From assembly GCA_040399305.1 (NCBI GenBank), contig JBBASH010000001.1, forward strand, positions 52,592 to 116,591: a stretch of 64,000 nt of DNA, given 5' to 3'. Shown here piece by piece: positions 1 to 64,000 of the stretch (the first letter of the stretch is position 1; the number at the start of each line of letters is the position of its first letter). Both the position numbers and the translations under genes were made by a program. Source of the DNA: Cyanobium sp. Its GTDB lineage: Bacteria; Cyanobacteriota; Cyanobacteriia; PCC-6307; Cyanobiaceae. The notes below the pieces were generated by a model. The model made no database searches. It saw only the letters and a list, made by a program, of their open reading frames with translations, and was not told the origin of the DNA.

Positions 1-1326
1 CAGGCTCAGCTGCAACGGCAGCGGCTTGTCCTCCCGGAGTTCCAGGGTGGTGAGTGTGAGGCTTTCGCCGAAGCGCAGACCGACATGGAGGGCTTCGAGC
101 CCCTGCGGTTGCCTCAGTTCCAGGGAGCCCCGAAACGCGATCGATGATCCGGAGCCAGGGTCCTCCGGATGACTCAGGACCAGGGCATAGGTACCCGCTC
201 CCCGCAACAGGAAGTCGATGTTGAAGCGCACGCCGTAGGTGCCAACATTGTCGAGGGCGGAATCCGGCATCCGGGCCACCAGGCGGTTCACCTGGATCTC
301 CCCGGTACCGAAGCTCTGGCGCACCGTGCTGGTGAGCGGAACATGCAGGGGGCCCTGGCGCTCCAGGTCATGGCTGAGGCTGGCCTGGTACGTATCACCG
401 AGGGCCACCCCACTGACCCTGGAGAACACAAGGCCCTGCTCGATGGCCTCTCGTTGATTGAGGTAGGTCCTTCCCGGAGCCAGCCGACGCCTATCCAGGA
501 TGGCCAGGATGCTGTCATCCGTGGCTGGGGACGGCGCCGCCACCATGGCGAGATGGAAGGGCCCATCGCTCTCGCCCCGCAGGATGCCGTTCGCTACGCC
601 CAGGGCCGGCAGGTCCGTTCGCAGCAGCACCAGGCGAGATCGGGGTGGCACGGTGAGATCCACCGGTAGGTCGGCATCGAGACGGCCCCGAAGCATCTGC
701 ACGGCCGTGGCATCGCCCGGGCCTGTGTTCCAGGGCCGGGGACCAAGCGGCTTGACGCCCAGCAGCTGTTGACCGCGGTAGGGCGCTGCGAAGCTGTTGC
801 GCACCGCGCCCCGGAGCAGCCGCAGCCGAACCGGCACGCCGCTCGGATTGATCACCACCGCGGCGAGGCTGAGTTCTGGGCGACGACCCAGGCGGTCTGG
901 GCCAGGGTTGGAGGGGCTGTAGAGGTGATGAAAATGCAGACCGAAGGGTCCCTCGAAGCGGTAGGTGGGGTTGGCCATCGCCACGCCCGTTTCGGCGTAA
1001 GCGATCCCCGGGCTGGTATCGATGAGGATTCCGGGTCCGTTCACCGCCTCCGGCTGGTTGGAATGGAGCACGGGAACGGTGTTGAAGCTGCCCTGCAGGG
1101 CACGGGCTGTCTGGCCCGCCAGTAGAGCCACAGTGGGCCCTTGGATCGGGACTGCTGGTGCCTGGGCCAAGCCCGGAGGGCAGCTCACCAAGACCAGGGC
1201 CAGCCCCAGCCCAATTCGGCCGGCCCCGCAGCGAACGTGCCGGCAGGGAGATCGCTCCTCGCCGCAGGTCGACCACGGCGGCAGGGCAGCCTCACCGGAG
1301 GGGATATTCAGGGCTTCCCTGGCCAT
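1..1326 (-). CDS. Conserved secreted hypothetical protein, 3' end cut by the window edge (possibly the cyanobacterial DUF3370-type family)
   Basis: Absent from the ORF track because it has no stop inside the window. My translation of the minus strand from ATG at 1326 gives MAREALNIPSGE...RIGLGLALVLVSCPPGLAQAPAVPIQGPTVALLAGQTARALQGSFNTVPVLHSNQPEAVNGPGILIDTS...GTYGVRFNIDFLLRGAGTYALVLSHPED... The frame is open to position 1, has GC-rich third codon positions and a signal-peptide-like stretch. Listed ORFs 169..669(+) and 515..1276(-) are Arg/Pro/Gly-rich off-frame artefacts. The family name is from memory only. Confidence 0.6.
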   Translation of the reverse strand, partial: MAREALNIPSGEAALPPWSTCGEERSPCRHVRCGAGRIGLGLALVLVSCPPGLAQAPAVPIQGPTVALLAGQTARALQGSFNTVPVLHSNQPEAVNGPGILIDTSPGIAYAETGVAMANPTYRFEGPFGLHFHHLYSPSNPGPDRLGRRPELSLAAVVINPSGVPVRLRLLRGAVRNSFAAPYRGQQLLGVKPLGPRPWNTGPGDATAVQMLRGRLDADLPVDLTVPPRSRLVLLRTDLPALGVANGILRGESDGPFHLAMVAAPSPATDDSILAILDRRRLAPGRTYLNQREAIEQGLVFSRVSGVALGDTYQASLSHDLERQGPLHVPLTSTVRQSFGTGEIQVNRLVARMPDSALDNVGTYGVRFNIDFLLRGAGTYALVLSHPEDPGSGSSIAFRGSLELRQPQGLEALHVGLRFGESLTLTTLELREDKPLPLQLSL

Positions 1327-1439
1327 CGGAACGCCGCCGACCCCACACTGGCCCCTCCATCTTCCCCCTTACGGGGTCCGCTCCGCATCACAGACGTGCC
1401 TCCAGCGTCGCTAGAACAAATCGTCGTTGGTTGACCGTG

Positions 1440-1631
1440 ATGTTTCCTCCCTTTGGGTCCTGTTATCCAGTCGTGGATGGAGCCGAAGCCTGGCGCCAGC
1501 ATCAGAGCAACAAGCTCCGTCTGCTGACCTTTTGGCGGGATGCCTCTGAACGGCGCCTGGCTGCCCTCAACGCCGCGATCAGCACACTCGAGCAGCAGAT
1601 CGCCCGGGATCAACCCGTCCAGGGTTCCTGA
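1440..1631 (+). CDS. Small conserved hypothetical protein (63 aa)
   Basis: In-frame ATG at 1440 inside listed ORF 1158..1631. The product MFPPFGSCYPVVDGAEAWRQHQSNKLRLLTFWRDASERRLAALNAAISTLEQQIARDQPVQGS looks protein-like, whereas the upstream part of the ORF is Arg/Pro-rich junk. GC3-rich codons. Confidence 0.5.
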   Translation: MFPPFGSCYPVVDGAEAWRQHQSNKLRLLTFWRDASERRLAALNAAISTLEQQIARDQPVQGS

Positions 1632-2343
1632 AGTCCGCAAGCTCCAGATGCCCCCGCAGCTGCTCCAGGCCACGATGGAGCAGCCGCTGAACGGTCATTG
1701 GGCTCACCTGCAACCGGCGGGCCATCTGGCGATAGCTCAGCCCGCTCAGCACGACCTGCTTGACCACCTCCCGCTGGCGGGCATCCAGACCCTCTAGGAG
1801 GGCCTGCACCGTTTCAGCTTCCGCTTCGTTCAGCTCGGCTCCCGCCTCAGAATCCGCCTGATCAAGCTCCTCTTCGGCGATCTCCGTCAGGGCCTCGGCC
1901 CGGTTGAGCAGCCGTTGCCGCATCAGCAGGCTCCACTGCTCGGCATCGATGCCGAGAAGCCGTTGCAGGTCGGCAGGAGTTGCCACCCGACCCTCCTGGA
2001 GCAGATGGCGCTCCAGGCGCACCAGTCTTTCCTGCAACTCGGCCTGTCGGCGGGGCAAGCGGACCGAGGGGGCCACATCGCGAAGGTGGTGAAGGATGGC
2101 GCCGCGGATGTGGGGGCGGGCAAAGGCTCCGAAGGGTGTTCCCTGCTGGGCATCGAACCGTTCAGCGGCCCGGATTAGCCCGATCATCCCCACCTGGAGG
2201 AGATCCTCGACGCTCTCCCGGCAGCAACGGCCGTAATGGATGGCGATGGGCCTCACCAGATCCCGATGGGCGACCACAAGACGATTGCGCTGCTCCAGGG
2301 CAAAGCGTCGCCGCAGGCGGCGATTGGTGGCGGTGATGGCCAT
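1579..2343 (-). CDS. RNA polymerase sigma-70 family factor (group 3 / SigF-like)
   Basis: ATG at 2343. Region 2 motif DLLQVGMIGLIRAAERFD...GTPFGAFARPHIRGAI. Region 4 HTH GLSYRQMARRLQVSPMTVQRLLHRG. 254 aa. Confidence 0.9.
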   Translation of the reverse strand: MAITATNRRLRRRFALEQRNRLVVAHRDLVRPIAIHYGRCCRESVEDLLQVGMIGLIRAAERFDAQQGTPFGAFARPHIRGAILHHLRDVAPSVRLPRRQAELQERLVRLERHLLQEGRVATPADLQRLLGIDAEQWSLLMRQRLLNRAEALTEIAEEELDQADSEAGAELNEAEAETVQALLEGLDARQREVVKQVVLSGLSYRQMARRLQVSPMTVQRLLHRGLEQLRGHLELADFRNPGRVDPGRSAARVC

Positions 2344-2568
2344 GCAAATAACGGTTGAAATAGAGAAGAATGAAAATGAGGCGGCTATCGATCAGGAACC
2401 CTGCCCCGTGAAGGGAGGAGGAAGCCTTCCGGACCCGGATCAGGACCGCGGGGACCGATGCAGTCCCTTCCCTTTAGAAGAGATCCAGCCGCCGCGAAGC
2501 ACAACCGTAAAAACACCGATTTAGGGGCCCATTGCGCCCTCAGGCCGGCCGGCCGCTGGCTATCTCAC

Positions 2569-3396
2569 TCAGGCGGGCACCGCCACGGACGCCAGCAGCG
2601 CCCAGGGACCGTGCTGCTCCAGCCAGTCGCGGTCCGAGACCTCCGTGCAGAGCAGATAGCCGGCAAAACCCAGGCCATTCACGCTGAACCCAGCCCCATG
2701 CTCACGCCAGCGCCGCACTGTGAGGAACCAGCGGTCGTCGAACAGCACGTTGTAGGGATGGCGCGGAGCCGCATCGGTCTGACGGCGACCGAGGCCCAAG
2801 GCCTCGCAATGGCTCGCGTAGAGCTCCTCGAGATCCCGGCCACCGATGGGATCAAGGCGGGGGCTGAGCCGGTAGGCCCACGGCCAGGGAGGCGATGCTC
2901 CCTGGAGCTGGGACTCGAGCAGGGGCGCCAGGGGGCAGCTGGGTTCCCCGTCGCTGCGGGGGAGGAGCTGCAGGTGGCGGTGGGGTTGGCTCGCACCGGC
3001 CGTCGCCCCGCTGTTGAAGAACCAGAGGCCCCCCGTGTCGGCTCCGACCGTCGCCACACTGGCCCAATCGGTGGCATCCAGCCAGCCGCTCTGGGGTTGC
3101 CAGCCCCGGGTGATCACCAGCAAATGGCAGGCCTGCACTGGATATTTGTTGAGGAGCAGCACGTGGTGCTCGCCGATGCGGCCCACCTCTAGGGGCTGGT
3201 CCCAGGGAAGGAAGGGATTGGGCTTCGGTCCCTCGGGCCGCAGGTGCCGTGGCGGACGAGACACCAGCTCCCGCAGCAGGAACGGGGCGATCGCCGGCTG
3301 ATCGATCAGACGGGTCTCCAGGGGGACCAGGGCACCGGCGGCAAGGGCCTGGTCCGACACCTCGACGGCCCGCCGCCACCAGCGTTCAGCTCGCAC
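2569..3396 (-). CDS. ATP adenylyltransferase / Ap4A phosphorylase II family (HIT-like)
   Basis: GTG start at 3396. Motifs HHVLLLNKYPVQACHLLVITR and GASQPHRHLQLLP (H-x-H-x-Q type nucleotidyl-transfer motif). Confidence 0.8.
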   Translation of the reverse strand: MRAERWWRRAVEVSDQALAAGALVPLETRLIDQPAIAPFLLRELVSRPPRHLRPEGPKPNPFLPWDQPLEVGRIGEHHVLLLNKYPVQACHLLVITRGWQPQSGWLDATDWASVATVGADTGGLWFFNSGATAGASQPHRHLQLLPRSDGEPSCPLAPLLESQLQGASPPWPWAYRLSPRLDPIGGRDLEELYASHCEALGLGRRQTDAAPRHPYNVLFDDRWFLTVRRWREHGAGFSVNGLGFAGYLLCTEVSDRDWLEQHGPWALLASVAVPA

Positions 3397-4561
3397 CGGC
3401 CTGGAGTCGGGCGAGGGAGGCGCCCTGGTAGTAGCGGCCGAGGATCTCGTTGTAGCGAAGCCCCTGCTTGGCCAGGTCCTGGGCTCCGGTCTGACTCATG
3501 CTGGCGCCGAGATTGCCGTGGGCCTCCTCAACGATCTGCTGGGTGGCCGCATAGAGGCTCTCCACGATCCCTCCCTGGTAGCTGAGGATCAGCCCGTCGG
3601 TGCTGCTCGTGGCATCCCGGGTGGTGGCGGTCACGCTGGAAAGGCCCTCGTAGTTCTGCCAGCGGGTGGTGTCGCCTAGGTGCCACTGATCGTCGGCCGG
3701 ACGGGCCATGTGGGCCAGGGCGTAGGAACGGGCGGCCACGGCCTGGGCCCGCAGGGCTTCCCTGTTCCAACTGGTGGGCATCTCGCCGCCTACCACCGAG
3801 CTCACGTAGTTCTCCAGCGGCAGGTGATTGATCACCCGCAGACCGTTGCTGCTGCGGAGGATGCGGAGACGGCCTTCATAGAGGCGACCGGCACTGCTGA
3901 GATGGTCGTTGGGACCGGTCTCCAGCCAGACTTCGGATTCCTGGGCGAGATAGGGGGCGGGATCGGGCGACTGGGCCGCCGACCCCTGACGCAGCACCCG
4001 GCCTTGACGGTCAAGCAGCCTCCAGGCACCGGAGGCGGCGAAATCGGGATAGGCGGGCAGCTTCAGCAGAGCCACCCGGATCTCCATCTTGAGGCTGGGG
4101 CCGGCGTCGGGTTCGACCAAGCCCCCACCCGCGCTCGGACGAGCAGCGGCGCGCTGAGCCCGCAGGTTGGGAGGGGCCAGGGCCCCATCCACGGGAGCTG
4201 GAGCCACCATCGCGCCTGCTGCCATGGGCTCGCTTGCGGTCGGTGGAGCCAGGGCATCCGCGGTTGGGGCCAGCGACGATCGGGCTTTCGGGCTAGCGAT
4301 CAGGGTGTCCAGCAGTTCGCCCTCGGCGGCGGAGGTGGCTGGCCGCAGCAGGGCGTTGGCCCCGATGCCAGCTCCCACCGCCAGGGCGGCCAGGGGAGCA
4401 CTGATCAGGAAGGGGTGGCGGCGGAGGCTATGGAGCACGGCAAGCGGGTGGCTGTTCGCCACGCGTCCCACAGCACCGACAAGGGAACCCCATCCCGTTC
4501 TCCACCGGTCTCCGGTGCGGGTGCCCAGCCTGCGGAGGCCGTCCGTAAGGTTCCATCCCAT
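3386..4561 (-). CDS. SpoIID/LytB domain protein (cell-wall remodelling)
   Basis: ATG at 4561. N-terminal TM segment FLISAPLAALAVGAGIGANALL. SpoIID core LENYVSSVVGGEMPTSWNREALRAQAVAARSYAL...ILSYQGGIVESLYAA. Confidence 0.85.
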   Translation of the reverse strand: MGWNLTDGLRRLGTRTGDRWRTGWGSLVGAVGRVANSHPLAVLHSLRRHPFLISAPLAALAVGAGIGANALLRPATSAAEGELLDTLIASPKARSSLAPTADALAPPTASEPMAAGAMVAPAPVDGALAPPNLRAQRAAARPSAGGGLVEPDAGPSLKMEIRVALLKLPAYPDFAASGAWRLLDRQGRVLRQGSAAQSPDPAPYLAQESEVWLETGPNDHLSSAGRLYEGRLRILRSSNGLRVINHLPLENYVSSVVGGEMPTSWNREALRAQAVAARSYALAHMARPADDQWHLGDTTRWQNYEGLSSVTATTRDATSSTDGLILSYQGGIVESLYAATQQIVEEAHGNLGASMSQTGAQDLAKQGLRYNEILGRYYQGASLARLQAGAS

Positions 4562-5385
4562 AGCAGATGTCCCGATCCGGTCAGCCGGATCATGGCGGAT
4601 GACACGGCCTCGCAGACCATCCCCCCAGGACGGTCAGAGCATTGCCAGCCCCGCACGAGGGGCCGAGCCAGCTGCTGCTGCCACCAGGGAGCCACCAGGG
4701 CATGGGCTGAACCGGTGACAGGGTCCTCCGGGATTCCCAGGCCGGGTGCGAAGAAGCGGAGCTGATAATCCGCTGGTTCGCCGCCGATTCGCGGCCCATC
4801 AGCCGTGGGATCGAGGCCCTGCATCAGCACCAGGCCCTGTCGCAGCGGCCCCTCCAGGGCCGGGGCGAGACCGTCCATGGAGGCGAGGGGAGCTTCCCGA
4901 GGCAGCAGCACGACCCAATAGCCCAACTCGGAACTCCAACATCCCTCCGGCCCGTATCCGAGCCGATTCAACAGGAGGTCCGAAAGGCCGGCGGCGGCTG
5001 GTTCTGGCTGGAGATCGCCGCTGGGCAGCACGATCGCGCCCCAACCGGGCCGGCTCATCGGTAGCTCCACCTCCAGGGGCCCACTGCGGCTGTGGAGCCA
5101 GGTGCGATCACCAGGCCTGAGTCGGCTCCAGTGGGCCAGGGCCAGCAGCGCCGCCAGGGTGGCGTGGCCACAGAGAGGCACCTCGCAGACGGGCGTGAAC
5201 CAGCGCAGCATCCAGCCCTGTTCGCTCTCGAGCAGGAAGGCTGTTTCCGACTGGCGGAGACTGGCGGCTACCGCCTGCATCCAATCGGCGGGCATCGGGG
5301 CGTTGAGGGCCACCACGGCCGCGCCATTGCCCCCGAAGGGGCCGCCGCTGAAGGCCTCGATCAACACGGCGGGCAGGGCACCCAT
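4405..5385 (-). CDS. PhzF family isomerase-like protein
   Basis: ATG at 5385 (the listed start 5391 is TTG). Motifs FSGGPFGGNGAAVV, ETAFLL, CGHATLAA. A tail of about 50 aa after the usual family end (LTGSGHLLWDGTL) runs 157 nt into the spoIID-like gene. Confidence 0.85.
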   Translation of the reverse strand: MGALPAVLIEAFSGGPFGGNGAAVVALNAPMPADWMQAVAASLRQSETAFLLESEQGWMLRWFTPVCEVPLCGHATLAALLALAHWSRLRPGDRTWLHSRSGPLEVELPMSRPGWGAIVLPSGDLQPEPAAAGLSDLLLNRLGYGPEGCWSSELGYWVVLLPREAPLASMDGLAPALEGPLRQGLVLMQGLDPTADGPRIGGEPADYQLRFFAPGLGIPEDPVTGSAHALVAPWWQQQLARPLVRGWQCSDRPGGMVCEAVSSAMIRLTGSGHLLWDGTLRTASAGWAPAPETGGERDGVPLSVLWDAWRTATRLPCSIASAATPS

Positions 5386-5387
5386 GC

Positions 5388-6302
5388 TCAAGCCTCCGGC
5401 CTCAGATCCCTCTCCATCAAGGCCCGCACCGCCCCCTGGGCATCGATGCCACCGTCGAGCAGCAGCACCACCTGTTCACAGATTGGCAATCGCCAGCCCT
5501 GGCGGCGAGCCAGGGCCACCGTGGCCCGGGCGGTGCGCGGACCCTCCACGGTGGCCCCGATGCGGCTGAGGGCCTCCTGCTCCCTGAGGCCACTGGCCAG
5601 CAAGCCGCCGAAGCGCTGGTTGCGGCTGAGGCTGCTGGTGGCCGTAGCCAGTAGATCGCCGAGACCCGCCAATCCGTAAAGGGTGGCTGGTTGGCCCCCG
5701 AGGGCCTTCAGCACCACCCCGATCTCCGCAAGTCCCCGGCAGAGGAGCGAAGCCCTGGCATTGGCCCCCAGCCCCAGACCATCGCTGATACCGGCCGCCA
5801 GGGCCATCACGTTCTTGAGGGCACCGGCCGCTTCCGTGCCGATCGGATCGCTGTTGGTGTAGAGGCGAAGGTTTGGCGTGCGCAGTGCCCTCTGGAGGCG
5901 GCTGGCCAGGTCTGCATCATGGCTGGCGATCACACTCGCCGCCGGCAGACCCCGCTGCAGCTCATCCGCCAGATTCGGGCCCGAGAGAATGGCTGTCGGC
6001 ACCTGGGGAAGCTGCTGCCCCCAGAGCTGGCTCGCGGTGCAGAGCCCTTCGAGATCGATCCCCTTGCTGCAGGAAAGCAGGGGCAGCCCGGGTGGCCAGA
6101 AACGCGCCAGGGAGGTGGCCAGGGGCCGCACGGCGGCCATCGAGACCGCCACCACCACGAGGTCGGAATCCCTCAGGAGGGGCTCGGGGGTTCCGCCGTC
6201 ACGGCGTGACCAGCTGCGCACCTCCAGGCCCTGGTCCCTCCACAGCTGTTCGAGGGTGCTCCCCCAGGCACCACGGCCGAGCAGCGTGAGACGAGGACCC
6301 AT
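5388..6302 (-). CDS. gpsA: NAD(P)H-dependent glycerol-3-phosphate dehydrogenase
   Basis: N-terminal dinucleotide fold LTLLGRGAWGSTL. Motifs SGPNLADE and KNVMALAAGISDGLGLGANA. 304 aa. Confidence 0.9.
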   Translation of the reverse strand: MGPRLTLLGRGAWGSTLEQLWRDQGLEVRSWSRRDGGTPEPLLRDSDLVVVAVSMAAVRPLATSLARFWPPGLPLLSCSKGIDLEGLCTASQLWGQQLPQVPTAILSGPNLADELQRGLPAASVIASHDADLASRLQRALRTPNLRLYTNSDPIGTEAAGALKNVMALAAGISDGLGLGANARASLLCRGLAEIGVVLKALGGQPATLYGLAGLGDLLATATSSLSRNQRFGGLLASGLREQEALSRIGATVEGPRTARATVALARRQGWRLPICEQVVLLLDGGIDAQGAVRALMERDLRPEA

Positions 6303-6356
6303 GGATTCTCAGGCGGCCGCGTCGGAGAAACACGGCATCGGCATGGCGCTGCCATC

Positions 6357-7169
6357 ATGCGCCATCTCCAGATCCCGACCGTGCTCTCCGATCAGCCGCC
6401 AGGGCCCCTGTCGTCGCAGACGGTGTCAAACCCTGGAATTCTTGTTGAGCCACAAGCCACGGATCTGTTCCAGTGGCAGGGCCATGCGCTGGTGGTGGGG
6501 GCTGGCGGCATCGGCCAGGCCCTGGCCGATGGCCTGGCCCACCGGGCAGCGGGGTTGCAGGTCCATACTGCCGGACCGAACCGGGGAAACTGGCGGCTCG
6601 ATCTGGGCGATGACGCCAGCCTTGAGGCGTTCGCGGCGCTGGCCCTGGAGCGCTTCCGCCCGCTGAGGCTGGTGATCTGCACGGCCGGCCTGCTTCACGC
6701 GGGTTCCCTGCAGCCTGAAAAGCGGCTGCTCCAGGTGAACCGCGAGAACCTGAGGCGCAGCTTTGAGCTCAATGCCTTCGGGCCGCTCCTGTTGGCCAAG
6801 GCCCTCGAGCCTGCCCTTCCCCGGAACCTCCCGCTTCACTTCGCAAGTCTCTCGGCGCGGGTGGGCAGCATCACCGACAACCGGCTCGGCGGTTGGTATG
6901 CCTACCGGGCCGCCAAGGCCGCCCAGAACCAGCTGCTGCGCACCCTGGCCATCGAGTGGCGGCGCAGGCTGCCCCTCGCCTGCGTGACCGCCCTCCATCC
7001 CGGAACCACCGCCACAGGCCTCTCGGAGCCGTTCCGCTCCTCCGTTCCACCCTCGGGGTTGTTCTCCCCTGAACGGGCCGCTAACCAGCTCCTGGAGGTT
7101 CTCAGATCGCGCAACGCAGAGCAGAGCGGCGGCTTCGTGGCCTGGGATGGCCAGCCGATTCCCTGGTGA
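6357..7169 (+). CDS. Short-chain dehydrogenase/reductase (SDR) family protein
   Basis: ATG at 6357. Rossmann motif ALVVGAGGIGQAL and catalytic YRAAKAA (YxxxK). The N-terminus is about 40 aa longer than usual for SDRs, so the start is uncertain. Confidence 0.8.
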   Translation: MRHLQIPTVLSDQPPGPLSSQTVSNPGILVEPQATDLFQWQGHALVVGAGGIGQALADGLAHRAAGLQVHTAGPNRGNWRLDLGDDASLEAFAALALERFRPLRLVICTAGLLHAGSLQPEKRLLQVNRENLRRSFELNAFGPLLLAKALEPALPRNLPLHFASLSARVGSITDNRLGGWYAYRAAKAAQNQLLRTLAIEWRRRLPLACVTALHPGTTATGLSEPFRSSVPPSGLFSPERAANQLLEVLRSRNAEQSGGFVAWDGQPIPW

Positions 7170-7184
7170 GGCGCCGGCGGCGGT

Positions 7185-7598
7185 TCAGACCGCGGCGTGC
7201 TGCTGCAGCACCTCCAGGGGGATCACCTCCAGGGTGCTGATCTCGCTGGACTCCAGCCGCACCGGTGGGGCCATCCCGTCCTCGTAGGCCTCCAGCCAGC
7301 GACGGGCACACACACACCAGGCATCGCCGGGTCGAAGGCCTGGAAAGCCGTAGTCCGGCGCCGGCGTGCTGAGGTCGTTGCCCTGGGCCCGGGTGTAGGC
7401 CAGAAAGGATTCGCTCATCACACAGCAGACCGTGTGGCGGCCCAGGTCGGCGGGATCAGTGCGGCAGGAGCCATCCCGAAACCAGCCGGTGAGGGGCTGG
7501 CAGCTGCAGCTGGCCAAGGGTGTTCCCAGCACGTTCAGGCTCGCTGCAGAGGGGGTTTGAGCGATGGGGGGCGGGGGCTCGACAGGGGACGGGGACAT
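7185..7598 (-). CDS. DUF2237 family protein
   Basis: Internal ATG at 7598 of listed ORF 7185..7754. Core NVLGTPLASCSCQPLTGWFRDGSCRTD...HTVCCVMSESFL...GDAWCVCARRW is typical of DUF2237. Confidence 0.75.
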   Translation of the reverse strand: MSPSPVEPPPPIAQTPSAASLNVLGTPLASCSCQPLTGWFRDGSCRTDPADLGRHTVCCVMSESFLAYTRAQGNDLSTPAPDYGFPGLRPGDAWCVCARRWLEAYEDGMAPPVRLESSEISTLEVIPLEVLQQHAAV

Positions 7599-7737
7599 GC
7601 CTGCTGGGGATGGATCCAGCTTCCGAGTCTGGAGTGGACCAGCACCAAAAGCTGACGGATGGTTGACGGATTCCGGGGGGGAGGCGTTAAACGTCTTGGA
7701 AAGGACCACACCCCCTTCCGCACGACCACGTTTTTTC

Positions 7738-7965
7738 ATGAGCTGGGATTTCACCGAGGACGCGGCCTTTTTGGCCCTCTGCGACGCCTACAAGGAAAGC
7801 GGTGAACCCTCCGCCATGGAGTTCCTCGCCCATGGCGAAGGGGCCTTCCATTTCCAGGAGCTGTCCCAAAACGCGGCTGGAGAAGGGATTGATCTGAGCG
7901 ACTCCGACGACCTTGAGGAGTTCCAGCAGGAGGTGATCGACAGCCTCGAGGAGCTCTGCAGCTGA
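7738..7965 (+). CDS. Small acidic hypothetical protein (75 aa)
   Basis: ATG at 7738 within listed ORF 7564..7965. MSWDFTEDAAFLALCDAYKESGEPSAMEFLAHGEG...DLSDSDDLEEFQQEVIDSLEELCS. Composition is coding-like but no family was recognised. Confidence 0.45.
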   Translation: MSWDFTEDAAFLALCDAYKESGEPSAMEFLAHGEGAFHFQELSQNAAGEGIDLSDSDDLEEFQQEVIDSLEELCS

Positions 7966-8111
7966 TCGGCGGTTGTTCAGCAGCGTCGCAGAGGCCAGCT
8001 AACCCACCGAACTTCCTCACGTCTGTGGTGAGCCTTGGGGAGCGGGCGTGCCTAGGCCCTTCAATCTTCAATGCCAGGGGCACTCGCAGCCCATCGTGGC
8101 GGTCCCATGCA

Positions 8112-8150
8112 GGGGGCCGCTCGCGCTCACCAGCACCAGCCAGCGGCCCC
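8112..8150. terminator. GC-rich hairpin between convergent genes (possible bidirectional terminator)
   Basis: GGGGCCGCT (8113-8121) pairs with AGCGGCCCC (8142-8150). 9-bp stem, 20-nt loop. No U-tract on either strand. Confidence 0.25.
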
Positions 8151-8159
8151 TGCGGAGAC

Positions 8160-8432
8160 TCAGCCGTAGAAGAAGGCCACCTCCTTCTCCTTAAGGCCGT
8201 CCCAGCCGGCCTCCTGGAGCCGCGCATCGAGGGTGGCCTGGTCCAGATGCTTGGAGCCGGTCTTCACGATCCGGTTGCGCATCGATTTCTTCACGCCGCT
8301 GCGGGCCCGCTGGCTCTCCAGCTCCATCACTTCGTTGTAGAGGGCGAGCATCGGGGCGGGAATGGGGGTGCCGTCGAGGTCGAGACCCGCGGCGATGGCG
8401 TCATCGACGCCACTAGGACCGGCAATGGCCAT
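8160..8432 (-). CDS. Conserved hypothetical protein (90 aa)
   Basis: ATG at 8432. MAIAGPSGVDDAIAAGLDLDGTPIPAPMLALYNEVMELESQRARSGVKKSMRNRIVKTGSKHLDQATLDARLQEAGWDGLKEKEVAFFYG. Protein-like composition. Sits directly upstream of metH on the same strand. Confidence 0.5.
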   Translation of the reverse strand: MAIAGPSGVDDAIAAGLDLDGTPIPAPMLALYNEVMELESQRARSGVKKSMRNRIVKTGSKHLDQATLDARLQEAGWDGLKEKEVAFFYG

Positions 8433-8488
8433 GGCTGGGGTGGGATGGGGGACGGGCGTGAGCCTGCCATGGCGGCGGCGCCCTGCTC

Positions 8489-11400
8489 TCAAGCGCTGAA
8501 GTAACGCGCCTTGCTGTGGAGTGCCACCAGAGCCGTGGTGCTCTGCTCGGGCTCGAGCTGGTCACTCTCATCCATCTCTAGCCCGATCCGACCAGCATCG
8601 AGCCAGGCGAGCTGCTGGCGGGAATCGGCCACATTGGGGCAGGCGGGATAGCCGAAGGAATAACGGCTGCCGCGGTAGCGCTGGGCCAGCACATCCCGCA
8701 GGGGCATGGCTTGGGGATCGGGAAAGCCCAGTTCCCGGCGGATGCGGGCGTGGGTCCATTCGGCCAGCGCCTCGGCCATCTGCACACCGAGGCCGTGGAA
8801 ATACAGATAGTCGCTGTAGCGGTCAGCGGCGAAGAGCTCGCGGGCGAAGGCGGTGGCCTTCTCCCCCATCGTGACCGCCTGCATCGGCAGCACATCGGCG
8901 CCGCGGGGGCTGCCATCAGGGCCGCTCGGGAGATCGCGGTAAAAATCGGCGATGCAGTAGCGATTGCCGCTTCGCTGGCGGGGCAGGTCGAAGTGGCCGA
9001 GAATCTGATCCGCCTCGCCGGGGCTGGCGCCATCCGCCAGACCGGCCGGATCGAACACCACCACGGCATTGCCCCGGCGGCCGCAGGGGAAGTAGCCATA
9101 GGCCACCCGGGGGGTGAGCAGCCCTTCCGCCAGGCAACGTTCCATCCACTGGGCCAGGACGGGCTCCGCCTTCTCCGCCAGCATGGCGTCATAGGCCTCG
9201 CGACTCTGGTCCTGGGCCTTGCGCAGCTGCCACTGGCCGGCAAACAGGGCGTTGCGGTCGAGGTAGGCGAACACCTCCTGCAGATTGATCTGGCTCTCAT
9301 CGAGGAGCCGCGAGCCCCAGAAGGGCGGGGCGAGGGCCGCCTCTTCCGGCACGGCTTCCGAGCGGTGGTCGCTGGCCGGCGGAGCGGCGGGGGTGGCGGC
9401 GGCCACCCCAGCCGGGATGGTTCCGGCAACCTCCCCGCCGGTCTCAACCCCCTCGCTGCTGCCGAGGCTCGGCCCCAGGCCCTCCGGCGTTCCGTCGAGG
9501 AAGCCCTGGCCGTCGTCCCAGCGGCCGGCGGCCTTGGCCTCCATCAGGGCATCCATGAAGCGCAGATCGGCGAAGGCATCACGGCCGTAGATCACTTGGC
9601 CCTGGTAGGCGGCCCGGCAGTCGCCATGCACGAAGCGGGGGGTGAGGGCGGCGCCGCCGAGGATCACGGGCACATTGATACCCACCTCATTAAAAGTGCG
9701 GAGGTTGTCCTTCATGAAGGCGGTGGACTTCACGAGCAGACCGCTCATGGCGATACAATCAGCCCGATGCTGCTGCTGGGCCTCGACGATTGACTCAACG
9801 CTCTGCTTGATACCGAGATTAATGACATCATAGCCATTGTTGGTGAGGATAATATCGACGAGATTTTTGCCGATGTCGTGCACGTCCCCCTTCACCGTTG
9901 CGATTAGGAACTTGCCCTTGCTGTTGCTTTTTTGATTACCCTCAGCATCCTCCAGCTTCTCCATATGCGGCTCGAGGAAGGCCACGGCCGATTTCATCGT
10001 TTCGGCGCTCTGCAGCACGAAGGGCAGCTGCATCTGGCCGGAGCCGAATAGCTCGCCCACCACCTTCATGCCATCGAGCAGAAAGGTGTTAATGATCTGC
10101 AGCGGTGGATAGGTGGTGAGGGCTTCGGCCAGCGAGGCATCGAGTCCGATCCGTTCGCCATCAATGATGTGCTGCTTAAGCCTCTCCTCCACTGGCAGGT
10201 CTGCCAGGGAGGGACCCGAGGAACGGGCATCTTTAGCGGACACCCCAGCAAACAGCGTGGTGAGCTGCGTGAGGGGATCGTAACTACAGATGCCGTTCTC
10301 AAATCGGCGCCGGTCGTAGATCAAGTCGCGGCAGACCTGCTGATGCTCCTCACTAATCTTCACCAGGGGAAGGATCTTGGCGGGGCTGACGATCGCCGCA
10401 TCCATGCCTGCCTCGCAGCAATCGTGCAGGAACACTGAATTGAGCACAATTCGCGCCGCCGGTGAGAGGCCGAAGCTCACATTGCTCACCCCCAGCACCA
10501 CATGCACGCCGGGAAGTTCGCTGCGGATCCGGCGGATCGCTTCCACCGTGGCGGCGCCGTTGCGGCGGTCCTCTTCGATGCCGGTGGAGATCGGCAGGGC
10601 GAGGGGGTCGTAGAAGATCTCGTGGGCCGGAATGCCGTATTCCAGGGCATCGCGGTAGGCCCGCTGGGCGATGGCGAACTTGCGCTCGGCCGTGCGGGCC
10701 ATGCCCTCCTCATCGATGGTGCCCACCACCACACCGGCGCCGTAATCCCGGGCGAGTTCCAGCACCTTGAAGAAGCGCTCATCGCCGTCTTCGTAGTTGG
10801 TGGAATTGAGGATGCACTTGCCGCCGGCCACCTTGAGGCCGGCCTCCATCTTCTGCCACTCGGTGGAATCGAGCATCAGCGGCAGGTTCACATTGGTGAC
10901 CAGGCGGCTCACCAGGTCGCGCATGTCGCGCTCCCCGTCGCGTCCCACGTAATCGACATTCACATCGAGCACGTGGGCGTTCTCCTTCACCTGGCTGCGT
11001 CCCACCGCCACCAGGCCATCCCAGTCCTCCTCTGCCAACAGCTCGCGCACCTTCTTGCTGCCGCTGGCGTTGAGGCGCTCACCGATGATCAGGAAGGAGT
11101 TGTCCTGCAGATAGGGGGTTACGCCATAGAGGGAGGCGGCGGCGGGCTCGTAGCCGAGGGCCGGGCGTACGGCGGCGGCATCGGGGGTTGAGGCGTAGTC
11201 ATGGCTGGCGGGGTCCTTCTCAGCGCCTGAGCCGGCGGCCCGATGGCTGCGGCGCACCGGCCGAGGAGCGGCATGGAGTTCGGCGGCCAGCTCCGCTAAG
11301 GCGCCGATGTGGGCGGGGGTGGTGCCGCAGCAGCCGCCGATCACCTGCACCCCGAGGTCCTCGACGAAATGCATCAACTGCATCTTCATCTCGGTGGGGG

Positions 11401-12232
11401 TGAGCCGGTAGTGGGCCACCCCGCCGATGTTTTCCGGCAGGCCGGCATTGGGAATGCAGCTCACCACGAAGGGGCAGTGCTCGCTCAGGTAGCGCACGTG
11501 CTCCTTCATCTGCTCCGGTCCGGTGGCGCAGTTGAGGCCGAGCACATCGATCGGAAAGGGCTCCAGGATCGCCACCACTGCGGCGATATCGGAGCCCACC
11601 AACATCGTGCCGGTGGTTTCCATCGTGACCGACACCATCAGGGGCCGGCGTTCGCCGGCTTCCCGGAAGGCCTCCTCGATGCCCTGAAGGGCCGCCTTGA
11701 TCTGCAGCACGTCCTGGCAGGTCTCGACGATGAACAGGTCCACATCGCCCGCCAGCAGTCCCGCCGCCTGCTCGCAGAAGGAGGCCTTCATCGTGTCGAA
11801 ATCGATGTGGCCCAGGGTGGGCAACTTGGTAGTGGGTCCGATCGAGCCAGCCACAAAGCGCGGCTTTTCGGCTGTGCTGAACTGCTCGGCTACCTCACGG
11901 GCGAGTTCGGCGGCCCGTTTGTTGAGGGCGAAGGCCTGATCCTCCAGGCCGTATTCGGCCAGGACGATGGAAGCGGCGCCAAAGGTGTCGGTTTCGATCA
12001 CATCGGCGCCCACCTCCAGAAATTGGCGATGCACCGCCTGCACCGCATCAGGCCGGGTGAACACCAAGTTCTCGTTGCAACCCTCCAGAGCTGGGCCGCC
12101 GAAATCCTCGGCGCTCAGGTTCATCTGCTGCAGCGAGGTGCCGGTGGCGCCATCGAACACCAGCACCGGCCTGGAAGGATCATGGAGCCGATCCAAAAAA
12201 CCGATCCGGCTGGTGGCGATGGCGGCGGTCAT
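8489..12232 (-). CDS. metH: Cobalamin-dependent methionine synthase
   Basis: 1247 aa. Hcy-binding module with [11 protein letters not shown], pterin-binding module, B12-binding [12 protein letters not shown] (DxHxxG), and a C-terminal AdoMet reactivation domain. The ATG overlaps the ilvE stop (ATGA at 12230-12234, minus strand). Confidence 0.97.
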
Positions 12233-13149
12233 CAGGTGTCGATGCGGATGCGGGTAACCCAGTGTTCATAAACGGGATCGCGGCCTTCCGTGATCGCGGT
12301 CAGCCGGTCGCGCAGCTTCTCCATCACCGGCCGGCGGTTGGGAAGATCGGTGCTCTCCAGGCGGCGGATCGGGGTCACCCGGGCCGCCGTGCCACTCAGG
12401 AAGGCCTCATCGGCCACGAACAGCTCCGTCTTGTCGACGGGGCGTTCGAGCACCGGAATGTCCATGGCCCTGGCCAGTTCCAGGATGCTGGCGCGAGTGA
12501 TGCCTTCCAGGATGTCCTGATCCACCGAAGGCGTGATCAGGACCCCATCGCGCACGATGAACAGATTCATGCCGCTGGCCTCGCTCACCTTGCCCCGGCT
12601 ATTCAGGAGCAGTGCCTCGTCGAAGCCGCTCTTCACCGCCTCGGTCTTGGCAAGGGAACTGGTGATGTAAGCGCCGCTGATCTTGCCCCGTAGGGGCAGG
12701 GAGCGATCCTCCTGGCGGGTCCAGCTGCTGAAGCGACAGGTGACCCCTTCCGGCGAGAGGTAATCCCCCATCTCGATGCCATAGATGAGAAAGTCCGTCT
12801 CGACATCGTGAAGTCGGGGGGAGATGCCCAGACCGCAGGTGTAAACGAAGGGGCGCAGGTAAAAGGGCTTGCGTGGTTTGTTGGCCTGCAGGAACGCGTC
12901 GATGGCACCACGCACGGTGTCCTCGCTGAGTTCGGTCAGCAGCAGCCGGGCGCTTTGGGTGAGGCGGCGCGCATGGCGATCGGCTCGGAACAGGAGCACC
13001 TCCCCCGGATCGTCCGGGTTGGGCAGCCCCCGCATACCACCAAAGGCGCCCGTGCCGTAATGGAGGGCATGGGTCGCGACCGAGAGGGTGGCCTCGGCGA
13101 AGGGAACACAGGTTCCGCCGAACCAGGCATAGGGAAGGAATTGATGCAT
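12232..13149 (-). CDS. ilvE: Branched-chain amino acid aminotransferase
   Basis: ATG at 13149. [41 protein letters not shown]...[18 protein letters not shown]...[15 protein letters not shown]. 305 aa. The rest of listed ORF 12232..14784 is an antisense artefact over cobN. Confidence 0.93.
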
Positions 13150-13194
13150 GGCAGGCGGTGGTGACGCTGCGATCTTCTCATTGCGGACAGCAGG

Positions 13195-16100
13195 ATGGTG
13201 GCTATGCACCGACTTGCCACGATTCCCGGCGCCCCGGAACCCGCTGATGGCTCCCTGCCCTTCGTGGAGCAGGAGGGTGCCGAGATGGTGCTCCTCAGCA
13301 GCGCCGATACGGATCTGGCCGCCGTGGCGGCCCTGCTGGAGAACGAACCGCAGCTGATCGCAGGGTCCCTGCGGGCCCTGAACCTGGCGGCCCTGGGCCA
13401 TCCCGCCGTGATCGACCACTACGTGGCCACCACCCTGCTCGCAGCGACGGTGGTGCTGGTGAGACTCCTGGGCGGCCGGGGGCACTGGAGCTACGGCCTC
13501 GAGCGCCTTCAGGCCTGGAGCAGGAGTGCGGAAGGGCGAACCCTGCTCGTGCTGGCGGGCACGGCCGACGAGGAAGACACGCTGGCGGAACTGGGCAACG
13601 CCCCGATCGACCTCACCCTGGCGCTGGCGGGCTGCCTGCGGGAGGGCGGCACCACCAATCTGCGCCAGGTGTTGCGCTGCCTTGAGCGGATCCGGCTCCG
13701 GCAGCCACCCTTGCTGCCCGTGGTGGAGCCCGCTCCCGACCCCCTTCCCCACGATTGGCACAACGAGCCCGGGGCTCGCGTGGGCGTGATTCTCTACCGG
13801 GCTCAGCGCCAGGCCGGAGACACAGCCCTGATGGAGGCCACGCTCGGCGCCTTGCGCCAACGGGGCCTGGCGCCGCGGGGTCTCTGGGTGAGCAGCCTCA
13901 GGGACGCAGCCGTGCAGGAGGGGGTGGCCGACCTCTACCGGCGCGAGGCGGTGGCTGCGGTGCTCTGCGGCACTGGGTTCGCCTCGGTGCGTTTCGAGGA
14001 GGCGGGGCTCGGGGCTCCGCTCTGGGAACGGCTGGATGTTCCGGTGCTCCAGATGCTCTGCAGCTCCAGGGGCCGCTCCGCTTGGCAGGAGAGCAGCATC
14101 GGTCTGGGCCCCCTCGACCTCAGCCTGCAAGTCGTCCTGCCCGAACTTGACGGGCGTCTCACGACCCGGGTGGCGGCCTTCAAGGAATGGACGGCCAGTG
14201 ATCCGAATCTGGGTACAGCCCTCCACCGCTCGGAACCGGACTCGCAACGGCTCGGCTGGATCTGCGAGTTGGTGGAGCGTTGGATCGACCTGGCCCGCAC
14301 GCCGGTGGCGCGTCGCCGGGTGGCCCTGGTGCTGGCCAACTACCCCACCCGCAATTCCCGACTGGCCAATGGCGTGGGGCTCGATACCCCCGCCAGCGTG
14401 GTGCTCATGCTCCACTGGCTGGCGGAGGCGGGCTACGCGGTGGAGGAGCCCCTGCCAACCGATGGGGATGGGCTGATCCAGCGTCTGCTGGCTGGCCGGA
14501 CCAATGACCCCGAGAGCGGGCACCGGCCCCCACTCACCCACGTCCCGCTGACGACCTACCTGAGCTGGTATGGCAGCCTGCCGGTTGAGGGTCGGGAGCG
14601 TCTGGAGGGCGTCTGGGGAGCACCGGAGGGCGATCCCGGCCTCGAACCGATGGCTGATGGTCGGCAGGGTTTCCCAATTCGAGGGCTGGATTTCGGATCC
14701 GTGGCCCTGCTGGTGCAGCCCGACCGCGGCTACGACCGTGACCCGGAGCTGACCTACCACAGCCCCGACCTCCCACCCACCCACGCCTACCTGGCCCAGT
14801 ACCTATGGCTGCGTGAGATTTTTCAATGCCAGGCCGTGGTGCATGTGGGCAAGCACGGCAACTTGGAGTGGCTGCCGGGCAAGGCTGTGGGCCTCTCGGA
14901 GCGCTGCTTCCCGGAATGGGCGCTTGGGCCCATGCCCCACCTCTATCCCTTCATCGTGAACGATCCGGGGGAGGGCAGCCAGGCCAAGCGCCGCAGCCAG
15001 GCCGTGATCCTTGATCACCTCACGCCGCCCCTGGGCCGGGCCGGCCTGCATGGCGATCTCCAGGCCCTTGAGGCCCTACTCGATGAGTACTGGGAAGCCC
15101 GCCAGCTCGGAGCGGAGCGCGCCGATTCGCTACGGGTCGAGCTGGAGCGCCTCCTGGCCACCCTGAATCTTCCGGGCCCCGCTGGCAGCGGGCCTGGCGG
15201 AGATGGGCGGCTGGAGGCCGCCGACGGCTATCTCTGTGAGCTCAAGGAAGCCCAGATCAGGCTGGGGCTCCACACCTATGGCACCCTGCCCGAGCCGGCG
15301 AAGCTGGCTGAGCTGCTGTTGTGCCTGGCCCGACCACCCCAGGGAGGGCTGCCGGGGCTCACCCAGGCGCTCGCCCTGGATCTGGGCCTCGAACTCGACC
15401 CCTGGGCCGACCGGGAGGAAGCTCCGCTGGGGGAGGCGGACCGCCGGCGGCTGCAGGAACTTGCCACTCCTGCTGGGGCCGTCGCGTCATCGCCAAACCC
15501 GGGGCAACTAACAGCGGCTCAGCGGGCCGATCACCGCATGGATCGCCCTGACAACCCTGGCTCCCCAGGGACACTGGCCGCTGCCGGCTCACCAGGAGTG
15601 GCCGCAGCACCCGAAGCGGTTCGATGGCGCCAGTGCGGCGATGCCATCGCCCATCTCGAGACGTTGGCACTGGCCGTGCTCCAGCAGGAGGTGAGCGCCG
15701 CCCTGGAGCCTGGTGCACCGCCTGCGACTCCACCCGATGGATGGCCCGCAAGCCAAGGCCCCACCTTCAGCAGCGTGCTGGGTGCAATCCGGCAAAAGCT
15801 CCTCCCCGACCTACTCGCCTGCGCCGCAGCCGAACGAGAAGCCCTGCTCGTCGGTCTGGCCGGCCGCCGCATCGCCGCCGGACCCAGCGGCGCCCCCAGC
15901 CGCGGGCGCCCCGATGTGCTCCCCACGGGCCGCAACTTTTACAGCGTGGATCTGCGCGGTCTTCCCACCGAAGCCGCCTGGGATCTGGGCCGCCGCAGCG
16001 CTGAACTGTTGCTGGAGGAGCACCTGCAGAGCGAGGGCGATGACCTGCGCCACCTGGCCCTCTCGGTGTGGGGCACCGCCACGATGCGCAATGGCGGCGA

Positions 16101-17169
16101 GGACATCGGCCAGGCCCTGGCCCTGATGGGGGTGCGCCCGGTATGGGATGGCCCCACCCGCCGCATGGTGGATCTGGAGGTGCTGCCCCTGAAGCTGCTC
16201 GGCCGGCCCCGGGTGGACGTGACCCTGCGCATCTCCGGCCTGTTCCGTGATGCCTTCCCCCAGTTGGTGGGCTGGTTCAACCGGGCCTGCAGCCTGGTGG
16301 CCGCCCTCGAGGAAAGCGAGGAGGCCAATCCGCTGGCGGCGGCGGCACGGCGGGAAGGGCAGGCCTGGCGCGTGTATGGATCGGCTCCAGGGGCCTACGG
16401 GGCCGGTCTGCAGGCCCTGATCGATTCGGGGCAGTGGGAGAGCCGCTCCGACCTCGGCGAGGCCTTTCTGCAGTGGAGTTCCTGGCGTTACGGCGCCGCG
16501 ATTGAATCAGCAGCCGCGGCGGGTGAGCCCGGGCAGGCGGATATGGGACGTGGCGCTTCCGCCTGGGATCCCAGTCAGGCTGGAATCGAAGCCAGCCACG
16601 ACCGTTCCGGCCTGGATGCCCGCCTGCGCAAGGTGCAGGTGGTGCTCCACAACCAGGACAACCGCGAGCATGACCTGCTCGATTCGGATGATTACTACCA
16701 ATTCCAAGGGGGCCTCAGCGCCGCAGTGGAACATCTGCGCGGCTCTGCGCCCCAGCTCTGGTTCGCGGACCACTCCCGCAGCGAACGACCCCGCATCCAC
16801 CGGCTGGAGAAGGAGTTCGACAAGGTGCTGCGCTCCCGTCTGCTCAACCCCCGCTGGATCGAGGCCATGCAGGGCCATGGCTACAAGGGGGGCTTCGAGA
16901 TGGCCGCCAGCCTCGATTACCTGTTCGCCTATGACGCCAGCACCGGTCGGGTGCCGGACTGGAGCTACGGCGCCCTGGCGGATCGATGGCTTGCTGATCC
17001 CGCTGTTCTGGACTTCCTACGCCGCAGCAACCCCTGGGCCCTACGGGACATGGCCGAACGGATGCTTGAAGCCCACAATCGCGGCCTCTGGGCAGGGGCC
17101 CAACACGAGCAGCTGGTCGGACTCAGGGAACTGGTGCTCGAGAGCGAGGCCCTGATTGAAGCGCCCTGA
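13195..17169 (+). CDS. cobN: Cobaltochelatase subunit CobN
   Basis: 1324 aa. The N-terminus MHRLATIPG...MVLLSSADTDLAAVA resembles CobN rather than ChlH. CobN/Mg-chelatase core AVVHVGKHGNLEWLPGK. The start could be ATG 13195 or ATG 13204. Confidence 0.9.
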   Translation: MVAMHRLATIPGAPEPADGSLPFVEQEGAEMVLLSSADTDLAAVAALLENEPQLIAGSLRALNLAALGHPAVIDHYVATTLLAATVVLVRLLGGRGHWSYGLERLQAWSRSAEGRTLLVLAGTADEEDTLAELGNAPIDLTLALAGCLREGGTTNLRQVLRCLERIRLRQPPLLPVVEPAPDPLPHDWHNEPGARVGVILYRAQRQAGDTALMEATLGALRQRGLAPRGLWVSSLRDAAVQEGVADLYRREAVAAVLCGTGFASVRFEEAGLGAPLWERLDVPVLQMLCSSRGRSAWQESSIGLGPLDLSLQVVLPELDGRLTTRVAAFKEWTASDPNLGTALHRSEPDSQRLGWICELVERWIDLARTPVARRRVALVLANYPTRNSRLANGVGLDTPASVVLMLHWLAEAGYAVEEPLPTDGDGLIQRLLAGRTNDPESGHRPPLTHVPLTTYLSWYGSLPVEGRERLEGVWGAPEGDPGLEPMADGRQGFPIRGLDFGSVALLVQPDRGYDRDPELTYHSPDLPPTHAYLAQYLWLREIFQCQAVVHVGKHGNLEWLPGKAVGLSERCFPEWALGPMPHLYPFIVNDPGEGSQAKRRSQAVILDHLTPPLGRAGLHGDLQALEALLDEYWEARQLGAERADSLRVELERLLATLNLPGPAGSGPGGDGRLEAADGYLCELKEAQIRLGLHTYGTLPEPAKLAELLLCLARPPQGGLPGLTQALALDLGLELDPWADREEAPLGEADRRRLQELATPAGAVASSPNPGQLTAAQRADHRMDRPDNPGSPGTLAAAGSPGVAAAPEAVRWRQCGDAIAHLETLALAVLQQEVSAALEPGAPPATPPDGWPASQGPTFSSVLGAIRQKLLPDLLACAAAEREALLVGLAGRRIAAGPSGAPSRGRPDVLPTGRNFYSVDLRGLPTEAAWDLGRRSAELLLEEHLQSEGDDLRHLALSVWGTATMRNGGEDIGQALALMGVRPVWDGPTRRMVDLEVLPLKLLGRPRVDVTLRISGLFRDAFPQLVGWFNRACSLVAALEESEEANPLAAAARREGQAWRVYGSAPGAYGAGLQALIDSGQWESRSDLGEAFLQWSSWRYGAAIESAAAAGEPGQADMGRGASAWDPSQAGIEASHDRSGLDARLRKVQVVLHNQDNREHDLLDSDDYYQFQGGLSAAVEHLRGSAPQLWFADHSRSERPRIHRLEKEFDKVLRSRLLNPRWIEAMQGHGYKGGFEMAASLDYLFAYDASTGRVPDWSYGALADRWLADPAVLDFLRRSNPWALRDMAERMLEAHNRGLWAGAQHEQLVGLRELVLESEALIEAP

Positions 17170-17172
17170 GAA

Positions 17173-17706
17173 TCAGCCGTTCAGATCCTTGGCCATCGAC
17201 TTGAAGGGATCGATGGAGCCGGCACGGCCCGCCGCTGGGGTGGCTGCGCCTTCGCCCTCGGAGGCCTTGGCCTGCCGAGCTGCCGGAGCCGCACCAGGCT
17301 GGTTCACGGACACGGCAGTGCCCTTCATCCGCTGGGCTAGCTCGGCCGGGGACATCGACTGGGCAAAGGTTTTCTTGACCGGCTTGGGTACCCCACCGGT
17401 GAGATTCACATCGACATCCGTGTCGGTGCTGATGCCCGCCAGGCCGGGGGTCATGGTTTCGAGGCGGGCTTCCATCGAGGCCACCTCCTGGATCATTTCC
17501 TTCTGGCCGGGGCTGTCGGCGCTGCCGGGGAAGGTGCGGCGGATCGTATTGGGGCGCCGCATGAAGTTGACGTCCCCCATGCTGGTGGAGGCATCGGGAT
17601 CCAGAAAAAAGGCCTCTTCGGCCTTCTTGGCCTTGGCCGGCTTCGACTGGCCGGAGATCTTGACTTCGCTGGAGCGGGAGCCGAGCAGACGATCGAACAG
17701 ACCCAT
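17173..17706 (-). CDS. Hypothetical protein (conserved picocyanobacterial type, low complexity)
   Basis: ATG at 17706 (listed start 17718 is TTG). MGLFDRLLGSRSSEVKISGQSKPAKAKKAEEAFFLDPDASTSMGDVNFMRRPNTIRRTFPG... No recognised domain. Confidence 0.5.
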   Translation of the reverse strand: MGLFDRLLGSRSSEVKISGQSKPAKAKKAEEAFFLDPDASTSMGDVNFMRRPNTIRRTFPGSADSPGQKEMIQEVASMEARLETMTPGLAGISTDTDVDVNLTGGVPKPVKKTFAQSMSPAELAQRMKGTAVSVNQPGAAPAARQAKASEGEGAATPAAGRAGSIDPFKSMAKDLNG

Positions 17707-17733
17707 GGGCGTCAACAAAGCTGTCAGGGAACC

Positions 17734-18399
17734 CTAGCGGCCCTGGAGGGCCAGACCGTGGGTATCGGTGCCGCAGCTCAGCAAAAGGCCACGATCAGAC
17801 AGGTTGCGGGCGATGGCGTCACACACCAGCGGTGTGGGGCTCCACTGTGGGGCCATGGTGTAGTCGTACCAGGCCTCCCCGCCATCGAGGCCAATCTCGG
17901 CGGCGGCGGCGATCAGGCGCTGGTGGGGCAGGCGATAGCGAGCGGGATGGGCCAGCAGGGCCAGCCCCCCGGCTGCCCGGATCGCCGCCACCACCGCCTC
18001 CGCCCGCAGGCCCGGTCCCACCACGGCCTCGCCCTGCAGGTAGGGGGCCAGGGGCTCCGGGTCGGGCCCGAAGCCCAGGCCCAGCACATGCACGAGGCAA
18101 CCCTCCAGCAGACAGCTGATCTCCACCCCCCGCCAGAGGGTCGGAATCCGGGTCCCCTCCTCTTGACAACGCGCCAATGCCGCGGCAATGCGGTCATGGG
18201 CGGCCAGGGCGTGGTGGTCGGTCACCGCCAAGTGCTCCAGGCCGATCGCCACCGCCTGGTGGGCGAGGGCCTCTGGGGCCAGGCTGCCATCGCTGCAAAG
18301 GGTATGGCAGTGGAAGTTGAAGCGGGTCGGACAGCTCTCCGGACCCACCTCGCGGAGCACCGCCGCCAGCGGATGCTGATGCGCCTCAGCCCGCAGCAC
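17734..18399 (-). CDS. PHP-domain metal-dependent phosphoesterase
   Basis: Motifs NFHCHTLCSDG, LAVTDHH, and the C-terminal GTDTHG. GTG start at 18399 overlaps the hemJ stop by 14 nt. Confidence 0.8.
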   Translation of the reverse strand: MLRAEAHQHPLAAVLREVGPESCPTRFNFHCHTLCSDGSLAPEALAHQAVAIGLEHLAVTDHHALAAHDRIAAALARCQEEGTRIPTLWRGVEISCLLEGCLVHVLGLGFGPDPEPLAPYLQGEAVVGPGLRAEAVVAAIRAAGGLALLAHPARYRLPHQRLIAAAAEIGLDGGEAWYDYTMAPQWSPTPLVCDAIARNLSDRGLLLSCGTDTHGLALQGR

Positions 18400-19024
18400 C
18401 GCGTCCTTCCCCTTCGCTCACTAAGACACCGGCCATCCGGGCGGTCTCAGCCTCCGTCTCGCTCCGCAGGCGGCGCCAGCGGGCGTAGAACTGGATCGAG
18501 GCCGCCATGGCGATCACCAGGGCCACCAGGAACCAAGTGGCGGCGCCGGTGGGGAACTGGTTCTTGAACACCACCAGCATCACCACCACCACAAGGAGCA
18601 GGGTGGGCAATTCGTTGAGGGCTCGCAACTGACGGCCACTCCAGGTACAGGCCCCTCTCTGCAACTGGCCCATTAGCCGGTAACAGAAGGCGTGGTAGGC
18701 CAGCAACGCCGCCACGAAGGCCAGCTTGGCGTGCATCCAGCCTTGATGAAGCCAGGCGGGGTTCACGCTGAGCAGGCCCACCGCCATCGCCACCGCCACC
18801 ACCATGCCGGGGGTGGTGATGATGTTGGCCAGGCGCCGCTCCATCACCGAATACTGGGCCTCGAAGGCCGCCCGGATCGGGGGGTCCAGCTCTGCCGCCT
18901 CGCGGTGGTAGATGAACAGCCGCACCAGGTAGAAGAGCCCGGCGAACCACACCACTACACCCACGATGTGGAGGGTCTTGAACCAGAGGTAGGCCTCCGG
19001 AGGCCAGGTGAAGGCCAGGAGCAT
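18386..19024 (-). CDS. hemJ: Protoporphyrinogen IX oxidase HemJ
   Basis: ATG at 19024. MLLAFTWPPEAYLWFKTLHIVGVVVWFAGLFYLVRLFIYH closely resembles the slr1790-type HemJ N-terminus. Multi-pass membrane protein. Confidence 0.85.
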   Translation of the reverse strand: MLLAFTWPPEAYLWFKTLHIVGVVVWFAGLFYLVRLFIYHREAAELDPPIRAAFEAQYSVMERRLANIITTPGMVVAVAMAVGLLSVNPAWLHQGWMHAKLAFVAALLAYHAFCYRLMGQLQRGACTWSGRQLRALNELPTLLLVVVVMLVVFKNQFPTGAATWFLVALVIAMAASIQFYARWRRLRSETEAETARMAGVLVSEGEGRGAAG

Positions 19025-19077
19025 CGGCCGCGAACAGGTCTCCTTCACGCTAGGGGGTCAGACCGTCGGGGACGGGG

Positions 19078-20940
19078 TTAGGGGGCCTGGGCCATGAGGT
19101 GGGACGCCGCCGTGGCTCGGATGGCGGCGAGTTCCTCAGGGGGAAGGCGGTCGAGTTGCTTGATCACCAGACCCATGCGCGGATTGGCGCGGAGTTGGTC
19201 AGCGTGGCGGGCGAGAAAATCCCAGTAGAGGCTGTTGAACGGGCAGGCATCGGTTCCGCTGCGCTGCTTCACGTTGAACCGGCAGCCCTTGCAGTAGGTG
19301 GACATGCGATTGATGTAGTTGCCACTGGCGGCATAGGGCTTGCTGGCCAGCCGGCCACCGTCGGCGAACAGCCCCATGCCGATCACGTTGGTCTGCATCA
19401 CCCAGTCGTGGCCATCGATGAACTGGCGGTGGAACCAGGTGGTGACGGCCTGGGGATCGAGGCCCGCCAGGAGGGCGTAGTTGGCCAGCACCATCAACCG
19501 TTGGATGTGGTGGGCGTAGCCCGTGGCCTTCAGCTCGGCCAGCACCGTGTCCATGCAGGCCATGCCGCTGCAGCCCAGTTGCTCCAACCAGGCCGGCAGG
19601 GGCCTGGAGGCCTGGAAATGGTTGAGGTGGGGATAGGTGGGGCCAAGCCAGTGGTAGAGGCCGTGGGTGTATTCCCGCCAGCCCAGAATCTGGCGGATCA
19701 CGCCCTCCAGGCTGGCCAGTGGCACGGCGGTGGTAACCGGCGGGGACGAGTCAGGTGAGGGGCGGCCGGCCTGCTCCAGGCGCTGGATCACCTCAAGCGG
19801 ATGCAGCAACCCGAGGTTGATGAAGGGGGAGAGCAGCGAATGCCAGAGGGTGGGCTGGCCGCTCACCATCGCGTCCTGATAAGGGCCGAAGCCGGCAAGG
19901 CGGGTGGCGATGAAGTGCTCCAGCACCGCTAGGGCCTGGTGGCGGCTCACCGCCCAGCCGAAGGGTTCCAGATCTCCGGGCAGGGGAGCGAGCCCGCGGC
20001 TGGCCCGACTGGCATCGAGCCGCCGCACCTTGGCGATCACCTCCAGGGTGATGGTGTCCGGCTCGAACCAAAGCGGCGTAGGACCGGCCAGCCCCTTCGT
20101 GGGGGAGCGGCGGTTGTCGTGGTCGAAGTTCCACTGGCCGCCGAGGGGGGTGGCGCTGGGACCCTCACCCTCCATCAGCACCCCGAAGCGCCGCCGACCT
20201 TCGCGATAGAAGAGCTCCATGCGCAGCTGGCGGCGGCCGTGGGCCCAGGTGGCGAACTCCTCGCGGCTCCACAAAAAGGCGCTGGAGGAATGCCAGATCA
20301 GGGTTGGGGCGGCCCCGAAGTTGGGCTCTGGCTTGGGCCTTGGCGAACCATCCAGGGACCCCGCGGACCTTGACGAGCTTGATCTGGCCACGCCGGAGCC
20401 TGGCGCGGCGTGGCCGTTCCTATTGAGACTGGTTTGTTGGAGAGTGTTTGGATCGCGACTGATCGCTTCGGAACGGGTCTGATCGGGATGGGTCTGATTC
20501 GCAGCTGATGATTTGGAACCTGTTCGATCAGGAGCTGGGAGATCAGGAGCTCTGGGATCAGGATTGGAGCTTTCCCAGCGGCTGATGATCCGCTCCAGAG
20601 CTTCCCGAACCGGCCGATCGGCCGGCTCCATCGCGTGCAGCTCCGTGATGCCGTGCTCCGCGCACCAGGCGCGCAGGGCCCCCCCGAAGCTCTCAACTTC
20701 GCGGTGGTCCGCCTGCCAGCCCGCCTCGCACAGCTCGACCACGAAGTGGCGCAGGGCGCTCCAGAGCAGCACCAGCCGCTGGCGGTGCAATGGCATCCGC
20801 TCGAGAGGAGCACTGCTCTCGATCAGCAACACCCGGCAACGGCGGCGAGCGTCGCTGGCCCCGAAGCGCTCTTCCAGCAGAGGCAGAACGGCATGGCGCT
20901 GATTGAGCTGATCGCTCAGCACCAGGATGCCAATGGTCAT
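19078..20940 (-). CDS. Cryptochrome/photolyase-family protein, Fe-S type (COG3046 / FeS-BCP-like)
   Basis: ATG at 20940 (listed start 20982 is TTG). Photolyase-like N-terminal domain and helical FAD-type domain. Four-Cys pattern: C in GCSGMACMD, then YCKGCRFNVKQRSGTDACPFNSLYW, as in [4Fe-4S] bacterial cryptochrome/photolyases. Carries a low-complexity insertion of about 100 aa. Confidence 0.85.
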   Translation of the reverse strand: MTIGILVLSDQLNQRHAVLPLLEERFGASDARRRCRVLLIESSAPLERMPLHRQRLVLLWSALRHFVVELCEAGWQADHREVESFGGALRAWCAEHGITELHAMEPADRPVREALERIISRWESSNPDPRAPDLPAPDRTGSKSSAANQTHPDQTRSEAISRDPNTLQQTSLNRNGHAAPGSGVARSSSSRSAGSLDGSPRPKPEPNFGAAPTLIWHSSSAFLWSREEFATWAHGRRQLRMELFYREGRRRFGVLMEGEGPSATPLGGQWNFDHDNRRSPTKGLAGPTPLWFEPDTITLEVIAKVRRLDASRASRGLAPLPGDLEPFGWAVSRHQALAVLEHFIATRLAGFGPYQDAMVSGQPTLWHSLLSPFINLGLLHPLEVIQRLEQAGRPSPDSSPPVTTAVPLASLEGVIRQILGWREYTHGLYHWLGPTYPHLNHFQASRPLPAWLEQLGCSGMACMDTVLAELKATGYAHHIQRLMVLANYALLAGLDPQAVTTWFHRQFIDGHDWVMQTNVIGMGLFADGGRLASKPYAASGNYINRMSTYCKGCRFNVKQRSGTDACPFNSLYWDFLARHADQLRANPRMGLVIKQLDRLPPEELAAIRATAASHLMAQAP

Positions 20941-21033
20941 GGGGGTGTCAGCGCAGCGGTTTGGGGTAAGGCCACCGATCAACGTTCGGGAGAGCCGGGA
21001 ACTGATCGTGGCTCCAGGTGGAGCTGCCCAACG

Positions 21034-21360
21034 TCAGCCATTCCCCTCGGCCGCCAACCGGCAGGCCCGGCGCGCCACGGCGCTGGCATAACCCCGCTCC
21101 ACCAGCCCCTGCTGAGGGCTGAGGGCACCGTTGCGGCAATCCACCACGAGGCGCTCGCGGTGTCCCTGTTGGTCGTTCACCCGCAGCCGTAGCTGCCAGT
21201 GGTACTGGGCGCTGCGGCTGAATTCATCACCGCAAACAGGCCCCACGCAGAGGCCGGGGGAAGCCAACGCGGGCAGCGCAGGTAGCACCAGAACCAAGGC
21301 CATCAGCAGTCCCAGCCCCAAACTCAGGCTGAACCGTCCGGTCAGCCGGTGTGCTCCCAA
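21034..21360 (-). CDS. Small secreted Cys-containing hypothetical protein
   Basis: Listed ORF 21034..21600 starts with GTG immediately after the uvrC stop. Only the distal part is protein-like: a signal peptide RFSLSLGLGLLMALVLVLPALPALA, then CVGPVCGDEF...VVDCRNG...ARRACRL. A candidate TTG start at 21360 gives a normal signal peptide. The start is not established. Confidence 0.35.
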   Translation of the reverse strand: MGAHRLTGRFSLSLGLGLLMALVLVLPALPALASPGLCVGPVCGDEFSRSAQYHWQLRLRVNDQQGHRERLVVDCRNGALSPQQGLVERGYASAVARRACRLAAEGNG

Positions 21361-21600
21361 CGGGGAACGGGCCGTAAGCCACTGCCAGATCCCAGCCCAG
21401 CCGAGCACTGGAGGCCGTTGTCCCGCAGGCGGCAGTGGAGTCCGCAGTCGGATCAGGAGCGGCAAGGGCGGGTCGCCAAGGGGAGCCCATCCTGACGGTT
21501 TCGGCCTGGGGATCGGCTGGTTGAGGACCCTTCGCCGTCCGTGCGTGGCCGGCGGCACGGGCGAATGCTGATCACTGCCGACCAACCGGAACCGCTGCAC

Positions 21601-23625
21601 TCACTCGACCGGTTCAGAGCGGGCACCCTCCTGCGCATCCTCGGCTCCCTGGGGCGGATGGAAGTACTCCCACACCTGCCGGGCCAGGGCGGGCCCGACG
21701 CCCGGAGCTGCGGCGATCTGCTCGGGGCTGGCGAGCTGGATCGCATCGATCGAGCGGAAATGGGCCAACAGATCCCTCACCCGCTTCGGACCCAGGCCAG
21801 GGATGTCCCCCAGCCGCGAGCGCTTCATCCGCTCGCCCCGTTGCTGGCGGTGATAGCTCACGGCGAAGCGGTGGGCCTCATCGCGCAGGCGCCGCAGCAG
21901 TTGCACCCCCAGCTGGTCGGCCTCGCTCTCGAGGGGCTGCTTCGCCCCCGGCAGAAACACCTCCTCCCGCTGTTTGGCCAGGGAGCAAACCACCAGGTCC
22001 CCATGGAGGTTGAGCTCCCGCAGGGCCTCCATCACAGCCGAGAGTTGGCCCTTGCCGCCATCGATCATCACCACATCGGGCCAGTCGTTGAGGCCGCCGG
22101 TGTGAAGGGCCGTGTCAGCGGCGCGGCGCAGCTCCGCCAGATCCGCCCCCTCCGCCTTGGCCTGGGCCCAGCGGCGGAAGCGGCGGCGCATGATCTCGGC
22201 CATGGCCATGAAGTCGTCGGAGTGGCCGGCGCGGATCGAGCTGCTCTGGATCCGGTAGCGGCGGTAGTGCTGCTTGGCCGGCAAGCCATCGACGAACACC
22301 ACCTGGGAGGCCACCGCATCGCTGCCCTGGATATGGCTGATGTCGAACCCTTCGATCCGCCGGGGTGGCGTGGGCAGCTCCAGGAGCTGGGCCAGGTCCT
22401 CGGTGGCCAGCTGCTGCTGCTCGGCGCCGCGCTGGGCCCGCTGCAATTCGTAGGCGGCGTTGCGTTCCACCAGCTCGATCAGCTCGGCCTTCTGCTGGCG
22501 CTGGGGCACCGCCAGCTGCATCCTGCGGCCACGCCTCTCCTGCAGCCACTCGCCAATCAGCTCCTGCTGGGGCAGGGGGTGCTGAAGCAGCAGCTCCGGC
22601 GGGATCTCCACCGGCTCCACCTGGCTGTAGTGCTCTTCCACCACCCGCTGGAGGATGCGGCCCGGATCCAGGGCGCCGCCATCAGCAGCCACCGCATCGG
22701 CGGTGAAGCCCAGCCGGCCCACCAGCTTGCCGGCCCGCATTTGGAACAGCTGCACCGCCGCCACCCGACCATCGCTGGCCAGGGCCACCACATCACGGCT
22801 CACGGAGCTATCTCCGAGGCTCATCTTCTGGTCGGCGGTGAGGGCATCGAGGCCCTGCAGCTGGTCGCGCACCCGGGCGGCGGCCTCGAAATCCAGCCGT
22901 TCGGCGTAGCGCTCCATCTGGGCCCGCAGCAGCTCCAGCAACTCGTCGTTGCGGCCCTGAAACACCATCGCCACCTTGCGCAGGCCCTGGTGGTATGCCT
23001 CGGAACTGATCTTTTCCTGGCAGACGCCGGGGCAGCGGCCGATGTCATAGTTGAGGCAGGTGCGGTCGCGGTGAAGAGGCAGGGGACGCTGCCGCAGCGG
23101 AAACACCCGCTTCACCATCGCCAGGGTGCGGCGGAGCAGGCCTACATCCACGTAGGGCCCGTAGAAGCGATCGAGGGGTGAACGGAAGCGGCGGCGGCGC
23201 GTGATGAAGATGCGCGGGTAGGCCTCGCTCCAGGTGATACAGAGATAGGGGTATTTCTTATCGTCCTTCAGCAGCACATTGAAGTGGGGCTGGTGGTGCT
23301 TGATCAGGTTCGATTCCAGCGCCAGCGCCTCGGCTTCGCTGTCGGTCACGATGAACTCGATCTCGCACACCTGGCGCACCATCAGGGCGATCCGAGGGCT
23401 ATGGGCGTGGCCGCCACCGCTCTGGAAATAGCTGCGCACCCGGTTGCGCAGCAGCTTGGCCTTGCCGATGTAGAGAATCCTGTCCTCTCCATCACGCAGC
23501 AGATAGCAGCCGGGTTCGGAAGGCACCTCCTTCAGGCGGGCCTTGAGCTTGGCCGGCTGCTGGATCAGCACAGGCGGCACGGCCGCGGCGTCCTGAAGGG
23601 TTGCCCGATTCGTGCGAACGCTCAC
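21601..23625 (-). CDS. uvrC: Excinuclease ABC subunit C
   Basis: GIY-YIG motif [30 protein letters not shown], UvrBC-interaction region, and a C-terminal Hh[19 protein letters not shown] at 23625 avoids overlap with the upstream gene. The listed start 23697 is an alternative. Confidence 0.92.
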
Positions 23626-23653
23626 GGCGGGGCGACAGCGGCGACCAGCCCCC

Positions 23654-24145
23654 TCAACCGCCGTACTGCCAGCCGGTGCCCGCCAGCTCGAGGGCATCGC
23701 CTTCCCGCAGCAGGGTGGCGCTCTTCACCTCCCCCACGAACACTGTGTGGTCGCCATGGTCGACCGTGCCGACGAGCTCGCATTCCACCCCGCCCAAACC
23801 GTCCTCCAGGATTGGCAAGCCCAGGGGACCGAGTCGGAAAGGAGCGGCATCGAAGCGCCCCCCCACCGCCGCCTGGGGCTTGAAGAACACGGCCGCCAGG
23901 TCCTTCTGGTCGGCGCGCAGCACATTGAGGGAGAAGCGGCCGGTGCGGCGGATCATGCCGTTGCTGGTGGAATCGGCCCGCACCGCCATCACCACCAGGG
24001 GGGGCTCAAACGATCCCTGGGTGACCCAGCTGGCGGTGAAGCCGTTCACCTCCTCACCTTCGGCCACGCCGCAGATGAACAGGCCGTGGGGAATCTTCCG
24101 AAGCAGGGTCTTCTTAGCGGCGGCGTCGAGGCTGACGTCGGTCAT
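23654..24145 (-). CDS. Flavin reductase-like domain protein
   Basis: ATG at 24145. [35 protein letters not shown]...[12 protein letters not shown] is typical of the flavin reductase / FMN-binding split-barrel family. Confidence 0.8.
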
Positions 24146-24203
24146 GATTCGTGCGGTTCGGTCCTGGAGCGACTCTAGGGAGATGACCCCACCCGCCCAG
24201 GCC

Positions 24204-24695
24204 ATGCGCGCCCTCTATCCCGGCAGCTTCGACCCCCTCACCCTGGGCCACCTCGACCTGATCGAGCGGGCCAGCCGGCTCTTCGACGGCGTGAGGGTGG
24301 CGGTGCTGCAGAACCCTCTCAAGCAGCCCGCCTTTCCGCTAGAGCAGCGCCTCGAGCAGATCCGCGCGGCCACAGCCCATCTGAAGGGAGTGGAGGTGGG
24401 CAGTTTCGATGGGCTCACGGTGGAGTACGCCCGCGCCTGCGGCGCCAGTGTGATCCTGCGCGGCCTGCGGGCCCTGAGCGATTTCGAGTTCGAGCTCCAG
24501 ATCGCCCATACCAACAAGAGCCTCGATCCCGACCTAGAGACCCTGTTCCTCGCCACCGCCGTGAACCACAGCTACCTGAGTAGCTCGGTGGTCAAGGAGG
24601 TGGCGCGATTCGGTGGCGATGTGAGTCATATGGTCCCGGAGGGAGTGGCGCAGGACCTGCGGAGGCTCTTTAATCGGCCATCACCTCCCGGATGA
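24204..24695 (+). CDS. coaD: Phosphopantetheine adenylyltransferase
   Basis: ATG at 24204. [23 protein letters not shown]...[21 protein letters not shown]...SSSVVKEV. Confidence 0.93.
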
Positions 24696-24696
24696 C

Positions 24697-25644
24697 ATGA
24701 GCGAGGAGCGCATCACCGTTCTCGACCAGCTGGACCAGCTTGAGGACATCGTTCTTGAAGGCAGCCGCATCCCCTTCAGTGGCGGGCGCCTGGTGAATGA
24801 GCAGGACGCCATCGAAACGATGGACGCCCTCCGTGCTGCCCTACCCGCGCAGATCGCCCAGGCAGAGGATCTGCTGCATCAGCGGGACAGCTTCATCGAG
24901 AAGGCCCGCCAGCAGGCTGAGGAGATCCTCAGTCAGGCCCGACGGGAACGGGAGGGCCTGATCGCTTCCGCCTCCGTGCGGCAGGAGGCGGAGCGGCAGG
25001 GCAGCGAACTGCGCGAGCAGGCCCGCCAGCAGGGGGAGCAGCTGATCCTCGCCGGCCGGCAACAGGCCGCCCAGGCGGAGCAGGACCTGCAAACCCGCAT
25101 GGCCCAGATGGAGCAGCAGTTCGCCGTCCGGCGCCAGCAGCTGGAACAGGAGGCCCAGGCACGACGTCAGCACATCGACCAGGAAGCCGCCGAACGGAAT
25201 CGCCAGCTGCTTGAACAGCATGAACGAAGCCGGCAGCAGGCGATGGCCGAGCTGGAAGCCATCCGCCAGGAAGGCAACCGCATCCAGCGCGACAGCCAGG
25301 CCGAGGCGGAACGGCTCCATACCGATGCACTCCAGTTCCGGCAGCAGACCCAGCAGCAATGCGAATCCCTGATCGCCCGGGCTCGCCATGAGGCCACCAC
25401 GGTCCAGGAGGGTGCCAACCACTACGCGGAGCAGGTGCTCGGGGAACTGGAAGGTCGGCTGAAGGAACTCAGCCAGGTGGTGCTGAGTGGAAGGCGGGAG
25501 CTGGTGCGGCTCCAGACGGTCGAGACCAAGCCGGCGAACCGCTCCGCTGATCTGCTTCCGGCCGACCAGGAGGAACCGGTGAACCGGGCCCGCCGAGCCG
25601 CCGGCCGTCTACGCCGGGCCGCGGCCCGCGGCCTGGCCAGCTGA
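24697..25644 (+). CDS. Coiled-coil protein (ATP synthase B/B'-like, conserved cyanobacterial)
   Basis: The ATG lies 1 nt after the coaD stop. Long Gln/Glu/Arg/Ala heptad-like region (EQARQQGEQLILAGRQQAAQAEQDLQ...). Confidence 0.7.
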   Translation: MSEERITVLDQLDQLEDIVLEGSRIPFSGGRLVNEQDAIETMDALRAALPAQIAQAEDLLHQRDSFIEKARQQAEEILSQARREREGLIASASVRQEAERQGSELREQARQQGEQLILAGRQQAAQAEQDLQTRMAQMEQQFAVRRQQLEQEAQARRQHIDQEAAERNRQLLEQHERSRQQAMAELEAIRQEGNRIQRDSQAEAERLHTDALQFRQQTQQQCESLIARARHEATTVQEGANHYAEQVLGELEGRLKELSQVVLSGRRELVRLQTVETKPANRSADLLPADQEEPVNRARRAAGRLRRAAARGLAS

Positions 25645-25697
25645 GGCCAGGGCCTCAGGCGGTCTTGAGCGATTGATCACGGCCAGTGAACTTGAAG

Positions 25698-25729
25698 GCT
25701 CCCCGACGCTGTCCGGCGTTTCGGGGAGC
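25698..25729 (+). terminator. Putative intrinsic terminator after the coiled-coil gene
   Basis: GCTCCCCGA (25698-25706) pairs with TCGGGGAGC (25721-25729). 14-nt loop, followed by TTCGTTCTG. Confidence 0.35.
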
Positions 25730-25776
25730 TTCGTTCTGATCAATCATCCCAGCCCCACATCCACCGAGGGGCTCCT

Positions 25777-27183
25777 TCAGGGAGTGGGAAGAGCGGCCGA
25801 GGCCGTGCTGCTGGCGCAGAGGGACACGTTCTGCACCTGTGCCATGACCCTGCCGATCGTGCGGTTCGGTGTTGTGGCGCCATTGGAAATGGCACTCACA
25901 TAGCGGGGTCCATCGTTCGTCTGCAGAACACCACTGATCGCCCGGACACCGGTCAAGGTTCCCGTCTTGGCGTGGAGCATCCCATCAAGGGAGGTGCCAC
26001 TGAAGAGATGGCGCAAGGTGCCGCGCTGGCCGGCGATGGCCATCGATCCCACGTAGTGACGCGCATAGGGATGCTGATCCATCCGCAGCAGCAGGGCGGC
26101 GAGGAAGCGGCTGGTGACCCGGTCGGAGCGGTCAAGACCGCTGCCATCAGACACGCGAACGCCCTGAAGGGGGAGGCCCTGGGTCTGGAGCCAGGCGGTG
26201 GCCCGTAGGGCCGCTTCCTGCTCATTCCAGGTGCCGGCGGCGGAGCGCAGCAGCACCTCGGCCGTGAAGTTGTGGCTCTCGGTGTTGGCAAGGCTCAAGA
26301 GCCCATTCATGGAGGTGGAGGGCTCTTCATGAACCATCACCGCGTTCGTAGGCAGCGGCTCTCTGGCGGAGATCACATTGAGGGTGATGGCACCCGGTGC
26401 CTGGCTAGCGACGGTGCGATCCAGGAGGCGCTGCAGCCGTGCCGGTGGATTCATCACCGCATCATCAATGGTGTTGCTGGTGATCGCCAACCGGGTGACG
26501 GGCGCGCCGTAGGCCGTGCCGCGGTCCCCCGGGTGCCAACCCTGGGGCCACCAAGCGCCAGCGTCCTCTTCCGCCAGTTCGAGCCTCACCGGATTGGCGG
26601 TGGAAGCTCCGCTGCTGAGGGCCGCCATGCGCACAAAGCGCTGCAGCTGGGGGAGGGCGAGGTCGGGATCCCCCTGGCCCGTGAGCCGAAAGCGACCATC
26701 GGGAAGACGCCACAGCCGGGTGGCCAAGCGGAAATCAGGCCCGAGGCGATCGAGGGCGAAGGCCGTGCTGATCAACTTCTGATTGGAGGCCGGAGTACGC
26801 GGACGGGTGCCGTTGACATCCGCCAGCAGGCGCCCGCGGGCATCCGCCACACTCACACTCCACACCTCGGCCTCAGCGCCGATCACGGTCGCGACGCGCT
26901 GCTGGAGGGCCGGGCAGCTGATCTCGGCCTGCAGAACCGGCCGGGCCACCGCCGTTGGCAGGGGAGGCAGGGCGGCGAGGCGGGGAGGCAGACCCCTGAC
27001 CCGTGCAGGAATGGCGGGGCTGTAGGCCTGGGCCAGGGCCGCGCCGCTGCCGGCGGTCACCAACACACCCAGGCAGGCAAGGCTTCCGAAGAACCGCAGG
27101 TTCAGGCGTGCCCCGCGAGGCCGAGCCAAGCGGTGCAAAGAGCTCAGGGCCTTGGGCTCAGACAGAGAGGAGGGGGTGGTCAT
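25777..27183 (-). CDS. dacB: D-alanyl-D-alanine carboxypeptidase/endopeptidase (PBP4, peptidase S13)
   Basis: ATG at 27183. Signal peptide. SxxK motif PASNQKLISTAFAL. C-terminal KTGTLTGV (KTG). Confidence 0.88.
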   Translation of the reverse strand: MTTPSSLSEPKALSSLHRLARPRGARLNLRFFGSLACLGVLVTAGSGAALAQAYSPAIPARVRGLPPRLAALPPLPTAVARPVLQAEISCPALQQRVATVIGAEAEVWSVSVADARGRLLADVNGTRPRTPASNQKLISTAFALDRLGPDFRLATRLWRLPDGRFRLTGQGDPDLALPQLQRFVRMAALSSGASTANPVRLELAEEDAGAWWPQGWHPGDRGTAYGAPVTRLAITSNTIDDAVMNPPARLQRLLDRTVASQAPGAITLNVISAREPLPTNAVMVHEEPSTSMNGLLSLANTESHNFTAEVLLRSAAGTWNEQEAALRATAWLQTQGLPLQGVRVSDGSGLDRSDRVTSRFLAALLLRMDQHPYARHYVGSMAIAGQRGTLRHLFSGTSLDGMLHAKTGTLTGVRAISGVLQTNDGPRYVSAISNGATTPNRTIGRVMAQVQNVSLCASSTASAALPTP

Positions 27184-27185
27184 GC

Positions 27186-27710
27186 TCAGCTGCCTTCCAT
27201 GCGGAGGTCGGTCACGGTGCCGTTGAAGCGGTAGTTGCTCCCCTCCAGCTCCACGGGAGCACCGATCTTGATGCTCTGGTTGCCGAACACCACGCCTCCG
27301 GCGGAGCGCCTGCCCTCACCCTCCAGCACAAAGCGACCATCGAAGGTGCCAAAGGTCTTCTGGTTGGGATCCGGAGTTGAAACGAGCTTTCCATCGGGCG
27401 TGAGGATCGTGAGACGTCGCTCCAGAGGCAGGATTTTCAGCAGCTTCACGCTGCCGTGGGGCTGGTTGCGGATCACAATCGCCACCTTGCCCTCAGCTTC
27501 GGCGCCCTTGAGCAGGGCCATGGGATCAGCACTGGGCACGCCCCGCACATCCACCGTCACGATCACGGGCCTGAGGGCACCGGTGGCCTTGGCCACGGCC
27601 CCACTCAGCTTCGGACTCCACACCACCCCAGCCGCTGCCAATACCGCGGCGGCAGCAGCAGCCCCATCCAGGAGCGTGAAGGAACGGCCGGGTTTGGAGG
27701 AGGGGGTCAT
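27186..27710 (-). CDS. DUF4330 family protein
   Basis: ATG at 27710. N-terminal TM segment, then VTVDVRGVPSADP...AIVIRNQPHGSVKLLKILPLERR...GNQSIKIGAPVELEGSNYRFNGTV. Confidence 0.65.
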   Translation of the reverse strand: MTPSSKPGRSFTLLDGAAAAAAVLAAAGVVWSPKLSGAVAKATGALRPVIVTVDVRGVPSADPMALLKGAEAEGKVAIVIRNQPHGSVKLLKILPLERRLTILTPDGKLVSTPDPNQKTFGTFDGRFVLEGEGRRSAGGVVFGNQSIKIGAPVELEGSNYRFNGTVTDLRMEGS

Positions 27711-27812
27711 GGCAACCGGAAAGTTCGCGAAGTGTAAGCAGATCATCTGGAGGACACCAGCCCGCTGAAGGGCAGGCCAAGGCCCGAAGGGCCGCGGTCC
27801 CGGGGCTCGTCT

Positions 27813-28556
27813 TTAGCGCTGCAAGCCATCCAGCAGCCGATCCACCGAGCGCAGGGTCATCCCAAGGCCACCGGATCCATCACCCTGCAGGGCCCCATCC
27901 CGTTCCTCTCCATCGGGTCGATGGTCGAAGTTGGCCACAAAGCGGTAGCCATCGGGATCCAGGCGGAACAGCTCCCAGTCGAGGGGGTGGGCCCGCCGCA
28001 GGGCGGAGCCGGTCAGGGGAAGCAGGGCGTAGGCCGCCTCCCACTGGGCCAGGAACCCCCGCCGCCGTTCACGGCCGACGCTGCCGATGCCCACGGCGCC
28101 ATCTTCAAGGCCCGGATTCACCAGAACCACCCGGCCCGCGTGGGCCTGGCAGACGCTCTCCACGGTCTCGTAATCAGCCTGGCTGGCGCCCACCAGGATC
28201 AGCACCTCAGCGCCGCTGCCCTCTGGGCCTCCGGCAGCGGCGCCATCTCCTTGCTCAAGCGCCACAGCAGAGGTGCTCGCCCGCAGCCGCAGATGGTCGC
28301 TGAAGGTGGCGATGCGCTCCGCCAGTTCCGGCCCATCGCGGCGGGCCAGTGCCGCGGCGCCGGCATCCGGGAACAGGAGCCTGATCCCCGCGGCACTCGA
28401 TTCCAGCTCCCCGACCAGCCGCAGCACCACCGGCAACAGCCGCAGCCCCTCAAAGCGCAGTTCCAGGGTCCAGCGACCGCGGGGATCGCTCGCCAAGGCG
28501 GAGCGGAGCGAGGCCAAGGCCTCGGCCTCGGCCGTTCGAAGGTCGGGGGGAAGCAT
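27813..28556 (-). CDS. DUF1995 family protein
   Basis: ATG at 28556. MLPPDLRTAEAEALASLRSAL...RWTLELRFEGLRLLPVVLRL... resembles the cyanobacterial/plastid DUF1995 family (from memory). Confidence 0.6.
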   Translation of the reverse strand: MLPPDLRTAEAEALASLRSALASDPRGRWTLELRFEGLRLLPVVLRLVGELESSAAGIRLLFPDAGAAALARRDGPELAERIATFSDHLRLRASTSAVALEQGDGAAAGGPEGSGAEVLILVGASQADYETVESVCQAHAGRVVLVNPGLEDGAVGIGSVGRERRRGFLAQWEAAYALLPLTGSALRRAHPLDWELFRLDPDGYRFVANFDHRPDGEERDGALQGDGSGGLGMTLRSVDRLLDGLQR

Positions 28557-28583
28557 CGGCCGAGCCTCGCAGGAGCCTGGACC

Positions 28584-29798
28584 TTAATGGCCCGGGGTGG
28601 AGGTCTCCAGCTCCCGCCGGGCCTGCTCCAGGGCCCCGGGCACCCGTTCGAGATCGGCGGAGGAGAGCCAGGGCCCGAGGCTGATCCTCAAGCCACTGGC
28701 GCACTGGGATTCGGGGTAGCCCAGGGCCCGCAGCACCGCGCTGCCTCCACCCCGGGAGCCGGGGGAGGCGATGGCGCTGCAGGCGGAGCCGCTGCTCACC
28801 GCCAGACCCTGGCGCCAGAGTCTCCGCACCAGCTCTCGGCCGGGCAATGGGACTCCCGCCTCGCTGCTTACCACCAGACTGATGTGGTGCGGCAGACGGC
28901 CTTCCCGATCCTCCGGGGCGGAACCGCTCAGGCTCACGCCGGGCAGTTCGAGCAGGCGTGCCAGCAGGGGGGCGCGTAGGCCTGCCAACGGATCTTGCCC
29001 ACTATGAAGGAGCAGACGCTCGTTGGCCTCCTCCAGGGCCTGGGCAAAGCCCGCAGCCAAGACCCCCGCTTCGGTCCCACCCCGTAGCCCGCCTTCCTGC
29101 ACGCCGCCGATCTGGGGGAGCAGCGGAATGCCGCGGCGACGGAGCAGCAGGCCAATCCCGCGAGGGCCACCCAGCTTGTGGGCGGTGCAACTCAGCAGAT
29201 CCACGCCGAGGGCGTCGGCATCCACCAACCGGTGACCCACCACTTGCACCGCATCGACATGCAGGGGGATACCGGCATTCCGGCACAGGCGACTCACCGG
29301 TTCCAGGGGCTGGATCGTGCCCACCTCGCTTTGGCCCCAGATCAGCGACACCAGGCGGGTGGGGGGCACCAGGAGTTCGCTGAGAGCCATCAGATCGATC
29401 ACGCCGCGGCGATCGACCGGCACCTTCGCCACCTCCCAACCCAGCCGCAGCAGCCTGTCCGCCGCCGCGGTGGTGGCGGGATGCTCCACCGGGGAGATCA
29501 CCAGCCGCCCCGGCGGCAGCATCCCCGCCTGGCCCAGCAGCGCCAGGTGAATCGCCTCACTCGCACCGGAGCAGACAATCAAATCGTGCTGGCTAGCTCC
29601 CAGCAATTCGGCCAGGCGCCCCCGGCTGCGTTCAAGGAGTTCGGAGGCCCGCAGGCCGAAGCCGTGGAGGCTGGATGGATTGGCCCAGGCGGAGCGCTGG
29701 GCTGCCGCCATCACCCGCATCACCCCCTCCGTGGGGGGGCTGGTGGCGCAGGCATCGAGATAGCCGGAAAGATCCTGCGGCGATTCAGGCGGCGTCAT
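28584..29798 (-). CDS. Cysteine desulfurase (class V aminotransferase, NifS/IscS-like)
   Basis: ATG at 29798. YLDACATSPP, PLP-lysine motif SCTAHKLGGPRGIG, active-site loop SSGSACS. The upstream 109 codons of listed ORF 28584..30125 are Pro/Arg/Trp-rich junk overlapping dapF. Confidence 0.88.
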   Translation of the reverse strand: MTPPESPQDLSGYLDACATSPPTEGVMRVMAAAQRSAWANPSSLHGFGLRASELLERSRGRLAELLGASQHDLIVCSGASEAIHLALLGQAGMLPPGRLVISPVEHPATTAAADRLLRLGWEVAKVPVDRRGVIDLMALSELLVPPTRLVSLIWGQSEVGTIQPLEPVSRLCRNAGIPLHVDAVQVVGHRLVDADALGVDLLSCTAHKLGGPRGIGLLLRRRGIPLLPQIGGVQEGGLRGGTEAGVLAAGFAQALEEANERLLLHSGQDPLAGLRAPLLARLLELPGVSLSGSAPEDREGRLPHHISLVVSSEAGVPLPGRELVRRLWRQGLAVSSGSACSAIASPGSRGGGSAVLRALGYPESQCASGLRISLGPWLSSADLERVPGALEQARRELETSTPGH

Positions 29799-30957
29799 CG
29801 GGGCGAGGAGCCTCCACAATGCGCCGTTCCGCGGTGGTGGTGGCGAGGGCCACCAATTCGTCGAGGGAGCGCCCCTCCAGCAGGGCCGCCACCCGGGCCC
29901 GGGCCTCGGCGCTGCTGCAGGCCTCAGGCCGCAGGCAGCCATTGCCGCAAGCGGTGGCGCAATCGATCGCCGGCAGGGCTGGGGCACTGGCGGAGCTGCC
30001 GGTGGCAACTGCGGCAGCGGCGGCGGGGTCGCGCAACAGGGTGGGAGGGGAATCGAGGCTCTCCACCGCCGGCGGCTGAGGGATAGCCGCCGGCTCCCCC
30101 AGCAGGCCGGGCACCACCACGCCATCGAACACCGCCTCGGCGGGGCCGCTCATGATCACCGGGGCCCCTTCGCCAGCCCACTCGATCCACAGGGGCCCCC
30201 CCGGCAGATCCAGGCGGGCGCGGCTGTGGCACAGGCCCAGGCGATGGCAGGCCACCAGCGTGGCGCAAGCGCCGGTGCCGCAGGCCAGGGTGGGGCCGGC
30301 GCCGCGCTCCCAGACCCGCATCACCAGATGCTCTGGGCTGAGCACCTGCACGAAATGCACATTGGTGCGTGCCGGGAAGGCGGGATGCCGTTCGAGGGCC
30401 GCACCGAAGCGCTCCAGCTCCACGGCGTCCACATCGTCGACAGGAATCACCACATGGGGATTGCCCATGCCGGCGGCCGCCACCGTGAAGGTGTGACCTT
30501 CCACCTCCAGATCACCCTGGGGCAGGCCGGCCGGTCCCAGGGGCAGGGTGGTGGGCACCGCCGCCGGCTCGAGAAAGGGCGGCCCCATGTCGACGCAAAT
30601 GGTGCCGTCGGGGCGGAGTTCCGGCACGATCCGACCCGCCAGCGTCTCCACCTGCCAGGTGCGGCCGGGTTCATCGCCATCGCTGTCGGCCAGGAAGCGC
30701 GCCAGGCAGCGGATGCCGTTGCCGCACATCTCCGGTTCGCTGCCATCGGCATTGAAGATCCGCATCCGCAGCTCCCCACCCTGGCGGGGCGGTAGTGCCA
30801 GGATCACCCCATCGCCGCCTACGCCAAAGCGCCGGTCGCAGAGGCGACGCACCGCCTCCGCATCCAGCCCAAAGGCCCCCTCGCCATCCTCCAGATCGCG
30901 GCCATCCAGAAGCAGGAAATCATTGCCGAGTCCCTGATACTTGCTGAATTGGAGCAC
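29785..30957 (-). CDS. dapF: Diaminopimelate epimerase with a C-terminal extension of about 105 aa carrying four Cys
   Basis: GTG at 30957. LQFSKYQGLGNDFLLLDG, catalytic Cys motifs EMCGNGIRC and LACGTGACA. The DapF fold ends near AVFDGVVVPGLL. The same frame then continues through ...AIDCATACGNGCLRPEACSSAEARARVAALLEGRSLDELVALA... to a stop at 29785. Confidence 0.9.
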   Translation of the reverse strand: MLQFSKYQGLGNDFLLLDGRDLEDGEGAFGLDAEAVRRLCDRRFGVGGDGVILALPPRQGGELRMRIFNADGSEPEMCGNGIRCLARFLADSDGDEPGRTWQVETLAGRIVPELRPDGTICVDMGPPFLEPAAVPTTLPLGPAGLPQGDLEVEGHTFTVAAAGMGNPHVVIPVDDVDAVELERFGAALERHPAFPARTNVHFVQVLSPEHLVMRVWERGAGPTLACGTGACATLVACHRLGLCHSRARLDLPGGPLWIEWAGEGAPVIMSGPAEAVFDGVVVPGLLGEPAAIPQPPAVESLDSPPTLLRDPAAAAAVATGSSASAPALPAIDCATACGNGCLRPEACSSAEARARVAALLEGRSLDELVALATTTAERRIVEAPRPDDAA

Positions 30958-30989
30958 CGATCCATCCCACCGTCCGACGAACTGATCCT

Positions 30990-31229
30990 ATGCAGAGCTT
31001 CTTCGAACAACGGGGGCCCAGGCTCGACACCTCCTCCCCCAGCGTGCGCCACCTGCAGGACCTGATCCGCCACAGCTCCCCCGTGCACATCGAGCTCGAA
31101 GGGGGCCAGAGCCTGCAGGGCACCATCCGCTGGCAGGACCATGATTTTCTGGCGATCCAGCAAGACCGGGACCTGCCCCTGCTGATGGTGAACCGCACCA
31201 AGGTCGTGCTGCTGCGCCTGCTCAGCTGA
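30990..31229 (+). CDS. hfq: Cyanobacterial Hfq-like (Sm-fold) protein
   Basis: ATG at 30990. PSVRHLQDLIRHSSPVHIELEGGQSLQGTIRWQDHDFLAIQ matches the pattern of cyanobacterial Hfq homologues (LPS(V/I)RQ(L/V)Q..IK....VE(I/V)KL..G....G...WQD). 79 aa. Confidence 0.75.
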   Translation: MQSFFEQRGPRLDTSSPSVRHLQDLIRHSSPVHIELEGGQSLQGTIRWQDHDFLAIQQDRDLPLLMVNRTKVVLLRLLS

Positions 31230-31271
31230 TCCCCTGTGGCACGATCGGGGCAAGACCGTTTCCATCCCTCC

Positions 31272-33956
<2,685 letters not shown>

Positions 33957-34034
33957 TCGGGGGTTCCCGACTGCACTGCCCCTCCGTGACTGTCCCTCCG
34001 TGGGATCGTCGATTTTCTTGAACCCCGTATTGGC

Positions 34035-34232
34035 ATGGACCCGGACAGCCCACCCCCCGGCTCAGACAGCGCCGGCGGAACCGATCTTCGCCGCGAGGCC
34101 CTGATCGCCTCCCTGCGCCAGCGGTTCGCCATCGCCGATGCCCGGGGTGATGCGGAAGCCAAGCAGGCGTTGTTCAAGGAGGCGGTGTACCTCAATCTCC
34201 CGCCTGAACTCTGGCAGGAGCCCCCGGCCTGA
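34035..34232 (+). CDS. Small hypothetical protein (65 aa)
   Basis: ATG start and GC3-rich codons. MDPDSPPPGSDSAGGTDLRREALIASLRQRFAIADARGDAEAKQALFKEAVYLNLPPELWQEPPA. No family recognised. Confidence 0.35.
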   Translation: MDPDSPPPGSDSAGGTDLRREALIASLRQRFAIADARGDAEAKQALFKEAVYLNLPPELWQEPPA

Positions 34233-34312
34233 TCCCATCACCCCCGGCATCGTGGGCAGCGCAGGGCTGTGAGAACCGGGCTGGGGCGGCATTCCAGGAC
34301 TGTTTCTGTGCT

Positions 34313-35080
34313 TTAGGGGAGGTCGCGATCGAGTTGACGCAGCGTGTCGGCCACCTGGTGACGCAGGGTCTGGAAGGGGGTTGAGATCCGCAACTCATGC
34401 AGGTCGCCCTTATCGAGGTCGAGGCTGAGGGTTTGCACAATGCGGCCGGGCCTCGGGGCCAGGATGTGCACCCTCTGGGCTAACAACAGGGCTTCATCAA
34501 TGTCATGGGTGATCAGCAGCACGGAGAGGCCGGTGCTGCGCCAGAGGTTGTGGAGAAACTCCTGCATGGATTCGCGGATCTGCAGATCGAGAGCCCCAAA
34601 GGGTTCATCCAGCAGCAGCAGGCGGGGCTCGGCAGCCAGGGCCCGCGCGATGGCCACCCGCTGCTGCATGCCCCCGGAGAGCTCCCGGGGCAGCCGCTTG
34701 GCTGAATCAAGCAGCCCCACCACTTCGAGATAGAAGGCGGTGCGCTCCCGGATCTGGCCGCGCTCCAGGCCCTTGAGTTCCAGTCCGAAGGCCACGTTCT
34801 CGGCCGCCGTGAGCCAGGGGTAGAGGCTGTACTTCTGGAACACCATGCCCCGATCGGAGCCCGGTCCGCGGATCGGTTGGCCATCGAGGCTGAGGCTACC
34901 GCTGGTGGGTTTTTCCAGCCCTGCCACCAGGCGCATCAGGGTGGATTTGCCCGAGCCCGAACTGCCAAGCAGCGCCAGAAACTGGCCGGTATGCATGGTG
35001 AGGCTGATCTGGTCCAGCACCAGTTGCGCGGCCCTGCCATCGCCGAAACGTTTGCAGACGGAGTCGAGAACCAGATTCAT
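34313..35080 (-). CDS. ABC transporter ATP-binding protein (NitT/TauT family); last gene of the riboswitch-led operon
   Basis: ATG at 35080 (MNLVLDSVCKRF). Walker A GSSGSGKST, signature LSGGMQQRVAIARAL, Walker B LLLLDEPFGALD. Confidence 0.9.
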   Translation of the reverse strand: MNLVLDSVCKRFGDGRAAQLVLDQISLTMHTGQFLALLGSSGSGKSTLMRLVAGLEKPTSGSLSLDGQPIRGPGSDRGMVFQKYSLYPWLTAAENVAFGLELKGLERGQIRERTAFYLEVVGLLDSAKRLPRELSGGMQQRVAIARALAAEPRLLLLDEPFGALDLQIRESMQEFLHNLWRSTGLSVLLITHDIDEALLLAQRVHILAPRPGRIVQTLSLDLDKGDLHELRISTPFQTLRHQVADTLRQLDRDLP

Positions 35081-35108
35081 GGGGTTCCAGGAGGGGGCGG
35101 TACGGCGC

Positions 35109-35900
35109 TCATGTCGCCCAGGCACAGCTGCGTCGCATCAGCATGCGGAAGCCCAGATCGATCAGCAGGCCGATCAGGCCAATCACGATTAGGCCCAGGA
35201 AGATCTGATCGGTGCGAAGGAAACGCTGGGCCAGGGTGATGTGCTTTCCTAAACCGCTTTCGGCGGCAACGAGTTCGGCCACGATCACCAGGTTCCAGGC
35301 GGCCGCCATGTTGATGCGAAAAGCATCGAGCACCTGGGGGGCGATATAGGGCGTGATCACCCGCAGCAGCAGATCTCGCTTCTTGCCGCCGAGGGTGCGG
35401 GTGGTTTCGAGCAGTTCCCGCGGCACGAACTTCACCGCATCCATGATCATCAGGGTGTTGAAGAAGAGGGTGCCGATGAAGATCAGCAGTACCTTTGGTA
35501 GTTCACCCAAGCCGAAGTAGATGATCAGCAGCGGAATGAAGGCCGGCGCCGGCATGTAGCGCAGCAGGGCTAGCAGTGGCTCCAGCAAACGGGAGAAGGT
35601 GGTGTTCGTGCCCATGGCGATTCCCAGCGGCAGCGCCACCAGGGCCGAGAGGCCGAAGCCCCCGAGCACCCGCAGCACACTGGCGCTGATGTCGCGCCAG
35701 AGATCGCCGCTGGCCGCCTCCTCCTGGCCGGCGGCCACAACGGCGGCTGGTGTCGGCAGAAAGAGGGGGTCGACAACGCCGAGCCCGGCCACCAGGGTCC
35801 AGAGACCCAGCAGCACAGCGATGCCAGCCACCCCGAGAGACCAGGGATGGAGGAGCAGCCGGCGGAGTCGCTGGGCCGCCAAGGAGTCGGATTGGGCCAT
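35109..35900 (-). CDS. ABC transporter permease (NitT/TauT family)
   Basis: ATG at 35900. Six predicted TM segments. EAA-like loop region ...TRTLGGKKRDLLLRVITPYIAPQVLDAFR. Confidence 0.88.
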   Translation of the reverse strand: MAQSDSLAAQRLRRLLLHPWSLGVAGIAVLLGLWTLVAGLGVVDPLFLPTPAAVVAAGQEEAASGDLWRDISASVLRVLGGFGLSALVALPLGIAMGTNTTFSRLLEPLLALLRYMPAPAFIPLLIIYFGLGELPKVLLIFIGTLFFNTLMIMDAVKFVPRELLETTRTLGGKKRDLLLRVITPYIAPQVLDAFRINMAAAWNLVIVAELVAAESGLGKHITLAQRFLRTDQIFLGLIVIGLIGLLIDLGFRMLMRRSCAWAT

Positions 35901-35917
35901 GGGTACGGATGCGGGGA

Positions 35918-36940
35918 TCAGTTCGCGGCATTCACGAACTTCGGTTCCAACAGCCCATCAAGCTTCGGCGCGGTCTTGGCGAGGCCCACGGCCTGGAGGA
36001 AGGAGCTGATCTGCTCGGCCGCGAAGGGCAGCGAGGTCATGGTGGTGCCCGGTTTGAACACCTGGCGGTTCTGTTCAAGGCTGTAGATCGTGGTGCCGGC
36101 GTCGTAGGCCTTGTAGTCGGCCTCGCTCACCCCGGCGCGCTTGGCCAGGATCGCCAGGGAGGGGCCCGGCTCCGCCTTGATCTGGGCCAAGGTGGCAAAC
36201 CAGCTGTTCACGATCTTCTGCACCTTCTCAGGGTTTTTGGCCACGAATTCGCGGTTGCAAACGAGGTGATCGCTGATCGCCCCCGGGAAATCCTTCGAGC
36301 TGTAGAGGGTGGTGCTGCCGGGGCGCTTGAGGGCCTGGGTGGTGAAGGGCGCGAACACCCCCACCGCATCCACCTTGCCGGCCACGAAAGCCGCCGCCGC
36401 CGCCCCGGTCTCCAGGGGCACGAAGGTGATGTCCTTCTCGGAGATGCGGGCCTTCTTCAGCCCCAAGAGCAGCAAGTAATGATCCACCGTGCCCTGTTCG
36501 GCCGCCACCTTTTTGCCCTTCAGGTCCGCCACGCTGCGGATGCCGGGGCCGGCGATGATCTGATCGTTGCCGCTGGAGATGTCATTGGTGAGCACCACCT
36601 GGAGGTCGGCGCCGCCGGCCACCGAGGAGAGCGTGTCACCGAGGGTCTGGCTATTGCAGTCGAGCTGGCCGGCGTTGAGGGCATTGATCGAGTCGAGATA
36701 ACCATCGAACCAGGTGAGCGTGACCGGCACCCCGGCGGCGGTGAAGAGCCCCTTCTCCTCACTCACCTTCCAGGGGAACCAGCCGGGCCAGGCGCTGTAG
36801 CCGATCCGTACCGGCACGTCGCTCGCTGAGGGGCCAGGTTTGCTGCAACCGCCCAGGGAACTGGCGACCGCCCCGGCCAAGGCCAGGGCAGCCAGGGAGC
36901 GGATGCGGCTCGGGGAACGACGGGAGGAAGCGTTGTTCAT
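35918..36940 (-). CDS. ABC transporter substrate-binding lipoprotein (NMT1/THI5-like, NitT/TauT family)
   Basis: ATG at 36940. Lipobox LGGCSKPG. IGYSAWPGWFPWKV...LTWFDGYLDSINALNAGQLD is typical of nitrate/sulfonate/taurine-type binding proteins. Confidence 0.85.
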   Translation of the reverse strand: MNNASSRRSPSRIRSLAALALAGAVASSLGGCSKPGPSASDVPVRIGYSAWPGWFPWKVSEEKGLFTAAGVPVTLTWFDGYLDSINALNAGQLDCNSQTLGDTLSSVAGGADLQVVLTNDISSGNDQIIAGPGIRSVADLKGKKVAAEQGTVDHYLLLLGLKKARISEKDITFVPLETGAAAAAFVAGKVDAVGVFAPFTTQALKRPGSTTLYSSKDFPGAISDHLVCNREFVAKNPEKVQKIVNSWFATLAQIKAEPGPSLAILAKRAGVSEADYKAYDAGTTIYSLEQNRQVFKPGTTMTSLPFAAEQISSFLQAVGLAKTAPKLDGLLEPKFVNAAN

Positions 36941-37033
36941 GGCTCTGGGGGATGGAATTGGAACAGATCGGGGTCGTGGAAGGGGATGGCAGAGCGGGTC
37001 TGCGCCGATGGGCAGCAAGGGGCGCTCAGGCGA

Positions 37034-37777
37034 TCAATGGACCGCGCTGAGCAACGCGGCCGACGGTCCGTGCTGATCGGATGCCGGTGCAGCAAGGTTG
37101 GAGCGCTGCGAAGCGACCTGCTCGCGCAGCCACTGGTGCCAGGCCTCCAGGCCTTCGCCGCTGCTGGCCGAAACCTGCAGCACCCGGCAGCGGGGATTGA
37201 CCTGCAGGATGTGTTCCTCGATCCGTTCCACCTGAACCGTCAGGTAGGGCAGCAGATCGATCTTGGTGATCAGCACGCAGTCAGCCTCGCGGAACATCAC
37301 TGGGTACTTGAGGGGCTTGTCATCGCCTTCGGTGACGCTGAGTAAGGCCACCTTGCGGTGTTCGCCCACCTCGAACTCGGCCGGGCACACCAGGTTGCCC
37401 ACGTTTTCAACCCAGAGCAGGTCGAGGCCCGCCGGATCCAGCCGGTCCCGCAGCAGCCGCAGGCCGCCACTCACCATGGCGGCATCGAGATGACAGGCGC
37501 GGCCCGTGGTGATCGGCACCACCGGAATCCCCACGGCCTCCAGCCGTTGGGCATCGAGCTGGGTGGTCATGTCGCCCTCCAGCACGGCCATGGCGAAGTC
37601 TTGAGCCAGATGGGGCAGGCTGCGCTCCAACAGGGAGGTCTTGCCGGCGCCGGGGCTGCTCATCACATTGAGGCAGAGCAGGTTCCAGGCATCGAAGTGC
37701 TCGCGGTTGTGGGCGGCTTGGTGCTGGTTGGCCGCCAATAGGTTGAGACCCAGGGTGTCTTCCAGGGGCATGTGCAT
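37034..37777 (-). CDS. ghaB: HypB-like nickel-GTPase (GhaB-type accessory protein)
   Basis: ATG at 37777 (listed start 37786 is TTG). P-loop [29 protein letters not shown]. No His-rich N-terminal tract. Confidence 0.8.
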
Positions 37778-37782
37778 GGCGA

Positions 37783-38229
37783 TCAAGGACGAAGGGCGGA
37801 GGCGGGGAAGGGTGGGGTCGTGGCTGGGGGGGATTGGCCCACAGGGCCGAGGGATGCCGTGGCGGTGCCGGGTTGCGGGAGGTGGTAGTCCACGCTGCTG
37901 ATCCGCAATTCACGGCCCTGCACGATCTCCTCCATCGGGTGCTCGCAGCAGGGGGAGCGGTAGCCCCTCTCCGGCTCGGGCGCATAGGTGGCAGAACAAC
38001 GAAGGCAGCGCCCCAGCAACGCCACCGGTTCAATCGCCAGTTCCGCCCCCTCAAGCCAGCTATTGCGAATCGCGGCCTGCCAGGTGAAGACCAATTGGTC
38101 GGGCTCCACGCAGGTGAAGGCGCCCACCTGGAGGTGGACGGTGCCAACCCGGGGTACCTGGGGTGTGTGGCTCTGCCTCCAGCCCTCCATCGCCAGGAGT
38201 AGGGCTCGGGTCATGTCGACTTCGTGCAT
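37783..38229 (-). CDS. ghaA: HypA-like nickel metallochaperone (GhaA-type accessory protein)
   Basis: N-terminal MHE nickel-binding motif ([11 protein letters not shown]). Zn-site CLRC, with the second motif appearing as PCCEH rather than CxxC. Pro-rich C-terminal tail. Confidence 0.78.
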
Positions 38230-38233
38230 CGCC

Positions 38234-39430
38234 CTACCTCCAGCGTTGATCGACCTGCATGTTGCAGACCGGATTCAGCCAGGCGGGAGTCTGGCGGCGC
38301 GGCAATTGGCCGCTCACCACCAGGTGGGCCATGGTGTCGCAGATCACGCGGGTGGCCATCAGCGAAGTCATGTCGCTGACGTCGTAGGGAGGGGAAACCT
38401 CCACCACCTCGAGGCCGCAGACCGGCACATTGCGCACGATCAATTCGAGCAACTTCAGCGCTTCACGGGGCAGAAGCCCCCCGGGTTCGGGCCAGCCGGT
38501 GCCGGGCACAAAGCCGGCGTCGATGCAATCGATATCGAAGGAGATGTACACGCAGTCGGTGCCATCGGTGGCCCGCTCGATCGCATAACGGGCCGCCGCC
38601 TCCAGGCCCATGTCACAGATGTCGGTCACGGTGAGCACGTTCGTGCCCCGCTCCCGGCAGATCTTCACCCCCTCCCGAGGCACCTGCCAGCCGCCGATGC
38701 CGAGCTGCACCAAGTTTTCGGCAGGGGCATTGGCCATGTTGGTGGCATGGAACCAAGGGGTGGTGTGCATGCGTTCATCCAGGTCGGTTTCCTGGGTGTC
38801 GACATGGCGATCAAAGTGGATGATGCCCACCTTCTTATCGCCCAAGTGGCGGCAGACACCGCGCAGGGTGGGAAAGCCGATCGAATGGTCGCCGCCGAGG
38901 ATGATCGGGAAGGCGCCGCTGGCGAAGACGTGCGCCACCCCCTTAGAGATCTGATCGAAGCTCTTTTCGTTGTTGGCCGGAATCGTGAAGATATCGCCGA
39001 TATCGCACAACTTGATCTGCTCCCGCAGATCGACACCCATCTCGTAGTTGTAAGGGGTATAGAGGGCTGAGATGCGGCGAATCCCCTGGGGACCGAAGCG
39101 GGTTCCAGGGCGGTAGGTGGTGCCGCTGTCGTGGGGAACGCCAAGAATGGCGACATCGAAATCGCCGACGCGATTCACATCCTCCACATAGGGAGCCTTC
39201 ATGAACGTGTTGATGCCCGCGTAGTGGGGCAACTCACCGCGGGAGAAGGTGGAGATGCGCCGATCCACAATGCTGTCGGCTGCCTCAAGGCCCAAACGCA
39301 ATCCCTGGTCGACCTCCTGCTGCCAGCCGGTGAGCGGCAGGCGCGACTCCTTCTCAAGGGCCCTCAGACCTTCACTGGGATGAACACGCTCAAACCCTTC
39401 CTCGGGGGAAGGTCCGGACACAGAAGCCAT
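38234..39430 (-). CDS. gdmH: Arginase/agmatinase-family hydrolase; candidate Ni-dependent guanidine hydrolase
   Basis: ATG at 39430, TAG stop at 38234. Ureohydrolase motifs GGDHSIGFP, IHFDRHVDT, SFDIDCIDAGFVPGTGWPEPGG. 398 aa with an N-terminal extension. Preceded by a guanidine-I riboswitch and followed by HypA/HypB-like genes. The family call is firm. Guanidine specificity is inferred from context. Confidence 0.75.
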   Translation of the reverse strand: MASVSGPSPEEGFERVHPSEGLRALEKESRLPLTGWQQEVDQGLRLGLEAADSIVDRRISTFSRGELPHYAGINTFMKAPYVEDVNRVGDFDVAILGVPHDSGTTYRPGTRFGPQGIRRISALYTPYNYEMGVDLREQIKLCDIGDIFTIPANNEKSFDQISKGVAHVFASGAFPIILGGDHSIGFPTLRGVCRHLGDKKVGIIHFDRHVDTQETDLDERMHTTPWFHATNMANAPAENLVQLGIGGWQVPREGVKICRERGTNVLTVTDICDMGLEAAARYAIERATDGTDCVYISFDIDCIDAGFVPGTGWPEPGGLLPREALKLLELIVRNVPVCGLEVVEVSPPYDVSDMTSLMATRVICDTMAHLVVSGQLPRRQTPAWLNPVCNMQVDQRWR

Positions 39431-39454
39431 GGAATCGGGGAGGTTGGTTGATCG

Positions 39455-39572
39455 CGGCCTCCCGGGCTTTTATCCCTCCGTGTCATGGACCCTGCCAGGC
39501 AGGAGCCATGGGATTTCTCTTGGACCTGACACCCCTGAACCTGGCGGCTTTGGGACCGGAACCCTAGAAATC
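39455..39572 (-). promoter_or_regulatory. Guanidine-I (ykkC) riboswitch aptamer
   Basis: The minus-strand RNA reads GAUUUCUAGGGUUCCGGUCCCAAAGCCGCCAGGUUCAGGGGUGUCAGGUCCAAGAGAAAUCCCAUGGCUCCUGCCUGGCAGGGUCCAUGACACGGAGGGAUAAAAGCCCGGGAGGCCG. It contains the three conserved ykkC blocks CUAGGGUUCCGG, GGUCC(A/G)AGAG and ACACGG.GGGAUAAAAGCCCGGGAG in the correct order and spacing, with a variable hairpin (CAUGG...CCAUG) between them. It ends 24 nt upstream of the ATG at 39430. Confidence 0.85.
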
Positions 39573-39679
39573 ATGTCCGCAAACCCATGGTGATGGGGGC
39601 GTTCGGGGAGCGTGGTACCAACCGCTACCGATGCCATGGCTCCGCCATCGACCTGCCTGGGTCCACACCTGGGGGCCCC

Positions 39680-41287
39680 TCAGATGCCGGCGTACTGGAA
39701 GCGCAGGCTGGCGGGATCGCCCCAATCGCCCTCAGCCCGGTAACCGCGACTGTTGTGGCAGAGGTGCCTGAGGCTCCAGAAGAGGGGTTCCGGACTGGAG
39801 AGGCCGAGGGTGGAGGCCAGCTCATCGAGGGTTCTGGCGCTGCCATCGCTGAGCAGGGCCTCCAGCCGCGACTGCAAGGCCAGCACCTCGGCGGCGGCCT
39901 TCTTTCCAGCCTCCACACCGGGCTGGTGGTAGGCGTTGATGTCGATCAGTTCGGCGTAGAGACCGACGGCCCGCTCAAAGAGGGCGATCAGGGCACCGAG
40001 AGCCGCGGCATCGAAGCGCCGCAGGGTGATGGTGAGGCTCTGGCGGCCTCCCTCGGCCAGGGCCGAGCGGGTGCCCTGCAGGAAACCCTCCAGGAAATCC
40101 TCGGGTCGCTCTCCGGCGATCGGCCCGATGTCGGCGGGATCGTCGAGGGCCTCAATGAAGGTCACGAAGAAGTTGTCGAGGCCATCACGCAACTGCTGCA
40201 CGTAAGCGTGCTGGTCGGTGGATCCCTTGTTGCCGTAGACAGCCAGGCCCTGGTGGACGGTTTGCCCCTGACGGTCGCGGTCCTTGCCGAGGGACTCCAT
40301 CACCAGTTGCTGGAGGTAGCGGCTGAATACCTCCAGACGATCGCGGTAGGGCAGCACCACCAGGTCGCGGCGGCCCTTGCCTTCGCCAGCGGCATACCAA
40401 GCGGCAGCCATCAAGGCGGCGGGATTGTCCCGCAGGCTCGGGCGCCGGGTGAGGGCATCCATGGCGGCGGCACCGGCCAGGAAGCCGCGGAGGTCGGCAG
40501 CGATCAGGGCGGCGGGCAACAGTCCAACGGCGCCGGTGATGCTGGTGCGACCTCCAACCCAGTCGGGAAGGTCGAAGCGGGCCAGCCAGCCCTCTGAAGC
40601 GGCGAGAGCGTCGAGCTGGCTGCCGGCCATCGTGACGGCCACGGCTTGGCGGGCCCAGTCGCCACCGAGGGCCTCAAGGCGGGCCCGGGCCTGCTCCATG
40701 CCGATGCGGGGTTCCGGAGTTCCGCCGGATTTGCTCACCACCACCACCAGGGTGGTGCGGAGCCGCTCACCCAAGGCCGCCAGGGTGCGGCTGAATCCCT
40801 GGGGATCGACGTTGTCGAAGACATGGAAGGGAAGGCCACGGCCTTCCTGCTGCAGGGCGCGGATCATCAGCAGCGGCCCCAGGCCCGACCCGCCGATGCC
40901 GATCCAGAGCACATCGGTAAAGGGGGTGCCGGCGGGGGAGGCGATCCTGCCGGCCAACAGATCGGAGCCAAAGCTCTCGATCCGATCGGTCTCACGGGAA
41001 ATCAGGGCGCCCGCCTGGGGATCCGGGGCCAGGGAGGGGTTCCGCAGCCAGTAGTGACCGACCTGACGGTGTTCGTCGGCATTGGCGATCGCTCCGCCCT
41101 CCAGGGCCTCCATGGCGGCGAAGGCTGCACTGAAGCGGGGTTCGAGGGCCTCCAGATCGGCGTCGCCGAGGGCCATGCGACTCACATCCAGCCAGACACC
41201 GAGATCCGAGTCATGCCAAAGGAGCGCGCAGAAACGCTGCCAGAGACCAGCGCTATCGCGGTCGTTGCTGAAGGACGGGGACGGCAT
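39680..41287 (-). CDS. pgi: Glucose-6-phosphate isomerase
   Basis: ATG at 41287. VVVSKSGGTPEP, GSTDQHAYVQQLRDG, and INAYHQPGVEAGK at the C-terminal region. Confidence 0.95.
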   Translation of the reverse strand: MPSPSFSNDRDSAGLWQRFCALLWHDSDLGVWLDVSRMALGDADLEALEPRFSAAFAAMEALEGGAIANADEHRQVGHYWLRNPSLAPDPQAGALISRETDRIESFGSDLLAGRIASPAGTPFTDVLWIGIGGSGLGPLLMIRALQQEGRGLPFHVFDNVDPQGFSRTLAALGERLRTTLVVVVSKSGGTPEPRIGMEQARARLEALGGDWARQAVAVTMAGSQLDALAASEGWLARFDLPDWVGGRTSITGAVGLLPAALIAADLRGFLAGAAAMDALTRRPSLRDNPAALMAAAWYAAGEGKGRRDLVVLPYRDRLEVFSRYLQQLVMESLGKDRDRQGQTVHQGLAVYGNKGSTDQHAYVQQLRDGLDNFFVTFIEALDDPADIGPIAGERPEDFLEGFLQGTRSALAEGGRQSLTITLRRFDAAALGALIALFERAVGLYAELIDINAYHQPGVEAGKKAAAEVLALQSRLEALLSDGSARTLDELASTLGLSSPEPLFWSLRHLCHNSRGYRAEGDWGDPASLRFQYAGI

Positions 41288-41481
41288 GGAGGCGGGGGGT
41301 CCTGGCTCTCCGGGGAGCCCTGCAGCCGCATCCAAGCCGATCCCAGGGGGGCTTGGGAAGATCGGCAGACGCTGAGGCGGGCGGCTGTGTGGTCCACCCG
41401 ACAGACCGAACCGCTCCGCCGGTTAAAGCTGAAGAATGTTGGAAACTGGAGGTGAGATCCTTCGGCGTTCATTCCCTGGCC

Positions 41482-42354
41482 ATGCCCCACCGGTTCCGCC
41501 TGCCCCCACGCAAATGGCGGCCCGGAATCCGACCGGCCGCCAGGCCCCTGCGGCTGCTGGCCCTGGCCTCACTCCTCCTGGTGAGCGGCTCCTTGGTGCG
41601 CAGCACCGTGAGCGCCTTCTACCGGCCCGTTCTCTTCCGCGAAGCCCCGGCGATCGGCAGTACCCCCGTGGCTTCCCCCCAGTTGGCCTCACCCACGGAA
41701 GGCCTGCGGCCCGATCCGATCGACTTCAGCACCGAAGAGCTCCGAGCCCTCAACCGACGCTTCGGCGTTCACGGCCCGCAACCGAAGCTGGCCCAGCTCT
41801 TCACCGAGGGGCTCGACAACCTGCTGCCGCTGCGCAGCCACACCCTCGACATCATCGTGGAGCTCCGCCCGGTGATCCTGGCCGAATCCCGGCGCCAGCA
41901 CATCAATCCGATGCTGGTGGCCGCCGTGCTCTTCGATGAGCTGCAGCATGCCAAGCCCGGTGAGAACACTCCCCTGGCTGCCCAGTCGGGCTTGTTCAGC
42001 ACCCATGGGGCCGCCCAGCTAAGCCTCGGAGAGATGGTGAAGCAGGGAAAACTCTCCCCGGATGCCACGGAAGCCGAACTGGAGCAGGCCCGGCTCGAAC
42101 TGCTCGATCCCGAGCGGAGCGTTGCCTTGTTGGTGGGTAAATTCGCTCGCCTCAGCAAGGACCTCGGACTTCCGACGAACCGCCCCCTGATCGCCAGCGC
42201 TTCCCACCGCGATGCCAAGGGACTGGCCACGCTGGCCTATCTGCACAATGGCAAGCTCGACTATCCCGGTCGGGTCCTCCGCTACATGCAGGATCCCGAA
42301 CTGCATGCCTTGATCTACGGGAGCCGCAACCGCGAGATTTCTCCTCTCATTTGA
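41482..42354 (+). CDS. Membrane-anchored hypothetical protein
   Basis: ATG at 41482 within listed ORF 41353..42354. Arg-rich N-terminus plus TM segment LRLLALASLLLVSGSLV. The remainder is protein-like (INPMLVAAVLFDELQH...LAYLHNGKLDYPGRVLRYM). Convergent with a cell-wall amidase. No domain confidently recognised. Confidence 0.55.
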   Translation: MPHRFRLPPRKWRPGIRPAARPLRLLALASLLLVSGSLVRSTVSAFYRPVLFREAPAIGSTPVASPQLASPTEGLRPDPIDFSTEELRALNRRFGVHGPQPKLAQLFTEGLDNLLPLRSHTLDIIVELRPVILAESRRQHINPMLVAAVLFDELQHAKPGENTPLAAQSGLFSTHGAAQLSLGEMVKQGKLSPDATEAELEQARLELLDPERSVALLVGKFARLSKDLGLPTNRPLIASASHRDAKGLATLAYLHNGKLDYPGRVLRYMQDPELHALIYGSRNREISPLI

Positions 42355-42409
42355 GGATGCCCGTTCCCTAGACCAAGGGAGAGCCCGAAGCCGCTGAGCG
42401 CGTTACAGC

Positions 42410-43282
42410 TCAGCAGATCACGCCTAGGGCAGCGAGCCGGCGCCGCAGCTGGCTCCAATCGAAGCTGCGGGGATCGGCTCGCTCCCGGCCCATATCGACG
42501 TGGCGATGGGTGGTGATCGCTTCCACGGGAATCGGATACCGTTGCATCCAATCGGCCAGAACGACCGCCATGGCGTCGTACTGGGCCTGGGTGTACCCAC
42601 TATGACCGGGTGCTTCGTTCTCGCCGTTCAGGGGTGATTCGAGGCTCAGGTGGAGGGCGAAATTGTTGATTGATCCACTCACCCGGCGGCTGGTCATCGC
42701 CCAGCGTCCCTGGAACGCGGAATAGCCGGCACCGAAGGCGCGCTTGGAAGGATCCACCGTGTCGACCACGGTCCCATCCAGCCCGATCAGGGTGTGATAA
42801 CTCACCTGGTCGTCGTCGTTGGGATGGGCGGTCTTGAAGGTGTTGATCGCCGAATCCAGTCCGTACACCGTTTCATGGAGCACGACGACCCGGGGGGTGG
42901 GATCGAGCCGGTCGCCGAAGACATCCCGCCGGAAGCGCTGGCCGTAGTTGGTGGGGTCGATCCGGATCCGGCGGCGACGCTGATCGAGATCGTCCATCAG
43001 GATCGCGAGCCGATCCTGCAGGGCCGGCTCCCGGACCGGACAGGTCTGGCGCAGGGGGGATACCCAGGGTTCTTGGGCCGGCGGGGCTGTTGCCCGTGGC
43101 CGGTTCTCCTGGAGCGTTGCCCTCTGGCGACGGGTGTCATTCAGAAGTTCGAGCAGGGAGGCGCCCGTTGCCTGATCGGCGGGGATCAGCAGGCCCCGGG
43201 CCAACCAGGCCAGCCCCCCGACGCTGAGCACTGAGGCAGCGGCGATCGCCAGGAGGAGGGGGCGGCGCGTCTCGGCGTTCAT
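42410..43282 (-). CDS. N-acetylmuramoyl-L-alanine amidase (Amidase_2 / PGRP fold)
   Basis: ATG at 43282. N-terminal anchor, then VVVLHETVYG...SYHTLIGLDGTVV...GHSGYTQAQYDAMAVVLADWMQRYPIP...ITTHRHVD. Confidence 0.85.
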   Translation of the reverse strand: MNAETRRPLLLAIAAASVLSVGGLAWLARGLLIPADQATGASLLELLNDTRRQRATLQENRPRATAPPAQEPWVSPLRQTCPVREPALQDRLAILMDDLDQRRRRIRIDPTNYGQRFRRDVFGDRLDPTPRVVVLHETVYGLDSAINTFKTAHPNDDDQVSYHTLIGLDGTVVDTVDPSKRAFGAGYSAFQGRWAMTSRRVSGSINNFALHLSLESPLNGENEAPGHSGYTQAQYDAMAVVLADWMQRYPIPVEAITTHRHVDMGRERADPRSFDWSQLRRRLAALGVIC

Positions 43283-44934
43283 GGCAAAAGGCTCAGCCAG
43301 CGGGCGCGCGCCTCGGCGGTGTGGGCCGCAGCGGCGGCATCGATCAAGAGCCGCCAGCGCTCGATTCCCGGGGGCTCGCAGGTCAGCTTGGTCTGCCTCA
43401 CGAGGCCATCGCGGCAGTAGAGCACGGTGATCGCGCCGGCAGAGCCGCAGCCCATCAGCCGGCGGCGGACGTCCTCGGGGCTGCGAAGCCGGTGCCGATC
43501 GAGGGCGAGCAGCTCATCACCCACCTGGAGTCCGGCCCGCTCGGCGGCACCAGCGCGGGCCACGCGGGCCAGGGTGGTGCCTCTGCCATCAAGCTGCCAG
43601 CCGGGAGTGGGGTGGGGGGAGGTTTCCGCCGAAAGCACCAGACCCACGTCCTCCAGGTAGCGATCTAGGGGTGGATCTTCCTCGCTTTCCAACCAGATCG
43701 GCAGCAAAGTGGACAGATCGGCGGCGTGGGCCACGAACGCAGACAGGAGATCCGGCCAGCGGTATCCCCGTTCCACCACCCCATGGCTGCGCCATAGATC
43801 CCTGAGCACCAGCGCCAGGGCGGAGCCGTGGCGGCGCAGGTGCAGATCCAGCACCAGGGCGAGCACGGCCCCCTTGAGGTAGTAGCTGACCTGGCAATCC
43901 ACCGCGTGGGGATCGGGGCGGTAGAGCTTCACCCAGGCCTCCTCGCTGCTGAGATGCAGCGACTGGACGGCCCGGCCCGGGGTGAGTCGGTAGCGGGAGA
44001 GATCGGTGCCGAGGTCCTCCAGTAGGTCCTTCTCCTCACTGAGGCCGGCCACCAAGGGAAGGAGCTGGTCGTAATAACTGGTCACCCCCTCGGCGAACCA
44101 GAGGGTGGGAACCACCGTGGCGCGGTCGTAATCGATCGGGGTGAGTTCGGCGGGTCGCAGCCGCCGTACGTTCCACTGGTGCAGGTATTCATGGGCCACC
44201 AGCTGCAACAGCTGGCGCCGGCCCTTGGGTTCGGCCAAGGCTTGACGGCCGAACTGGAGCACCGTGGCGTCATGGTGTTCCAGCCCGCCGTAACCCTGAT
44301 CGAGCAGGTGAAGCACGAAGAGATAGGAGGGCGCCGCGGGCCTCTCAACCCCCATCAGCCGGCAGCAGGCGAGGCAGACCCGTTCCACGTCGGCCAGCCA
44401 GGCGGGATCGGAGAGCACCAGATCCTCACCCCAGCCCACCCAGCGGTGCGGCACCCCGGCCACCGTGAAGGCATGGCAGGCATGGGGACCGGCCTCCAGG
44501 GGACTATCGATCAGCTGGTCGAAATCACCGGCTAGCCACCCCCCCTCCCCATCCGGCGGCAGGGGCAAAAAAGGATGCCAACCGGCGGGCAGATCGAGGC
44601 TGAGGCGGATCGGGGTCCAGCGCTCCCCTTCCACCTGGAGCACCACCCCAGCCAGGGCGAGAAAACCATGGTCGGCATTGAGTTGGCAGGTGCGCACCGA
44701 AAGATCGGTGGCCAGGATGCGCCAGCGCACCTCCAGCGGGCCGCCAGCGGCGGTGCGCACCTGCCAGCAGGCCGGCTCCAGCCGCTCCACAGCCAGCCGC
44801 TCATCGCCCTGCCACACCTGCAGGTCTTCGAGGGTCCGCACGTAGTCGCGGATCAGATAGGAGCCGGGGGTCCACCCCGGCATCCGCAGGCGAACGACGG
44901 GGGTGCGGGAGGAAAAGCGAAGGGTGGCCCTCAC
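43279..44934 (-). CDS. M61 glycyl aminopeptidase family protein with C-terminal PDZ domain
   Basis: HExxH in VAHEYLHQWNVRRL. PDZ-like GLQVGDELLALDRHRL. The listed start is GTG 44934, but family-like sequence (LQLHLDLREPHQHLV) continues upstream without a canonical start codon. Confidence 0.85.
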   Translation of the reverse strand: MRATLRFSSRTPVVRLRMPGWTPGSYLIRDYVRTLEDLQVWQGDERLAVERLEPACWQVRTAAGGPLEVRWRILATDLSVRTCQLNADHGFLALAGVVLQVEGERWTPIRLSLDLPAGWHPFLPLPPDGEGGWLAGDFDQLIDSPLEAGPHACHAFTVAGVPHRWVGWGEDLVLSDPAWLADVERVCLACCRLMGVERPAAPSYLFVLHLLDQGYGGLEHHDATVLQFGRQALAEPKGRRQLLQLVAHEYLHQWNVRRLRPAELTPIDYDRATVVPTLWFAEGVTSYYDQLLPLVAGLSEEKDLLEDLGTDLSRYRLTPGRAVQSLHLSSEEAWVKLYRPDPHAVDCQVSYYLKGAVLALVLDLHLRRHGSALALVLRDLWRSHGVVERGYRWPDLLSAFVAHAADLSTLLPIWLESEEDPPLDRYLEDVGLVLSAETSPHPTPGWQLDGRGTTLARVARAGAAERAGLQVGDELLALDRHRLRSPEDVRRRLMGCGSAGAITVLYCRDGLVRQTKLTCEPPGIERWRLLIDAAAAAHTAEARARWLSLLP

Positions 44935-44989
44935 CAGATGCTGATGGGGTTCCCGGAGGTCGAGGTGAAGCTGGAGCCGCTCGATGGGA

Positions 44990-45334
44990 TCAATCTCCGA
45001 CGCAGACCAGGGCGTCGCTCAGGTGACGTCGGGCCTGCCGCAGGGCGTCGCGGGCCGCGTATTCCCGTGTGATCCGGGCGAGCAGGGGCTCCAGGGAGCG
45101 CGAACGGCTGAGGCGCTGCAGGTCACCGACCAGGGCAAGGGAGCCATCGCCGGACAGGCACCAGCCCAGGGCGATACCAGCCTCAAGCTGAAGCATCACC
45201 ACCACCGCTTGCTGCTCACCGCCGAAACCCTTTAACTGAGCATCGCGCTGGGGGCTGAGGCCCATCGAACGCAAACAGGCCTCCAGCAGATCGGCATCCC
45301 GAAGCACCGTTGGCAGGATGGAGAGATGGGACAT
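44990..45334 (-). CDS. DUF1257 (Ycf35-like) protein
   Basis: ATG at 45334. MSHLSILPTVLRDADLLEACLRSMGL... is typical of the DUF1257 N-terminus. 114 aa. Confidence 0.7.
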   Translation of the reverse strand: MSHLSILPTVLRDADLLEACLRSMGLSPQRDAQLKGFGGEQQAVVVMLQLEAGIALGWCLSGDGSLALVGDLQRLSRSRSLEPLLARITREYAARDALRQARRHLSDALVCVGD

Positions 45335-45371
45335 GGGCGCCATGACCGCTTTTGATGACGTTAGCGAGGTC

Positions 45372-46049
45372 ATGCAGGCCATCCAGTGGCCAACGCCACA
45401 CTCTGCGAACGAAGCATCGGAATCCTGGCCGCGGTTGGAGCGTCCCCTGCGGCTCGGGGTGATGGCCTCCGGCCAAGGCAGCAACTTCGAGGCCCTGGTC
45501 AGGGCCTGCCGCGGCGGTCCCCTTTACGCCGACGTGGTGCAGCTGGTGGTGAACAACCCCGCCTGTGAAGCCCGCCAGCGGGCCGAACGCCTCGGCATCC
45601 CCTGCCTCCTGCATGACCATCGCGACCATCCGCAGCGGCAGGAGCTCGACCATCTGGTGGCGGCCAGCTTTGCGGCATGCGGCGTGGACCTGGTGGTGAT
45701 GGCGGGCTGGATGCGGATCGTCACCCCCGTGCTGATCGGGGCCTATCCGGGCCGCCTGGTGAACATCCATCCCTCCCTGCTGCCCAGCTTCCGGGGGCTC
45801 GATGCGGTGGGTCAGGCCCTAGCCGCTGGGGTGACCCTCACCGGCTGCACCGCCCATTTGGTGGAGGAGGTGGTAGACGCCGGTCCGATCCTGGTGCAAG
45901 CGGCAGTGCCGGTGCTGCGAAGCGATGACCATGGCAGCCTCGCCGCCCGTATCCAGGCGCAGGAACACCGGATCCTCCCCTACGCGGTGGCCCTGGCCGC
46001 CGTTCGACTCGATCAAGCCGGGGCCGCCACACCGGCCATTCAGGGGTAA
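45372..46049 (+). CDS. purN: Phosphoribosylglycinamide formyltransferase
   Basis: LRLGVMASGQGSNFEAL, VNIHPSLLPSFRG, and HLVEEVVDAGPIL. Start uncertain. ATG 45372 was chosen because ATG 45318 would overlap the divergent DUF1257 gene. TTG 45435 is also possible. Confidence 0.88.
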   Translation: MQAIQWPTPHSANEASESWPRLERPLRLGVMASGQGSNFEALVRACRGGPLYADVVQLVVNNPACEARQRAERLGIPCLLHDHRDHPQRQELDHLVAASFAACGVDLVVMAGWMRIVTPVLIGAYPGRLVNIHPSLLPSFRGLDAVGQALAAGVTLTGCTAHLVEEVVDAGPILVQAAVPVLRSDDHGSLAARIQAQEHRILPYAVALAAVRLDQAGAATPAIQG

Positions 46050-47104
46050 TAGGGCAGCTGGGGTAAGCCGGTGTTCGCCTCCAGGCCCGCCAGCAGGTTG
46101 AGGCACTGCACCCCCTGACCCGCCTGTCCCTTGATCAGGTTGTCGATCGCGCTCATCACGATCAGTTGGCCGGTGCGGCGGTCCACCTGGACCGAGAGCA
46201 GGCAGCGATTGGTCTGGCGCACCCACTTGGTGGAGGGATAGCTCCCCACCGGCAGCACGGCCACGCTGGCGCTGTTTCGGTAGGCCGCCGAAAGCAGGGT
46301 GGAACAGTCGTCGGCGGTGAGGCCCGGATCCCGCAGGCGGGCATACACGGTGGCCAGCAGGCCCCGCACCATCGGCATCAGGTGGGGGGTGAACTGCAGC
46401 TGAATCGGCTGGCCGGCGGCCTGGCCGGCGATCTGCTCGATCTCGCTGGTGTGGCGGTGGCCCACCACGCCGTAGGGGGCCACCGCCTCGGAAGCCTCGG
46501 CCAGCAGCAGTTGTTCTTTGGCGGCCCGGCCGCCGCCGGAAGTGCCGGTTTTGGCATCGATCACGATGCCGGCGGGTTCGATCAATCCCTGCTGCAGGAA
46601 GGGGAGCAGGGCCAGCAGACTGGCGGTGGGAAAGCAGCCCGGGGCGGCCACTAGGCGGGCCGAGCGGATGCGAGGCTCCTCCCACTCCACCAGGCCGTAC
46701 ACCGCTTCCTGGCAGAGGGCCTGGTCGCTGCGGGGCACCTCCCGGGCCTCGGCGGCATAGACCTCCTGCCATTGGGCCAGGGAGCGGTAGCGGTAATCGG
46801 CCGAGAGATCCACCACTTTCACGCCCCGCTCCAGGAGCTCGGGAACCAGGCCCGCCGCCAAGCCATTGGGGAGGCTCAGCACGGCCAAATCCGCCACCGC
46901 CGCAATCGCTTCGGGGTCGGGGGTGCGCACCACCGGATCGCCCGGCAGGGGCAGGAAGGGCACTAGATCACTCCAGCGGCGACCGCTGCTGCGCTCCCCG
47001 CCCAGGAAGGTCACCGTGAAGGTGGGGTGATCCTGGAGCAGCCGCAGGGTCTGCAGACCGCCGTAGCCGCTGGCTCCGATCACCGCGACGCGTGTGCCTG
47101 TCAT
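46040..47104 (-). CDS. argC: N-acetyl-gamma-glutamyl-phosphate reductase
   Basis: MTGTRVAVIGASGYGG and catalytic-Cys motif APGCFPTASLL. 354 aa. Confidence 0.95.
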   Translation of the reverse strand: MTGTRVAVIGASGYGGLQTLRLLQDHPTFTVTFLGGERSSGRRWSDLVPFLPLPGDPVVRTPDPEAIAAVADLAVLSLPNGLAAGLVPELLERGVKVVDLSADYRYRSLAQWQEVYAAEAREVPRSDQALCQEAVYGLVEWEEPRIRSARLVAAPGCFPTASLLALLPFLQQGLIEPAGIVIDAKTGTSGGGRAAKEQLLLAEASEAVAPYGVVGHRHTSEIEQIAGQAAGQPIQLQFTPHLMPMVRGLLATVYARLRDPGLTADDCSTLLSAAYRNSASVAVLPVGSYPSTKWVRQTNRCLLSVQVDRRTGQLIVMSAIDNLIKGQAGQGVQCLNLLAGLEANTGLPQLPYYP

Positions 47105-47220
47105 GCCGGGGCGCAGGGAACGGTGGATCGTACCGGGCTCTATAACTGCAGATCACCCCGAAGCCCATCGCCCTGGCCCAAGCCGCCTCCACCCCCCAGG
47201 CCCTGAGCCCGGAATCCGCG

Positions 47221-48903
47221 GTGCCCTCTCCGGCGGAGAGCCTCCAGGCCCCCTCCGCGCTGCGGTTCGATTCGATCGCCGATGGCCTGGCGGCGATCCG
47301 CAACGGCGAATCGATCGTGGTGGTGGACGATGAAAACCGGGAGAATGAGGGCGATCTGATCTGCGCCGCCCAGTTCGCCACGCCGCAACAGATCAACTTC
47401 ATGGCCACCGCAGCTCGGGGCTTGATCTGCCTGGCGATGGAGGGGGAGCGACTCGATGCCCTGGATCTGCCGCTGATGGTGGATCGCAACACTGACAGCA
47501 ATCAGACCGCCTTCACCGTGAGTGTGGATGCCGGTCCGGAGAACGGCGTCAGTACTGGCATCTCCGCAGACGACCGGGCCCGCACCATCCAGGTGGCGAT
47601 CCACCCGGACAGCCGTCCGGCGGACCTGCGTCGCCCCGGTCACATCTTTCCGCTGCGGGCCCGGGATGGCGGTGTGCTCAAGCGTGCCGGCCACACCGAG
47701 GCCGCCGTGGACCTGGCCCGCCTTGCGGGGCTCTATCCGGCGGGGGTGATCTGCGAGATCCAGAACCCCGATGGCTCGATGGCACGGCTCCCCGAGCTGG
47801 TGGAGTACGCCCGTCTGCACGGCCTGCGGCTGATCTCGATTGCCGACTTGATTCGCTACCGGCTCGACACCGAGCGCTTCGTGCGTCGCCAAGCGGAGGC
47901 CGCCATGCCGAGCGCCTTCGGCAACTTCCGGGCGATCGGTTTCCGCAACGAACTCGATGGCAGCGAACACGTGGCGATCGTGAAGGGACAACCGGAGCTG
48001 GCGGAGGGGCCGGTGCTGGTGCGGGTGCATTCCGAATGTCTCACCGGCGATGCCTTCGGCTCGCTTCGCTGCGACTGCCGACCCCAACTCGAAGCCGCCC
48101 TGCGCATGATCGAGGCGGCCGGTGAAGGGCTGGTGATCTATCTGCGTCAGGAGGGGCGAGGGATTGGCCTCATCAACAAGCTTCGGGCCTATTCCTTGCA
48201 GGATGGCGGGCTAGACACCGTGGAGGCCAACGAACGGCTCGGCTTTGCCGCCGATCTGCGCAACTACGGCGTTGGAGCTCAGATTCTCAGCGATCTGGGG
48301 GTGCACCGGCTGCGGCTGATCACGAACAACCCGCGCAAGATCGCCGGGCTAGGCGGCTACGGGCTAGCCGTTGAGGACCGGGTTCCCCTGGTGATCGACC
48401 CCGGTGACCACAACGCCGCCTATCTGCAGGCCAAGCTGCTCAAGCTCGGGCACCTGATGGAGGCCGATTCCGGGGCAGCCCAACCCCATGGCCTCAGTGC
48501 AGTGCTGGCCTGGTGCGGCGAGGCCGACAGCCGCACCGTGGCAGCACGGATCGATGAGCTGCGCCACTGGGCTGGCCAGCGGGGTCTGGTGCTGGAGGAG
48601 GAGGATCACCCCCGGCTGCTGGCCCTGCTGGACCAGCCCCGCCTCGCTCTTCTGCTCACGGCTGCCCCCAACGGCCAACTCTCCGCCGCCGACCTGGCGG
48701 GCCCGCTGATGGTGATGGCCCGCTGGGACACGACCCAGGCGGTGGGGCTCCTGCTGACCCCCGATGTACGACGGCGCAGCCACCCCAGCGCCGACCTCGA
48801 GCCCGAGGCTCGGGCCTTGGCCGATCTTCAGGAGAGCCGTGATTCGGCCCGCTGTCCCCTGCTGAACCTCACCCCCGGCGCCTTCATCCGCTGGCGAGCC
48901 TGA
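47221..48903 (+). CDS. ribBA: Bifunctional 3,4-dihydroxy-2-butanone-4-phosphate synthase / GTP cyclohydrolase II
   Basis: GTG at 47221. DHBPS motif [18 protein letters not shown] zinc motif [22 protein letters not shown]. The long C-terminal tail is as I recall for cyanobacterial RibBA. Confidence 0.93.
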
Positions 48904-49045
48904 CCGGAGCGTCCATCGTGGTCGCAGGCGCGCATCCGCACCGGATCGGCCCGTCCGGGCACCAGCCCGTCTGCAGCACTTCAGGGTGAACGAAGAGCGT
49001 TGAGGAGACACCATCGGAGCTGCGATCCGAGGACAGCGGCGCTCA

Positions 49046-49066
49046 CCCATCCCCGGGGGGGATGGG
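49046..49066 (+). other. Perfect 9-bp hairpin 12 nt upstream of the start of the RTX-like gene
   Basis: CCCATCCCC (49046-49054), GGG loop, GGGGATGGG (49058-49066). It lies within a run of seven G. Confidence 0.4.
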
Positions 49067-49078
49067 GGCCGCCTCTCC

Positions 49079-51625
49079 GTGGAAGCCGCACTCACTGGGG
49101 TGGCCCTTGCCCTCACCCTGGCGTTCCTCCTGGAGAATCCGGCGCAGGCCGGGGAACGATCGGGGAAAGGAAAGGGGCGAAGCGAGGACCCCCTAGGGGA
49201 AGGACCCAGACCGGGTGGGGCGCCTGCTCCCCCGACACGAGGGTCGGCTGCTCTCCCGTTAGGAGGAGCGGACCCCGGGATCGACCGTGGTGGGACCACC
49301 GGGAGCGTTGCCGTCCCATCGGGGCCTACGGGCATCTACGGCGGCGCCGGGTGGGGATCCCTGGCGGCTAGTGGAGGGCTGGCGATGGGTTCGCCACCCC
49401 AAGCGCCCTGGCCCACCTCCGCTGGCCCGGCAGCATCGGAGTCCACGGGGCCGGGAGTCGTGGCCGGTAGAGCCAGCCCCTTGGCGACGGAAACGGGGTC
49501 AGAGCCCCCAACTGGCGAAGCCACCTCCACCGCCCTTCCGGCCGGGTTCCCCGATGCCGATCGGGGGGCTGGTCGCACCGCTCCAGTGGCGGAGAGCGCC
49601 GCTCCCAGGGCTTCGGCGGACGTGGGGGACGGCTCCACCCCGATGCCTGCTCACCAGAGTTTTCAGATCCTCATCGACCGGCGGGAGAGCGTGGTGGCCC
49701 GCAGCGTCGAAGGCCCGGCCCTCATGGTGTTCGACGCCAACCAGGTGGGCCTGCAGGGGGCACGGCTGGATCTCAGCCAGGCCCGGATCCCGGTGCTCAG
49801 CATCGACTCCCTGCGCCGGATCGAGGGGCTGGCGCTCTCTGTTCTGGGGACGGCGGAACTCCACCAGCGGAGCCTCAATCAGGCGGTCAGCGGCAGTGCG
49901 ATCGAGGGCAGTGCGGATGGAGGGAGCTACCGGATCCGGGCCTTGGATGTCCTGCTGCTCGGCCTGCGGGGGGGGCAGGGAGGTCTGATGGCGGTGGATG
50001 ACCAGGTCGAGGGTTTAAGGGAGAGCCTCCTGGCCGCTGACGGAGAGCAGAGCCAGACCAACGTGGAGATCGGGGCGGAACTGCAGCTGACCCTGGGAGG
50101 ATCCGCCGGATCCGGCACCCTGGAGGGGGAGCTCAACCTCACCAGCACGGCGGTGAACGGCTCCACGATTCGCCTCGGCGATGGTGCCGACAACGTGCGC
50201 ATCGCGAGCCGCATCAGCCGTGAAGAAGCACCCGACCCCTTCGCTTCCGCCCCTTCGGCCCCTGCCTGGGGCGCTGTGGCGGTGAACGGCAGGGCCGTGG
50301 GACTGCTGGATAGTCAGCTCAGCACAGGGGGCGGACCTGACCGGGTGACGATTGAGGCCGGGGCCGGGGCCCTTGAGGCGGTGGCCTTGGACAACTCCCT
50401 GGTCCAGCTGGGGGAGGGGGATGACAGCCTGCTGCTGCGGGGGGCCGTGATCGGTTCCCGCATCGAGCCGGGGGAGGGGCGCAATCGGGTGGAGGTGAGC
50501 GGAGCGGTCGACGACAGCGTGCTGGTGTTGAACCGGGGCGGTGACACCGGCATCACCCTCTCCGCAGCAGACGACAGCCTTGTGCTCGAAGGTGACGGGG
50601 GTGTCACGCTCCTGGCCGGCGGTGGCGATGACCGGATCCGAGTGGAGGGACGCGCGATCGGGCTGTTGGATGGCGGTGATGACCAGGACACGCTGGAGAT
50701 GGCCCGTTCCAGCCATGCAGGTTCGCCGGCTCCGATCGGGCCCCAGCAGTTGGAGCTGCAGGGCCTAAACCGTGGCCAGATCGATGGACTCACGTTCAGT
50801 TCCGTTGAGGCGATCCAGCTGAGCGATGGTGGCAACCATGTGGTGATCGACCCCCTCGGCAGCCTGGAGGGTCCGCTCTGGGGCGGAGCTGGTGCGGACA
50901 CCCTGGATTACGGCGCCTGGACGAGCGGTGTTTCGGTGGATCTGGACAGCGGCACCGCCGAGGCCATCGGTGGCGGTAGAGCGGGAGGGGCCCCAGGCTT
51001 CGACGGGGTCCTCGGCGGTCTGGGGGCCGACCATCTGGTGGGCGCGGCCGACACCCTCTGGCTCGATGGGGGTGCCGGTGACGACTGGCTTGAGTTCAAC
51101 CCAACGGACCGGATGGAGACGGGTGCCTCATTCCGGCTCACGGGTAGCGGCGGCCGCGACCTCTTCGTGCTGGCGGGCCTGGATCCCCTTCTGCTGGCCT
51201 CACCCGCCGCTGGGGGGTTTCCCGGATCCCCCCTACTCAGCGCGAGCATCCCATCACCTCGCCTGCTGCCCAGTCTGGAGGATCTGACGCTGGTGATCGG
51301 ACCGCGGGGGGAGCTGCAACTCAGTGACCGGCTGGGCTGGCGTGCCGGCGGCATCCTCGCGGCTGCCGATCCAGCCGCGAATGGCCTGGTGGAACTTCTG
51401 CCATCCGGGCTAGAGGGTCTGGGCCAAAGCCGCAGGCTGCCGATCGCCCCCCTGCCGGCCCTGCTGGCGGGCATCGGCACGGGGCCACCGCAGCTGGCCA
51501 TCGCCACCGATTCGGGAGCCAGCCAACTGGTGCTGCTCGGACCTGCCCGCCTCAGCGTGGAGCTAGCGCTCCTCCCAGCCTTCCATAGCCCCGTATCCTC
51601 AGCCGGCGCGCCGCTCCAATCCTGA
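49079..51625 (+). CDS. Large exported protein with degenerate Ca-binding (RTX-like GGxGxD / GxGDD) repeats
   Basis: GTG at 49079. Sec-like N-terminus ALTGVALALTLAFLLENPAQA. Pro/Gly/Ala-rich linker. Repeats LGDGADNVRI, GEGDDSLLLRG, GEGRNRVEVSG, GGGDDRIRVEG, GGAGADTLDYG, GGLGADHLVG, GGAGDDWLEF. Confidence 0.7.
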   Translation: MEAALTGVALALTLAFLLENPAQAGERSGKGKGRSEDPLGEGPRPGGAPAPPTRGSAALPLGGADPGIDRGGTTGSVAVPSGPTGIYGGAGWGSLAASGGLAMGSPPQAPWPTSAGPAASESTGPGVVAGRASPLATETGSEPPTGEATSTALPAGFPDADRGAGRTAPVAESAAPRASADVGDGSTPMPAHQSFQILIDRRESVVARSVEGPALMVFDANQVGLQGARLDLSQARIPVLSIDSLRRIEGLALSVLGTAELHQRSLNQAVSGSAIEGSADGGSYRIRALDVLLLGLRGGQGGLMAVDDQVEGLRESLLAADGEQSQTNVEIGAELQLTLGGSAGSGTLEGELNLTSTAVNGSTIRLGDGADNVRIASRISREEAPDPFASAPSAPAWGAVAVNGRAVGLLDSQLSTGGGPDRVTIEAGAGALEAVALDNSLVQLGEGDDSLLLRGAVIGSRIEPGEGRNRVEVSGAVDDSVLVLNRGGDTGITLSAADDSLVLEGDGGVTLLAGGGDDRIRVEGRAIGLLDGGDDQDTLEMARSSHAGSPAPIGPQQLELQGLNRGQIDGLTFSSVEAIQLSDGGNHVVIDPLGSLEGPLWGGAGADTLDYGAWTSGVSVDLDSGTAEAIGGGRAGGAPGFDGVLGGLGADHLVGAADTLWLDGGAGDDWLEFNPTDRMETGASFRLTGSGGRDLFVLAGLDPLLLASPAAGGFPGSPLLSASIPSPRLLPSLEDLTLVIGPRGELQLSDRLGWRAGGILAAADPAANGLVELLPSGLEGLGQSRRLPIAPLPALLAGIGTGPPQLAIATDSGASQLVLLGPARLSVELALLPAFHSPVSSAGAPLQS

Positions 51626-51638
51626 TCCTGGATTGGGC

Positions 51639-52931
51639 TCAGCGCATCGATCGGGTGGAGTCGAGGAATCCCCCGATCCGGTCGTAGATCAGGGCCAGCA
51701 ACGGCCGGGTGCCGAGCTGGATCAGGCCACTCACCGCCATCCCCGCCCTGAGGGGATAGGGGCGCCCCTGGTGGATCAAGGCCGAGCGATCGAGCCGCAC
51801 CACCGCCGGGAACATCTCCTGGTTCGTGCCTGGATCGGCCGGCAAGGCATCCGCACCAATGCGGGTGAGGGTGCCCCGCAGGGAGCCGTAGTCGGTGAAG
51901 GGGAGAGAGGTGATGCGCACATCCACGGGCATGCCGGGGGCGAGGAAGCCGATATCGCGGTTCGAGATGGCCAGTTCCACTTCCAGCGCCCGGCGGGGCA
52001 CGATGCGGAGCAACGGACGGGCTATCGCGAGTTCCCCCTCCTTGGCCTTCAGATCAAAGACCTCGCCGGCGACAGGGGCCAGGATCCGGCCCAGCTTCAG
52101 GCGGGACCGCAGCTGTTCCAGCCGCGTGCTGGTTTCCAGCAGCTGGCGGCGGGCTTCGTCGTATCGCTCGTAGAGCTGCCGGCGGTTGAGCGAGCCCACC
52201 TGCTCCAGGTTGAGCTCACTCTCGGCCAACCCGCGCTGGGCCGAGAGGATCTCCTGGCGGGTGCGGCGGATCGTGCCCTCGAGGTCCACCTGGCGCTCCT
52301 CCTGGCGATCGAGCTCCAGCCTGGAGATCGCCCCCTGGCGCACGAGTCCCTCCATGCGGCGATGAATGCCCTTATTGATTGCCTCCTTTCGCTCAAGAGC
52401 CTGAAGGTCGGAGATCTGCTGGCGCACGGTGGCCACGCTGCGCAGACGGCGCTGGTCGGCGGCACGACGGCGCAGGTCGGTGTCGTGCATCTGCTCCGCG
52501 AGTTCACGCCCATCCACCGCTAACGCCGGCAGACCCAGTTGTTGGGCCGCCTGGTTGGCATCCTTGCGCCACAGCTCGCGTAGGGCCAGCAGATCGCGAC
52601 TCTGGCGGCCGGCATCGAGTTCCTCCAGCTGCACCAGGGGTTGGCCGGCCCGCACGCTCTGCCCCTCGCGCACCAGCACCCTTCGGATCGGCGCCTGAAG
52701 CGGAGCACTGACATCGAAGCTGCCGCCCATCGGCCGGAGCTTGCCGGTGGCGGTCACGGAGCTGTCGATGCGGGCCACCCAGCCCACCACGGCTCCGAAG
52801 GCACTCAGCCCCGAGAGGCTCCAAATGATTGCCCGGCTCCAGCCGCGGGTGCTGCGGGGCAGGTGGGTGCGGCGCTGCGGTGGGGAGCCGGGAGGCCGTG
52901 GCGGCCTGGCGGGGTCGAAGACCTGGGTCAT
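51639..52931 (-). CDS. HlyD-family type I secretion membrane fusion protein
   Basis: ATG at 52931 overlaps the ABC exporter stop (ATGA). N-terminal TM segment, long coiled-coil, lipoyl/beta-barrel segments (GQPLVQLE..., ILAPVAGEVFDL, PGMPVDVRI). Confidence 0.9.
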   Translation of the reverse strand: MTQVFDPARPPRPPGSPPQRRTHLPRSTRGWSRAIIWSLSGLSAFGAVVGWVARIDSSVTATGKLRPMGGSFDVSAPLQAPIRRVLVREGQSVRAGQPLVQLEELDAGRQSRDLLALRELWRKDANQAAQQLGLPALAVDGRELAEQMHDTDLRRRAADQRRLRSVATVRQQISDLQALERKEAINKGIHRRMEGLVRQGAISRLELDRQEERQVDLEGTIRRTRQEILSAQRGLAESELNLEQVGSLNRRQLYERYDEARRQLLETSTRLEQLRSRLKLGRILAPVAGEVFDLKAKEGELAIARPLLRIVPRRALEVELAISNRDIGFLAPGMPVDVRITSLPFTDYGSLRGTLTRIGADALPADPGTNQEMFPAVVRLDRSALIHQGRPYPLRAGMAVSGLIQLGTRPLLALIYDRIGGFLDSTRSMR

Positions 52932-55900
52932 GACACCACCTCCAGGGCCTTCACGGGGGGCGCCTCCTCGGCGCTGCGGCCCTGCTGACGGAAGAGGGCG
53001 TAGTAGGCCCCCCGTCGCTGCATCAGCTCGTCATGGGTGCCCACCTCGAGAACGGCGCCGTTGCCCATGCAGACGATCCGGTCCGCCTGAACAATCGAGG
53101 AGAGGCGGTGGGTGATGAACAGCACCGTGCAACCCCGGAGCGCGGCCATCAGGTTTTCGCTCACCACCCGCTCCGTCTGGTAGTCGAGGGCGGAGGTGGC
53201 CTCATCCATGATCAACAGCCGCGGTTTCTGGAGGATCGTGCGGGCGATAGCGATCCGTTGCCGCTGGCCACCGGAGAGGCTGCTGCCCCGCTCGCCCACC
53301 TGGGTGGCGTAGCCGGCGGGGAGGGCCATGATGAAGTCATGGGCGGCGGCGATTCGCGCGGCTTCCACCATGTCCTCGGGGCTCGCCTCCGGATGGGTGA
53401 GGGTGATGTTCTCCTCGATCGAGCCGTCGAACAGCACGGTGTCCTGCGGCACGATGCCGATCTGGCGCCGCAGGGAATAGAGCTCCACCTTGCTGATGTC
53501 GATGCCATCGATCAGCACCATGCCCTGCTCGGGTTGGTAGAGACGGGCTACAAGTTTGGTGAGGGTGCTCTTGCCCGAGCCACTGGCCCCCACGATCGCC
53601 ACGAACTGCCCGCGGGGAATCGTGAGATCGAGGCCATGCAGCAGCAGCGGCGAGGAGGGTTGATAGCGGAATTGGATCGCCCGGAATTCGATCTCCCCCT
53701 CGATCGGTGGCATCACCATGCGGGTGGCGTTATCGGCGGCTGCCTCCTGGGGGTTGTCGATCACATCGCTCAGACGCTCCAGAGAAAGGGCGGTTTCCTG
53801 CACGGATTGCCAGATGGAGGTCATGCGCAGCAGGGGGCCGGTGACGTAGCCGGCGATGATGCGGAAGGCGATCAGTTCGCCCAAGCTCAGGGAACCTTGA
53901 AGCACCAGGGCGGCGCCGGCCCAGATCACGATCAATCCGGAAAGCTTGTTGAGAAAGCTGCTGATTGAGCCGGCTGTGGTGGAGAGAAGCGTGTTGTCGA
54001 AACCCTCGGCCACATAATCGCTATAGAGGTCCTGCCACTTCCAACGGCAGCGCAGTTCGATGTTCTGGGCTTTCACGGTCATCATGCTGCTCAACACTTC
54101 CACCAGGTGGCTCTGGGTGCGGGCATTGGCCACGGCCCGGCTCTGGAGCTGGTCCCGCACGATCGGCGACACCGAGAGCGTGAGCAGCACCAGCACCGGG
54201 ATCACCGCCAGGGTGAAGAGGGTGAGCTGCCAGCTGTAGATCAGCATGACCACGATATACAGAACTGCAAAGATGGCATCAAGAATGGTGGTGAGGGCCG
54301 TGCCCGTGAGAAAACCCCTCACCTTCTCCAATTCACCGATGCGGCTGCTCACCTCGCCCACCGAACGACGATCGAAGTAACTGAGCGGTAGCCGCAGCAG
54401 ATGGTCGATGATCTGGGTGCCGAGGGCTAGATCGATGCGATTGGTCGTATCCACGAACAGAAAGGTGCGTAGGCAGAGCAGCAGACCCTCGAACAGGGCA
54501 AAGACCACTAGCAACAGGCCCAAAATCCCCAGAGCCGAAGGGCTGTTATTGATGATCACCTTGTCGATCACCTGCTGAATCAGCAGCGGATTGACAAGAC
54601 CAAAAAGTTGCACGAAGAAGCTCGCCAGCAACACCTCCAGCAGCACCGCCCGGTGTTGGCGCAGGGCCGGGGCGAACCAACTGAAGCCGAAGCGCCGCCT
54701 CGGGGTCAGGTCATTGACCCGCAGGCTGAGCACCTCCCCTGCGTCGCCCCACTGCTCCCGGAAGGCCTCCAGGGTTAACTCCTGGTTGCCCACCGCAGGG
54801 ATCCCCACCACGAGATGGCGCCGGTCGCTGCGATAGATCACGGCCAATCCGTTGCCCCAGCGAATCAGCAGGGGGGGGCTGAGCTGCACCAAGGCCTCGG
54901 CGCGCAGCTCCAGCAGCTGGGTCTGCAGGCCGATCGATTCGGCCAAGGCACCGGCCAGGGCCAGGGAGGCCTGGCCATGCCGCGTCACCTGCTCACCGAT
55001 CACCCGCCGCAGCAGGTCGCGGCGGAAGGGAAGCCCAAGGTGATCGCTGATCATCCGGAACGCCGCCACGGGTGATTCCAGCGGTCCCACCCCCTTCACC
55101 CAGGGAAAGGCCTCGGGTCCCTGACGCTCCTGATCCGGCGGTTCCGGCGGCAGGGCCGGATCGATCGGTGTGGCGGCGGTGATTGCGGCCGGATCGAGGG
55201 CCTGTCGCTGTTGCTCCCAGTTCGCCAGCAGCTTCGACTGCCAGCCGTTCCCCGCGGCCTCACCCCCCACGGGTATAGCCGGTTCGAGGATCGCCTCAAG
55301 CCTTTGGCGATCGATACCGAGCAACCGCACCGGTTGGGGCAACGTGATCGGTTCATTGGGCAGCAGGCTGCCGATCGGCAACGGCCCGCCCGCCACGAGC
55401 CAGAGCCGCTCCCCATCCGGGGCAATCCCATTGCCGCCTTCGGGCCCCGGGGTGCGCACCAGGCAGCCGTCGGCCAGTTGGTTGGCCGCCTCCAGCACCT
55501 CCTCGCCGACTGGGCGCGGATACTCCCTGAGATAGGCATCCAGCACCCCGAACAGCTCCGCCGCCGTGACGCTCTGCCGCACCCGTGCGGCGAGATCCGG
55601 CCGGTCCGCGATCTCCTGGTGCAGCGCGTCCCAGGGAATCGCCACCACCACGATGTTGGAGGAAGCGAGCAGGGTTTCCCAGCAGCGTCCGCAACTCACC
55701 AGGCTCCAGCCCAGCACCGAGCCGGGCTGGAGGCGCTGCAGGGTGGCCACACCCCGCGGCAGACGGGACGAAAACACCACGGATCGCACCGTTCCTTCCA
55801 CCAAAAGGTGGAGCTGCTCCGGGGGCTGATCGGTGCGGCAGATCGGCTGTCCCTGCTGGAAGCTCTGCAGCTGGGCCCTGGACGAAAGGCGCAGCAGCAG

Positions 55901-55972
55901 ATCCTCCGGTTGGTCGGCCAGGAAGGGGAAGCAGCGCAGCAGCTCCTCGATCCGTGTGGTGGTGGTGGCCAT
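52928..55972 (-). CDS. Type I secretion ABC exporter with N-terminal cyclic-nucleotide-binding-like domains and a degenerate C39-like domain
   Basis: 1014 aa. N-terminal cNMP-domain-like FPFLADQPEDLLLRLSSRAQLQSFQQGQPICRTDQPPEQLHLLVEGTVR. The C39-like segment (FPWVKGVGPLESPVAAFRMISDHLGLPF...LIRWGNGLAVIY) contains no Cys at all. Six-TM exporter domain. Walker A GASGSGKST, signature LSGGQRQRIAIAR, Walker B LLIMDEATS. Confidence 0.92.
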   Translation of the reverse strand: MATTTTRIEELLRCFPFLADQPEDLLLRLSSRAQLQSFQQGQPICRTDQPPEQLHLLVEGTVRSVVFSSRLPRGVATLQRLQPGSVLGWSLVSCGRCWETLLASSNIVVVAIPWDALHQEIADRPDLAARVRQSVTAAELFGVLDAYLREYPRPVGEEVLEAANQLADGCLVRTPGPEGGNGIAPDGERLWLVAGGPLPIGSLLPNEPITLPQPVRLLGIDRQRLEAILEPAIPVGGEAAGNGWQSKLLANWEQQRQALDPAAITAATPIDPALPPEPPDQERQGPEAFPWVKGVGPLESPVAAFRMISDHLGLPFRRDLLRRVIGEQVTRHGQASLALAGALAESIGLQTQLLELRAEALVQLSPPLLIRWGNGLAVIYRSDRRHLVVGIPAVGNQELTLEAFREQWGDAGEVLSLRVNDLTPRRRFGFSWFAPALRQHRAVLLEVLLASFFVQLFGLVNPLLIQQVIDKVIINNSPSALGILGLLLVVFALFEGLLLCLRTFLFVDTTNRIDLALGTQIIDHLLRLPLSYFDRRSVGEVSSRIGELEKVRGFLTGTALTTILDAIFAVLYIVVMLIYSWQLTLFTLAVIPVLVLLTLSVSPIVRDQLQSRAVANARTQSHLVEVLSSMMTVKAQNIELRCRWKWQDLYSDYVAEGFDNTLLSTTAGSISSFLNKLSGLIVIWAGAALVLQGSLSLGELIAFRIIAGYVTGPLLRMTSIWQSVQETALSLERLSDVIDNPQEAAADNATRMVMPPIEGEIEFRAIQFRYQPSSPLLLHGLDLTIPRGQFVAIVGASGSGKSTLTKLVARLYQPEQGMVLIDGIDISKVELYSLRRQIGIVPQDTVLFDGSIEENITLTHPEASPEDMVEAARIAAAHDFIMALPAGYATQVGERGSSLSGGQRQRIAIARTILQKPRLLIMDEATSALDYQTERVVSENLMAALRGCTVLFITHRLSSIVQADRIVCMGNGAVLEVGTHDELMQRRGAYYALFRQQGRSAEEAPPVKALEVVS

Positions 55973-55975
55973 GGC

Positions 55976-56779
55976 TCAACCTCCCGCCATCACGAGGGAA
56001 GCGGGTTGCAGCTCGGCAACGGGAGCAAGGGTGCCTGCCAGGGCCGCCAGGCCGGTTTCGATCAAGGCCTGCAGATCAGGCTGCAAAAGCTCTTGGATCA
56101 GCCTGCTGCGCAGAGCATCGGTGAGACAGGCAGGACAGCGGTGCTCAAGCCGCACCAACACGATGGCGTTGTCCAGCAGAAAGGGGGGGTGGCAATCCCC
56201 TTCCGCCAGGGTGCGGAGCACAGTTCGCAGACTGTTGTGCAGCTGGCCGATCTCAATCGGTCCGACAATGCCCCGGGTCATCCGCTCATCACCGAGCGAA
56301 TGGCCACGGGCGAGATCGCCGAAGCTGACCTGGTCGTCGACCAGCCTGAGATAGAACTCCTCGGCCAAGCCGCGCTGGGGCAAGCGCATCAGGCGGAAGA
56401 CCACCTGCTCCAGATCATCGCGGCGATCGAGGAAATGAGCTTCAACCCGCTCGCCGTACTGATCATCCAGGGCCTTCTCCAGCAGGAGATGGTTCCAGCG
56501 TTGCTTCACCGTCTCGCGGCATGGCTCCGGCAGGGTGCCGATCCAATCGCCCTCGGGGCTGGCAGGGGCTTCAAAGGGGAGTCCAGCGCAGACCTGCGCG
56601 AGCATCTCCAGCCCCTCCCCAGGGCTCAAATGCACCCCCTGGCGTAATCCGTTGAAGGCCAGGTCCCTGGCCAGGTTCTGCAGGATGCCCTGCTGCTGGA
56701 GGAGCTGATGGAAGGGAAGGCCGGCCATCGCGTCCACGGCACGGAGCAGATCGTCGTGAAGTGGAGGAAGTGAAAGCAT
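55976..56779 (-). CDS. Parvulin-like peptidyl-prolyl isomerase domain protein, no signal peptide
   Basis: ATG at 56779. The C-terminal half fits the PpiC pattern: FRLMRLPQRGLAEEFYLRLVDDQVSFGDLARGHSLGDERMTRGIVGPIEIGQLHNSLRTVLRTLAEGDCHPPFLLDNAIVLVRLE. Lies 3 nt upstream of the ABC exporter. Confidence 0.65.
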   Translation of the reverse strand: MLSLPPLHDDLLRAVDAMAGLPFHQLLQQQGILQNLARDLAFNGLRQGVHLSPGEGLEMLAQVCAGLPFEAPASPEGDWIGTLPEPCRETVKQRWNHLLLEKALDDQYGERVEAHFLDRRDDLEQVVFRLMRLPQRGLAEEFYLRLVDDQVSFGDLARGHSLGDERMTRGIVGPIEIGQLHNSLRTVLRTLAEGDCHPPFLLDNAIVLVRLEHRCPACLTDALRSRLIQELLQPDLQALIETGLAALAGTLAPVAELQPASLVMAGG

Positions 56780-56825
56780 GGGTGAAGGGAGAAATCAGGC
56801 CAATTGGGATGCAATCGTGATCACT

Positions 56826-58952
56826 TCAGCTTCCACTTCCGAACTGAATATTCGACTTGGTTAGCAAGCCTGGATTGTCCATATTCAGCGTTCCGATGCT
56901 CTGACTGCCGCCGCTCTTCCAGTCCCCATCCGCATCGAACATCAGCTGGCGGGTGTCGGTGGCATAGGCAAGCGAGGGGGCGCCGATTCCCAGTGTGCGG
57001 ATCTCCCCCAGACTTCCCACCACCAAGCCGATCTGGCTGTTCTGGGGGCCATCGCGCACCACGAGCTGGCCGCCCTGGACCCCAAACAGGGCCCCCTGGG
57101 TCTCCCAGAGGTTTTGAGTGAGTGAACCAAGCGAACCGCTGAGATCAAAAATGTCACCGCGGGCGGCATCAAAATTGCTGAAGGTGTCCTCTTGGAACGT
57201 TTGGGAGCCGATCACCAGGGTGCCGGTCTGCCAGAGCGCCTGTTTCTGCTGGTCTGCCAGGCCCGCCCAGAAATTCAGATCGGTGAGGCGTTCCGCAAAG
57301 GAGCTGCCCGGCAGCGCGCCCGGGCTCGGGCTGGCGGCATCCAACGCCGCGCCGGCATTGGACTGAATAAAGGTGGTCTGCATCGCCGTGCCGCCGTGCA
57401 CTAGGTCCTGGCCGTAGCCGCCGTCGAGCCGGTTGCGCTCACCGCTGGCCACCTGCACCGTGTCGTTGCCGAAGCCGCCGCGGAAGCTGGTGTCCAACGC
57501 CAGGTCGCTCACCTTCACGGTGTCGTTGCCGAAGCCGCCCTCCAGGCTTGACGTGCGGGCCAGATCCAGCTGGATCAGGTCGTTGCCGCTGCCGGCATCG
57601 ATCGCGCTGCCACTGGAGGAGCCGAAGACCCCGTCGTTGCCGGTTCCGGTGTTGATGACGCTGTTGCGGATCCCATCGAAGCCGCCCTGGCCGCCCGTCA
57701 ACGCCGAGGCATCGAGGAAGACGTTGGCCGCTATCACCCCATCACCGTTGGCATCCACCCCGGCTAGTTGCTCGGTGTAGATGCTGCCGATCACCGTGTC
57801 ATTGCCTGACCCGGTGAGGATTGTGGAGCGATCGATGCCCGCCGCATCCATGGCCGGCAGCAGCCCACCGCTGTTCGCTGCCGCAAAGCCCCCTCCACCA
57901 ACCACGGTGGCATCGCCACCGTTGCTCTGGATGTCACTGCGGGCGATACCAATCCCCTGCAGGCTTTGCAGATTCAGGGATCCCGGTGGCAACAAGGCTG
58001 GCGTGTTGAGCAAGGCCAAGCCCGCCCCCTGAATCAGCACGGGCCCACTGCCAGGCCCCCGTACCTCGCTGCGATCGATGCCGATCGCCGTCGCACTGAG
58101 GTCGGCGGACTGGGCTGGGGTGGGGGGAGCACCGACCAGGTCGAGGCTGGCGGTGGCGATGCCGGCCACGAGTGCGGGGGTTCCAGGCGTTGCAGCGAGC
58201 CCCGGTGCCAGGGCAAAAACCCTGTAGCCCTCGATCCCCTTGGCATCAGCCACGGCGCGGGCCTCGGTGGCCGTGGGTCCGGGATCCAGGTTGAGCGTGG
58301 CGGCGGCTCTCACCGCGGCACTGGGCTGGCCATAGAAGGTGGGCAGGCTCGCGAACCCCTGGGGGGCGGCGATGCCCACAAGGGTGGACGGTTCTATCCG
58401 CAGGGTGGCGGGATCCACGGGGGCGGCGCCTTCCAATCCCCTCACGGTGGCGAGGGCCGAGAGTTGGGCTGTGAGCAGCGGGATGGCCTGGGGGGTCAGC
58501 AACGAACGGCTCGCCGCTGTGGCGCTCGCCGACAGCGGTGCCGCCGTGGTGCCGATCTGCAGAACAGCACCACCGCGGCTGATGACATCCAGATTGGCCA
58601 GGCCGACGTTGGTCGCCGTGGCCTCGGCCGTGTTGACGTTGCGGCCGGTGGTGTTGGCCGTGGCAGCGGCCGAGCCGGCGATCGATCCGCCGCCGGTCAC
58701 CACCGAAAGCCCGGGGCTGCTGAAGAACGCTGCGTTGCCCGGACCGGAAAGAAAGCGGCTATTGCCGAGTCCTAGCCCTAGGGCGGTGGCGATCGAGCCG
58801 ATCGGCTGCAGGGCCGACTCGATCACCCGGTTACTGGCCTGGGCGCTGGGGGCAATGGTGAGCTGAAGACCACCGCCGAGGTACGTGGTGCCCTGGTCGA
58901 GTTGCAGGGCCACCGCCCGCGACAGGGCGGTGGTGATGGGCTGGAACTCCAT
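56826..58952 (-). CDS. RTX-type Ca-binding repeat protein (type I secretion substrate candidate)
   Basis: ATG at 58952 (listed start 59006 is TTG). No signal peptide. Ala/Gly/Ser/Thr-rich N-terminal half. Nonapeptide-type repeats GSGNDTVIG, GTGNDGVFG, GSGNDLIQL, GGFGNDTVKV, GGFGNDTVQV, GGYGQDLVHGG. A 20-nt exact DNA repeat GTGTCGTTGCCGAAGCCGCC occurs at 57460-57479 and 57520-57539. Confidence 0.85.
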   Translation of the reverse strand: MEFQPITTALSRAVALQLDQGTTYLGGGLQLTIAPSAQASNRVIESALQPIGSIATALGLGLGNSRFLSGPGNAAFFSSPGLSVVTGGGSIAGSAAATANTTGRNVNTAEATATNVGLANLDVISRGGAVLQIGTTAAPLSASATAASRSLLTPQAIPLLTAQLSALATVRGLEGAAPVDPATLRIEPSTLVGIAAPQGFASLPTFYGQPSAAVRAAATLNLDPGPTATEARAVADAKGIEGYRVFALAPGLAATPGTPALVAGIATASLDLVGAPPTPAQSADLSATAIGIDRSEVRGPGSGPVLIQGAGLALLNTPALLPPGSLNLQSLQGIGIARSDIQSNGGDATVVGGGGFAAANSGGLLPAMDAAGIDRSTILTGSGNDTVIGSIYTEQLAGVDANGDGVIAANVFLDASALTGGQGGFDGIRNSVINTGTGNDGVFGSSSGSAIDAGSGNDLIQLDLARTSSLEGGFGNDTVKVSDLALDTSFRGGFGNDTVQVASGERNRLDGGYGQDLVHGGTAMQTTFIQSNAGAALDAASPSPGALPGSSFAERLTDLNFWAGLADQQKQALWQTGTLVIGSQTFQEDTFSNFDAARGDIFDLSGSLGSLTQNLWETQGALFGVQGGQLVVRDGPQNSQIGLVVGSLGEIRTLGIGAPSLAYATDTRQLMFDADGDWKSGGSQSIGTLNMDNPGLLTKSNIQFGSGS

Positions 58953-59045
58953 GGCGAGCAACAGGCGGAGGGATCGGAACAAAAGGGAGGAAAGGGGCCG
59001 GATCAAACGATCCGGCCCCCGTTTGTGAACATCGACTCAGCGATG

Positions 59046-61715
59046 TCAGACCGTCACGGTCGAGGCGGTGGCGATGTTGTTGCTCACTGCCGAGGCCGTG
59101 ATGTTGCCGCTCTGGAGAATGTTCACGTTGTATCCACTCAGGCCCACCGCATCGCCAAAGGCGTTGGCGGTGGCCGAACCGGTGATGGTGGTGGCCAGCA
59201 CGGTGTTGCTCAGGATTGCCGAGGCCGTGAGGTTGCCGTCCAACTTGGCGGAGTTGTCGCTCCCCAGCAGACCGGCCACAGACACGGTGGAGGTGCCGAA
59301 GGCATCACCGGTGACGGAGGTCGCCTTGGTGGAGTAGGTGCCCTGGCCGTTGGCCGTGAGGGAGCTGGCCTTCAGGTCAACGTCTTGGATACCGGCAACG
59401 AAGGCATTGGTGGTGCCTCCAGCGAAGCCGGTGATCGCATTGGCCGCGCCGGTGGCGCTGCCGTTGCCCGTGCCGGTGATGGTGCCCGACAGGCCGGAAC
59501 CGATCGAGCTGCCATCACCTTCGCCACCCTCGCCGCCCTTGATCCCCACGGCGTTCTGATACACCGTGAATCTGGAATCACCGGTGGTGGTGGTCGCCAG
59601 CACCGAGGGAGCCGTGGCGGTACCGCTGCCGGTGGTGTTGCCGGTCGTGCCGATTTTGATCGGGTCGCCGCCGCCCAAGTCGATGCCAATGGCCGCGAGA
59701 GTGGAGGTACCGGTGGCATCCCCCGTTACCGCAGACGCCAGGGTGCCGAGGTCGGCAGCCGTGGCCGTGCCGGTCACGTTGCCGGCTTGACCGATGGCGA
59801 TCGTCACGTTGTTGTTGATGCCCTTGGCCACCAGATCGGTGAGAGCCGTGGAGTCTCCGGTGGTGGTGGAGGCCGACGCCTTGCCGGTTAGGCCGGCCGT
59901 TCCTCCCACATTGCCGTTGGTGCCGATAGCAATCTCGCTGTTGTTGATGCCGAGAGCTTTCTGCAGGGCTTTAGCAGAGGAATCCCCCGTCACGGAGAGC
60001 GCCGTGGCGGCCACAGTGCCGGTGGCGGATGCGGCCACGTTGCCCGATCCCCCAACCGAGACAGGGGCTTCGTTAAGGCCGACAATCATGGACGATCCAC
60101 CGGCCTGAGCATTGGTGACTCCGGTGGTTGCCACCGCACCAGCTGCGAGATCGGAGGTGCCGTTAGCAGCAAACGTGCCCGGGCCGACTCCATTAACGAT
60201 GTTCTGGCCAATGGCAAGGCTTCCCTGGTTGAAGCCCACCACGCTCGAGCCTGCACCAGCCAGGGCCGTGCTGCCGGTGGACGTGGTGACGCCGGTGGCG
60301 GTGGCCGTGGCACTGAGAACAGCTTCCGCCACGGGACTGGTGGCGTTCTTGCCCACCGTCACTTTGGTGTCGTAGACACCGAAGACCTTGTCACCATTGG
60401 CCGCAAAGGCACTGGGATCGCCACCAGAGGTTGTGCTCTGGGCCGTGGCCGTCTGGGTGCTACCGGCGCCGGCATAGAGGCGCGTCGCGTTCTCGCCAAT
60501 GGCGAGCTTGTCAATGGCGATGCCCACCACATTGCTGTTATTGGTGGTGGCCGAAACATCTTTGCCGTCAGGCGAGGTCACAGCGGTGGCCTTGGCCGCT
60601 GCGGTGCCGACACCGGCAGCCTGAATGTCGCCGTCCTTGCCGGTCGTGAGGGTGGTGGGGGCGCCGCCGCTAATGCCACCGAGCTTGTTGACATCAACGA
60701 TGCCGCCGATTGTCTGAATCGCCACGTTGGCGCTAGCAGGGCCCGTGGTGGTGTTGGAGGTGGCGGTCGCGTCGGCCTTGCCCTGGGCGGCCACGGTGCC
60801 GGTCTCGCCGAAGCTGATGGCCAGGCCACCAGGCGTCACCACTTCAGACTGCTGAACGTTGGCTCCTGTGCCGTTGCCAGACACCAGCTGCACGTTGGCT
60901 CCCGTGGCGATGCCAGCCACCAGGTTGGCCAGGCTGCTGGCATTGACCGGACCGGTGACGCTGCTGGCCGTGGAATTGAATCCGCCGGTACCGAAGCCCT
61001 GAAGCGTGGCGCTGTTGCCGAAGGAGATCTGCAGGCCGCCGGTCGGGGCCACCGTTACAGCGGCAGCATCGGCTGAAGGCTGCGCGGGAGGGAGCTGGGC
61101 GCCGCTGGCGTAGATGCCCACGACCTTGGCATCGGAACGCCCGGCGGTGGCTGAAGACCCATCGCTGTTGGTGGGCAGGCCGATCGACTGGGCGGTCGCC
61201 GTGTTGTTGCCGGTGGCGCTGGCCGTCAGGCTCGTGCCGTTGCCAGCCTTCAGGCCCACGTCCTGAAGACCGAAGACCTTCCCGGTGTCGGCCCAAGCGG
61301 TGGAGAAGCCATCCACGCTGGTGGCGGCTGCCGTTGCGCTGTTGGTGGCCGACGTCGTCACCACCGCATCGGTGCCGATCGTGATCTGAGTCGGAACGCT
61401 GAGGCTGTTGATGATGCCGCCGGTGGGTCCGTCGTTACTGGCGCTGGCCGTTGCGTTACCGGTGGTGGTGGTGGCTGTGGCCCCAACCGTGCCGGTTTCG
61501 GTGGCATTGAGGGTGGCGAACGTGCCGATGCTGATCGGGCTGTTCAAGATGGCGGCCTGGGCCGTGGTGTTTGCCTTGGCATCGACGGCGCCCGAGACCG
61601 CCGTGTCGCTGGCGGGAGTCGTGGATGCGGCACTAGCCGTCAGAGTTGTGCTGGTGCCGACGTTGATATTGGAGGTGTCAATACCGACAGTGCGGCTGGT
61701 GTTGGTGGCTGACAT
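59046..61715 (-). CDS. Thr/Ala/Gly/Ser-rich beta-strand repeat surface protein (889 aa), first gene of the T1SS operon
   Basis: ATG at 61715. No Cys, no signal peptide, no GGxGxD repeats. Quasi-repeats of about 40-45 aa, of the type ...TGD(A/S)xAxx...GI..N..IAIG..GNVTGTA... Many N-x-S/T sites. Ends ...NITASAVSNNIATASTVTV. Confidence 0.8.
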   Translation of the reverse strand: MSATNTSRTVGIDTSNINVGTSTTLTASAASTTPASDTAVSGAVDAKANTTAQAAILNSPISIGTFATLNATETGTVGATATTTTGNATASASNDGPTGGIINSLSVPTQITIGTDAVVTTSATNSATAAATSVDGFSTAWADTGKVFGLQDVGLKAGNGTSLTASATGNNTATAQSIGLPTNSDGSSATAGRSDAKVVGIYASGAQLPPAQPSADAAAVTVAPTGGLQISFGNSATLQGFGTGGFNSTASSVTGPVNASSLANLVAGIATGANVQLVSGNGTGANVQQSEVVTPGGLAISFGETGTVAAQGKADATATSNTTTGPASANVAIQTIGGIVDVNKLGGISGGAPTTLTTGKDGDIQAAGVGTAAAKATAVTSPDGKDVSATTNNSNVVGIAIDKLAIGENATRLYAGAGSTQTATAQSTTSGGDPSAFAANGDKVFGVYDTKVTVGKNATSPVAEAVLSATATATGVTTSTGSTALAGAGSSVVGFNQGSLAIGQNIVNGVGPGTFAANGTSDLAAGAVATTGVTNAQAGGSSMIVGLNEAPVSVGGSGNVAASATGTVAATALSVTGDSSAKALQKALGINNSEIAIGTNGNVGGTAGLTGKASASTTTGDSTALTDLVAKGINNNVTIAIGQAGNVTGTATAADLGTLASAVTGDATGTSTLAAIGIDLGGGDPIKIGTTGNTTGSGTATAPSVLATTTTGDSRFTVYQNAVGIKGGEGGEGDGSSIGSGLSGTITGTGNGSATGAANAITGFAGGTTNAFVAGIQDVDLKASSLTANGQGTYSTKATSVTGDAFGTSTVSVAGLLGSDNSAKLDGNLTASAILSNTVLATTITGSATANAFGDAVGLSGYNVNILQSGNITASAVSNNIATASTVTV

Positions 61716-62367
61716 GGCTGGGGGAGATTCAGGAAGAACAACGGAGGTGGGCGGGGTTGGTGCCTGCAATGCCCCTTCACTTCCATGTGAAACCTATTGA
61801 CGGAATTCCGATTCCATCCGTTCTTGCTATGGCAAACTGGGACCACATTGGCGTTAAATCTGCAGCAATCTGCCTACCTACATGGCAACACTTTGCCTAC
61901 ACATGTTGCCCAAGCCTGCGGAATTCCTCTACGTGGCGCTGATTCGCACCACGTTGCTGCAGCCTTGAAGAACAAATCATCGGCACTTCCTATGTCATCG
62001 CCGTAATCTCGCAATCGTGATCTAAGCATTCCCCCAGGCCCTTTCCGGCTTGCCGGTTCCTACCCTGCCGCTTCAGCCAGAGAAGCCGGCCTGGCATGGC
62101 CGAACACATCGGACGGGCCTGAAAACCGGCCAGTTGTCTTAAAGCGTCCGGATTGGAACCTTGGCAAGGGCTAAGCGCAACCTGAGAGCCGGCCGCAAAC
62201 GCAAGCGATGCACCGATGCGCATACGCACAAAGCAGCAGCAATGCCACGCAATAACTGCAGGATGCGATGATCAAAAGGTTACCGGCGCCACAAAATCAG
62301 CACTCTGTCCGAACTCACCGATGCCGTTTCCCTCAAAAAGGATGGGAGCCGGGTTTCGCTTGAAGGC

Positions 62368-64000
62368 GTGCTGACGGGTGCTGCGTTCGGAATCGTGTTC
62401 CTGTACCTCCTCGATGCGGGTCAGGAGGCCCTTGCTGGGCAGCGCCGCCGGCCAACGGGCCCCGTGATCCTTGGGGATGACGGGGGGTTGGGGCCGTTTC
62501 GAACCTCGGTGGGTCGGATCCCGATCGCGCCCTTAGGAGAAGTGGAGGTGGGGCAGCCGGGCCGACCGGCACCCAACCCCGAAACGGGGGGGGGCAACCA
62601 ACCCCGGCAGACGGGCGGATCTGGGGATGGACTCGCTCCGGCGCCCCAGCGGCCGATTGGGCTAGCCCAGAATCCATCTCCCGGTTACGGAGGCTCTGGA
62701 GGTTTCGAGGGACTGCCGATTCAACAACCGTCGGGGTCGGGGAGAGGCCTCGCTGCCAAACAGATTGGGCCGACCGATCCCGGCACCGGAAGGGAAACAG
62801 CGCCAGACGACGCACTGGAACCTGTGGGGCTGCCGCAGTTGCTGTTGGTGCTGGTGCGGGTCAACTCCCAGAGCAACGCAATCAGTGTGGAAGGGAAAGC
62901 GATCAGCCAAAGCCTGATCGAACAGCATGCCGTGGCCGATAGTGTCGTGGATATGCGCTATCAAGACGTGCCAGGTTTTGAGATGCGCAGTGAATTAAAT
63001 TTACCAGGATTCGCCAATTCACGCCTCTCCGATGCTGATCTGCAGGTGATCTCGCAGAACGTGGGGATCGTGAACAGCAAGGTTCTTGGCGGAACGGCCA
63101 GCGAGCTGCTGGTGATTGGCGTGCAGGATCTTCTATCCCTTGTGGTAGTGACACCCAAATCCGGATCGGCATCAATCAACAGCCGCACCACTGGCTCGGA
63201 CCAAAGCACGTTCGATATGGGTGATGGGGCTAACGTGCTGGATGTGGAAGCCCTGCAACGGCTTAGCTTCACGGCGATAGGACTGCCGGATCAAGCGCAG
63301 TTAAGTTTTAACCTCTTAACCGAGGGGCTGAAATCAAGCTTTGTCAAGATGGGTGTAGGCAGTGACAGCCTGTTGATTAATAGCGGTTGGTATGGCGGAA
63401 ATCTGCCAGAAGACACCCCACTGTTTCTGAAACGTCAAGATCTCGGTCTCAGCCTCGATCTCACGCAACTGAGTGGGATGGCAAATAACTCTGACCTGAG
63501 AAATGTTTCCCTGAATGCCACAGCAATCGGCATGGATGCAAGCGCTGTGGATCTTGGTGGCGGTAATAACTACATGGCAATCAACACCCGTATCGATCAG
63601 GATCTCAGCAATCAGCTCGGCCTGCTCGGACCAGGTGGCACCAGCCAGGTGGAGCTCGATCGAATCGGCATGCGCGATTCCAGCATCCGCATGGGTAGCG
63701 GCGACGATACCTTGATCGTGAATGGAAGAATCCTGAACTCAACCATCGATCTTGGTGCTGGTCGCAATAGGCTGCTGCTTGAAATGGCACCTGACGATCG
63801 CAGCACAGTTGTGAATGGGAGCGGCAGCAACGAGATCACTGTCGCCAATATTGTGGGCAGTGCGTTGCAGGCTGGATCAGGAAATGACACGCTTAATCTT
63901 AGCGACTCCCAAGCCTATGGATCGTTTGATGGAGGTGAAGGGGATAACAGCCTGATCTCAGCCTCCGGTTCGGGATCCAAGCGGGATGTGGTGACCGTGA
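62368..64000 (+). CDS. Large repeat protein with GxG(D/N)D Ca-binding-like motifs; 3' end beyond the window, start uncertain
   Basis: Not in the ORF track (no stop before 64000). Frame 1 is open from the TGA at 62269-62271 to the window end. My translation: ...VLTGAAFGIVFLYLLDAG..., then a Gly/Pro-rich tract (GQPGRPAPNPETGGGNQPRQTGGSGDG...), then ...MGSGDDTLIVNGRILNSTIDLGAGRNRLLLE...AGSGNDTLNLSD...DGGEGDNSLISASGSG. The first canonical in-frame start is GTG 62368. The first in-frame ATG is at 62953. Confidence 0.6.
   Translation, partial: MLTGAAFGIVFLYLLDAGQEALAGQRRRPTGPVILGDDGGLGPFRTSVGRIPIAPLGEVEVGQPGRPAPNPETGGGNQPRQTGGSGDGLAPAPQRPIGLAQNPSPGYGGSGGFEGLPIQQPSGSGRGLAAKQIGPTDPGTGRETAPDDALEPVGLPQLLLVLVRVNSQSNAISVEGKAISQSLIEQHAVADSVVDMRYQDVPGFEMRSELNLPGFANSRLSDADLQVISQNVGIVNSKVLGGTASELLVIGVQDLLSLVVVTPKSGSASINSRTTGSDQSTFDMGDGANVLDVEALQRLSFTAIGLPDQAQLSFNLLTEGLKSSFVKMGVGSDSLLINSGWYGGNLPEDTPLFLKRQDLGLSLDLTQLSGMANNSDLRNVSLNATAIGMDASAVDLGGGNNYMAINTRIDQDLSNQLGLLGPGGTSQVELDRIGMRDSSIRMGSGDDTLIVNGRILNSTIDLGAGRNRLLLEMAPDDRSTVVNGSGSNEITVANIVGSALQAGSGNDTLNLSDSQAYGSFDGGEGDNSLISASGSGSKRDVVTV

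Follow-up and report, generated by a model that had tools for sequence, protein, structure and literature searches.

Introduction

The closest described counterpart of the locus examined here is the sll1077-sll1082 system of Synechocystis sp. PCC 6803 (Wang 2021, PMC8390497; PNAS 2025, PMC12704784). Its guanidine hydrolase was the subject of Funck 2022 (Nature 603:515, doi 10.1038/s41586-022-04490-x), as summarized in PMC10927577, PMC11399263 and PMC11410670. NtcA control of gdmH has been demonstrated in Synechocystis, and Sll1080 (GimA) binds guanidine with a KD of ∼97 nM (PMC12704784). The Synechocystis riboswitch has been described as terminator-disrupting. The hydrogenase of this organism is matured by HypA1 and HypB1 only, and not by HypA2 and HypB2, which are GhaA and GhaB.

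Marine Synechococcus, Cyanobium and Prochlorococcus carry a 'guanidinase' cluster designated SynCAG_001/ProCAG_004, and the spread of the guanidine system in marine Synechococcus has been reported (Doré et al., bioRxiv 10.1101/2022.08.17.504260). Prochlorococcus genomes are small and streamlined (PMC12704784). A guanidinase of the same enzyme clade is found in Nitrospira inopinata (PDB 9FEK; PMC11410670). The metformin/dimethylguanidine hydrolases MfmAB and MefH are also Ni-dependent ureohydrolases with operon-encoded HypA/HypB activators and interface N-terminal loops, but they are heteromeric and act on a different substrate (PMC10927577, PMC11399263).

Results and Discussion

Organization of the cluster

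The window is the 64-kb stretch of DNA analysed here. It comes from a high-GC (66.8%) picocyanobacterium of the Cyanobium/Synechococcus type. A guanidine cluster lies on the minus strand in the order NtcA box, guanidine-I riboswitch, gdmH, ghaA, ghaB and gimABC (34313-37018), with the following features.

39615..39628, no strand assigned: candidate NtcA-binding site GTAGCGGTTGGTAC, GTA-N8-TAC, palindromic
39457..39578, minus strand: guanidine-I (ykkC) riboswitch aptamer, Rfam RF00442
39431..39463, minus strand: short expression platform with a GGGAGG (39463-39458)/CCUCCC (39443-39438) hairpin that has no U-tract and leaves 7 nt to the ATG
38234..39430, minus strand: gdmH, 398 aa, Sll1077 orthologue (PF00491; PDB 7ESR/7OI1)
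37783..38229, minus strand: ghaA, 148 aa, HypA-like, predicted Ni metallochaperone (PF01155)
37034..37777, minus strand: ghaB, 247 aa from ATG 37777, HypB-like, predicted Ni-GTPase
35918..37018, minus strand: gimA, probable true start ATG 36940 (PF09084/PF13379, TIGR01728; synteny)
35109..35900, minus strand: gimB, ABC permease (PF00528; synteny)
34313..35125, minus strand: gimC, ABC ATPase, maximal ORF (PF00005, E=6e-35; synteny)

An earlier note on this DNA had described three tightly packed genes behind a guanidine riboswitch, separated by 4-5 nt, and had matched them to Synechocystis Sll1077 (GdmH) with GhaA and GhaB. The description was confirmed and the match is supported. The RF00442 match and the ORFs were confirmed, and the gaps could be read directly: the gdmH TAG is followed by GGCG (4 nt) and the ghaA ATG, and the ghaA TGA by TCGCC (5 nt) and ATG 37777 of ghaB. 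Gene content and gene order match those of sll1077-sll1082 for all six genes, and a riboswitch of the same class and an NtcA-type box are located upstream. Of 80 related cyanobacterial loci, nearly all keep the gdmH-ghaA-ghaB-gimABC order, Prochlorococcus included. These 80 loci were taken from at least 593 genomes found, order was judged in loci long enough, and Synechocystis was not among them. Pfam scans of ∼46 candidate genes across the 64-kb window turned up neither a hydrogenase nor a urease gene, as the earlier note had stated for structural genes.

The cluster is, with high confidence, interpreted as a guanidine-assimilation operon encoding a Ni guanidine hydrolase, its chaperones and an importer under a riboswitch. 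Orthology, catalytic and specificity residues, the riboswitch and gene order come from the window itself, while nickel dependence, substrate, chaperone role, transporter substrate and NtcA control come from published orthologues. Chance is excluded for the cluster features, whose E-values range from 1e-11 to 1e-228.

The guanidine hydrolase GdmH

GdmH matched Synechocystis Sll1077 (PDB 7ESR/7OI1) with E=2.7e-228, and 320/381 residues are identical (84%). Identity was 88% in the core and 78% in the N-terminal extension (residues 18-91). In the comparison that had been proposed earlier, Sll1077 versus agmatinases, the former gave 761 bits and the latter 129-141 bits (E∼1e-36 to 1e-40). The Nitrospira inopinata guanidinase 9FEK scored 587 bits (E=1.5e-175). 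Metformin/dimethylguanidine hydrolases scored 136-145 bits, and no non-guanidinase ureohydrolase exceeded 172 bits, the best being proclavaminate amidinohydrolase or guanidinobutyrase.

The arginase/ureohydrolase fold was identified by PF00491 (E=3e-78, residues 92-366). Because this domain starts at residue 92, GdmH has an N-terminal extension of ∼91 aa; an N-terminal loop preceding the arginase domain is described in PMC10927577. The three motifs that had been noted, GGDHS (179), DRHVD (207) and SFDIDCID (297), were all found along with the extension. Metal-ligand and Thr/Trp residue definitions, and the 'inferred guanidinase' criterion, were taken from PMC11410670. All six metal ligands (H182, D207, H209, D211, D299 and D301) are present in GdmH and in 79-80/80 homologues. 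The guanidine-specificity pair T105/W313, equivalent to Thr97/Trp305 of Sll1077, is found in 80/80 homologues, as are H222 and E344. GdmH does not differ from Sll1077 in any metal-ligand or specificity residue, and the two proteins share their N- and C-terminal extensions. The comammox enzyme has the Thr/Trp pair and the metal ligands too, but its N-terminal extension is a different one and the C-terminal extension common to the other two is missing; the comammox guanidinase loci are without Ni chaperones or an ABC transporter.

Agmatinase SpeB was considered as an identity for this protein and rejected. The agmatinase equivalog TIGR01230 was barely passed (176.6 bits against a cut-off of 174.3), the larger agmatinase model NF002564 was failed (217 vs 302), and the guanidinase Thr/Trp pair is present.

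On this sequence evidence GdmH is an unambiguous orthologue of a characterised Ni-dependent guanidine hydrolase. By analogy with that enzyme, to which it is 84% identical, it is predicted to convert guanidine to urea and ammonium in a Ni2+-dependent reaction.

The predicted chaperones GhaA and GhaB

The second gene had been described as HypA-like with an MHE motif, and GhaA does match PF01155 (E=6e-24) and begin with MHE. M1-H2-E3 is invariant in a 14-sequence alignment and lines up with the MHE of H. pylori and T. kodakarensis HypA. The score of GhaA was below the HypA equivalog cut-off (78.8 vs 88.1). As a single sequence GhaA had no match in the PDB; the 14-sequence profile matched PDB HypA with E∼1e-7. 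The homologues retrieved with GhaA as query were all close Cyanobium-type relatives, and neither Sll1078 nor a true HypA was among them.

The zinc site of GhaA consists of C75-L-R-C78 followed by S92-P93-C94-C95 in place of C-P-x-C. The canonical two-CxxC site is therefore not found, and four Cys are kept with altered spacing. In the alignment to H. pylori HypA, C91 corresponds to S92 and C94 to C95 of GhaA. S-P-C-C was present in 41/41 Synechococcus/Cyanobium/Prochlorococcus orthologues, compared with C-P-x-C in 35/35 other cyanobacteria. The tail of the protein is rich in Pro, Thr and Ala, with 9 Pro among the last 33 residues. The PCCEH sequence and Pro-rich tail had been listed as local peculiarities; they are real features of GhaA, and they separate it from the Synechocystis protein, but they characterize the clade and are not local, S-P-C-C being general among the picocyanobacterial orthologues. 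The S-P-C-C motif speaks against a canonical HypA and not against orthology to gdmH-linked GhaA.

GhaB is encoded by a mechanical ORF of 250 aa from TTG 37786. This TTG is probably unused, since all 67 orthologues start with MH, 47 residues ahead of the P-loop. The proposal that the third gene encodes a HypB-like GTPase agrees with a score of 277 bits against the HypB equivalog TIGR00073 (cut-off 121), an E-value of 3.6e-46 with H. pylori HypB 4LPS, and the presence of a P-loop and a TKIDL motif. The GAGKT P-loop and the CH...C metal site are conserved in 67/67 orthologues. GhaB lacks a His-rich N-terminus, as had been remarked; this is a trait of the family rather than of the locus, as none of the 67 orthologues has one.

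GhaA and GhaB share folds and families with canonical HypA and HypB (H. pylori 2KDX/6G81 and 4LPS; T. kodakarensis 3A43). GhaA has the MHE and the first CxxC, and GhaB has the P-loop, the bridging CH...C metal site and the G-motifs. Unlike the canonical proteins, GhaA is distant in sequence with a rearranged zinc motif, the N-terminus of GhaB is neither His-rich nor of the CxxCGC type, and the client is, by analogy, predicted to be a ureohydrolase and not a hydrogenase. Orthology to the Synechocystis pair is argued from synteny and from resemblance to genes found next to gdmH in other cyanobacteria. Identity to non-picocyanobacterial gdmH-linked counterparts was 40-47% for GhaA and 55-68% for GhaB; the syntenic orthologues of Microcystis, Acaryochloris, Nostoc and others served as proxies for Sll1078 in the GhaA comparison. 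GhaB is predicted, again by analogy, to deliver Ni to GdmH in a GTP-dependent manner.

HypA and HypB of H. pylori serve both hydrogenase and urease, and the PDB names of 2KDX and 4LPS say likewise. GhaA and GhaB might similarly be general Ni chaperones that also supply urease or another Ni enzyme. We consider this unlikely. The gdmH, ghaA and ghaB genes co-occur across cyanobacteria, and their 4-5 nt spacing behind a guanidine-only switch implies that the chaperones are made only with guanidine. A general role is compatible with chaperone service to GdmH and would only widen the clientele.

The riboswitch and its expression platform

The RF00442 match scored 73.7 bits (gathering score 63, E=3.3e-11), was full length (model positions 1-107), and stopped 26 nt ahead of the gdmH ATG. 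No intrinsic terminator, that is a hairpin plus U-tract, was found on the minus strand between the aptamer and this ATG. The hairpin search listed the platform hairpin on the plus strand. In the group of cyanobacterial loci to which Synechocystis belongs the platform is ∼90-130 nt with a terminator; in the window it is 42 nt with none. Terminator-like elements were detected in 2/31 short-platform loci and 29/31 long-platform loci.

A duplex-energy test for pairing between the C-rich linker and the aptamer was significant in 8/21 relatives for the core and 2/21 for the 3' half. In the window itself it was not significant (p=0.36 and p=0.33, respectively), the complementarity being no greater than base composition would give; the combined p-values are untrustworthy because the sequences are related. 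RNAalifold, applied to 21 short platforms, recovered the invariant aptamer P3 only, with no covariation for an alternative helix, and the C/U-rich elements do not align. In the minimum free energy fold of the whole leader, GACACGGAGG of the aptamer pairs with gdmH codons 2-5; this fold does no better than shuffled sequences (z=-0.91).

Since there is no terminator, the picocyanobacterial switch probably works at the level of translation initiation or of some other step that does not involve a terminator; the switching mode of the short platform, switching helix included, is one that we infer. It is conceivable, though we would rather doubt it at present, that the picocyanobacterial module constitutes a distinct variant. 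Such a variant would have lost the terminator, would lie ∼42 nt from the start codon under non-terminator control, in contrast to the terminator-disrupting mode reported for this riboswitch class, and would bind zinc in GhaA through a CxxC and a vicinal Cys-Cys, fixed across Synechococcus, Cyanobium and Prochlorococcus.

A candidate NtcA site and the importer

The aptamer begins, at its 5' end, ∼42 nt downstream of the centre of GTAGCGGTTGGTAC. No other perfect GTAN8TAC occurs in the 64-kb window, where 0.33 are expected. The position of the site suggests an NtcA-activated class II promoter with a start site at about the start of the aptamer. In many other cyanobacterial loci a comparable site precedes the aptamer by 56-110 nt. 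A perfect box is missing from most of the nearest Cyanobium relatives, so that NtcA control at the window is no more than plausible.

A NitT/TauT-type substrate-binding protein, a permease and an ATPase are all encoded downstream of ghaB. From ATG 36940, GimA has a Tat-like RR signal and a lipobox LGGC. The true start of gimC may be at ATG ∼35080. GimABC of the window is predicted to be a high-affinity guanidine importer by analogy with the Synechocystis proteins. In Synechocystis, gimABC is transcribed separately under NtcA, whereas gimA of the window begins 15-93 nt after ghaB and no GTAN8TAC with ≤1 mismatch was detected in 36900-37060. Together with the terminator-less short platform, the undetected internal transporter promoter makes for modest differences from Synechocystis.

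The window has the composition reported by Doré et al. for SynCAG_001/ProCAG_004 of the same clade, namely a ykkC riboswitch, speB2 (gdmH), hypA, hypB and a TauABC-like transporter, and the functional reading is the same. It differs in lacking the Rieske Fe-S gene that most of their genomes carry downstream. The close relative L004 has the Rieske gene and also, inserted after ghaB and before gimA, a glutamine-synthetase-like gene; the latter is absent at this position in the window. The leuS gene is directly downstream of gimC.

Proposed function and database labels

Under nitrogen limitation NtcA would probably activate the promoter just upstream of the riboswitch, and binding of guanidine by the aptamer would allow expression of the downstream genes. 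GimABC would bring in guanidine when its external concentration is low. GhaA, with an N-terminal MHE nickel site and a structural zinc site, and the GTPase GhaB would load Ni2+ into GdmH. GdmH would then be a hexameric enzyme of the ureohydrolase fold whose dinuclear nickel centre splits free guanidine into urea and ammonium.

An enzyme of the GdmH clade might instead have a substituted guanidine as its real substrate, such as methylguanidine or a guanidino acid. Ureohydrolase specificity shifts with few changes, as in the metformin and dimethylguanidine hydrolases, 16% of residues are unlike Sll1077, and the Km of guanidinases for guanidine was measured to be high (PMC11410670). Against this, no specificity residue or active-site motif differs from Sll1077, the aptamer of guanidine-I riboswitches shows high selectivity for free guanidine, and the orthologue of the linked transporter binds guanidine with a nanomolar KD. 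We regard a substituted substrate as very improbable and free guanidine as the probable one.

That the annotation is right, with SpeB making polyamines and HypA/HypB maturing a hydrogenase or urease encoded elsewhere, is largely refuted and hardly to be credited: the narrow pass of the agmatinase equivalog, the pass of the HypB equivalog by GhaB and the agreeing public names favour it, but GdmH scores far higher with Sll1077 than with agmatinases and fails NF002564, it has the Thr/Trp pair behind a guanidine-specific riboswitch, Sll1077 degrades guanidine and not agmatine, HypA2/HypB2 are unneeded for the Synechocystis hydrogenase, GhaA fails the HypA equivalog, and the trio is conserved in Prochlorococcus. 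We know of no hydrogenase in Prochlorococcus.

The gene cluster is ordinary and only the database labels are wrong. The picocyanobacterial cluster has already been described in the Doré et al. 2022 preprint and the Klähn-lab PNAS 2025 paper. The biology of the guanidine hydrolase, chaperones, importer, riboswitch and NtcA was published in 2021-2025, and the cluster of this clade in 2022. The clade-specific differences, a terminator-less platform and S-P-C-C, are footnote-level and not a discovery claim. The labels 'agmatinase' and 'hydrogenase maturation HypA/HypB' persist in genomes and metagenome bins of cyanobacteria by the hundreds, where they give a false view of polyamine and hydrogen metabolism and hide guanidine as a picocyanobacterial nitrogen source. 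The earlier note had anticipated such mislabelling, and the public labels for the exact proteins do read 'agmatinase' and 'hydrogenase nickel incorporation protein HypA/HybF'. The identical protein in the same arrangement occurs on two independent metagenome contigs.

Organization of the gdmH locus

The three genes that the earlier note had read as a nickel-dependent guanidine hydrolase with its nickel chaperones (37034-39430) were found on the minus strand with the predicted family assignments, and every detail of that observation held. They belong to a six-gene unit arranged in the order NtcA box, riboswitch, gdmH, ghaA, ghaB, gimA, gimB, gimC. The gimABC genes lie downstream of ghaB on the same strand, outside the interval covered by the note.

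Features of the locus and its flanks
39680-41335, minus: pgi, flanking
39615-39628: candidate NtcA box, GTA-N8-TAC, perfect consensus
39457-39578, minus: guanidine-I riboswitch aptamer, RF00442
38234-39430, minus: gdmH, arginase family, 398 aa, PF00491, E=3e-78
37783-38229, minus: ghaA, HypA-like, 148 aa, PF01155, E=6e-24
37034-37786, minus: ghaB, HypB-like GTPase, PF02492 (mechanical ORF)
35918-37018, minus: gimA, NitT/TauT-type substrate-binding protein, probable true start ATG 36940
35109-35900, minus: gimB, permease
34313-35125, minus: gimC, ATPase
31236-33956, plus: leuS, flanking

From ATG 36940, gimA encodes a Tat-like RR signal and a lipobox. For ghaB, ATG 37777 rather than the overlapping TTG 37786 is the likely start, because 67/67 GhaB orthologues begin with 'MH...' exactly 47 residues ahead of the P-loop. 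Given this start the gaps between the genes are the 4-5 nt reported previously. Read directly, the gdmH stop TAG is followed by GGCG (4 nt) and the ghaA ATG, and the ghaA stop TGA by TCGCC (5 nt) and ATG 37777. An identical GdmH, preceded by pgi and followed by a HypA-like gene, was present on two independent metagenome contigs; the arrangement therefore does not stem from misassembly. Pfam scans of ~46 candidate genes across the 64-kb window found no hydrogenase or urease genes, as the earlier note had maintained. What the scans did identify was of the usual housekeeping kind (sigma factor, metH, chlH/cobN, uvrC, leuS, pgi, purN, argC, ribBA and others).

Identity of the hydrolase

PF00491 begins at residue 92 of GdmH, leaving the N-terminal extension noticed earlier at ~91 aa. 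Among all PDB sequences the best match was 7ESR/7OI1, the Synechocystis guanidine hydrolase Sll1077 (E=2.7e-228, 761 bits, query 18-398), followed by 9FEK (E=1.5e-175), the Nitrospira inopinata guanidinase (PMC11410670). Other ureohydrolases scored ≤172 bits; agmatinase identity was rejected, with true agmatinases at 129-141 bits vs 761 for Sll1077. GdmH and Sll1077 are identical at 320/381 positions (84%); identity is higher in the catalytic core (88%) than in the N-terminal extension (78%). The two do not differ in the motifs GGDHS, DRHVD, SFDIDCID and EVVEVSP.

Thr97 and Trp305 set the guanidine specificity of the Synechocystis enzyme, according to Funck et al. (2022) as cited in PMC11410670, which also names the residues that bind the metals and two more that act in catalysis. 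GdmH from the window has 10/10 equivalents (T105, W313, H182, D207, H209, D211, D299, D301, H222 and E344), and these positions are kept in 79-80/80 homologues. With its top score to Sll1077 and all ten residues present, the protein qualifies in every respect, at the level of sequence, as a GdmH-type guanidinase.

Sll1077 breaks down guanidine and not agmatine (PMC8390497), and Funck et al. (Nature 603:515), as cited in later papers, showed it to be Ni-dependent and activated by GhaA/GhaB. GimABC imports guanidine, with a GimA KD of ~97 nM; marine Synechococcus are described as having these genes 'frequently present' (PMC12704784). The cluster was already reported in Synechococcus, Cyanobium and Prochlorococcus, with a ykkC riboswitch and speB2, the sll1077 orthologue, by Doré et al. 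(bioRxiv 2022), who propose that hypA/hypB insert Ni and that a TauABC-like transporter imports guanidine. The reading of the earlier note is thus supported, and is already known and published for this clade. What remains of interest is the persistent misannotation, a terminator-less riboswitch platform and an S-P-C-C zinc motif; the latter two are clade-level variants, and neither affects the functional reading.

Accessory proteins

GhaB clearly belongs to the HypB family of GTPases (TIGR00073, 277 bits; H. pylori HypB, E=3.6e-46), with the P-loop and the Cys-His...Cys G-domain metal site kept in 67/67 orthologues. GhaA has an MHE N-terminus and is a divergent HypA paralogue. It falls under the NCBIfam HypA equivalog cut-off (78.8 vs 88.1), and as a single sequence it matched nothing in the PDB. 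A profile was needed to align it with HypA of H. pylori (full length, E~1e-7) and T. kodakarensis (residues 1-84, E~1e-7). Synechocystis hydrogenase needs HypA1/HypB1, not HypA2/HypB2 (PMC4517062); the latter pair has since been renamed GhaA/GhaB, maturases loading Ni into GdmH.

The supposed local peculiarities of these proteins are all real but not local. The second zinc motif of GhaA, PCCEH in the window, reads S-P-C-C in 41/41 Synechococcus/Cyanobium/Prochlorococcus orthologues and C-P-x-C in 35/35 other cyanobacteria. In the profile alignment H. pylori HypA C91 falls on S92 of GhaA and C94 on C95, so one predicted zinc ligand has shifted by two residues; all four cysteines are retained, two of them now vicinal. 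The residue following CC need not be His (Prochlorococcus has CCNFN). GhaA tails in the Cyanobium group are rich in Pro/Thr/Ser/Ala and vary in length from 0 to 50 residues, and the Pro-rich tail in the window, with 9 Pro among 33 residues, is one of this set. A His-rich or CxxCGC N-terminus was found in none of the 67 GhaB orthologues.

An F-T-C-V-E-P motif (GhaA residues 38-43) is invariant in 14/14 aligned GhaA orthologues. In the profile alignment no Cys of H. pylori or T. kodakarensis HypA falls on its Cys40. E. coli HypA carries a similar FSCVE. In an uncultured Synechococcus MAG (L023:4353-5444) the GhaA and GhaB frames share a single 373-aa ORF, which could be a natural HypA-HypB-like fusion or result from a frameshift/assembly error.

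Regulation

The RF00442 aptamer scored 73.7 bits (gathering score 63, E=3.3e-11), bearing out the guanidine riboswitch seen earlier; 26 nt lie between its end and the gdmH ATG. Aptamer motifs precede gdmH in most related loci. The distance from conserved core to ATG is 38-52 nt in the Synechococcus/Cyanobium group, window included, where 2/31 loci have a hairpin plus U-tract. It is about 80-210 nt in other cyanobacteria (one locus is closer), where a terminator is present in 29/31 loci and uses the aptamer's CCCGGGAG as its 5' arm. This long platform matches the terminator-disrupting ON mechanism described for the riboswitch class and inferred for Synechocystis.

The window platform has no terminator; a GGGAGG/CCUCCC hairpin without a U-tract follows the aptamer and ends 7 nt upstream of the ATG. 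An alternative mechanism, probably translational, we only infer, because complementarity between the C/U-rich linker and the aptamer 3' half is no more than composition predicts in the window (p=0.33-0.36) and RNAalifold found no covariation. In some relatives this complementarity exceeds composition.

Riboswitch control seems to have been dropped in part of the clade. No guanidine-I riboswitch reached the Rfam gathering score upstream of gdmH in Synechococcus sp. MIT S9452 (L002), two Prochlorococcus genomes, Vacuolonema and one MAG (with L002: L030, L033, L043, L070). All five have gdmH and 4/5 the accessory and transporter genes; L043 shows gdmH only. In L002 a perfect NtcA box lies 177 nt upstream of gdmH instead.

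In Synechocystis gdmH is under NtcA and riboswitch control (PMC12704784). The candidate NtcA box, within the 100-nt pgi-riboswitch spacer, is the sole perfect GTA-N8-TAC in the window (0.33 expected). Its centre lies ~42 nt upstream of the aptamer 5' end, the spacing of a promoter activated by NtcA. A perfect site is lacking there in most of the closest Cyanobium relatives. Whereas Synechocystis has a separate NtcA-driven gimABC transcript (PMC12704784), no NtcA-like box was found upstream of gimA in the window. Therefore gimABC may be co-transcribed with gdmH; a promoter without an NtcA box is also conceivable.

Relatives and gene order

When one genome per species was scanned, at least 593 genomes proved to encode a close relative. 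The best 80 of these were all cyanobacterial, the nearest being Cyanobium and Synechococcus (88-93% protein identity), consistent with the window GC of 66.8%. When the six proteins were compared with the 80 loci by tblastn, the gdmH-ghaA-ghaB-gimABC order was found in almost all sufficiently long loci; about a dozen Prochlorococcus single-cell genomes also have it. In many Cyanobium/Synechococcus relatives a glutamine-synthetase-like gene (PF00120; L004:12313-13677) separates ghaB from gimA, and gimC is followed by a gene for a Rieske/ring-hydroxylating oxygenase alpha subunit (PF00355 + PF00848; L004:16194-17465), with similar spacing in L005, L008-L016 and L019-L022. Unlike these relatives, the window has the compact six-gene version without either gene. 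A Glutamine-II riboswitch (RF01704, 58.4 bits; L033:20886-20948), another nitrogen-related RNA switch, lies ~10 kb downstream of a Prochlorococcus gdmH cluster.

Other features of the window

Three large ORFs have high GC3 and no Pfam match at E<=1e-6.

Large ORFs
49079-51625, plus: 848 aa
56826-59006, minus: 726 aa
59046-61769, minus: 907 aa

They adjoin genes at 51639-52931 and 52928-55972, both minus, for a membrane-fusion protein of the HlyD family and an ABC exporter that carries a cyclic-nucleotide-binding domain at its N-terminus. The region may encode a type-I-secretion-like system with uncharacterised substrates.

Follow-up and report, generated by a model that had tools for sequence, protein, structure and literature searches.

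The minus strand of a 64-kb segment of Cyanobium DNA (64 000 nucleotides, the whole stretch that was analysed and which is referred to below as the window) carries a guanidine-I riboswitch aptamer directly upstream of an arginase-family gene that encodes a close orthologue of the guanidine hydrolase GdmH. The leader lacks an intrinsic terminator and shares with its picocyanobacterial relatives a conserved promoter geometry and two invariant motifs, GCGG and CCGC, which flank the aptamer. The overall explanation towards which we lean is that this is the NtcA-driven leader of gdmH–ghaA–ghaB, perhaps together with gimABC, and that it acts as a translational ON switch responding to guanidine. More tentatively, it is proposed that picocyanobacteria have rebuilt guanidine-I into a compact translational switch that dispenses with both the terminator and the Shine–Dalgarno (SD) sequence, and in which a 5'-terminal GCGG:CCGC helix (P0) insulates the start region only when guanidine is bound.

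Identity and anatomy of the aptamer

The leader occupies the minus strand between pgi (41335–39680) and the arginase-family open reading frame (39430–38234). When the window was scanned with cmscan, RF00442 (Guanidine-I) was the sole Rfam family above its gathering score in the whole 64 kb. The match (39578–39457, minus strand) scored 73.7 bits against a gathering score of 63 (E value 3.3e-11) and was full length, covering model positions 1–107 of 107. A permissive Rfam scan of 39380–39680 (E ≤ 10) returned no other ykkC subtype, the PRPP and ppGpp riboswitch models included. An initial annotation, made from the letters alone, had placed a guanidine-I aptamer upstream of the arginase-family gene and had suggested an Rfam covariance-model search as a check; the significant match, the lack of any competing family and the covarying helices described below bear it out. 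The elements of the aptamer are as follows.

39457 to 39578, minus strand: guanidine-I (ykkC subtype 1) aptamer, by RF00442 match and covariation
39572–39567 paired with 39517–39512, minus strand: P1, from the Rfam helices
39567–39557, minus strand: block 1, CUAGGGUUCCG, from the sequence
39526–39517, minus strand: block 2, GGUCCAAGAG, from the sequence
39510–39484, minus strand: P2 hairpin between blocks 2 and 3, with arms CAUGGCUCCUGCC and GGCAGGGUCCAUG
39483–39459, minus strand: block 3, ACACGGAGGGAUAAAAGCCCGGGAG, from the sequence
C39482–G39462 plus GGG 39476–39474 with CCC 39466–39464, minus strand: P3

The P1/P1a/P1b/P2/P3 architecture and all of the conserved blocks are present in the window aptamer; the three blocks and the hairpin between the second and the third had all been read correctly on the minus strand in the initial annotation. 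Its distance of 24 nt between the end of the aptamer and the ATG becomes 26 nt when measured from the Rfam 3' end at 39457 to the ATG at 39430. The single deviation from the consensus is a G-to-A change in block 2 (GGUCCAAGAG in place of GGUCCGAGAG), a common natural polymorphism that also occurs in 17 of 111 other metagenomic aptamers. In block 2 the two positions that are adenosine in the consensus are likewise A, with no pyrimidine at either. The discriminator adenosine (A46 of the Reiss structure) is accordingly read as A in the window, under an inferred mapping of the crystal numbering onto the block; ykkC subtype 2 has a pyrimidine at this position. Since the discriminator is A, no subtype-2 model matched and the gene context is that of a guanidine hydrolase, guanidine specificity appears to be retained. 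The element is almost certainly a guanidine-I aptamer in front of gdmH, and it is predicted to bind guanidine here.

Conservation and covariation in relatives

For proteins closely related to the downstream gene product, 80 genomic loci were retrieved, and at least 62 of them have the aptamer directly upstream. The window leader was aligned with 29 picocyanobacterial leaders (n = 30). Across these 30 sequences, pairing in the Rfam helices amounts to 97.8%, and ten base pairs show compensatory changes on both sides; the observed covariation was reached by none of 500 column shuffles, and sliding the 3' partners by ±1 column lowered the pairing to 53–56%. The covariation is located in P1, in the base of P1b and in P2. 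P3 is invariant across the 30 leaders and is therefore uninformative in this respect. Anchor-based extraction agreed with the alignment, and the P2 hairpin is formed in all sequences even though their P2 sequences are unrelated. Judged from these comparisons, selection maintains the structure of the aptamer in the Cyanobium/Synechococcus clade. One relative, L002, carries a decayed aptamer.

The downstream operon

The genes downstream of the leader were assigned as follows.

38234 to 39430, minus strand: gdmH, guanidine hydrolase (arginase family), ATG at 39430–39428, by PF00491 and match to PDB entries 7esr/7oi1
37783 to 38229, minus strand: ghaA, HypA-like Ni chaperone, by PF01155/TIGR00100
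37034 to 37786, minus strand: ghaB, HypB-like GTPase, by TIGR00073 (277 bits)
34313 to 36940, minus strand: gimABC-type ABC importer, with an SsuA/NMT1-type substrate-binding protein, a TauC-like permease and an ABC ATPase
36940–35918, 35900–35109 and 35125–34313, minus strand: substrate-binding protein, permease and ATPase of this importer, respectively

The gdmH product matches PDB entries 7esr/7oi1 (Sll1077) without gaps over residues 18–398 (E value 2.7e-228), with 84.0% identity over 381 amino acids, whereas the next-best PDB families (proclavaminate amidinohydrolase and guanidinobutyrase) reach only about 1e-49. On this sequence evidence the gene is a close GdmH/Sll1077 orthologue and not a generic arginase. 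ghaA follows gdmH after a gap of 4 nt and has its own GGAGG SD sequence within the last gdmH codons, and ghaB overlaps ghaA by 4 nt. The order gdmH, ghaA, ghaB, gimABC matches that of sll1077–sll1082, so that the orthologous enzyme, the Ni-chaperone genes and the ABC importer are all shared with Synechocystis and lie in an identical arrangement. The next gene after the cluster is a convergent leuS.

Sll1077 is a Ni-dependent guanidine hydrolase that converts guanidine to urea and ammonium and is loaded with Ni by GhaA/GhaB (PMC12704784; PMC12186494), and GimABC (sll1080–1082) is a high-affinity guanidine importer in Synechocystis (PMC12704784). By these homologies the context of the riboswitch is one of guanidine use, comprising a GdmH orthologue, Ni chaperones and an ABC system of the guanidine-importer type. 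The riboswitch had initially been considered useful for assigning a function to the operon; it is not needed for that purpose, because the enzyme and the operon are already characterized in the literature.

Promoter and predicted transcript start

Three elements upstream of, or at the edge of, the aptamer were assigned to the promoter region.

39615 to 39628, minus strand: NtcA-type activator box GTAGCGGTTGGTAC (GTA-N8-TAC), by motif
39587 to 39592, minus strand: −10-like hexamer CACCAT, 22 nt after the NtcA box, a weak match
39577 to 39580, minus strand: GCGG, 5' strand of the candidate helix P0 and predicted 5' end of the transcript, by conservation and promoter spacing

The GTA-N8-TAC motif at 39628–39615 is the only one in the 64-kb window, in which 0.33 would be expected, and it sits in the gap of about 100 nt between pgi and the aptamer. 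In the canonical NtcA-activated (class II) promoter the box lies about 22 nt upstream of the −10 element and is centred at −41.5. The hexamer CACCAT, although a weak match, is the putative −10 element, and the relatives have nAnnnT at the equivalent position. G39580 of GCGGA, which precedes the Rfam match by two bases, is the predicted +1, since this centres the NtcA box at −41.5. The distance from the end of the GT-N10-AC box to GCGGA is 34–35 nt in 29 of the 30 related leaders. On motif and spacing, NtcA would be expected to bind at 39615–39628.

The arrangement mirrors that of Synechocystis gdmH, the promoter of which is NtcA-dependent, with NtcA binding, induction at limiting nitrogen and the transcription start site all demonstrated (PMC12704784); the gdmH (sll1077) leader of Synechocystis sp. 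PCC 6803 contains the same aptamer family and, like the window, has an NtcA box upstream (PMC12704784; PMC8390497). The two differ at gimABC, which has its own NtcA promoter in Synechocystis; in the window, the 93-nt interval before gimA showed no NtcA-like box, and gimABC may therefore be co-transcribed here.

Two classes of expression platform

The cyanobacterial gdmH leaders were divided into two classes, with class B consisting of the window and its Cyanobium/Synechococcus relatives and class A of the other (non-picocyanobacterial) leaders. In class A, GCCCGGGAG is followed by a hairpin and then by CUyCyGGGCUUU with a U-run. This element is a terminator that competes for the 3' strand of P3, and an anti-P3 strand with a T-run was present in 31 of 33 cases, against 0 of 30 class-B leaders. 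The distance from GGGAG to the ATG is 22–38 nt in class B (28 nt in the window) versus 64–176 nt in class A. The window thus has neither the terminator nor the long spacing of the non-picocyanobacterial leaders, but instead has the GCGG/CCGC motifs.

No terminator-like site was found on the minus strand within 38800–40200 and no SD sequence precedes the gdmH ATG, in line with the earlier reading that there is no U-tract and no clear SD sequence; the initial annotation rightly made no firm call on the expression platform. An intrinsic terminator overlapping the P3 3' strand, which is typical but not defining of guanidine-I, is absent from the window. Compared with canonical RF00442 riboswitches, therefore, the blocks and helices are held in common, whereas the window lacks a terminator and an SD sequence and has additional conserved tails at both ends. 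GGGAGG was considered as a distant SD sequence and rejected, because 27 nt separate it from the ATG, no start codon is nearer and there is no hairpin to compact the interval.

The candidate closing helix P0

The 5' strand of the candidate helix is listed above and its 3' strand was placed by conservation.

39454 to 39457, minus strand: CCGC, 3' strand of the candidate helix P0

On the 5' side of P1, GCGGA is invariant in the genome leaders of class B (30/30) and GCGG in those from the metagenome (17/17); GCGGA occurs in none of 29 terminator-type genome leaders and in one of 106 metagenome leaders with other tails. RCCGC, immediately 3' of GGGAG, is likewise shared without exception by the class-B leaders (30/30 from genomes and 17/17 from the metagenome). 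P0 is present in the minimum free-energy (MFE) structure of the isolated aptamer domain for 27 of the 30 sequences and has a base-pair probability of 0.99 in the window. No covariation was found in P0, GCGG and CCGC being invariant in all 47 class-B leaders of the genome and metagenome scan; since neither strand varies, covariation can neither support nor refute this helix. GCGG/CCGC is therefore treated as a candidate clade-specific closing helix, the formation of which is suggested by the folding model. Conservation of GCGGA could also reflect the initiation sequence alone.

A helix of the same topology is known from the PRPP and ppGpp aptamers (subtypes 2a/2b; PDB entries 6CK5/6CK4), which share the ykkC fold and in which the 5' and 3' tails form P0, giving a P0/P1/P2/P3 four-way junction; there, P0 is structurally proven and is coupled to the expression platform (PMC6031431). 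In subtype 2 it extends the pocket for the larger ligand and the discriminator is a pyrimidine, whereas in the window the discriminator is A and P0 is a candidate only. P0 has been reported as not conserved among guanidine aptamers (PMC6031431).

Predicted pairing of the start region

Between the candidate helix and gdmH lies the region on which any translational control would act.

39431 to 39453, minus strand: C-rich, SD-less spacer and translation initiation region, from the sequence and the folding ensemble

Two short pairings of this spacer with P3 are available in the window: the first joins GGGAGG (39463–39458) to CCUCCC (39443–39438) over 6 bp and the second joins GGGAU (39476–39472) to AUUCC (39435–39431). 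Both survive sequence change in the closest relatives, where the spacer strands read UCUCCC and AUCCU (L106) or CCUCCC and AUCCC (L143). In a partition-function fold of the window, 48% of nucleotides −18 to +12 pair with the two P3 strands (0.26 + 0.22) and with nothing else; across the family the same nucleotides, folded in full leaders, also pair mainly with the two P3 strands (means of 0.18 and 0.10), and P3 is the main ensemble partner of the initiation region in most lineages. The complementarity between spacer and P3 exceeds that of dinucleotide-preserving shuffles across lineages (Fisher p 0.003; z < 0 in 16 of 20 lineages), and L018 and L029 show a striking 9-bp CUCCGUGCA:UGCACGGAG pairing between spacer and P3.

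For the window taken singly, the energy of the spacer–P3 duplex was no better than that of shuffled sequences (z −0.27, p 0.36). A test of the accessibility of nucleotides −15 to +6, with the aptamer free or locked and with shuffled spacers for comparison, gave no signal in the window (0.57 against 0.54) and a weak trend at the family level. The pairing of CCCGGGAGG with CCUCCCCG that had been pointed out in the initial annotation thus amounts to 6 bp and is retained by the closest relatives, but, judged on the window by itself, it does not exceed what chance would give with a C-rich spacer. The spacer contains 50% C and 14% G. Such C-rich leaders are common in this genome (at least 10 of 40 genes), so that the complementarity to P3 may come for free, and a C-rich, G-poor spacer was rejected as a special signal for the same reason. 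Moreover, RNAfold fails to recover the native aptamer and gives z-scores of about zero, and the energy-based evidence is for this reason taken as suggestive only.

Three other pairings were set aside. A long helix predicted in the MFE structure between the P2 3' arm/P3 5' strand and codons 2–7 was rejected because the close relative L143 does not retain it and because the MFE structure misses the native aptamer. CCAUGGCU at the start codon, considered as a mimic of the P2 5' arm, was dropped as it is not conserved in relatives, and a pairing of GCGGA with the spacer was weaker than the P3 alternative.

Proposed mechanism and alternatives

In the mechanism that we propose, the NtcA-activated promoter would fire under nitrogen limitation and the RNA would start at GCGGA (∼39580), the first ∼125 nt of which would fold into the guanidine-I aptamer. 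Guanidine would stabilize P3 and its docking onto P1a and probably also the 4-bp P0 formed by the first four nucleotides of the transcript (GCGG) and the CCGC just after the aptamer. The closed P0 would enclose the aptamer and keep the G-rich P3 strands away from the C-rich, SD-less initiation region, since any pairing between inside and outside would have to cross P0. In this ON state the ATG, 23 nt after P0, would be free for the ribosome. Without guanidine, P3 and P0 would open and GGGAGG and GGGAU would pair with CCUCCC and AUUCC at −13 to −1, which would block the 30S subunit. As two signals would gate the switch, expression would require both low nitrogen and guanidine. That guanidine turns the switch on, a logic carried over from Synechocystis, is very probable; control at the level of translation through P0 we regard as an evenly balanced proposition. 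Such a mechanism would explain the loss of the terminator, the tight spacing between aptamer and ATG and the clade specificity of GCGG/CCGC.

The add adenine riboswitch of Vibrio vulnificus acts on translation and is ON with its ligand; when unliganded, the aptamer pairs through its 3' half with the initiation region. The logic proposed here, in which a ligand-closed aptamer frees the start region, is the same, but by analogy only, as the add riboswitch has another fold, another ligand and an SD sequence.

Against a translational reading stands the usual mode of action of guanidine-I, which is transcriptional, through disruption of an intrinsic terminator (PMC12186494), and which has also been proposed for Synechocystis; the tolerance of high-GC species for short U-tracts counts in the same direction. 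In a transcriptional ON switch with a degenerate terminator, the hairpin GGGAGG-N14-CCUCCC (39463–39438) of the unliganded leader would pause or terminate RNA polymerase before the ATG, and guanidine would prevent this by locking P3. This hairpin uses the P3 3' strand in the manner of the class-A terminators, corresponding to the upper part of the class-A stem. Its stem nevertheless has only 6 bp around a 14-nt loop, the sequence after it is CGAUUCC and not a U-run, the terminator scan of the minus strand was empty and a T-rich tail was found in 0 of 30 class-B leaders. In addition, many class-B lineages pair the spacer with the P3 5' strand instead, so that no hairpin is conserved, and the spacing of 22–38 nt between aptamer and ATG points to the ribosome as the target. 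We therefore consider the transcriptional explanation unlikely.

Somewhat less probable again is a switch of mRNA stability, in which guanidine would shield the transcript from 5'-end-dependent RNase E/J by pairing the 5'-terminal GCGG in P0, by burying cleavage sites or by both. P0 would indeed take in the nucleotides with which the predicted transcript opens, and guanidine-III has been reported to control access by RNase E (PMC12186494). The case for it is one of inference, since no sequence feature specifically requires control of stability; it would be compatible with translational control acting alongside.

Altered specificity, with a subtype-2-like ykkC RNA, or a decaying relic without a regulatory role are both parts of an explanation that we hold to be very improbable. 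A P0 helix is a hallmark of subtypes 2a/2b, and the decayed aptamer of L002 gives the relic a precedent among the relatives. For a change of specificity, however, the two block-2 adenosines are both A, the PRPP and ppGpp models gave no match even at E ≤ 10, the gene context is a guanidine hydrolase and the G-to-A change in block 2 is a polymorphism found widely in nature; a relic is at odds with conserved blocks that are all intact and helices that covary. Rho-dependent attenuation, which had been left as an option in the initial annotation and in which the spacer, rut-like in its C-rich and G-poor composition, would be exposed as a rut site in the unliganded leader, can practically be dismissed because no functional Rho homologue has been detected in cyanobacteria, the unicellular or marine lineages of which are without RUT-like signatures (PMC13613805), and the tract is only ∼23 nt long in a genome in which C-rich leaders are common.

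Relation to known systems and implications

The window riboswitch has its closest characterized counterpart in Synechocystis, where the element was validated in 2025: the RF00442 element of the gdmH leader binds guanidine with a Kd of ∼58 µM and turns on a GFP reporter four- to fivefold (PMC12704784). By likeness to that system, the window leader would be expected to be ON with guanidine under nitrogen limitation. In the reference genomes of marine Synechococcus, a ykkC riboswitch was described by Dore et al. (2023) immediately upstream of the speB2–hypAB–ABC cluster Syn-eCAG_001 (PMC10119275). The element, the clade and its position directly upstream of the same cluster are those of the window; neither the promoter nor the expression platform is dissected in that report, and in most of its genomes a Rieske Fe–S gene lies downstream of the cluster, where the window has the convergent leuS (PMC10119275). 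In a survey from 2026, too, ykkC is listed beside speB in cyanobacteria. The pairing of riboswitch and operon is therefore correct but already published (2023 for Synechococcus and 2025 for Synechocystis), and only the compact platform with the candidate P0 may be a new variant.

To the published picture the window adds a perfect NtcA box, the two classes of platform and the clade-limited GCGG/CCGC. It indicates that an uncultured Cyanobium-like organism carries a full guanidine-assimilation module under dual control, by the riboswitch and presumably by NtcA, and it strengthens the case that picocyanobacteria really use guanidine as a source of nitrogen. If control is translational, the riboswitch would directly gate only gdmH, with ghaA and ghaB affected by coupling and not necessarily the whole downstream operon. 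If the P0 mechanism is correct, one aptamer class would have acquired a different output mechanism in a lineage of high GC content that lacks Rho; this would be a lineage-specific shift to control of translation in a riboswitch class that normally acts on transcription, making use of a P0 helix so far confined to the PRPP and ppGpp subtypes, and it would provide a very short (∼150 nt) guanidine-inducible translational element for the engineering of marine and freshwater Synechococcus.

RNA families and the downstream end of the cluster

The window has a G+C content of 66.8%, and C-rich, G-poor leaders, defined as a C–G skew of at least 0.3 over the 30 nt 5′ of the start codon, precede about a quarter of its genes. 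Across the 64 kb, the guanidine-I aptamer family (RF00442) was the sole Rfam family to exceed threshold, and the stretch yielded no tRNA.

In most Synechococcus and Cyanobium genomes the cluster is followed by a Rieske Fe–S gene (Dore et al., 2023, PMC10119275), whereas here it stops at 34313 and no Rieske gene lies directly 3′ of it (33956–34313), because the next gene is the convergent leuS (31236–33956, + strand). The importer genes gimABC are driven by their own NtcA promoter in Synechocystis; in the window, however, no NtcA-like box was found in the 93 nt gap between ghaB and gimA (36941–37033), and gimABC may be co-transcribed with gdmH.

Leaders of related loci

Four Prochlorococcus loci (L030, L031, L036 and L045) retain gdmH (83–84% identical). 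The region 5′ of the gene is AT-rich and contains none of the aptamer blocks, and RF00442 was not matched at the gathering score upstream of position 6001 in any of the four; this genus appears to have lost the riboswitch. A further leader was examined in Synechococcus:

L002:5820–6003, degenerate riboswitch-like leader, Synechococcus sp. MIT S9452

It retains the NtcA-like box GTATCGCCTGTTAC, the GCGGA motif and AAAAGCCTGGGAGACCGC; its degenerate parts are block 1 (GATAGGCGGTTTG) and the ACGGAGGGA block, and the leader gave no Rfam match. It looks like a decayed riboswitch and may be a natural variant in which sensing has been lost.

Some contigs (L078, L153 and L161) carry two guanidine-I aptamers separated by a few kilobases, each of which presumably regulates a transcription unit of guanidine genes of its own, for example:

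L078:3543–3658, guanidine-I aptamer, first of the pair
L078:6356–6470, guanidine-I aptamer, second of the pair

Translation initiation signals

Whereas gdmH in the window lacks a Shine–Dalgarno sequence, the hypA-like ghaA has a canonical GGAGG 7 nt 5′ of its ATG (38230–38245), situated within the final codons of gdmH; SD-dependent initiation is therefore present in this genome. Among the non-cyanobacterial metagenome matches (L083–L202), many guanidine-I leaders have no clear U-run 3′ of the anti-P3 strand (e.g. UCUCUCG) and carry GGAG about 10 nt upstream of the ATG. Translational platforms may be commoner in the guanidine-I class than reviews suggest.

Follow-up and report, generated by a model that had tools for sequence, protein, structure and literature searches.

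The window analysed here, a stretch of 64,000 nucleotides from Cyanobium sp., carries a gene cluster common to freshwater Cyanobium-type cyanobacteria, in which two large, cysteine-free, beta-helical proteins are paired with an exporter of the HlyB/HlyD type and a cytoplasmic SurA-like helper. We consider it likely, with a probability of about 0.7, that the cluster is a type I secretion system encoded together with its own cargo. The transport part is of a kind already known from cyanobacteria, and only the cargo proteins are without prior characterisation. The locus also extends beyond the five genes of the preliminary description, to a convergent gene, down848, and to a paralogous second system at the end of the window.

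The five open reading frames lie on the minus strand at 59046-61715 (rep889), 56826-58952 (rtx708), 55976-56779 (ppi267), 52928-55972 (ABC exporter) and 51639-52931 (HlyD adaptor), and both these positions and the spacings first given for them (gaps of 93, 46 and 3 nt and an overlap of 4 nt) are correct. GC3 is 0.75-0.85 in all five genes. Synonymous and non-synonymous differences were counted against a near-identical metagenome contig (L001), with a ratio of 8:0 in the ABC gene and, for rep889, of 8:1 in frame against 1:8 and 0:9 in the remaining two frames. At the level of sequence, the five are real genes under purifying selection and not chance reading frames of high-GC DNA. A comparison of synteny, proposed at the outset as a check, was carried out, and the order rep, rtx708, ppi, ABC, HlyD is shared by about 20 species-level Cyanobium/Synechococcus genomes, C. 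gracile PCC 6307 among them, and is also retained in a marine contig with a GC content of 42%.

The first of these genes encodes rep889, an 889-residue protein recognised from its reading frame, its substitution pattern and its orthologues. The frame is open upstream to a TTG at 61769, and the alignment of orthologues favours the ATG at 61715. The protein is rich in Thr, Ala, Gly and Ser (59%), has a pI of 4.25, lacks Cys and is composed of loose repeats, each about 45-50 residues long; a 902-residue protein of C. gracile PCC 6307 shares 66% identity with it, and searches of Pfam, NCBIfam and PDB sequences returned no match. The motif count found no RTX motif in rep889. Its C-terminal third (residues 560-888, about 330 residues) aligns to the very C-terminal end of the giant RTX-type proteins from the second system described below (E 1.7e-10), and it is at this end that type I signals are located. 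We propose that rep889 may be the main cargo of the system or a structural protein of the surface.

Between rep889 and rtx708, fold and conservation point to an element resembling an intrinsic terminator (58976-59020, minus strand), in which a GC-rich stem of 12 bp with a loop of 4 nt (59020-58993) leads into a U-rich tail. The hairpin folds at -34.2 kcal/mol (z = -3.05), and a GC hairpin occurs at the same position in about 20 loci, often with clear U-tracts, the sequence of the stem being different in distant genomes. A standard terminator scan missed it because the tail holds too few T. This conserved hairpin in the 93-nt gap 3' of rep889 speaks against the proposal that the genes form one five-gene operon; a single plain operon is probably not what we see, and rep889 is therefore probably a unit of its own, from which transcription would read through into the four closely coupled genes that follow. 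For rep889, promoter and 5' leader are presumed to lie in the intergenic sequence of 650 nt and lower GC content that separates it from the divergent gene up816 (61716-62367). Upstream of the rep starts of 10 genomes there are conserved blocks, including GCAGATCTGCTGCA-like and CAATGGTGATAGGA-like motifs, and a simple scan of the region found no sigma-70 site.

The second gene encodes rtx708, an acidic, Cys-free protein of 708 residues, whose start at the ATG at 58952 is favoured by the family alignment. Its AF2 model (pLDDT 86.9, pTM 0.88) confidently predicts a beta-solenoid with a short RTX block. This RTX-like calcium-binding block occupies residues ~380-520, and the C-terminal domain (533-708) is conserved and of the alpha/beta type. 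In all, the protein has three strict GGxGxD and six GxGxD motifs, at intervals of 18-20 residues. Pfam HemolysinCabind does not match rtx708 even at E <= 10, and the family profile matches the RTX R-module of AlgE4 (E 2.9e-4). Structural matches are weak, the top one in Foldseek being the calcium-dependent beta-helix 3p4g (E 3.9e-3). The region after the repeats presumably resembles the usual RTX C-terminal pattern. The family is conserved at full length in Cyanobium/Synechococcus, with no more than about 30 full-length representatives among 1.84 billion proteins. We propose rtx708 as a putative second cargo, or as a surface partner of rep889. Composition and hydropathy agree with the earlier statement that both proteins are free of Cys (0 residues) and of a signal peptide; their pI is about 4.3, they also lack any segment resembling a transmembrane helix, and their composition is that expected of type I cargo. 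As for the view of the two as giant RTX substrates, proteins of 889 and 708 residues are large rather than giant, and RTX-like motifs are confined to rtx708, rep889 having no RTX repeat.

Synteny, motif counts and profile matches together define a further gene, down848 (49079-51625, plus strand), which is convergent to the HlyD gene and encodes an acidic, Cys-free protein of 848 residues. An N-terminal hydrophobic anchor, in which the transmembrane motif L(T/S)GxALxLxxLYL is conserved across the family, is followed by a linker rich in Pro and Gly and by an RTX-like beta-roll region; the protein has eight GxGxD motifs and matches the beta-roll of serralysin PrtC (E 0.003) and MpAFP. On the other side of the cluster the window contains the 5' part of up816 (62368-64000, plus strand), a gene that continues past the window and is found in full on L001 at 1191-3641. 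With 28% identity over 724 residues, up816 is a paralogue of down848 and belongs to a second ppi-ABC-HlyD system just past the window end. Positions 1-1125 of L001 encode a second HlyD, 46% identical to the 430-residue adaptor of the window and convergent with up816, and loci of the second system in other genomes have up816 orthologues that are 40-86% identical. In the second system the gene immediately upstream of ppi2 codes for a giant protein that lacks Cys and has 14-33 GxGxD motifs, and the slot upstream of ppi would therefore be a cargo slot in both systems.

A homologue of down848/up816 is convergent to HlyD in all loci that extend far enough, and no other family, rep and rtx708 included, is linked to the ppi-ABC-HlyD module as constantly. 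One could thus argue that the ABC-HlyD pair is in truth dedicated to this family, as its substrate or partner, and that rep889 and rtx708, as accessory surface proteins, are found at the locus in one lineage. The convergent homologue is present even in loci of the second system that are without rep and rtx708, and down848 has the most canonical RTX block together with a serralysin-like region after the repeats. However, a type I substrate that is released freely would not usually have the hydrophobic anchor that is conserved at the N-terminus of this family, often with a basic tail in front of it, and in one marine locus (L037) rtx708, ppi, ABC and HlyD are present without the convergent down848-type gene, so that we consider this explanation unlikely, if the best of the alternatives. 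A role for down848 as a substrate and the export of rep889 and rtx708 as cargo are mutually compatible.

We give a distinctly lower probability to the suggestion of the preliminary description that the locus is a non-flagellar motility apparatus like that of marine Synechococcus WH8102, which swims by means of SwmA, an RTX-like S-layer protein, and of SwmB, a giant protein (PMC3034196). The case for it would rest on analogy, in that a protein of S-layer size here adjoins a system with a giant repeat protein. The protein searches returned no match named SwmA, rep889 is without RTX repeats whereas SwmA is described as rich in glycine and aspartate, and no finding in this study speaks for motility. 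Swimming is not known for strains of the Cyanobium clade.

The assignment of the transport genes is based on domain and family matches. The ABC exporter (1014 residues, with Pfam and NCBIfam matches) consists of a cNMP-binding domain (36-122), a C39-like domain (298-409; Pfam Peptidase_C39, 27.1 bits), six transmembrane helices (445-714; ABC_membrane, E 2.1e-51) and a nucleotide-binding domain (778-927; ABC_tran, E 1.5e-34). Its likeness to HlyB, already noticed, is borne out by TIGR01846 (699 bits, just below the NCBIfam cutoff of 725.6) and by the top PDB sequence match, which is E. coli HlyB (530 bits). In the C39-like domain, Ser300 replaces the catalytic Cys and Ala377 the His (Cys17 and His96 in the alignment with ComA), and both substitutions are present in 34 of the 34 loci examined; to judge from these residues, the domain is non-catalytic. 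The gene that follows, with a start that overlaps the ABC stop codon by 4 nt, encodes a membrane fusion protein, or periplasmic adaptor, of 430 residues, whose placement in the HlyD family agrees with HlyD_3 (E 2.8e-20) and TIGR01843 (178 bits, just below the curated cutoff of 208.7), and in which hydropathy indicates a single transmembrane helix (residues 34-53). A HlyB-related ABC protein with six transmembrane helices, a Cys-less C39-like domain and a neighbouring HlyD are the hallmarks of the HlyB/HlyD type (C39-like group), and all three are found here. As first stated, the window contains no TolC/OEP-like reading frame among all those of at least 450 residues, which were scanned.

The same module has been described in cyanobacteria in another context. 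In the group I clusters of Wang et al. 2011 a SurA-like rotamase, a long-type CAP_ED-C39-ABC exporter and HlyD occur together, and this module is reported for nearly all cyanobacteria (PMC3140520). Its three genes and the domain order of the ABC protein are identical to those of the present locus. HetC and PteB, two studied exporters with this architecture, still have both catalytic residues, Cys and His, and act on small peptides with double-glycine leaders, in contrast to the Ser300/Ala377 of all loci examined here, and unlike in their systems the neighbouring genes encode large beta-helical proteins. The group I combination of a functional C39 peptidase and precursors with double-glycine leaders was not found, as Cys and His are absent and a simple motif scan detected no convincing leader reading frame nearby. 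Hence, even though the combination of rotamase, CAP_ED-C39-ABC and HlyD corresponds exactly to group I (PMC3140520) and HetC and PteB are related exporters of the catalytic peptidase type (PMC10986499, PMC4997328), it is very improbable that the locus is a bacteriocin-type cluster that processes and exports small leader peptides next to unrelated large proteins, given that the catalytic pair is lost throughout, that large Cys-free repeat proteins fill the upstream slot in both paralogous systems, and that the closest solved relative is HlyB and not a bacteriocin exporter.

Upstream of the ABC gene lies ppi267, encoding a cytoplasmic SurA/PrsA-like protein of 267 residues that had been described as parvulin-like. 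Its AF2 model (pLDDT 84) agrees with that description, and consists of a helical chaperone module, formed by the N- and C-terminal parts, with one inserted parvulin-fold domain (residues ~125-215). Foldseek matches include SurA, PrsA, PEB4 and Pin1, with E values from 1.8e-8 to 1e-5 for the parvulin chaperones SurA, PrsA and PEB4, and Pfam Rotamase (PF00639) scores 21.1 bits, slightly below the cutoff of 21.7, which several orthologues exceed. The likeness to SurA, PrsA and PEB4 thus concerns the fold, a helical module with an inserted parvulin domain, and there are two differences. These three proteins all work outside the cytoplasm, whereas hydropathy reveals no hydrophobic N-terminus, signal peptide or anchor in ppi267 or in its marine homologue; and the catalytic positions of ppi267 appear substituted, with Gly163 in place of Cys/Asp and Val in place of the second, C-terminal His in low-identity pairwise alignments to Par10 and Pin1. 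Prolyl isomerisation is probably not to be expected of a protein that has apparently lost these residues.

Among characterised systems, the pair Sll1180 (HlyB-like) and Sll1181 (HlyD-like) of Synechocystis PCC 6803, named in the preliminary description for export of an S-layer protein, does exist (Agarwal et al. 2018, cited in PMC7727718), and is reported to export the S-layer protein Sll1951. By description, it too is a cyanobacterial ABC and HlyD pair with TolC encoded elsewhere, and the proposed cargo of both systems is a large, acidic, Cys-poor surface protein. Sll1951 has 1741 residues and many RTX repeats (PMC3034196), as opposed to the 889 residues without RTX and the 708 residues with a short RTX block of the proteins described here. 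One group I cluster with a long-type exporter is also recorded for Synechocystis (PMC3140520). The haemolysin system HlyB-HlyD-TolC of E. coli and the S-layer system RsaA-RsaD-RsaE of Caulobacter share with the present locus an ABC protein whose C39-like domain is non-catalytic and a cargo gene upstream of the ABC and membrane fusion protein genes; as in those systems, the cargo would be acidic and Cys-free with a C-terminal signal region, which is putative for the proteins here. Features of the present locus that go beyond these systems are a cNMP-type domain at the N-terminus of the ABC protein, a cytoplasmic SurA-like protein of its own, a pair of candidate cargo proteins, one of them without RTX repeats, and a conserved convergent gene for a membrane-anchored, RTX-like protein.

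For a secretion system encoded with its cargo, we propose the following mechanism. The ABC and HlyD proteins would make up the inner-membrane and periplasmic parts of a translocator of the HlyB/HlyD type. This translocator must connect to a TolC-like channel whose gene lies elsewhere. Double-glycine leader peptides would not be cleaved by the exporter, since Cys and His are missing from its C39-like domain; like that of HlyB, the domain probably holds large unfolded substrates that leave with the C-terminus first. Export is probably gated on a small nucleotide by the cNMP-type domain, as may be compared with HetC, whose cNMP-type domain is functional and binds ppGpp (PMC10986499). We infer that ppi267 acts as a non-catalytic holdase or targeting factor for a cargo kept unfolded in the low-calcium cytoplasm. 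This cargo would be rep889, and probably also rtx708, which outside the cell may fold into beta-helical, partly calcium-dependent structures on the surface. With the terminator or attenuator 3' of its gene, rep889 could be produced in far larger amounts than the machinery, which would be expected for a major surface structural protein; the S-layer protein of Caulobacter is produced in large excess (PMC3034196). Against the proposal count the lack of RTX motifs and of family or structure matches in rep889, the missing HemolysinCabind match and weak structural matches of rtx708, the closer linkage of the down848 family to the module, the ABC and HlyD scores just below the cutoffs, and Cyanobium M30B3, where rep-like and rtx708-like genes are followed by a gene for a 4756-residue protein and there is no exporter within 10 kb.

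The five minus-strand genes of this locus encode, in order of transcription, an 889-aa repeat protein (rep889, 59046-61715), a 708-aa RTX protein (rtx708, 56826-58952), a 267-aa parvulin-like protein (ppi267, 55976-56779), a 1014-aa ABC exporter (52928-55972) and a 430-aa HlyD-type adaptor (51639-52931). We read the locus as a type I secretion system whose probable cargo genes lie next to it, a new case of a kind already known. The cargo families are uncharacterised, and other features are under-studied: the SurA-like protein predicted to be cytoplasmic, the putative regulatory domain and the RTX partner with its anchor. An ORF check of the window returned exactly the coordinates of the preliminary description, as well as its spacings (gaps of 93, 46 and 3 nt, then a 4-nt overlap), and both rep889 and rtx708 are, as it had claimed, free of Cys and of any signal-peptide-like segment; they also have no TM-like segment. 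Both have a pI of about 4.3 and, at 889 and 708 aa, are large proteins, not the giant ones they had been called. Because DNA of 64-70% GC can yield long ORFs by chance, the coding status of the five genes was tested against L001, a metagenome contig covering the same region at 99.6% identity. Synonymous to non-synonymous substitutions stand at 8:1 in the rep889 frame, compared with 1:8 and 0:9 in the two alternative frames, and at 8:0 in the ABC gene; GC3 is 0.75-0.85 across all five genes, and orthologue alignments favor the ATG start codons at 61715 (rep889) and 58952 (rtx708).

The ABC protein carries the Pfam domains cNMP_binding (residues 36-122), Peptidase_C39 (298-409, weak), ABC_membrane and ABC_tran; its top NCBIfam model is type_I_sec_HlyB (699 bits, slightly below the curated cutoff) and its closest solved relative is E. 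coli HlyB (530 bits). Alignment with the peptidase domain of ComA places Ser300 at the position of the catalytic Cys17 and Ala377 at that of His96, and both substitutions are present in all 34 related loci that we collected. With the catalytic Cys and His replaced, the C39-like domain is predicted to be non-catalytic, the distinguishing feature of exporters of the HlyB type, which carry large proteins, and not of double-glycine peptide exporters. The partner of the ABC protein belongs to the HlyD family of adaptors and has a single TM helix (Pfam, NCBIfam, hydropathy).

A module of rotamase, long-type ABC protein and HlyD has been known since 2011 under the name "group I bacteriocin gene cluster" and occurs in nearly all cyanobacteria (PMC3140520). 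Export of double-glycine peptides by the module was rejected, given the loss of the catalytic residues in the 34 loci and a simple motif scan that turned up no convincing GG-leader ORF close to the locus. HetC has the same ABC architecture with a true peptidase, and its cNMP-type domain binds ppGpp (PMC10986499), while PteB exports small GG-motif proteins (PMC4997328); the window exporter differs from both in that its peptidase domain is degenerate and the neighboring genes are large. Nearest in function is the HlyB, RsaD and Sll1180 type, with Sll1180 compared by description only: Sll1180/Sll1181 are reported to export the S-layer protein Sll1951 (Agarwal et al. 2018, cited in PMC7727718). 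The locus suggests that, in picocyanobacteria at least, members of the widespread "group I bacteriocin" class export large proteins in the manner of HlyB.

In Cyanobium gracile PCC 6307 all five genes recur in unchanged order, followed, as in the window, by a convergent gene (893 aa) and ribBA. A scan for the ppi267 family in one genome per species gave 30 loci, all from the Cyanobium/Synechococcus clade except two records titled as other taxa. The Cyanobium-type gene order occurs in MAGs titled "Pseudanabaena sp." and "Asaia bogorensis"; the latter title, that of an alphaproteobacterium, suggests mis-binned contigs or mislabelled records. Mapping of the window proteins placed ppi, ABC, HlyD and a homolog of the convergent 848-aa gene (down848, 49079-51625, plus strand) in all loci long enough to show them. 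In ~20 loci, which we term system 1, rep and rtx708 homologs lie directly upstream of ppi-ABC-HlyD. The same order (rep-like, rtx708-like, rotamase, cNMP-CLD-ABC, HlyD) on a marine contig of 42% GC shows that the arrangement reaches beyond freshwater strains.

The paralogous system 2 loci are without rep or rtx708 and have a ppi 43-46% and an ABC protein 63-72% identical to those of system 1. There, a giant Cys-free ORF with 14-33 GxGxD motifs (>1900 to >3300 aa in other genomes) runs directly into the ppi gene, and the convergent gene is nearer to up816, a paralog of down848 whose 5' part lies at 62368-64000 (plus strand), than to down848 itself. L001 (1-3641) carries another HlyD gene, its product sharing 46% identity with the first, that is convergent with an 816-aa gene; judging from this near-identical contig, system 2 of the window strain probably lies just outside the window. 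At locus L004 of Cyanobium sp. M30B3 (CP073761; 5230-22136), genes for a 1546-aa rep-like protein and a 711-aa rtx708 homolog are followed by a 4756-aa HemolysinCabind protein in place of ppi-ABC-HlyD, which may reflect a merger of the two cargo sets at a single locus.

Thr, Ala, Gly and Ser make up 59% of rep889, which has no match in Pfam, NCBIfam or PDB sequences and shows only a weak periodicity of ~45-50 residues. Its homologs are few and either unnamed or called "beta strand repeat-containing protein"; the 902-aa protein of C. gracile PCC 6307 is 66% identical. The C-terminal 330 residues align with the extreme end of the system 2 giant proteins (E 1.7e-10; residues 1938-2297 of 2302), where type I secretion signals reside, and the slot upstream of ppi holds a Cys-free acidic repeat protein in both systems. 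We infer from this C-terminal homology and shared slot, the best in-silico support available, that rep889 is cargo. Gene callers routinely miss the gene, as on L001 (4240-6927), where small antisense ORFs and a 79-aa fragment are called instead, and its GC1/GC2 of 0.56/0.62 is atypical within the window. The exact protein was not found in a collection of 5.8 billion proteins (best match 63% identical); tblastn recovered orthologs 74-77% identical in three other loci. A Gly-rich stretch (59327-59464, minus strand; residues ~750-796) is the sole segment of rep889 unaligned between the window and L001, with an in-frame net length difference of 36 nt; a tandem repeat of 24 nt is present at 59440-59486. 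The stretch may be a hypervariable surface loop.

Of the two cargo candidates, rtx708 alone carries RTX motifs: it has 3 strict GGxGxD and 6 GxGxD motifs spaced 18-20 residues, and rep889 has none. Across Cyanobium and freshwater Synechococcus, members of the rtx708 family are conserved from end to end at identities as low as ~42% (the C. gracile PCC 6307 ortholog has 685 aa) and are annotated "hypothetical" or "calcium-binding protein"; clusters of more distant relatives have members named "hypothetical" or "Ca2+-binding RTX toxin-like protein". Pfam HemolysinCabind does not match rtx708, and a profile of the family matches an RTX module, the R-module of AlgE4 (E 2.9e-4). An exhaustive profile search returned ~30 full-length representatives, together with >900 giant proteins that match only at the RTX-like block, many times each. 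The AlphaFold model (pLDDT 86.9, pTM 0.88) consists of a continuous beta-solenoid (1-530) and an alpha/beta domain (533-708). Its Foldseek matches in the PDB are weak and limited to beta-helices, the nearest being the Ca-dependent beta-helix of the MpAFP/RTX adhesin (E 3.9e-3); as no S-layer protein such as RsaA is among them, the structure lends no support to an S-layer assignment.

The product of ppi267 scores 21.1 bits against Pfam Rotamase, slightly below the cutoff; several orthologs, named peptidylprolyl isomerase by NCBI, exceed it. The AlphaFold model, built from an alignment of 21 family members (pLDDT 84), comprises helices, a beta-alpha-alpha-beta-alpha-beta-beta domain and a long C-terminal helix. 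Foldseek matched it to SurA (E 1.8e-8), several PrsA structures and PEB4/Cj1289, and its inserted domain alone to Pin1 (~2-2.6 Å rmsd). Unlike every one of these structural analogs, ppi267 should be cytoplasmic, since neither it nor one marine homolog examined has a hydrophobic N-terminus. Low-identity alignments with Par10 and Pin1 appear to place Gly of ppi267 at the Cys/Asp position and Val at that of the C-terminal His, which makes prolyl-isomerase catalysis doubtful and a role as holdase or targeting factor more likely. We know of no type I system in which a SurA/PrsA-fold protein of the cytoplasm has been established as dedicated to chaperoning or targeting the cargo without catalysis.

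The convergent proteins down848 and up816 are paralogs (28% identity over 724 aa) with a conserved N-terminal hydrophobic segment, preceded in many orthologs by a basic tail and followed by a Pro/Gly-rich linker, GxGxD repeats and a serralysin-like post-repeat region. The family may represent further cargo, a tether or an accessory protein. The stop codons of HlyD and down848 are 13 nt apart (51625-51639), leaving no room for separate terminators, and folding detected no stable structure between them (z = -0.17).

The rtx708, ppi267, ABC and HlyD genes are tightly packed. In the 93-nt gap after rep889, folding revealed a 12-bp GC-rich hairpin with a U-rich tail (59020-58976, -34.2 kcal/mol, z = -3.05). 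A standard promoter/terminator scan missed this hairpin and returned 0 promoters. A GC hairpin occupies the same position after rep in ~20 loci, nearly invariant among close relatives and with different stems and obvious U-tracts in distant ones; because this invariance precludes demonstrating covariation within the close clade, the argument rests on the position being kept with different stems in distant loci. In the likeliest arrangement, rep would be transcribed strongly and read-through would reach rtx708, ppi, ABC and HlyD, which fits a major structural protein better than does the plain five-gene operon first described. Overall, the interpretation in the preliminary description is partly supported. 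Upstream of rep889 (61716-62015, minus strand), blocks conserved before the rep starts of 10 genomes include the near-palindrome GCAGATCTGCTGCA and CAATGGTGATAGGA, which could be operator and promoter.

The picocyanobacteria of fresh and marine waters rank with the most abundant phototrophs, and their grazing, phage attachment, aggregation and mineral nucleation are all controlled by the cell surface; to our knowledge, few of their surface-layer genes are known. The locus offers two conserved, unannotated candidate major surface proteins of the Cyanobium clade, along with the exporter that most likely serves them, and raises the question of a cytoplasmic SurA-like protein as chaperone for type I secretion. 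Nothing supports a role in motility, and an S-layer role is plausible but unproven. Cyanobacterial RTX S-layer and motility proteins have been reviewed (PMC3034196), and our literature search on SYNW0193/0194 and on Cyanobium S-layer genes found nothing usable. A wider reading, to which we give roughly one chance in five, is that the picocyanobacterial "group I" module is specialised for surface-layer assembly and not for peptide export, with a non-catalytic cargo chaperone or targeting factor of the SurA/PrsA fold and the convergent protein as tether. The anchored convergent RTX protein would then stay threaded through or beside the translocator, anchoring a rep889/rtx708 layer to the cell.

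Elsewhere in the window, a Guanidine-I riboswitch (RF00442, 73.7 bits; 39457-39578, minus strand) lies directly upstream of a gene run within 34313-39578. The run comprises an arginase-family gene (38234-39430) followed by a small ORF, a CobW/HypB/UreG-type GTPase (37034-37786) and an NMT1-type binding protein (35918-37018), all on the minus strand, and then an ABC permease and an ABC ATPase. From its gene content it looks like a guanidine-responsive operon for a putative guanidine hydrolase, metal-insertion factor and importer.
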